This document shows positions 1 through 20,000 of a stretch of 20,000 nt of DNA, in pieces. The notes below the pieces were generated by a model that was not told the DNA's origin, did not search any database, and saw nothing but the letters and a program-made list of their open reading frames with translations. Numbering within the stretch: the first letter of the stretch is position 1; each line of letters opens with the position of its first letter. The position numbers and the translations under genes were made by a program. Source of the stretch: an uncultured virus (IMG/VR IMGVR_UViG_2816332408_000001). Lineage: Duplodnaviria > Heunggongvirae > Uroviricota > Caudoviricetes. The stretch lies in IMG/VR virus record IMGVR_UViG_2816332408_000001, positions 45,191 to 65,190 of that record; one strand, written 5' to 3'.

Positions 1-1
1 C

Positions 2-217
2 GCAGCCTTCGTTGTCGGACTCGTTGTCAGCATTGCGCTGGCCCCGAAGCCACAGACGCAGAAGCCCGCTGGGCTTGGGGACATCACTGCGCCGGTAGCA
101 GAGGAGGGTCTTGAGATCGCCGTGCTATTCGGAACGCGGGACTTCAACGGAGCGAATTGCGTATGGTATGGCGATCTCCGGACGGTGGCGATCAAGTCGA
201 AGGGCGGAAAGAAGTGA
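2..217 (+). CDS. Phage tail assembly protein (5'-truncated at the window edge)
   Basis: Not in the ORF track; read manually in frame 2 as AAFVVGLVVSIALAPKPQTQKPAGLGDITAPVAEEGLEIAVLFGTRDFNGANCVWYGDLRTVAIKSKGGKK*. The P-x-A-EEG..I.VLFGT..N.VWYGD pattern is typical of the small tail-assembly gene preceding siphovirus tail-tip genes. Its stop TGA overlaps the next GTG (GTGA). Confidence 0.8.
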   Translation, partial: AAFVVGLVVSIALAPKPQTQKPAGLGDITAPVAEEGLEIAVLFGTRDFNGANCVWYGDLRTVAIKSKGGKK

Positions 218-408
218 GCGTCCAAGTCTACATGAAAGACGTCCGCGCTGTCAAGCTCTGCTCGAGCGGCACGCGCGGGTTCTTCAAGCGTCACAATATG
301 GACTGGAACAAGTTCCTGGCCGAAGGTCTTCCCGAGGAGGACTTCCTTGCAACCGGCGATCATAACGCCTTGATGGTTGTGGAGGCAGCTCGTGGGCGGC
401 AAAAGTAA
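214..408 (+). CDS. Small conserved tail assembly protein/chaperone (64 aa)
   Basis: The GTG start at 214 overlaps the upstream stop. The sequence (DVRAVKLCSSGTRGFFKRHNMDWNKFLAEGLPEEDFLATGD) matches the C..G.R.FF.RH..DW..F...G.....L.ATGD pattern of the small gene found just before tail-tip genes in such phages. Confidence 0.75.
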   Translation: MSVQVYMKDVRAVKLCSSGTRGFFKRHNMDWNKFLAEGLPEEDFLATGDHNALMVVEAARGRQK

Positions 409-3088
409 AGCACAGACTATTGGATACAAGTATTACATCGGGATGCATTCCGTTGTATGCCACGGTCCAATCGACTTCGTAACGAAGTTCACTGTCGACG
501 ACCGCGTAGCGTGGGCGGGTGCTACCTCAGGCGGCTCCATCGGTGTGAGCGCCGAGTCCCTGTTTGGCGGTGAGTCGCGCGAGGGTGGTGTTAGCGGAAC
601 CGTCGATGTTATGATGGGGTGGCCGACGCAACTCCAGAACAGCTACCTCGTCGCGAAGCTAGGCAACCGGATCCCAGCCTATCGCGGTGTGGTCAGCATT
701 ATTCACCGTCAGTGCTACATGGGGAACAATCCCTATCTGAAACCGTGGCGCTACCGGGGGCAGCGCGTTCAGGTGCGCCAGGACGGACAGCCTCAGTGGA
801 ATCCGAACCGCGCAGGCATCCTTGTGCAGGCTGGTGCAAACCTCCCGAACAAGACCGCTGTCAACCTTGTGGCAACTTCGTTCGGCAGCGCACCCTCGAC
901 CGTTTACAGCCCGGGGCGTGCGGGTGTCATTCGTATCAGCAAGCCTCGAGCGGCTGCCAGCGGCGGGTTGCTCACCTATGACGCATGGAGCGCCTGGAAC
1001 AACGATGCAGGCATCGGTGGAGGTAACTCCCCGGTCCCAGGCCAGACCTGGACGAATCAGTTCCAGGTGCTGGCACGGAACGGCGCAGGCAGCTTCGTAA
1101 GCATCTTCAGCGGTAACGACCTCGGGATGGACCCGAACCTGTATGCAACGGCCGATGAAGCCTACGCAGCGGCGGACGCACTGCTCCCCATCACCTTCAC
1201 CGGGTGGGACGAGTATAAGGTCCAGGCAGCGTTCGATAACAACCCCGGCGACAACCGTGGCGGTCTGTCCCTGATCGTTGAGACCGGCAGCGGAACGATC
1301 GACCTTAACGGCGCGCACATCATCCGGGAATGCCTCACTGACCCCGATTGGGGCATGGGCTATCCCGAGAGCGATGTCGATGACGATTGGTTCGGTGCAG
1401 CAGCGAACACCATCTCAGCCGAGGAGCTGGGGATCTCCCTGCTATGGGACAAGCAGATCCTTATCGACGCCTTCATTCAGGAGATTGTGAAGCACATCGA
1501 CGCGGCGCTGTATGTGTCGCGCACGACGGGCAAGTTCGTGTTGAAGCTAATCCGCGGGGACTATAACCCCGACGACCTTATCACACTGGACGAGTCGTGC
1601 ATCTCCCGCATCGAAGATCCCTCGCGTCCCAGCTTCGGTGAGCTCACGAACAGCGTCACGGTCAACTATTGGGATCACCAGACCGGCAAGGATGCGTCGC
1701 TCACTGTAACCGACACCGCCATGGCGCTGGTTCAGGGTGCGGTCATCAACACCCCCGTTCAATATCCGGGGTTCAGCAACGCACGCAACGCGACCATCGC
1801 GGGGCAGCGCGATCTGCGGGCGCTCAGCTCACCGATGCTCAACTGCACCATCTATGTCGACAGCACCGCTGAAGACCTTAACGTAGGCGATGTGTTCAAG
1901 CTCAACTGGAGCAAGTGGGGCATCTATCAGCTTGTTATGCGTGTCACCAGCTTCGCGCTTGGCAACGGCAAGTCGAACCAGATCAAGCTGACGTGCGTTC
2001 AGGACATCTTCGATACGACGACAAAGACTGCGGTCGCTGAGCCTGGCACAGGCTGGGAAGACCCGTCGCAGCCCCCGGGGCCGTCCGTCGACAGCTTGGC
2101 GCAGGAGCTTCCCTATTACGAACTCGTTCAGACGGGTGGGCAAGCGCAGACCGACAGCAACCTCGTCAACAAGCCCGACAGCGGCTATGTCATGGGCGCT
2201 GCACCCCGCCCGACCGGCGGTATCAATGCGCGCATGTGGACCGATAGCGGTAACGGCTATGAATCCATCAACACCCTGGACTTCTGCCCCTACTGCGAAC
2301 TGACGGTGGCGGTAGGCAAGATGGAGACAGTGTGGTCAACCACGGGCGGTCTCGACATGGACACCGTCCTGGCAGGCCAGCACGCGCAGATCGGTGACGA
2401 GATTGTGCGGATCGACGCGGTGGACACGGTTGGCAACACCATCACCGTTGGGCGCGGTGCGCTCGATACCGTTCCGCAGGACCACGCCGCAACCGATTCA
2501 ATCTTCGTATGGGATCTTAACTACGGTGCCGACCCGACCGAATATGTTGCAGCAGAGGTCGTGGACGTTAAGATCCAGCCAGTGTCCGGTTCAGGCACGG
2601 TCGACCTCGGTCTGATCACCGAACGCACCGTTACCCTTGACGGTCGCGCCTGGCGCCCCTATGCTCCGGGCCAGTTTAAGGTCAACGGTCTGTATTACGA
2701 TACGAGCGTCGACTACAGCGGGGNGCTCACCCTCACGTGGGCGCATCGCGATCGGTTGGAGCAGACTGGTGGCACCATTGTTGACCACACCATGGGCGAC
2801 ATCGGTCCCGAGCCAGGCACCCTGTATCGCGTGCAGGGTTATGTCGACGATGTGCTTGTGCATACCGAGGACGACATCGCAGGAACGACCGCGTCGTGGG
2901 ATCCAGGTCTTGACGATGGGGTTGAGTCCGGCACGGTTCGCGTCGAGGTTCACGCCAAGCGCGACGGGGTGTATTCATGGCAGGCACCGTGGCATGAGTT
3001 CCTGTATGGCGCAGCCGGCCAGCGGGTAACTGAAGAGAATGACGGTCGTGTCACCGAGGGTGACGAACTACGGGTTACGGAGGACTAA
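392..3088 (+). CDS. Tail tip / central tail fibre protein (host specificity protein-like, ~898 aa)
   Basis: Likely GTG start at 392 with GGAGG at 381-385, giving MGGKSKAQTIGYKYY. It has conserved tail-tip blocks: LFGGESREGGVSG, PAYRG, NNPYLKPW, AHIIRECLTDPDWGMG, GKFVLKLIRGDY, GRGALDTVPQDH, LTWAHRDRL. One ambiguous base (N 2724) keeps the frame. Confidence 0.9.
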   Translation: MGGKSKAQTIGYKYYIGMHSVVCHGPIDFVTKFTVDDRVAWAGATSGGSIGVSAESLFGGESREGGVSGTVDVMMGWPTQLQNSYLVAKLGNRIPAYRGVVSIIHRQCYMGNNPYLKPWRYRGQRVQVRQDGQPQWNPNRAGILVQAGANLPNKTAVNLVATSFGSAPSTVYSPGRAGVIRISKPRAAASGGLLTYDAWSAWNNDAGIGGGNSPVPGQTWTNQFQVLARNGAGSFVSIFSGNDLGMDPNLYATADEAYAAADALLPITFTGWDEYKVQAAFDNNPGDNRGGLSLIVETGSGTIDLNGAHIIRECLTDPDWGMGYPESDVDDDWFGAAANTISAEELGISLLWDKQILIDAFIQEIVKHIDAALYVSRTTGKFVLKLIRGDYNPDDLITLDESCISRIEDPSRPSFGELTNSVTVNYWDHQTGKDASLTVTDTAMALVQGAVINTPVQYPGFSNARNATIAGQRDLRALSSPMLNCTIYVDSTAEDLNVGDVFKLNWSKWGIYQLVMRVTSFALGNGKSNQIKLTCVQDIFDTTTKTAVAEPGTGWEDPSQPPGPSVDSLAQELPYYELVQTGGQAQTDSNLVNKPDSGYVMGAAPRPTGGINARMWTDSGNGYESINTLDFCPYCELTVAVGKMETVWSTTGGLDMDTVLAGQHAQIGDEIVRIDAVDTVGNTITVGRGALDTVPQDHAATDSIFVWDLNYGADPTEYVAAEVVDVKIQPVSGSGTVDLGLITERTVTLDGRAWRPYAPGQFKVNGLYYDTSVDYSGXLTLTWAHRDRLEQTGGTIVDHTMGDIGPEPGTLYRVQGYVDDVLVHTEDDIAGTTASWDPGLDDGVESGTVRVEVHAKRDGVYSWQAPWHEFLYGAAGQRVTEENDGRVTEGDELRVTED

Positions 3089-3970
3089 ATGGCAGGGAAG
3101 TCAATCAGCCAGATGGAGGCGGCGGACCTGCCTCTGCTCGGCACAGAACTGGTCGAGGTTGCGGCGCTGGATCTTGCTATCAAGATCACAGCCACGACGA
3201 TCAGTGCAACCGCGTCCGACAACAGCTATAACGATTCCGGAAGCGGATTCGTTACGGCGGGGTTCGCACTGGGCGACCGCGTCAACGTGACAGGGTTCAC
3301 CGGGGATGTAGCGAACAACATCGTCTCGGGTGTTATCACTGCACTCACGACCGGCAAGATGACGATTGGTGGAACCGACGGTGACGTCATTGTTGACGAT
3401 GCGGCAGGCGAGTCTGTGACGATCACCAAGTGGACCAGCAAGGCAGCGCCCACCTCGGAGCTTGGTGGCGGAGGAGGGGGTGGCGGGGGNAGCGCCTGGA
3501 CTATCGACCTCATTCCGTTGCAGGCGGAAATGCCCGACTTCGCTTATGCGCAGTTGAACGGTCGCAATCAGCGTCCTGTGATCACCTTCGACACCACAAC
3601 TCAGGAGACCATCTTCTGGACCCGCGTCCTCCCCGCTGACGATCCGGGTGCGGGCATTGTGGTCACGCTTTACGTCGCAGCGCAGTCCGCCACCAGCGGA
3701 ACGATCGGCTGGGACGTAGCGTTCGAGCGTGTCGACGCAGGCGGGTTGGACGTGGACTCGGATAGCTTTGCGACCGCCAAGACGATCACCGCTGCCACGG
3801 TGCCCGGCACTGCTGGCGTCACCATGACGCAGACGGTCACGTTCAGCAACAGTGAGATCGATGGGCTGGTCGCGGGCGAGATGTTCCGCATCCGTATCCG
3901 TCGCGATGTCTCGAACGACACTGCAACGGGTGACGCCCATCTGCTCATGGTCAATCTGCGGGGAGCCTAA
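3089..3970 (+). CDS. Tail fibre / receptor-binding-associated structural protein (293 aa)
   Basis: Starts immediately after the tail-tip stop with RBS GGAGG. It has a fibre-type N-terminus (MAGKSISQMEAADLPLLGTELVEVA), T/G/S-rich beta-strand content, a poly-Gly linker (~3465-3490) and a distinct C-terminal domain. Confidence 0.7.
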   Translation: MAGKSISQMEAADLPLLGTELVEVAALDLAIKITATTISATASDNSYNDSGSGFVTAGFALGDRVNVTGFTGDVANNIVSGVITALTTGKMTIGGTDGDVIVDDAAGESVTITKWTSKAAPTSELGGGGGGGGXSAWTIDLIPLQAEMPDFAYAQLNGRNQRPVITFDTTTQETIFWTRVLPADDPGAGIVVTLYVAAQSATSGTIGWDVAFERVDAGGLDVDSDSFATAKTITAATVPGTAGVTMTQTVTFSNSEIDGLVAGEMFRIRIRRDVSNDTATGDAHLLMVNLRGA

Positions 3971-3971
3971 G

Positions 3972-4643
3972 ATGGCATTTGTATCTTCTGGCTCCGGCGG
4001 GGGTTACGGCACAACCGGATGGACCATGGCTGGCGATCAGCTAACCATGACCATCTGGCTTCGGACCACGCAGACGACGCTGAACGCCATTCCCTTCGGC
4101 AAGTGCAACGGTGCAACCCAAGGCGGGCCATCAATTGTGATGAACAACCCATCGGCAGGCAAGTATCTGCTCTATGCGAAGGAAGGCGGGAGCGAACCCG
4201 TCAAGGGCACCAGCACGTCGACCAACTTGTTCAACGACGGGGAATGGCACAACTTTATCATCCGTTACGATCGTCGGTCGGGTATGCCGAACGAAGTGTG
4301 GCTCGATGGAGTGCTTGATATCCAAGTGAATGCGACAGGCAACATCACCAAGTCGGGTGATGGTATCACGGCAGGCCGCTCGAACGATGGCTTCTGGAAC
4401 GGGTTCAACGGCGACCATGCTTATATGGCAGCCTGGGACAAGTGGCTCGACGACGATGAAGTGCAGATGATTGGCACGCACCGCGTCAATCCTGGGCTGG
4501 TGGCTCGCAGCAAGTTGATGTTCTACGTCCCTTCGCATCAAGCTCTGCGTCAAGCGTGGACCCCCGGCGGATTCGGTGGAACGATTGGCTCCCCCGGCAA
4601 CAGCCCGCAACCCAATGTGCGGGGAGTGTGCTGCCAGCACTAA
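3972..4643 (+). CDS. LamG / concanavalin A-like lectin domain protein, probable receptor-binding or tail accessory protein (223 aa)
   Basis: ATG at 3972 with RBS GGAG upstream. LamG-like motifs are present: LTMTIWLRT, NDGEWHNFIIRYD, VWLDG, ITAGR, FNGDHAYMAAWDKWLDDDEVQ. It is the last gene of the tail block. Confidence 0.75.
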   Translation: MAFVSSGSGGGYGTTGWTMAGDQLTMTIWLRTTQTTLNAIPFGKCNGATQGGPSIVMNNPSAGKYLLYAKEGGSEPVKGTSTSTNLFNDGEWHNFIIRYDRRSGMPNEVWLDGVLDIQVNATGNITKSGDGITAGRSNDGFWNGFNGDHAYMAAWDKWLDDDEVQMIGTHRVNPGLVARSKLMFYVPSHQALRQAWTPGGFGGTIGSPGNSPQPNVRGVCCQH

Positions 4644-4675
4644 GATTTCGGTAGCGCCGGGGCTGGGGGCGCGAA

Positions 4676-4707
4676 AGGGGTGCTGCCGCCACTTGGGTAG
4701 CACCCCT
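4676..4707. terminator. Hairpin between the convergent tail and replication blocks, probable terminator
   Basis: 12-bp stem AGGGGTGCTGCC / GGTAGCACCCCT (one G-U on the + strand) with an 8-nt loop. Only a short TTT follows on the - strand and there is no strong U-tract on the + strand. Confidence 0.5.
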
Positions 4708-4745
4708 AACCGATCGCCGCTGTAGCCGGCTTAAAACGGCCCGCC

Positions 4746-6980
4746 TTATGCAGCTTCAGCCGGAAGTGCTGCAATGTCCCGCAGCATACGCACCGCCTCA
4801 TTGATATACCAGTCGTGATCCACGTCTTGAGGAACGACCATGTTATCATTGAAGGCCATGCAGGGCATCGCGCCGTCCGAGCGAGGCACCTTGTTCCCAC
4901 TGAGCGCATAGACCAGCTCACCGGGGACGTCCTTGGCGTAATACCAGCGGACAGTCTTGCCAACGAACTCAGTCTCGCCTGGCACCGCTAGGCGCTCGCA
5001 CGCGATGCGATACGCCTTCTCGGTTGTGATAGCGTAGCGACCGACCGCGTCATAGCTACCCTTCTCGACCCAAGACCCCTCAGCGAACGGGGTGTAACCC
5101 GCCCGGTCGATAAGCTCCTCTTGCGAGTCATGCGCGGGGACGTTGCTGCTCCACACCTTCACCGCGCCACCCTTCACCGACCGCACCGTGACGAACTTGC
5201 GAATGTCATTGGCTGCGCGAATGGTGTGGTCAAGCGGGGTGCCCTTCGTCAGGAACGCCTCAACAGCCTCGACGCAGATCGTTGTCGTCGGGTTCTTGTG
5301 CAGGCGCATGGCGAGGTTCTTGCTGTCACTCCATGGGTTGGCGTAGGCACCCTTGGACTTAATGCCGTCGGGGATCTCCAGCCAGCTGTTCGTTGCCTTG
5401 TCGAACTTCTGCTTGACCGCGATGTAGTTATTCACGTCACGCGAATAGAGCGACAGGTAGCGGGTCTCTTCTGTTTTGTATTGTGTGATCCGCTCCCATT
5501 CAGCAACGATCCAGTTGAACAGCTCCATATTGTTCCGCGGACACTTAATAACGATGCCGTCGGTATTGGCGCTGACCACATGGATGCCGCGCATTTCCAG
5601 CATCTCGATCAGTAGCAGGATGCTCAGCTGACCCGTCAGTGTCGTCTGGATCAGGAAGTTCGGTGCATAGAGGATGGAATACTTGCTGCCGAACTTGCCG
5701 AACGACCCGTTGATGACAATCTTGAGCGACTCAGCGACGGGCTTGTTCCCGTCCGCTTTCGCCTTCAAGCGCCGCTCAACGATGGNGCGGTAAACGTGCA
5801 GGAACTCCGGACCCAAGTGCTCTGGATACATGCCCTGATTAAGGATGATGCGCGGGTAGAACGACTCGACGTCCTTGTCGATCATAATGTAGTTCGCGTC
5901 GGTGTGGTGGGCGACCGTGCTTTCACTGCTATGCAGCCCGCCAATCCCCATGCGGTAAACCGACCCCATGATGTCCAACTGGAGGTCTTTAATCTCCTCG
6001 GGCATCGCAATGGAGCCAGTGTAGTCAACGACGAACTTCGCCTTGGCGACAACCCCTAGCGCCCACTGCATGAGCGGGGAGTTGAACTTCATCCACGGGG
6101 GCACCTGATAGCGGTATGTGGTGCCTACCTCGATCTCAGGACGCTTGGGGCGAATCCCCGTGCGGCGCTGTAGCTCGGCGGACATAACCGCTTCAGCGAT
6201 CTGCGCGTCCGACTTGGACCGCAAGTCAACCTTGTATTCGTTCGACAGGGTATAGCGGAGCTCTATCTGCTCCTTGAGCGTCTCCCGTAGGAGAGCGGTG
6301 TTGTGCGTGTCGTTGACGCAATACCAGCGCACGATCGCAATCTGGTGCGGGCTTAGGATGGTGGCAGGGTGGAACGGCAAGTCCTGCATCTTCTTGGCGT
6401 GCATCCGTCCTGCATAACCCTTCAGGGAGGCGAACAGGGGTGCAACCTCGATAAGATCGATATGATCCACCTTCAGGTTGCCACCCTTGGCGTGCTTGCG
6501 GCGCACATCCTGCCCGCGCATCTCCTCCACAATGATCATGTCGGAGCACTTCTTCAGCTGCGAGCAGCTAAGGCCAGCAACCGCCATCTCGCACATGGGG
6601 ATGTCGTAGTTGATACCGTTGAAGGTGACGCAAGTGTATGTCTCGAGCATCCAGCGGAGCTTGCGGGTGTCAAGCGGGGGCAACCCATCACCCATCTCCA
6701 CCAACGCAATCTTGCCTGTGACGAGGTTCGTGAACACGACTAAGAAGTAGTTCCCATAACACTCGACGTCGGTGAGCATTTCCTCACGACGCTGCCGCGC
6801 TATGGCAAGCTCTTCGATGGACATAAACTGGACCGGGAACTCCAGCGCCTCTTTCAGGCCTGGGAGGTAGTCCGGTCGGAGCCAGGTTGGCTCGGGTGGG
6901 ACACGCTTGAGCTTTTCAGCTTTGGGCGCCTTGGGTGGCGGGGTGTCATCCCAAAAGAATCCGACTGCATCGTTACGCAT
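4746..6980 (-). CDS. DNA polymerase, family B, with 3'-5' exonuclease domain (744 aa)
   Basis: ExoI DVECY, ExoII FNGINYD, ExoIII YCVND; polymerase motif A DVESFYP, motif B KIVINGSFGKFG, motif C ANTDG, then RDVNNY and KSKG. RBS GGAG upstream. Confidence 0.95.
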   Translation of the reverse strand: MRNDAVGFFWDDTPPPKAPKAEKLKRVPPEPTWLRPDYLPGLKEALEFPVQFMSIEELAIARQRREEMLTDVECYGNYFLVVFTNLVTGKIALVEMGDGLPPLDTRKLRWMLETYTCVTFNGINYDIPMCEMAVAGLSCSQLKKCSDMIIVEEMRGQDVRRKHAKGGNLKVDHIDLIEVAPLFASLKGYAGRMHAKKMQDLPFHPATILSPHQIAIVRWYCVNDTHNTALLRETLKEQIELRYTLSNEYKVDLRSKSDAQIAEAVMSAELQRRTGIRPKRPEIEVGTTYRYQVPPWMKFNSPLMQWALGVVAKAKFVVDYTGSIAMPEEIKDLQLDIMGSVYRMGIGGLHSSESTVAHHTDANYIMIDKDVESFYPRIILNQGMYPEHLGPEFLHVYRXIVERRLKAKADGNKPVAESLKIVINGSFGKFGSKYSILYAPNFLIQTTLTGQLSILLLIEMLEMRGIHVVSANTDGIVIKCPRNNMELFNWIVAEWERITQYKTEETRYLSLYSRDVNNYIAVKQKFDKATNSWLEIPDGIKSKGAYANPWSDSKNLAMRLHKNPTTTICVEAVEAFLTKGTPLDHTIRAANDIRKFVTVRSVKGGAVKVWSSNVPAHDSQEELIDRAGYTPFAEGSWVEKGSYDAVGRYAITTEKAYRIACERLAVPGETEFVGKTVRWYYAKDVPGELVYALSGNKVPRSDGAMPCMAFNDNMVVPQDVDHDWYINEAVRMLRDIAALPAEAA

Positions 6981-7031
6981 AATTGTCTCCGGAGACCATA
7001 TAGCGGGCCGTGGCGCTGAGTGTTGTGGAGA

Positions 7032-7181
7032 TTAACGGTTGTTGGCAGAACGCTTCACATGCTTCTTCGTCTCCTTCATAGTGCCGTTGCAGGTCGGACA
7101 ACCCTTGTGGTCACCCTTGCCAGCGCGATACAGGTTGCCGCATGTCATGCACTTGACTTTGCGTCCTGATGTTTTCGTCAT
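7032..7181 (-). CDS. Small basic zinc-ribbon protein (49 aa)
   Basis: Not in the ORF track; read manually as MTKTSGRKVKCMTCGNLYRAGKGDHKGCPTCNGTMKETKKHVKRSANNR*. It has two CxxC pairs, and its ATG overlaps the clamp gene stop (ATGA). Confidence 0.75.
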   Translation of the reverse strand: MTKTSGRKVKCMTCGNLYRAGKGDHKGCPTCNGTMKETKKHVKRSANNR

Positions 7182-8197
7182 CTGGTTGATACTCCGGTGG
7201 CGCTGAATTGCTGCCCCTCGAAGTGGCTGCGCATACCAATGATGGCACCGCGCATGACCCCGCCGAAGAACATCGCAGGCTCGGGGTATAGCGTGAAGTC
7301 GGCCTGCTCCACAACCCCGTTCAGCAGCGCAAACATCGCAATGTTATAGCATCCAACGAACTCTAGCCCGTCAACCTCAAAGGATGCACCCTCCTCACGC
7401 TCAACCGTGTCCTCGTGGGTCGTGAGCAGTCCGTTGTTGATATAGATGCGGTTGCTCCCGTCCGACAGCGCCTTCAGCTTGTCGATTGCGGTGAACAGCT
7501 CCTGAGGAATGGGAACGGGGGCGCTGGGCACGTTCAGGATCTTCTTGATTAGCTCCAACGGCCACTCAATCCCGAGTAGCTGGCTACGGATCCACCGACC
7601 GTCGTTATAGTGGAACGTGATGGAGTTCCCCGCGATCTGCGCACCGATGGGCGCTTCGTCGACGCGCAGCATTTCCTTGATGCACGCCTTGGGGATGTTG
7701 ATCTGCTTGGGGAAGGGTGCTGCCAGCCAATACTCAACGACGCAAGTGTTGTTCGTAGCGTAGGCTGACTGACCGTCGAGCAGGATACCAGCCGACCACG
7801 GACGAGAGGCGTCGTTACCGATGAACGGATACATCAACTTGAACGCCTTCAGCATGGTCTCGCCATCGAATTGCAGGGGGTCGCCCTCGGGTCCGACGTG
7901 CGGGGTCTCACCGTCCACTAGCTGAGCAAACCCCGTGAACTTGCCGCTCTTGATGCGCAGCTTGCCGCCGGGGGTCGTCGACAGGATAATCGGTTCGCTA
8001 TCGTCGCACTGCTGAATCGCCTTCACAAGCTGGTCTGCCTTGGGGCAACAGTTGATGTCGAAGGGGATTGGGCTGCTGATCGCCAGCGTGCCGTTATAGG
8101 AACGCACCGTGCCGTTCTCGATGCGGAAGTGCGTCATCGCAGGCAGCAAGTCCTTCTTGGCGACTGCACCCTGGACGAACTTCAATTCCTTCAGCAT
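7178..8197 (-). CDS. DNA polymerase processivity factor, beta-clamp (DnaN)-like (339 aa)
   Basis: The N-terminus resembles DnaN (LKFVQGAVAKKDLLPAMTHFRI), the second domain has a DnaN-like NDASRPWSAGILL...YATN segment, and the length fits three repeated domains. It lies next to the DNA polymerase. Confidence 0.75.
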   Translation of the reverse strand: MLKELKFVQGAVAKKDLLPAMTHFRIENGTVRSYNGTLAISSPIPFDINCCPKADQLVKAIQQCDDSEPIILSTTPGGKLRIKSGKFTGFAQLVDGETPHVGPEGDPLQFDGETMLKAFKLMYPFIGNDASRPWSAGILLDGQSAYATNNTCVVEYWLAAPFPKQINIPKACIKEMLRVDEAPIGAQIAGNSITFHYNDGRWIRSQLLGIEWPLELIKKILNVPSAPVPIPQELFTAIDKLKALSDGSNRIYINNGLLTTHEDTVEREEGASFEVDGLEFVGCYNIAMFALLNGVVEQADFTLYPEPAMFFGGVMRGAIIGMRSHFEGQQFSATGVSTR

Positions 8198-8373
8198 TCG
8201 TGCGCTCCATACTTGTCCACGAGCTTCTTGATCATCGGGGACTTCCAGGTTTTACCGTAACGCTCGATGACGAGCCCTAGCTGCATTCTACGGTGAATGT
8301 GGCCGTGTCGCAAGCTAGTTCTGCAGACATAGAGCAAAGTATTCAGCTTCAGGCGCCTCGCGTCGGGGCGCAC
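8191..8373 (-). CDS. Hypothetical basic protein (~60 aa)
   Basis: Fills the gap between dpdA and the clamp gene. The GTG start at 8373 overlaps the dpdA stop (TAGTG) and the 3' end overlaps the clamp start. No recognisable motif; start uncertain. Confidence 0.5.
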   Translation of the reverse strand: MRPDARRLKLNTLLYVCRTSLRHGHIHRRMQLGLVIERYGKTWKSPMIKKLVDKYGAHEC

Positions 8374-9335
8374 TAGAAGAGCTCCGCGCTGCGCACCCTG
8401 AACGTCGGGCTGGCGTTGGCATTCATAAGGCTGTTGACCACACCGAACGCCCAAAGGTTGTATGCAGCGCGTGACTCATAGATCTGGCTTAGGCGTTCGT
8501 AGGTGAACCCGTTGTCCTCTAGCGTCTTATAGACGTAGTCACATTCAACTTGCGACAAGGTTGTGGCGTGCTGTCCCCAATCGTGCCTCGACGGGGACTT
8601 CTCTGAGACCGACATTGGCATAGCAGGGTTCTTGGCGCTAATGCCCGGCATGATAATACTGCCGAACGCTGCGCTCTGGATCCAGGAGGACGAGTCGCAG
8701 CTATACCACGGATAGGCCTCCATGATCGGAACGGCAGTGATGCCGAAGCCATGCACCTTAACCCTTGGGCGCCCTGCACCGTCAGTGAGGTATTTGTCCC
8801 ACATACGGTCGAGCCAGACCATTAGCTGGGCGGTGCTGCTCCCGACCATGCCACCGAGCGTGATATAGTCGTATTCGTTCACATACCGCTCGAGGTAATG
8901 CTCGGGTTCCCCAGCGTGGAAGCATGGGAGGGGGCGCCAGTCGAGACCGTAGCGTTCCCGGAACTGGCGCTCCATCTCTTGCTGGTTCCGCCACGTCTCG
9001 TCTGCGTCACCGATACCGTCGAGCACCGACGCCATCATGTTGCCCGGTCCCTCACCGCGTATGATATCCCAATTGCGGACGATGTAGTCCACATAATCGC
9101 TCACCTCCAGCTTGATGCCCAAGGTGTATGCGGAGAACGCACCGCTATCGAGGAAGACCTGAGCGCCGAGGCGACGCATGTGGTCAACATAGGATTGCTT
9201 GCCAACGTAGTGCCACGACTCAAGGATGTGCGGGAGACCATTGACGATCTCCCGCTCCCGGTCGTTCAGCTTCACGTAGCGATTCATGCCCTCCATATAC
9301 GAGTTCGTATAGACGGCAGCCATGTAGATATCCAT
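8373..9335 (-). CDS. dpdA: DNA 7-deazaguanine transglycosylase (TGT-fold, phage DpdA-type) (320 aa)
   Basis: TGT-barrel motifs FLDSGAFSA, LDGIGD, PCFHAGE, LGGMVG, VHGFG and SCDSSSW. It lacks the CxCxxC zinc site of canonical tRNA TGTs and sits directly downstream of folE/queD/queC/queE. Confidence 0.85.
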   Translation of the reverse strand: MDIYMAAVYTNSYMEGMNRYVKLNDREREIVNGLPHILESWHYVGKQSYVDHMRRLGAQVFLDSGAFSAYTLGIKLEVSDYVDYIVRNWDIIRGEGPGNMMASVLDGIGDADETWRNQQEMERQFRERYGLDWRPLPCFHAGEPEHYLERYVNEYDYITLGGMVGSSTAQLMVWLDRMWDKYLTDGAGRPRVKVHGFGITAVPIMEAYPWYSCDSSSWIQSAAFGSIIMPGISAKNPAMPMSVSEKSPSRHDWGQHATTLSQVECDYVYKTLEDNGFTYERLSQIYESRAAYNLWAFGVVNSLMNANASPTFRVRSAELF

Positions 9336-9352
9336 GACGCTACGTTACCCCA

Positions 9353-10240
9353 TTAGCGCGCGAGCTGCAAGAACTCATTGCGGACAGCGGGGTCATCCTT
9401 GAACAGACCCCGAAGGGCACTGGTCGACGTCTCCGAGCCTTGCTTGCAGATCCCTCGGGACTCCATGCAAAGGTGGCGGGCGGTGATAACGACACCGCAG
9501 CCCAGCGCGCCAAGGTGATCCATGATCGCGTCCGCAACCTGACACCCGAGCCGCTCCTGCACTTGCAGACGCTTGGCGTAGATGTCCAACAGACGCGACA
9601 GCTTCGACAGGCCAACGATCTTCTTGTTCGGGAGATAGCCGATGGTCGCCGTGCCGAAGAACGGTGCCATATGATGCTCGCAGTGCGTATAGAAGGGGAT
9701 GTTCTTCACGACGACCATCTCGTCCACACCCTCGGCGCCGTCCTCGAACGTCTTCAGGATGTCGGCGGGGTCCTTGTCATATCCGCTGCACCATTCCTTC
9801 CACGCCTTGGCAACCCGTGCGGGGGTTTCCGCCAGACCGCCTCGGTCGGGGTTCTCGCCGACGTATTGCAGCAGGCGAACGATATGGTCCTCGATGCCCT
9901 TGGACCCGTTGCCTTCCCACGGCCAGACGACCCATGCGTCTCCGTGCGCCCAGCTACGCTTGTCGATAAGCGCGTAGAACGGCTTGTCGGGGAAGCGTTC
10001 CATCGTGCGACCCGTGTCGATTAGGTCATCGATGATAGCGTCCGCCTTGGTCCAGTCCTCTTCCACAACGAACACCGAGTCGTCATCGAGCGCGAACACT
10101 GCGAGGCGCGCCGGGATGCCACCAGTGGGCACCGCGTAGAGCTTGATCGGCCGTGTAGTCGGGAAGTCGGTGAGCAGCTTGTTCTGAACCTCCCCAGCCA
10201 GATCGAGGACGCTCATCGTATCATAGGTCTGCTCAGCCAT
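9353..10240 (-). CDS. folE: GTP cyclohydrolase I (FolE) fused to an N-terminal type I phosphoribosyltransferase domain (295 aa)
   Basis: Real start is ATG 10240 (RBS GGAG, overlapping the queD end). The C-terminal ~180 aa have FolE motifs GLAETPARVA, CEHHMAPFFG, GLSKLSR, RLQVQERL, HLCMESRG. The N-terminal ~110 aa have PRTase motifs AVPTGG, IIDDLIDTGRTM (PRPP loop) and WVVWPWE. Confidence 0.92.
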   Translation of the reverse strand: MAEQTYDTMSVLDLAGEVQNKLLTDFPTTRPIKLYAVPTGGIPARLAVFALDDDSVFVVEEDWTKADAIIDDLIDTGRTMERFPDKPFYALIDKRSWAHGDAWVVWPWEGNGSKGIEDHIVRLLQYVGENPDRGGLAETPARVAKAWKEWCSGYDKDPADILKTFEDGAEGVDEMVVVKNIPFYTHCEHHMAPFFGTATIGYLPNKKIVGLSKLSRLLDIYAKRLQVQERLGCQVADAIMDHLGALGCGVVITARHLCMESRGICKQGSETSTSALRGLFKDDPAVRNEFLQLAR

Positions 10241-10703
10241 TGTTCTCTCCGTAGTAAATGGCGCTGTTGGCGCCGTGTTCGCGAACTTCGACAGACACAA
10301 GGCGCAAGCCCCGGATGTCGCACTCGAGGGGCATTGCATCGCCCAGCCACGTATCGACGCGGTCATAGACGAACTTGGCGAACCCTTCGCACCCGACGAA
10401 CGGGAGCACAAGGATCGGGGTGAACCCGCACTTCTCGTAGAGGGCTTGGAAGTCCGCCAGGAACGGGTCGTGCTCCGCCAGGATCATCCGATGGTCGAAG
10501 TTGTCCACCAGCCATTGCTTGATGGGCTTCAACCCGCCGAAGTCGATCACCCAATTGTCCCGGTCGAGGGTGTGGGCACTGAACGTCAGCTTGAACGACA
10601 GGGGGTAGCCATGGGGGTTGCAGCAATGGCTGAGCGCCTTCGGCTGGCGGAACGTAGCGGCGAGCCCGAGGTTGTGGTCATAGGTTTTCGTGACTGAATA
10701 CAC
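10233..10703 (-). CDS. queD: 6-carboxy-5,6,7,8-tetrahydropterin synthase (QueD) (156 aa)
   Basis: T-fold motifs HCCNPHGY, VIDFGGLK, FDH, EGFA and VREHGANSAIY, plus cluster context. Confidence 0.9.
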   Translation of the reverse strand: MYSVTKTYDHNLGLAATFRQPKALSHCCNPHGYPLSFKLTFSAHTLDRDNWVIDFGGLKPIKQWLVDNFDHRMILAEHDPFLADFQALYEKCGFTPILVLPFVGCEGFAKFVYDRVDTWLGDAMPLECDIRGLRLVSVEVREHGANSAIYYGENNG

Positions 10704-10705
10704 GG

Positions 10706-12118
10706 TTAGCTATCCTTCCGAGCATACTGAAGGGGATCCTCCAGTCCGTTAATGGTATAGGCGGTCTTGCGCATAAAGCAAGGGCCGCAAGTGCCGCAGT
10801 GGACGGGTCCGCTGCGATAGCAGCTCCACGTTAGCCCCATGGGCGCCCCGAGCTGCTCGCCGAGTGCGACGATCTCGTGCTTCATCAGGTTGCCGACAGG
10901 CATGACCACACTGAGTCGCTTCCCGTCGCCCACCGCGAACGGCAACATCTCGTTGAAGCGGTTAATGAACTCAGGCTCGTTGTCGGGGTAGGCACCCGCT
11001 TCCTCGAGGTTGTTCCCCAGCCCGATCAGGTCGAACCCTTTGGCTTCCGCGTAGGCAGTCGCAAGGGAGAGCATAACGAGGTTCCGGGCAGGAACCCATT
11101 CATGAGCGAATTCAGCACCCGCTTCGCCTCCAGCGATTTCGCTGTCCGCCTGGAGTAGCGGGCTGTCTTCTTTGTCATAGATCCCCATCGGCAGGACGTG
11201 GAGCGGAACTTGCATAGCGTTGGAGACCGCCATGATAGCAGCATACTCAGGTGACTCAGCGCGCGAGCCATATTGGAAGTGCAGCAAGTGGACGTCGCAC
11301 CCGTCGGCCTGTAGGGCCTTTGCAGCGACGACGCTGTCCATGCCACCGCTACAGACGACCAGCGCCTTTCGCCCCTGTAGCACGGCGGGATCGAGGCGGT
11401 GCGCGTGCATGGGGGTGAACCGCCAGGCGCTGTAGGGTGGCACCATCTGCGGCGCGAACCCTGCCGGGAAGTAGTCCTTGGACGACGCGAAGAAGCACGC
11501 TCCGTCGAGCCACGCATACCAGATCGGACGATAGTTGCACGCCGCGAACACGACACCCGGATAATGGTCGTGCGTTGCGAGGATCGCATAGCTTCCTTTC
11601 AGGTGTGACACCATGTTGAAGAACGTGGCGCTGAGCTCTGTCTCGGTAGCGGTGTCGTTCGTCTCGTCCCGCGCAAGGAACTCAGCAATCGCAGCACTGT
11701 CGACGCCGGTTGGCAGCTTCTGCCCCGCGAAGTGATTGCGCAGTTCGTGATCGTTGGCGATCGTTCCGTTGTGAACGACGTTCCACCCGCCGGCGCGATA
11801 GGGTTGCTGGTCGAACTCCCGCTTCTCCGCAACGTATTCGGTCGTCGGCTCTGCGCGGAGGTTGCCGATGATACCGCCCTGATGGATAGGGTGCATCTCG
11901 TCGAAGAAATCGTTGCGACCGTGCAAGCTATTGCGTTCGACAGACTTGCGCTCGAAGTTGTATCCGGTCGAGTGCCCTCGGTCCTCCTGGACATGGTATC
12001 CCCAGCCGTCCCGCCCCCGCTCACCCGACGCGACCATAATCTGATTCATGATCTGATTCGTTCGGGTGACGTGCATAGGCGACATGCCCCATACGAGGCA
12101 TCCAAAGATTGCGCACAT
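10706..12118 (-). CDS. queC: Glutamine amidotransferase (Ntn class II)-QueC fusion, Gat-QueC (470 aa)
   Basis: N-terminal nucleophile Cys2 (MCAIFG) with RGRDGWG, HNGTIAN and VDS. The C-terminal QueC domain has the PP-loop SGGMDS, VPARNL, YPD and the Zn site TWSCY..HCGTCGPC. Confidence 0.93.
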   Translation of the reverse strand: MCAIFGCLVWGMSPMHVTRTNQIMNQIMVASGERGRDGWGYHVQEDRGHSTGYNFERKSVERNSLHGRNDFFDEMHPIHQGGIIGNLRAEPTTEYVAEKREFDQQPYRAGGWNVVHNGTIANDHELRNHFAGQKLPTGVDSAAIAEFLARDETNDTATETELSATFFNMVSHLKGSYAILATHDHYPGVVFAACNYRPIWYAWLDGACFFASSKDYFPAGFAPQMVPPYSAWRFTPMHAHRLDPAVLQGRKALVVCSGGMDSVVAAKALQADGCDVHLLHFQYGSRAESPEYAAIMAVSNAMQVPLHVLPMGIYDKEDSPLLQADSEIAGGEAGAEFAHEWVPARNLVMLSLATAYAEAKGFDLIGLGNNLEEAGAYPDNEPEFINRFNEMLPFAVGDGKRLSVVMPVGNLMKHEIVALGEQLGAPMGLTWSCYRSGPVHCGTCGPCFMRKTAYTINGLEDPLQYARKDS

Positions 12119-12119
12119 A

Positions 12120-12836
12120 TTATTCGACTCCGATGTATTTGTGAACCTGGAGCTGGAGGATGTAGCCGTGCGCTAAGCTCGACTCGACCGCCGCAGCGGT
12201 GTTCCGCGCGTTGATGGACGTGTTCTTGTCGTCCTGAGGCTGGATGTAGNCCAGTCCGTCCCAGCCGTAGGGCGGTCGCGCGGGGTAGGGGTTGGAGCGG
12301 TGCCCCAGCGCGTTCTTCGGCAGACCGTCGGTGTGCTCGTCCCCTGCCTGCACGACATACTTCAGGGCGCACGCGGCCTCCAGCGCCAGCGGGTTGAGCT
12401 TGCCCGTCTTGGGGCTCACAACAAGATACGCACCCCGCCGCGCACCGATATCACGGTTCCAGGGCAGCATCGGCGGGTTCATGGTGCCGTTGCTTTCGAC
12501 CTGCACGAAGAACCCGTTATGGATGAGCATGTCGATCAGCTCACCGATGTGCTGCCTGAACGGTTCGCCGCCGGTGATGACCACAAGCCCAGGGTCCGGG
12601 CGCTGCCATTCGTCACGGACCGCTAACACGATTGCGCGCGGTTCCAGGATCAGTCTGTGGGAGGTGTAGTCAGTGTCGCAGGACGGACACTGGAGGTTGC
12701 ATCCCGCTAGGCGGACAAAGACGCAAGGGGTGCCGCAGAAAGGGCCCTCGCCCTGTATCGTCTTGAAGATGCTGTGGATCTGGAGCGTCCCCTCATAGGA
12801 GGGTTCACGCTTCTCGATGGGTTGCTGGTTTATCAC
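12120..12836 (-). CDS. queE: 7-carboxy-7-deazaguanine synthase, radical SAM (QueE)
   Basis: Motifs FKTIQGEG, RLAGCNLQCPSCDT (CxxxCxxC), ITGGEP, ESNG, VSPK, QVHK. The GTG at 12836 has GGAGG just upstream; an alternative ATG is at 12863. Confidence 0.93.
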   Translation of the reverse strand: MINQQPIEKREPSYEGTLQIHSIFKTIQGEGPFCGTPCVFVRLAGCNLQCPSCDTDYTSHRLILEPRAIVLAVRDEWQRPDPGLVVITGGEPFRQHIGELIDMLIHNGFFVQVESNGTMNPPMLPWNRDIGARRGAYLVVSPKTGKLNPLALEAACALKYVVQAGDEHTDGLPKNALGHRSNPYPARPPYGWDGLXYIQPQDDKNTSINARNTAAAVESSLAHGYILQLQVHKYIGVE

Positions 12837-12863
12837 GGTTCCTCCGGAGGTGGCTAGACGCAT

Positions 12864-12893
12864 AGCCTAGCAGGTTTCGGGGCATAAAGTAAA
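12864..12893 (-). promoter_or_regulatory. Putative sigma70-type promoter for the que/dpdA/clamp/pol operon
   Basis: On the - strand: TTTACT, 18-bp spacer, TAGGCT, with an extended -10 TG (TGcTAGGCT). The -35 overlaps the U-tract of the upstream terminator. Confidence 0.45.
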
Positions 12894-12923
12894 GCCCCGC
12901 GCACCATTTCTGATGCGCGGGGC
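12886..12923 (-). terminator. Rho-independent terminator
   Basis: The - strand reads GCCCCGCGCAUCA-GAAA-UGGUGCGCGGGGC followed by UUUACUUU: a 13-bp stem with a GNRA loop, 20 nt after the stop of the 12944-13504 gene. Confidence 0.85.
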
Positions 12924-12943
12924 GAGCAGCCGAAGCTGTCAGG

Positions 12944-13504
12944 TTACGCCTGCGGCGCTTCCGGGGCGACCGGCGGAGCGGCGGGAGCTTCCGGAGCCGC
13001 AGCGGGCTTCGGACCTTCCACGCGGCCGGTGACACCGAAGAACTTCCGCCAGCGGGCGTATTCGGCGCGGACGTTCGCCTCGTTCAGGCCCTTGGCCTTG
13101 GCGATCTCCATCGACTCGGAGATGGAAGCGGGCGAACCGTTCTTGGCGGAGACCTCGTCGAAGATCGCCCAGGCCTGACCGCAGAGACCGTCGGGCTTCG
13201 GACGGCGGATGCCGTTCTGTTCCGGCTGACGGGCAGCTTCGCGGGCAGCAACGGCGTCGGCCTTGGCCTTCTCCTTGGCTTCCTGCGCAGCGACCTTCTC
13301 GGCCTGCTTCTTCTCGGCGGCAGCCTTCTTCTCGGCTTCCTTGGCTTCCTTGGCAGCGGTCTTCTCCGCTTCCTTCTTGGCCTTGGCTTCCGCAGCCGCC
13401 TGCTTCTTGGCGGCGGCCTCGTCGGCCTTCTTCTGCGCGGCGGCCTGCTTGGCAGCTTCCGCTTCGGCAGCGGCGGTTGCCGCAGCTTGCTCTTCCGTGC
13501 TCAT
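12944..13504 (-). CDS. Ala/Lys/Glu-rich coiled-coil protein with a C-terminal helical, possibly DNA-binding domain (186 aa)
   Basis: ATG 13504 with RBS GGAG. It has a long AAEAKAKKEAEK-type low-complexity helix, then a compact domain (GLCGQAWAIFDE...RAEYARWRKFFG) and a Pro/Ala tail. It has its own promoter and terminator. Confidence 0.8.
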   Translation of the reverse strand: MSTEEQAAATAAAEAEAAKQAAAQKKADEAAAKKQAAAEAKAKKEAEKTAAKEAKEAEKKAAAEKKQAEKVAAQEAKEKAKADAVAAREAARQPEQNGIRRPKPDGLCGQAWAIFDEVSAKNGSPASISESMEIAKAKGLNEANVRAEYARWRKFFGVTGRVEGPKPAAAPEAPAAPPVAPEAPQA

Positions 13505-13544
13505 TTCAATCTCCATCAAATGGTTGCCCGATATGGACAATGTT

Positions 13545-13573
13545 GTGTTAGCATTCCGAAAGGGCGAATGCAA
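13545..13573 (-). promoter_or_regulatory. Putative sigma70-type promoter with an overlapping inverted repeat
   Basis: On the - strand: TTGCAT, 17-bp spacer, TAACAC with an extended TG. The inverted repeat GCATTC-N9-GAATGC (13551-13571) spans the spacer. Confidence 0.55.
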
Positions 13574-13581
13574 CCCCTAAT

Positions 13582-14304
13582 TTAGCCCAAGCGAGCTTTC
13601 ATCCAGTTACCGAGTTCATTGCTTGAGCTAGTCTTCTTCACGCCGTGCTTTTCCTCAAGGATGCCCATCATCTGCTTCCGCAATGCCAGCACGACAGGGA
13701 CGTCGGTGGGAGACCCCGCTGCGGCCCACATTTCGTCTGCCACCGACCATATAACCGGCCGCACGCTAGACGCACGCGCTTTCGGGGCTGCGCTGGCGCT
13801 GGGGGCAGGGGCAACGGGTGTCGGTGCTTTGGGGGCGGTGCGGGGTGATCGGTGCTGTGGGGCCAGCGTAGCGGCCTTGTGCTTGTCCACCGCGTCTAGA
13901 GGTTTACAGTGCAGCGGGAACAGCTCCATGGCTTGCGCAGGCTTCTTCGCCCCGAGCGCATACTTCCACGCGATGCCGTTGTAGAGGTCGTCTTCCACTG
14001 CCTTCACTTGCGCTTCAACCTCGTCATGCAGAGCGAGGGTCGGAGGCATGTGGTCAGCAACGATCATCGCCAGCATCTGCCGAAGCACCATGTCATCCGA
14101 CCCGGTGACATCCTCCCCGGTCGTATTGCGATACAGCATCCGAATCTCCAGCGGCGTCATGCCCAGCAGGAAGTTCGGGTTGTTGACGTTCTCGTTGCGA
14201 ACGCTGTGGTGCGGAGCCTCAAGGAACGACAAGCCGTTCAGCGTGAACTGATCGTGGTGCTTGTGCAGGAACTGGAGAGTGTCCATATCGATAGAGACGA
14301 ACAT
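13582..14304 (-). CDS. Hypothetical protein (240 aa) with Pro/Ala linker and C-terminal helical domain
   Basis: Long ORF translationally coupled to the upstream gene (TAATG) and co-oriented with the operon. Confidence 0.8.
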   Translation of the reverse strand: MFVSIDMDTLQFLHKHHDQFTLNGLSFLEAPHHSVRNENVNNPNFLLGMTPLEIRMLYRNTTGEDVTGSDDMVLRQMLAMIVADHMPPTLALHDEVEAQVKAVEDDLYNGIAWKYALGAKKPAQAMELFPLHCKPLDAVDKHKAATLAPQHRSPRTAPKAPTPVAPAPSASAAPKARASSVRPVIWSVADEMWAAAGSPTDVPVVLALRKQMMGILEEKHGVKKTSSSNELGNWMKARLG

Positions 14305-14495
14305 TAGAGTTTCACCGGGAATCGCTCGAGAGCATTTGCAGCATCCCGGAGCTTGTGTTGACAGTCAGCCAGCACCTCAGGCGTCATCCCGCCGTCGTGT
14401 GCTGCCATAAGGACGCGGCGGTCCACATCCTGGATGGACGCCTGCACATTGGCAAGCGTCCAAGCGAAGCGGGAAATCTTCTTCTCTTCGTCCAT
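14304..14495 (-). CDS. Hypothetical protein (63 aa)
   Basis: TAATG coupling at both ends; AAGGGA upstream. Confidence 0.7.
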   Translation of the reverse strand: MDEEKKISRFAWTLANVQASIQDVDRRVLMAAHDGGMTPEVLADCQHKLRDAANALERFPVKL

Positions 14496-14629
14496 TATGC
14501 GTATCCCTTGATGACTTCGTTGAACGGCTTGGCACGCACATTCTTGGCACCGAGCAGGTTCTGCAGGTCGCGGACGCGCATCATATAGATGCGTTCTTGC
14601 GCTGCCTGAGTGAGTTTCGTCTGTGCCAT
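14495..14629 (-). CDS. Hypothetical protein (44 aa)
   Basis: MAQTKLTQAAQERIYMMRVRDLQNLLGAKNVRAKPFNEVIKGYA, with a strong RBS AAGGAG 7 nt upstream; its stop overlaps the next ATG. Confidence 0.7.
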   Translation of the reverse strand: MAQTKLTQAAQERIYMMRVRDLQNLLGAKNVRAKPFNEVIKGYA

Positions 14630-14651
14630 TGTGCGTCTCCTTGTTGCACCC

Positions 14652-14679
14652 CTTTTACAGGAGTTCCAAACAGACGCAA
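14652..14679 (-). promoter_or_regulatory. Putative sigma70-type promoter
   Basis: On the - strand: TTGCGT, 16-bp spacer, TAAAAG, preceded by the AT-rich TAAAATAAT, in the intergenic gap after the helicase. Confidence 0.4.
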
Positions 14680-14687
14680 GCATTATT

Positions 14688-16580
14688 TTAGAACGGCACG
14701 TCATCGTCGAGATCGTTCGCATACTTGCTTGCGAACTCAGCGCGTTGCTGCGATAGCATCTCACGGTTCTCAATCTCAGGGGTGAACCCGCTGGACTCCT
14801 CCGTCCCGAACGCGGTGCCGTCGTAGCAGAACGCCATGATCTCGGGATACTTCTTATTCGTCCAGACGCGCAAGTGCGTAGGCGCTGCGAGCACCTTGTC
14901 CGCGATGTTGATAGCCTCTGCGGTTGTGCTGGGCATCTCAACGTCGGTGCGCTCCTTCCACCAGCGTCGCGCTTTCATCCCCGCGAAGTTCGTGTGCTGC
15001 ACACAGATGAACTCGCTGAACGACTTATATCCGCAATAGTAGGAGACCTTCATCATTGGAGGTGAACCCTCCTTCTCGTGGCGGTCAATGGTAACGCTGT
15101 CCACCTTGAAGACCTTTACCACAGGCTCGTCGATCTTGATAAGCTCCTCGGTAGCAGCGTCCTGGCCGAACTTAACCTCGAAGAGGAACTCACTGCCACA
15201 CCCGAGCGACGTCTTGAACGGTTGCCCGCCGCAGTAGCGCACGCTGGCGTGATTATACGTCTCGCAGACCGGGCATTCCTTGACGGGTGCGGTGCCATTT
15301 CCCTTGCCCTTGGCCTTGGGGGTGACAGGGTCGTTGATCGGCCCCAGCGTGGCGATGTTGCGCGCGAAGTCCATAACGAGGCAGTCGATCTTGCCGGATG
15401 CCTCGATTGCTGCCAAGCGCCCTGCGATTGTGTTAAGGTCGAAGGGGCCGACGTAGACCGGGCGGATACCGCGCCCCAGCATCTGGACCCATAGCACCGC
15501 CGACCCTGTCGCCCGCAGGATGATAATGAAATCGATCCCCGGGAAGTCGAAGCCTGTGGTCAGCACATTGTTGTTCACTAGCGCGCGGATCTTCCCCGCC
15601 TTGAAGTCAGCGATCGTTTGGTCGCGACCCTCGCGCTTACTGTGGACGCAACCCGCCGGGACGCCCAGCATGTTGAGCATGTCGCAGACGTGGTCGGCGT
15701 GATCGGTGCCAGACGCAAAGACGAGCCAGTGCTTCCGGTCGAACCCGTATTCCAGCGCCTCCTTCAGCGCCGCTTCGGTTATGTCGTCCCGGTCGAACTT
15801 CTCTTGCATTTCCTTCTCGATGAACTCCCCGCCCCGCGTATGCAGGCCTTCGGTGTCGAGATGCAGTTTCGGCTTCTTGGGGATCAGCGGGACTAGATAG
15901 CCCTCGTTGAACAGGCGGTTGAACGGTTCCAGACCCGTGATGTCGAAGCACACGTCCGTGAACAGCGGAGGCATCATATTGCCCTTGCTGTCCTCGTAGG
16001 GGTCAATCAGGTGTCCGTGACCCATGCGCCACGGGGTAGCGGTGAGCCCGATGACGCGGAGGTGTGGGTTGATAGATTGCAGCCCAGCCAGGAAGGTTCG
16101 ATACATGGTCTGGTCGTTCGGGGACATAAGGTGAGCTTCGTCGATCAACACCAGATCGATGTGTCCGAACTGCGCCCACTTGCGCGCGACCGACGCGATG
16201 CCAGCGAACGTGATAGGCTGGCTCATGTTGCGCTGGTTGAGGCCCGCGCTATAGATGCCCGCTGGGGCGAACTGCCACAGCGACATCAGCTTCTCGTAGT
16301 TCTGTTGGATCAGCTCCTTGACGTGCGTCAACACTAGGATGCGCTGCTGGCCGTATTGCATCAGCACGCTCTGGAGGAACCGTGCGATGACCACACTCTT
16401 GCCTGTCCCGGTCGGCATCGCGACCAGCGGGTTGCCGGTGCGGTGCGTCCGGAAATAGTTCCAGATGCAGTTTACCGCTTCGGTCTGGTAGGGTCGGTCC
16501 TGGAAGACGGTCTTAGGGTTCGCGCCACTATTGTGACCGATGCCGGGTATCTCATCCAGGAAGCCAGTAGCTGGGCTCAC
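14688..16580 (-). CDS. Superfamily 2 DNA helicase, RadD/YejH-like, with Zn finger (630 aa)
   Basis: Q motif RPYQ, Walker A PTGTGKS, DEAH, TAT, LTTGFD, QMLGRGIR, and a CPVC...C..C zinc site. The GTG start overlaps the upstream TGA. Confidence 0.93.
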   Translation of the reverse strand: MSPATGFLDEIPGIGHNSGANPKTVFQDRPYQTEAVNCIWNYFRTHRTGNPLVAMPTGTGKSVVIARFLQSVLMQYGQQRILVLTHVKELIQQNYEKLMSLWQFAPAGIYSAGLNQRNMSQPITFAGIASVARKWAQFGHIDLVLIDEAHLMSPNDQTMYRTFLAGLQSINPHLRVIGLTATPWRMGHGHLIDPYEDSKGNMMPPLFTDVCFDITGLEPFNRLFNEGYLVPLIPKKPKLHLDTEGLHTRGGEFIEKEMQEKFDRDDITEAALKEALEYGFDRKHWLVFASGTDHADHVCDMLNMLGVPAGCVHSKREGRDQTIADFKAGKIRALVNNNVLTTGFDFPGIDFIIILRATGSAVLWVQMLGRGIRPVYVGPFDLNTIAGRLAAIEASGKIDCLVMDFARNIATLGPINDPVTPKAKGKGNGTAPVKECPVCETYNHASVRYCGGQPFKTSLGCGSEFLFEVKFGQDAATEELIKIDEPVVKVFKVDSVTIDRHEKEGSPPMMKVSYYCGYKSFSEFICVQHTNFAGMKARRWWKERTDVEMPSTTAEAINIADKVLAAPTHLRVWTNKKYPEIMAFCYDGTAFGTEESSGFTPEIENREMLSQQRAEFASKYANDLDDDVPF

Positions 16581-17542
16581 GCGCGAAGTCCGTCGTTCTC
16601 ATACCAATCGGGACACCCGACCAGTTGCTTTTCCTTTGGTAACTGCATCTTGTGCTTATTGCAAGACCAAGTGGCGTCTTTTCCAGGTTCACTGAACTGG
16701 CATGTCCGGCAGTTGAAGTCAGGCGCTGCGCCAAGGTGGCATACCGGGCGGTCGTCACAGAAGCGGCACTTGAAGAAGCCCGCCGAGGTGTTGATCTTCT
16801 TGGGAGCCTTTGGCATCCACACGAGGTCCTCACCGCGCTGGATATACTGGTCCGCATATTCAGGGTTGAGGTAGATCACCTCCATGTAGAGGTCGTCGGT
16901 GTTCTTGCAGACGGCGACGTATAGCGCCACAGCGAGCCCCATCTTCCTCATGTAAAGCTGCATCTGCGTATAGTGCTCTGGCTTGCACTCGCGCACACCC
17001 TTCCCGGTGAACGGTCCCTTTCCCTCGACGTAGGCACGCCACTCGGGCAGCTTACCAGCGAGTTCGATAAACGACTTCTCACCGTGCGTCTTGTATTCGT
17101 TAATGAACGCAATGCTTGGATCGAGGTCTGGCAGCCCCCGAGCGACACCGTCGCCGGAACCTCCAGCGTGTCCTTCCGCCCAGCTGATGCGGAATTGCTT
17201 CCCGTTGGCGTCTTGCTGCCAGACCTCGCACCCGATCATAAGGAGCATCGCAATGATGCGTCCTTCCTCCAGGTGTCCGCGATTGAACAGGCGTAGCGTG
17301 CGCCCGTTGAACTTCGGCTTGGTGGCCCATCGGAAGTTATACCAAACCTTCCGGGGACACTCGTCGCCGAGCATGGATGCGCCAAGATGGGAGCGGTGCC
17401 CATCCTCGGGCTCGGATCGGTATGCGTCACCGATGTGTGGTAACACTCGGCCTTCCCACATGCGGAAGGATGCACCTTGGTCCGCTTCGATCATCTCATC
17501 GATTTTGCGCATCGTTAGAAGCGCGTGCATCAAAGCACCCAT
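16577..17542 (-). CDS. Cas4-like PD-(D/E)XK exonuclease with Fe-S cluster cysteines (321 aa)
   Basis: N-terminal ECPR plus C-terminal CRFC.....C (split 4Fe-4S ligands); RGH..E, GSGDG, NEYKT and QMQLYM RecB-type motifs; an extra Cys cluster CRTC..C..H..C. RBS AGGAG. Confidence 0.88.
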   Translation of the reverse strand: MGALMHALLTMRKIDEMIEADQGASFRMWEGRVLPHIGDAYRSEPEDGHRSHLGASMLGDECPRKVWYNFRWATKPKFNGRTLRLFNRGHLEEGRIIAMLLMIGCEVWQQDANGKQFRISWAEGHAGGSGDGVARGLPDLDPSIAFINEYKTHGEKSFIELAGKLPEWRAYVEGKGPFTGKGVRECKPEHYTQMQLYMRKMGLAVALYVAVCKNTDDLYMEVIYLNPEYADQYIQRGEDLVWMPKAPKKINTSAGFFKCRFCDDRPVCHLGAAPDFNCRTCQFSEPGKDATWSCNKHKMQLPKEKQLVGCPDWYENDGLRA

Positions 17543-17554
17543 GTTATCTCCTGT

Positions 17555-17651
17555 CCGCTAGGTGACCCGTGGAAGCGTTTCAGCGCCGGTTGGAGTCGGC
17601 GTTTCGGTCATTTCCACGGGTCGCCTAGCAGCGGGGGTCCGAAGACCCCCG
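17555..17651. other. Structured intergenic element: long 18-20 bp stem with inner hairpin, plus an adjacent UUCG hairpin
   Basis: GCTAGGTGACCCGTGGAA (17557-17574) pairs with TTCCACGGGTCGCCTAGC (17612-17629), with an inner CGCCG/CGGCG hairpin. A separate CGGGGGTC-TTCG-GACCCCCG hairpin lies at 17632-17651 (- strand). Confidence 0.8.
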
Positions 17652-17658
17652 ATACCAG

Positions 17659-18615
17659 TTACGCCTGAGGCGCGGCCCACGGGGGAGCGGCACCAGCAGC
17701 GGCAGCCGCCGCAGCAGGGTCCGGAGCACCCGGCGCCGCCGGTGCAGCCGCAGCAGCTTCGGCAGGGGCGGCACCGCCGGCCCAGGGCTGAGCAGCGGGT
17801 GCGCCACCGAACGGGCTGTCCGCGAGCGCGGCAGCGGGTGCGCCGGCCCAGGGCGAGTCAGCCGCAGGCGCCGCCGGTGCTGCCGGGGCAGCGGGTGCGG
17901 CAGGCGCAGCGGGGGCAGCCGGAGCGGCGACCGGCGCGGGATACAGCTCGATGAGCTTCACGGTCTCATGGACCTTGTCGCCCTTCCAGTGATACGCCGG
18001 GTTCGTCGGGTGCAGTGCCCAGCCATCCGCTTCTGCGGCTGCCTTCGGGTCGTGCGCGACGGGCGCTGCGGGAGCAGCGGGTGCCGCCGGTGCAGCAGGC
18101 GCCGCGGGAGCGAAGCCTGCGGGTGCAGCCGCAGGAGCGGCAGCGGCAGTTCCGAAGCCAGCGGGAACACCACCAGCCGCCGGAGCAGCGGCAGCGCCGG
18201 CGCCCACGGTTTCGACCGCCTCGTTGATGTTCTTATACGAGATGATCTCGTTCTGGTCTTCGTAGTTGTCGTCGCCCTTGCGGATCTTGACCTTGATCTT
18301 CAGCGGGATGCCGTGGAGCTGCTCGCTGTTCGCGATGTGCAGCACGCCGACCGCGTGACCGATGGCGGAGAGTTGCTTGAGCGCAATCTCCTGGGCGGTC
18401 GCATTCGCGTTCTTGATGTTCAAGCGCGCGAACAGCTTGCGATTGGCGTATTGCCCGTCGATCACCGCAAAGCGGACCTGCAGATAGCTGCCGGCGCCGT
18501 CCTTCGTGGGCTTGATCTCGGACTCGTCCATCTTGGCGTTATACCAGCCGGCCGGGATCACATCGAACCCGGTATCCGGTTCCACCTGAGTGGCATCGAA
18601 GTTCAGTTGTGCCAT
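17659..18615 (-). CDS. Single-stranded DNA-binding protein, DUF669-like OB fold with long Pro/Ala-rich tail (318 aa)
   Basis: The N-terminal domain FDVIPAGWYNAKMDESEIKPTKDGAGSYL...GQYANRKLF...NEI is typical of DUF669 phage SSBs. It lies directly downstream of the Sak4-like ATPase, with RBS AAGGA. Confidence 0.85.
   Translation of the reverse strand: MAQLNFDATQVEPDTGFDVIPAGWYNAKMDESEIKPTKDGAGSYLQVRFAVIDGQYANRKLFARLNIKNANATAQEIALKQLSAIGHAVGVLHIANSEQLHGIPLKIKVKIRKGDDNYEDQNEIISYKNINEAVETVGAGAAAAPAAGGVPAGFGTAAAAPAAAPAGFAPAAPAAPAAPAAPAAPVAHDPKAAAEADGWALHPTNPAYHWKGDKVHETVKLIELYPAPVAAPAAPAAPAAPAAPAAPAAPAADSPWAGAPAAALADSPFGGAPAAQPWAGGAAPAEAAAAAPAAPGAPDPAAAAAAAGAAPPWAAPQA
17690..18200 (-). repeat. Low-complexity (PAA)n coding repeats in the SSB tail
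   Basis: Degenerate 9-nt repeats encoding APAAPAAPAA in two main tracts flanking a ~40 aa unique segment. Confidence 0.85.
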
Positions 18616-18645
18616 GGTATGCTTATTCCTTTCATCGGCGGCGGA

Positions 18646-19371
18646 TCAAGCCGCCATTATTTTTGCAAAAATCGCGCTGAGGATTGGAGGTTCGATCGAA
18701 GCCAGCGCGCCACTCCGATCTTTCGCTACATACTGCAGATCAGGCTGAGTCTGTAGGAAACGATATGACTCCCCTTGGGGCGTCTTGTTGATGCCGAGGC
18801 GGAACACCTCGTCGAAGAAGTAAGGCAGCTTGTGCCCCAGCTTGGCGCCAGGCATGGACGGCGCATACTTGACCACACCGCTCATCTCGTCCTTCATCGG
18901 TTCCATCTTGGCGGTGATGAGGACGTGCTTGTTCGGTATGTCACGGAAGCTGCGGATGGTCGTTTCCATCTTCTCGATGAGCTCACCATACGCCTGGCGC
19001 GGGTCTTTCACCTGCCGCTTGGCGTTGTTGAGGATAACCTCAGCGATTTCTGACGCGCTGTCCATCCCGATGGTGTGGAAGCCCTTCGCCTCGTTGGACT
19101 CCGTCACCCAGCGGTGCGCTTCCGCGAGGTCTTCCACCGTCTTGATCTCGATGATGGGCATGTTATAGGTGATATGCGGATTCCCGACGCCATACAGACG
19201 TTCGAGGTTCGCCTTGCGCAGCGACAGCGCACCGGACTCGTTGCTGATCATCAGCGGAACGGGTGCGGTCGCCAGCAGCATGGTCTTTCCCACACCGGCC
19301 TCACCGTATGTGAGGACCTTGACGCCTCCTGCGCTTGTCGCCTGTTCGGCGGTCGTGAACACCATTGCCAT
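18646..19371 (-). CDS. Sak4-like AAA ATPase / single-strand annealing recombinase (241 aa)
   Basis: Walker A YGEAGVGKT, ESG, Walker B IGMDSASE, PYFFDEVF and AKDRSG. The start ATG 19371 overlaps the ligase stop; it is followed by the SSB and Cas4-like genes. Confidence 0.85.
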   Translation of the reverse strand: MAMVFTTAEQATSAGGVKVLTYGEAGVGKTMLLATAPVPLMISNESGALSLRKANLERLYGVGNPHITYNMPIIEIKTVEDLAEAHRWVTESNEAKGFHTIGMDSASEIAEVILNNAKRQVKDPRQAYGELIEKMETTIRSFRDIPNKHVLITAKMEPMKDEMSGVVKYAPSMPGAKLGHKLPYFFDEVFRLGINKTPQGESYRFLQTQPDLQYVAKDRSGALASIEPPILSAIFAKIMAA

Positions 19372-20000
19372 TACATATCCTCCGCGTTGCGGAACGACTG
19401 CCACGTCGGGAACCTGGGCTTGTCCTTGATCCCCTTGGGGAAGAACTTCGCCTTATGGATTAGCGACTTGAACTCGTCCTGATTGATGAAGTAGTGCTTC
19501 CTCTGTTCGTGCGTCAAACACCCCGCACCGACACGAACTTCTGCACCCTTGGGGAACAGGAGGGTATCGCCGTCCATGACGTCGGCCAGCACGGTGCCCA
19601 GCATAGCGCCAACCATGCCATTTGCAACCTTATTCTCCTGATGAGAACTGCGGAAGGTGTTGCCGAGTTCGTTCGTCTGAGCTTCGTTCTGGTTCTCTTC
19701 ACCCTCGATGATGGTGTGGACCCGGAACTCGAAGTCAACGAACCGCTTGATGCGCCACTTGTAGAGCTTCTTCCCCGCGCGCCCGTCCTTGTGAGGCATG
19801 TCCGGACCACACAGAACAGTCCCTTCATAACCCGCGATCAGGTTCTCGTCGTCGAACGCTTCCAGCTCCTCGAGTGAGTGCAGCACGCGCGAGGGCATGA
19901 TACGCAGATGCGGGAACAGGTGTGGGGCTTCCCCTGCAATCTGGCGCACGCGCTCCTGGAGCTGGAGCATACGATGCTCATACCCCGCGTTCTTGTTTTC
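19371..20000 (-). CDS. ATP-dependent DNA ligase (5'-truncated at the window edge)
   Basis: The frame is open to base 20000. Motif IV GYEGTVL, motif V WRIKRF, OB domain VGAG and motif VI KDKPRFP are present; the KxDG motif lies outside the window. Confidence 0.88.
   Translation of the reverse strand, partial: ENKNAGYEHRMLQLQERVRQIAGEAPHLFPHLRIMPSRVLHSLEELEAFDDENLIAGYEGTVLCGPDMPHKDGRAGKKLYKWRIKRFVDFEFRVHTIIEGEENQNEAQTNELGNTFRSSHQENKVANGMVGAMLGTVLADVMDGDTLLFPKGAEVRVGAGCLTHEQRKHYFINQDEFKSLIHKAKFFPKGIKDKPRFPTWQSFRNAEDM

Follow-up and report, generated by a model that had tools for sequence, protein, structure and literature searches.

Why should the FolE enzyme of a phage deazaguanine cluster carry an additional domain that resembles a phosphoribosyltransferase (PRT), and what would such a domain do there? 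The question is raised by a DNA stretch of 20,000 nucleotides (hereafter the window; positions 45,191 to 65,190 of IMG/VR record IMGVR_UViG_2816332408_000001). The source record is a complete phage genome of 65 kb, and the fusion gene lies inside its dpdA–folE–queD–gat-queC–queE cluster. Coordinates below refer to the window.

Genomic context and integrity of the fusion gene

The fusion ORF (P0001) occupies 9353-10240 on the minus strand and translates into 295 aa without internal stops. It starts with an ATG at 10240, with GGAGAG situated 6 nt ahead, and terminates at the stop codon 9353-9355. A longer, TTG-started frame extending to 10411 overlaps with queD; the ATG is also where the aligned homologues of the fusion protein start, with M1 invariant among them. 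An earlier note on this DNA had described the ORF as a compact N-terminal domain joined to an intact GTP cyclohydrolase I, and this architecture was recovered as 113 aa followed by aa 114-295 in one stop-free frame. The note had also considered a stop or frameshift separating the two domains. Such an artefact is excluded because the fusion is conserved: the PRT and FolE domains share a single ORF in two sets of related IMG/VR loci (61 of 65 and 78 of 79; 139 of 144 in total).

The neighbouring genes are all encoded on the minus strand. The dpdA gene, encoding the putative DNA guanine transglycosylase DpdA (8373-9335; PHROG phrog_887, E 4.3e-85; no Pfam match), begins 17 nt downstream of the fusion ORF. 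On the other side, the stop end of queD (10233-10703; Pfam PTPS, E 1.2e-14) overlaps the start of the fusion ORF by 8 nt, and is followed by the gene for Gat-QueC, which combines a glutamine amidotransferase with QueC (10706-12118; Pfam QueC, 5.4e-52, and GATase_7, 4.3e-08), and by that for the radical SAM protein QueE (12120-12863; Pfam Radical_SAM, E 1e-06, at 29.4 bits against a cut-off of 29.5). All five families of group 1 of Hutinet 2019 (DpdA, FolE, QueD and QueE plus Gat-QueC) lie contiguously at 8373-12863, and the predicted gene set fits a phage 7-deazaguanine DNA modification cluster of that group. Further downstream of the fusion, in the same orientation, lie genes for a DNA polymerase (4746-6980) and a sliding clamp (7178-8197), together spanning 4746-8197 and recognized through PHROG families (phrog_1252 / phrog_947 for polymerase and clamp). 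The polymerase, which had been assumed to be a PolB, gave weak B-family matches in the PDB (E 3e-4 to 6e-4), consistent with that assumption. Elsewhere in the genome, a PHROG match to a 'nucleotide kinase' (L068:984-1490) was considered as a GMP kinase and rejected, as it belongs to no Pfam kinase family; it shows a sub-threshold match to DUF3310 (18.2 bits against a cut-off of 24).

The FolE domain

The C-terminal part of the protein (aa 114-295; 9356-9901, minus strand) is a complete GTP cyclohydrolase I. It matches PF01227 with E 5.4e-69 (231.7 bits, cut-off 27) over profile positions 1-178 of 179, NF006825 with 234.6 bits (cut-off 174) and TIGR00063 with 210.9 bits (cut-off 181.6), and PDB FolE chains with 1.9e-66. 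Across 66 full-length homologues, C187, E188, H190 and C258 never vary, and H189 and H256 show conservation of 90% or more. These positions include the active-site C-E-H-H (aa 187-190; 9671-9682, minus strand) and the second zinc cysteine C258 (9467-9469, minus strand); by correspondence to E. coli FolE numbering, we take C187, E188, H189, H190 and C258 to be the zinc and catalytic residues. In the AF2 model of the whole protein (pLDDT 93.6, pTM 0.76), both domains are predicted with confidence, and the junction between them (residues 111-120) is weaker, at pLDDT 76.

The N-terminal domain belongs to the Gpt-type phosphoribosyltransferases

Single-sequence searches with the N-domain (aa 1-113; 9902-10240, minus strand) gave no significant match: Pfam Pribosyltran (PF00156) reached 13.8 bits (cut-off 26.3; E 0.037) and covered the motif only, NCBIfam gave E 0.83, PDB chain 1vdm gave E 2.5, and PHROGs returned none. 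A profile in which the FolE columns were retained also missed PRTs (1vdm, E 5.6). The sole search giving significant PRT matches was that with an N-domain-only profile built from 53 N-domains, which found 1vdm at 8.3e-11 and XGPRT chains from Yersinia and E. coli at 5.2e-10 to 7e-9. The alignments to XGPRT are full-length, and 1VDM aligns in two stretches. This profile matches 5510 library proteins at E <= 0.001. Several relatives pass the Pribosyltran cut-off directly, namely L053 (33.7 bits), L049 (26.4) and the stand-alone proteins L065 (66.0) and L060 (43.9).

AF2 modeling of the N-domain (pLDDT 91.8), combined with fold comparison, indicates the five-stranded parallel-sheet core of the PRT fold. 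The best match is Yersinia XGPRT 6kp5 (VIA Z 10.3, rmsd 2.9, 107 residues aligned), and the nine solved chains with Z >= 8 comprise seven purine PRTs, the chain 5vog and PyrR. The second-best match, 5vog, is an uncharacterised protein bound to ppGpp, and PyrR (Z 8.6) regulates pyrimidine operons and has a PRT fold. The top Foldseek matches are 6-oxopurine PRTs. Fold prediction and family profile both assign the N-domain to the type I PRTs of the Gpt/XGPRT kind, as had been proposed from its motifs. The check suggested in the earlier note, HMM search plus structure prediction, was favourable for the AF2 fold and the family profile and unfavourable for the single-sequence Pfam search.

The three motifs named in that note were all located: VPTGG, AIIDDLIDTGRT and WVVWPWE. 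Conservation was counted over 123 distinct fused homologues with identity down to about 23%. In the PPi loop VPTGG (aa 37-41; 10118-10132, minus strand), P38 and G41 are present in all 123 sequences and G40 in 119; at position 39, 108 sequences have R and eight, including the window, have T in place of the basic residue. The PRPP-binding motif (aa 68-79; 10004-10039, minus strand) reads IIDDLIDTGRT in the window, that is, two acidic residues followed by T/S-G-x-T; D71, D72, G77 and T79 and an S or T at position 76 occur in 123 of 123 sequences, and D75, which aligns with what we take to be the aspartate contacting purine N7, in 118. K94 (9959-9961, minus strand; K in 107 of 123) aligns with the lysine of the 'AKP' segment of E. 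coli Gpt, and its counterpart in 6-oxopurine PRTs presumably contacts O6. The segment WVVWPWE (aa 103-109; 9914-9934, minus strand) aligns with W-I-E-Q-P-W-D of Gpt, with W103 in 122, P107 in 122, W108 in 121 and E109 in 123 of the 123 sequences; the counterpart of W103 in Gpt is, we assume, the base-stacking tryptophan. With roles transferred from 6-oxopurine PRTs, the residues predicted to serve PRPP, PPi, the 5'-phosphate, O6 and the purine ring appear to be under strong purifying selection.

Distribution of Gpt-type PRTs in deazaguanine phages

Records of isolated phages also contain the fusion, 34 in all (Nipunavirus NP1/PaMx25, VpKK5, MMDA13 and others), and a PRT annotation is absent from every one of them. 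Across the 144 related IMG/VR loci, the fetched flanks contain a DpdA homologue in 126 cases and at least one of DpdA, QueE, QueD and QueC in 141; a QueE homologue is present in 132.

In five further phage lineages, an unfused Gpt-like PRT, already annotated as such, occurs no more than two genes from a folE or queE-like gene: Flavobacterium phage immuto_2-6A (gp211), Brevundimonas phage MaInes (MaInes_00780), Synechococcus phage BUCT-ZZ01 (UTS52039), Pseudomonas phage PA5oct (gp163) and Campylobacter phage CP220 (YP_009169316). In a sixth, phiST, the PRT gene CGPG_00045 lies in a region of nucleotide metabolism, and none of its annotated neighbours is a que gene; its product is the best BFVD fold match. 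All six belong to the same family, with tblastn E values of 6e-13 to 8e-4 to a stand-alone relative, and three of the six phages are those reported to have complete G replacement (Cui 2023). The gene order varies: the PRT precedes folE in immuto_2-6A and at locus L065, and follows it in MaInes and at L060. In BUCT-ZZ01 and PA5oct the PRT adjoins a queE or QueE-like gene, and in CP220 it lies two genes from a radical-SAM gene. A dNMP/NMP kinase gene adjoins the PRT in phiST and is one gene away, across folE, in MaInes; both also have an RNR nearby. A Pfam TGT search for DpdA returned nothing in five records (MaInes, PA5oct, BUCT-ZZ01, phiST and CP220), including phiST and CP220, which are reported carriers of DpdA3; with the immuto DpdA3 protein as query for DpdA homologues, CP220 alone was matched.

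At least seven phage lineages, unrelated to one another, have a Gpt-type PRT as a recurrent companion of the deazaguanine pathway. The fused form belongs to the Nipunavirus-like group and the unfused form to the remaining lineages, and no phage yet reported to replace G completely is without such a PRT.

Loss of flexible loop II

The compactness of the domain, already remarked upon as a caveat in the first description, reflects the absence of the whole flexible loop II together with part of the hood. This catalytic loop of roughly 20-27 residues is missing from all 123 distinct fused homologues, leaving a gap of 18-27 residues in the alignments to XGPRT/Gpt and archaeal purine PRTs. The GG-to-DD spacing is 20-35 residues in 122 of the 123 sequences versus 46-56 in full-length Gpt-type proteins; in the window, G41 and D71 are separated by 29 residues versus 48 in E. 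coli Gpt, and Gpt carries an 18-residue insertion relative to the N-domain profile. The hood segment from K94 to W103 measures 8 residues in the window clade versus about 17-18 in Gpt. Among the unfused proteins, immuto_2-6A gp211 is also loop-less, and the full-length loop region is retained in phiST (50 residues from GG to DD), MaInes (56) and BUCT-ZZ01 (46).

Stand-alone loop-less proteins account for 85 of the 149 top library representatives, and they retain the first FolE helix. The idea that they are all fragments was rejected, since at least L149 and L150 are whole genes, each ending in its own stop; others may be fragments. L149 is located within the replication module of a phage, and neither a que gene nor folE occurs in 16 kb.

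Such universal loss of the active-site lid would mean either that loop II is dispensable for catalysis by a type I PRT or that an enzyme fold has turned into a sensor. In the latter case, the lidless PRT fold would be non-catalytic, would bind PRPP, GMP/GTP, guanine or (p)ppGpp, and would tune FolE activity or assembly to the purine supply. The disappearance of loop II in 123 of 123 sequences with the ligand residues kept is what one usually sees when an enzyme fold turns into a binding module, and 5vog, crystallised with ppGpp, and the regulator PyrR among the fold matches are consistent with it, as are the confident two-domain AF2 model with its weaker junction and the FolE helix kept by stand-alone homologues. 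We nevertheless consider a sensor quite unlikely: loop-less forms exist as a separate gene in immuto_2-6A and without folE around L149, and loop-bearing Gpt-like enzymes take the same genomic position at L060, L065 and in MaInes, which suggests that a catalytic function has been selected. We know of no bacterial FolE regulated by a PRT-type sensor.

The sub-threshold Pfam score of the window domain and the lost loop could also be read as signs of a decaying or structural appendage, such as an oligomerisation or solubility tag, or of an assembly or frameshift artefact. This is highly improbable given ligand-binding residues that are invariant over 123 distinct sequences, the confident predicted fold, the recurrence of the fusion in both isolated-phage records and IMG/VR loci, and the thousands of library proteins that match the domain profile.

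Possible roles: guanine salvage or deazaguanine nucleotide synthesis

It is probable, in our judgment, that the N-domain is an active PRT on a guanine-like base, when the guanine and 7-deazaguanine options are taken together. Our preferred reading, which we hold tentatively, is guanine salvage feeding FolE. The N-domain would be a minimal PRT derived from XGPRT (Gpt) and tethered to FolE, having retained the binding of PRPP and a guanine-type base. DpdA would swap guanine in the phage DNA for a 7-deazaguanine base, each exchange setting free one guanine; the PRT domain could then convert this guanine and PRPP into GMP, kinases would carry GMP to GTP, and the FolE half of the same polypeptide would use this GTP in the first step to the next deazaguanine base. 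Salvage would keep the pathway supplied and at the same time remove a competitor base from the DpdA site. Catalysis without loop II, guanine as the base and the closing of the loop are all steps that we infer. If correct, guanine recycling would explain both the sustained modification, whose demand is estimated to be comparable to the GTP pool of the cell, and the removal of the competing base.

Several observations speak for salvage. Among solved structures, XGPRT/Gpt and archaeal purine PRTs are closest to the domain, both by fold (Z 10.3 to 9.2) and by profile, and the ligand residues, including the N7-contact D75, are conserved across the fused sequences. The fusion partner FolE is a GTP consumer, and the same pairing exists unfused elsewhere. 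DpdA lies in the flanks of most related loci; all three phages with complete G replacement, in which guanine release would be greatest, carry a Gpt-like PRT; and in phiST and MaInes an NMP kinase and RNR are encoded near the PRT. The folE pairing, the DpdA co-occurrence, the complete-G phages and the kinase neighbours fit a deazaguanine PRT equally well. Against salvage, PRT activity may be low or lost because loop II, the active-site lid in every solved relative, is absent, and the window has T in the PPi loop where most relatives have R; the window N-domain alone also stays under the Pfam threshold. Direct channelling is not expected from the fusion because the conversion of GMP to GTP needs two kinase steps, and hosts normally possess their own Gpt/Hpt. 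The loop-less homologue L149, with no que genes in 16 kb, fits general purine salvage better than a deazaguanine- or FolE-specific role. No assay of any member of the loop-less PRT family was found in the literature.

The main competitor of guanine salvage, which we regard as possible but doubtful, is a TubE-like 7-deazaguanine PRT that would attach CDG, preQ0 or a similar base to PRPP, giving a nucleotide to be phosphorylated, reduced and incorporated by the polymerase, beside or instead of DpdA. The more general proposal that the phage mini-PRTs, both fused and unfused (CP220, phiST, immuto_2-6A), are deazaguanine PRTs starting a pre-replicative route from base through NMP, NDP, dNDP and dNTP to DNA seems rather unlikely; it would, if true, reopen the question of pre- versus post-replicative insertion. 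Complete base replacement is the usual outcome of nucleotide-level routes, and the three completely substituted phages all carry such a PRT. The location of Gpt-like PRTs by queE or QueE-like genes (BUCT-ZZ01, PA5oct) and near a radical-SAM gene (CP220) points in the same direction, the NMP kinase adjacent to or one gene from the PRT, together with RNR, fits the steps from base to dNDP, and the shortened hood of the window clade could open the base pocket. On the other side, 7-deazaguanines are without the N7 atom, and the aspartate aligned with the N7 contact persists in nearly all fused sequences. FolE, to which the domain is fused, catalyses the opening step of the pathway and not the one that releases the base, a base-exchange route is already at hand because a DpdA homologue occurs in the flanks of 126 of the 144 loci, and L149 is a loop-less homologue that lacks que genes in its surroundings. 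From the literature, a deazaguanine PRT has in its favour that TubE, encoded with FolE, QueD and QueE homologues, is a demonstrated transferase for CDG and PRPP, and that ToyH has been proposed to act alike (PMC6112128). Also in its favour, Cui 2023 (PMC10516641) cites the detection of an ADG nucleoside in CP220-infected cells and states that DpdA3 function in E. coli could not be demonstrated; against it, the same paper argues that all known cases are post-replicative.

Comparison with known systems

In the main texts of the literature searched on deazaguanine, FolE or DpdA together with phosphoribosyltransferases, no report of a PRT–FolE fusion was found. The term 'phosphoribosyl' is absent from the main text of both Hutinet 2019 and Cui 2023, the MMDA13 paper names Gp31 simply FolE, and DpdA and a PRT appear together, in the literature found, in actinomycete clusters.

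The N-domain has its fold in common with XGPRT/Gpt (E. coli 1A95/1NUL, Yersinia 6KP5) and with archaeal purine PRTs (1VDM, 4Z1O), at Z 10.3 to 9.6. The XGPRT profile alignment is collinear from the N-terminus to PWE/PWD, and the PPi loop, the DD-x-x-D-T/S-G-x-T motif and the Lys and Trp positions are alike. In contrast to Gpt, the N-domain is ~40 residues shorter, has neither loop II nor the Gpt C-terminal tail, and is fused to FolE. PyrR resembles it as a PRT fold that binds PRPP or nucleotides, and the effector domain of B. subtilis PurR is, we assume, another PRT-fold regulator; PyrR-type regulators, however, are joined to RNA- or DNA-binding functions and not to a pathway enzyme.

TubE (tubercidin) and ToyH (toyocamycin) are similar in being purine-type PRTs encoded with FolE, QueD and QueE homologues. 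Compared by description (PMC6112128), they differ in being stand-alone proteins of 194 aa that belong to actinomycete secondary metabolism and to clusters without DpdA. The statement in the earlier note that no PRT takes part in the FolE–QueD–QueE–QueC–DpdA route accordingly stands for the textbook route and needs qualification for the tubercidin pathway, where that source has TubE acting on CDG and PRPP. The PRT–FolE fusion is undescribed in the literature searched, whereas Gat-QueC of the same cluster has already been described and linked to dG+ formation, and likewise joins an accessory activity to a core enzyme of the preQ0 pathway (Hutinet 2019).

Genomic setting of the PRT-FolE ORF

The window forms the final 20 kb of a 65,190-base virus record rated complete by CheckV, and its minus strand carries a replication and DNA-modification module. 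On this strand lie genes for a B-family-like polymerase (4746–6980), a sliding clamp (7178–8197), DpdA (8373–9335), the PRT-FolE protein (9353–10240), QueD (10233–10703), Gat-QueC (10706–12118) and QueE (12120–12863), with helicase, Cas4-type exonuclease, SSB, AAA_24 ATPase and ligase genes beyond QueE, upstream in the direction of transcription. The ORF is thus surrounded by a deazaguanine-modification cluster, as the earlier note had read it. The same gene set characterizes the first phage group in the text of Hutinet et al. 2019, for which dG+ is predicted (PMC6884629). The closest isolated phage, judged by the PRT-FolE protein, is Sphingomonas phage MMDA13 (72.5% identity over its full length); Nipunavirus-like Pseudomonas phages come next.

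The ORF begins with an ATG at 10240, with GGAGAG 6 nt before it; it shares its first 8 nt with the end of queD, stop included, and its 295 codons are free of stops and of N bases. Residues 114–295 constitute a complete GTP cyclohydrolase I (Pfam 5.4e-69, 178/179 profile positions; scores above the cut-offs of three NCBIfam FolE models), in which the C-E-H-H motif and the second Cys show conservation across 66 homologues.

Several further features of the record were observed. Isolated N bases (n = 18 in the genome) introduce X residues into the tail protein, a downstream ORF, the polymerase and QueE (377–3088, 3089–3970, 4746–6980 and 12120–12863). The last 1500 bases (window 18501–20000, record 63691–65190) are 100% identical to record bases 634–2133 and therefore represent a terminal duplication in a linear record, which is either a genuine terminal repeat or the overlap left when a circular or permuted genome was assembled; the ligase ORF at 19371–19970 is the C-terminal part of a 311-aa ligase at record positions 1504–2439. 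A paralogous pair of Lys/Ala/Glu-rich proteins (window 12944–13573, minus strand, directly upstream of queE in the direction of transcription; record 11480–12127, plus strand) shares matches to PHROGs of unknown function (phrog_18634, 21588, 11298, 17772). The C-terminal half of the SSB-like protein (17659–18615, minus strand; phrog_13350/6015) is a long low-complexity stretch rich in Ala and Pro, in which PAAPAA units recur. Two additional nucleotide-pool genes, at record positions 2738–3430 and 5000–5860, encode a thymidylate synthase of the ThyX type (Pfam Thy1 6.5e-31) and a pyrophosphatase resembling MazG (PHROG 3.9e-22; Pfam MazG 20.0 bits, below the cut-off of 22).

Fold and conserved residues of the N-terminal domain

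Searched alone by sequence, residues 1–113 gave nothing significant (Pfam 13.8 bits versus a threshold of 26.3; PDB E 2.5). An AF2 model of the domain built from 44 sequences reached a pLDDT of 91.8, and an unbiased structural scan of 48,161 chains ranked Yersinia XGPRT first (Z 10.3, rmsd 2.9, 107 residues), followed by a ppGpp-bound Neisseria protein of unknown function (10.0), Sulfolobus HGXPRT (9.8) and a Pyrococcus purine PRT (9.6); Foldseek agreed. A profile built solely from 53 N-terminal domains matched 1vdm (8.3e-11) and the Yersinia and E. coli XGPRT chains (5.2e-10 to 7e-9), and the XGPRT alignments run collinearly from residue 1 as far as the PWE/PWD segment. Once relatives are included, profile and model thus make a strong case for a Gpt-type PRT, and the PRT motifs that the earlier note had named are present. 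In the full-length model (pLDDT 93.6, pTM 0.76), confidence is high for either domain and lower at the junction (residues 111–120 at 76); the model does not decide between functional readings.

Conservation was assessed in 123 distinct fused N-terminal domains, reaching down to ~23% identity with the window. In the PPi loop, P38 and G41 are invariant and G40 is kept in 119; in the PRPP motif D71, D72, G77 and T79 are invariant, with D75 in 118. K94 is found in 107, W103 in 122, and P107, W108 and E109 in 122, 121 and all 123, respectively. Aligned to E. coli Gpt and interpreted by analogy with solved 6-oxopurine PRTs, these positions presumably contact PPi, the ribose hydroxyls and Mg, the 5'-phosphate, and the purine N7, O6 and ring. 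Position 39 is T in the window and R in 108/123 relatives. Loop II, the flexible catalytic lid of type I PRTs, is absent: the GG-to-DD spacing is 29 residues in the window versus 48 in Gpt, and 20–35 in 122/123 fused relatives.

Distribution of the fusion

Of the 391 isolated-phage records found with the FolE part, 34 are also matched by the N-terminal domain (Pseudomonas 18, Vibrio 7, Stenotrophomonas 3, Sphingomonas 2, Variovorax 2, Xanthomonas 2). None of these 34 carries a PRT annotation under the match, which is labelled GTP cyclohydrolase or hypothetical protein; some records are unannotated. Two IMG/VR scans yielded 65 + 79 = 144 loci, eight contigs apparently being counted twice, and both domains share a single ORF in 61/65 and 78/79 of them. 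The exceptions are a locus cut by the contig end (L058), one with folE in another frame, 4 nt off (L128), two of identical sequence with a separate PRT gene directly after folE (L060 and L062), and one that keeps the gene order of the window with a separate PRT gene between queD and folE (L065). Within the fetched flanks, a DpdA homologue was detected in 126/144 loci and at least one of DpdA, QueE, QueD or QueC in 141/144; the 18 loci without a DpdA match are mostly short.

Among 1.84 billion representatives, the N-domain profile matched 5510 proteins at E ≤ 0.001, of which 1656 also reach E ≤ 1e-10. In the scan of 185,579 cellular species genomes, five of the 40 loci listed carry the loop-less form, four fused to FolE or a FolE-like domain and one alone, while the remaining 35 seem to be regular Gpt-type proteins or to match in part only. 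From this, the architecture seems to be essentially a viral one. On Dehalococcoidia MAG chromosomes (L163:5950–6858, L166:5917–6924, L167:5920–6840), a loop-less PRT is joined to a FolE-like domain with C-E-R-H or C-E-K-H in place of C-E-H-H, and no que/DpdA homologues were detected in the 6-kb flanks; these proteins may represent a cellular paralogue whose cyclohydrolase activity has changed or disappeared.

Stand-alone and unfused relatives

The best 149 library representatives include 31 with a full FolE domain, 33 with a partial one and 85 with none. Many of the FolE-less proteins (P0067, P0078, P0158 and others) have 140–170 aa and consist of the loop-less domain, a helix that aligns with the first helix of FolE and has an invariant Arg, and one more helix. 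One example on a metagenome contig (L149:8001–8447) is a complete gene within a phage replication module, alongside ThyX, ligase, AAA_24, HNH, helicase, RNase T-type exonuclease, nucleoside 2-deoxyribosyltransferase, YfbR-like 5'-deoxynucleotidase and Pol III alpha genes; no que genes lie within 16 kb of it, so the PRT module also exists outside FolE. Such copies bear on the possibility of a non-catalytic sensor: the missing loop II and the structural relative with bound ppGpp favour this role, but unfused and FolE-independent PRTs argue against a purely FolE-allosteric one, and we consider a sensor improbable.

Of all the findings, the unfused relatives tell the most. In L060 and L065, the separate PRTs retain a full loop II with an S-S-Y segment, like E. 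coli Gpt, and exceed the Pfam threshold (43.9 and 66.0 bits). With the L065 protein as query, 41 isolated-phage records were retrieved: Campylobacter 14, Pseudomonas jumbo phages 11, Cellulophaga 5, Flavobacterium 4, Brevundimonas 2, unnamed 2, Synechococcus 1 and Escherichia/Salmonella 2, the last two being very short and possibly host DNA. The gene orders are queD, queE, PRT, folE, DpdA, DpdN, a thymidylate-kinase-family gene and queF in Flavobacterium immuto_2-6A; RNR, dNMP kinase, folE and PRT in Brevundimonas MaInes; queE, PRT, one ORF, queD and folE in Synechococcus BUCT-ZZ01; PRT directly followed by a QueE-like gene in Pseudomonas PA5oct; PRT with a radical-SAM gene two genes further on in Campylobacter CP220; and RNase H, PRT, dNMP kinase, one ORF and RNR in Cellulophaga phiST, whose PRT is, of all predicted viral structures, the top match to the window domain (E 4.1e-05). 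The GG-to-DD spacing is 26 in immuto_2-6A (loop-less, as in the window), intermediate in CP220 (37) and PA5oct (38), and of full length (46–56) in phiST, MaInes and BUCT-ZZ01.

The PRT gene adjoins the dNMP/NMP-kinase gene in phiST (L203, 8989–13085) and is one gene away from it, across folE, in MaInes (L206, 2660–7474), with ribonucleotide reductase nearby in both; in immuto_2-6A the thymidylate-kinase-family gene (L204, 12627–13151) lies within the que cluster. By predicted gene content, this setting is a base → NMP → NDP → dNDP neighbourhood.

In the main text of Cui et al. 2023, which does not contain the word 'phosphoribosyl', the completely substituted phages assigned DpdA3 are exactly CP220, phiST and immuto_2-6A, the function of DpdA3 was not demonstrable in E. 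coli, and the ADG nucleoside is cited as having been detected in cells infected with CP220 (PMC10516641). The precedent of TubE, described in its source as the CDG + PRPP phosphoribosyltransferase of the tubercidin pathway (PMC6112128), favours a TubE-like deazaguanine PRT, as do the NMP-kinase and RNR genes close by, the three lineages with queE adjacency and the association with complete substitution; we hold this rival to a guanine-specific enzyme to be rather unlikely.

Proposed function and comparison with Gpt

The ORF combines a Gpt-derived fold, intact PRPP- and PPi-binding and putative base-binding positions and a missing catalytic lid with a tether to an intact FolE; selection has conserved the fusion, which sits within a DpdA/que cluster. 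The N-terminal domain has probably kept the ability to link PRPP with a guanine-type base, because full-length enzymes of the family hold the same genomic position in other phages and because the kept residues include ones for chemistry as well as for binding. Guanine is our tentative choice of base, since the relatives are XGPRTs, the aspartate presumed to contact N7 is kept and the partner FolE consumes GTP. DpdA frees one guanine per exchange, so a route from guanine through GMP and GTP to FolE would close the loop, with PRPP as the net input. The earlier note's observation is confirmed. Its interpretation is supported in part, as to the Gpt-type identity, with salvage, deazaguanine nucleotide synthesis and sensing all still candidate roles; the missing catalytic loop keeps the predicted mechanism uncertain.

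Both domain families are textbook. In the article texts searched, we found no description of the PRT-FolE fusion, of a systematic presence of Gpt-type PRTs in phage deazaguanine clusters, or of a loop-less 'mini-PRT' subfamily. Unfused genes are already labelled 'phosphoribosyl transferase' in RefSeq, so their existence is on record and their role is not. The finding is broader than the earlier note knew, which raises its value.

Compared with Gpt, the window domain shares the PPi- and PRPP-binding positions and has K94 and W103 aligned with the Gpt Lys and Trp, but lacks loop II and has a shorter hood, the HMMER alignment placing 18 inserted Gpt residues exactly at the loop II site and 10 more in the hood.
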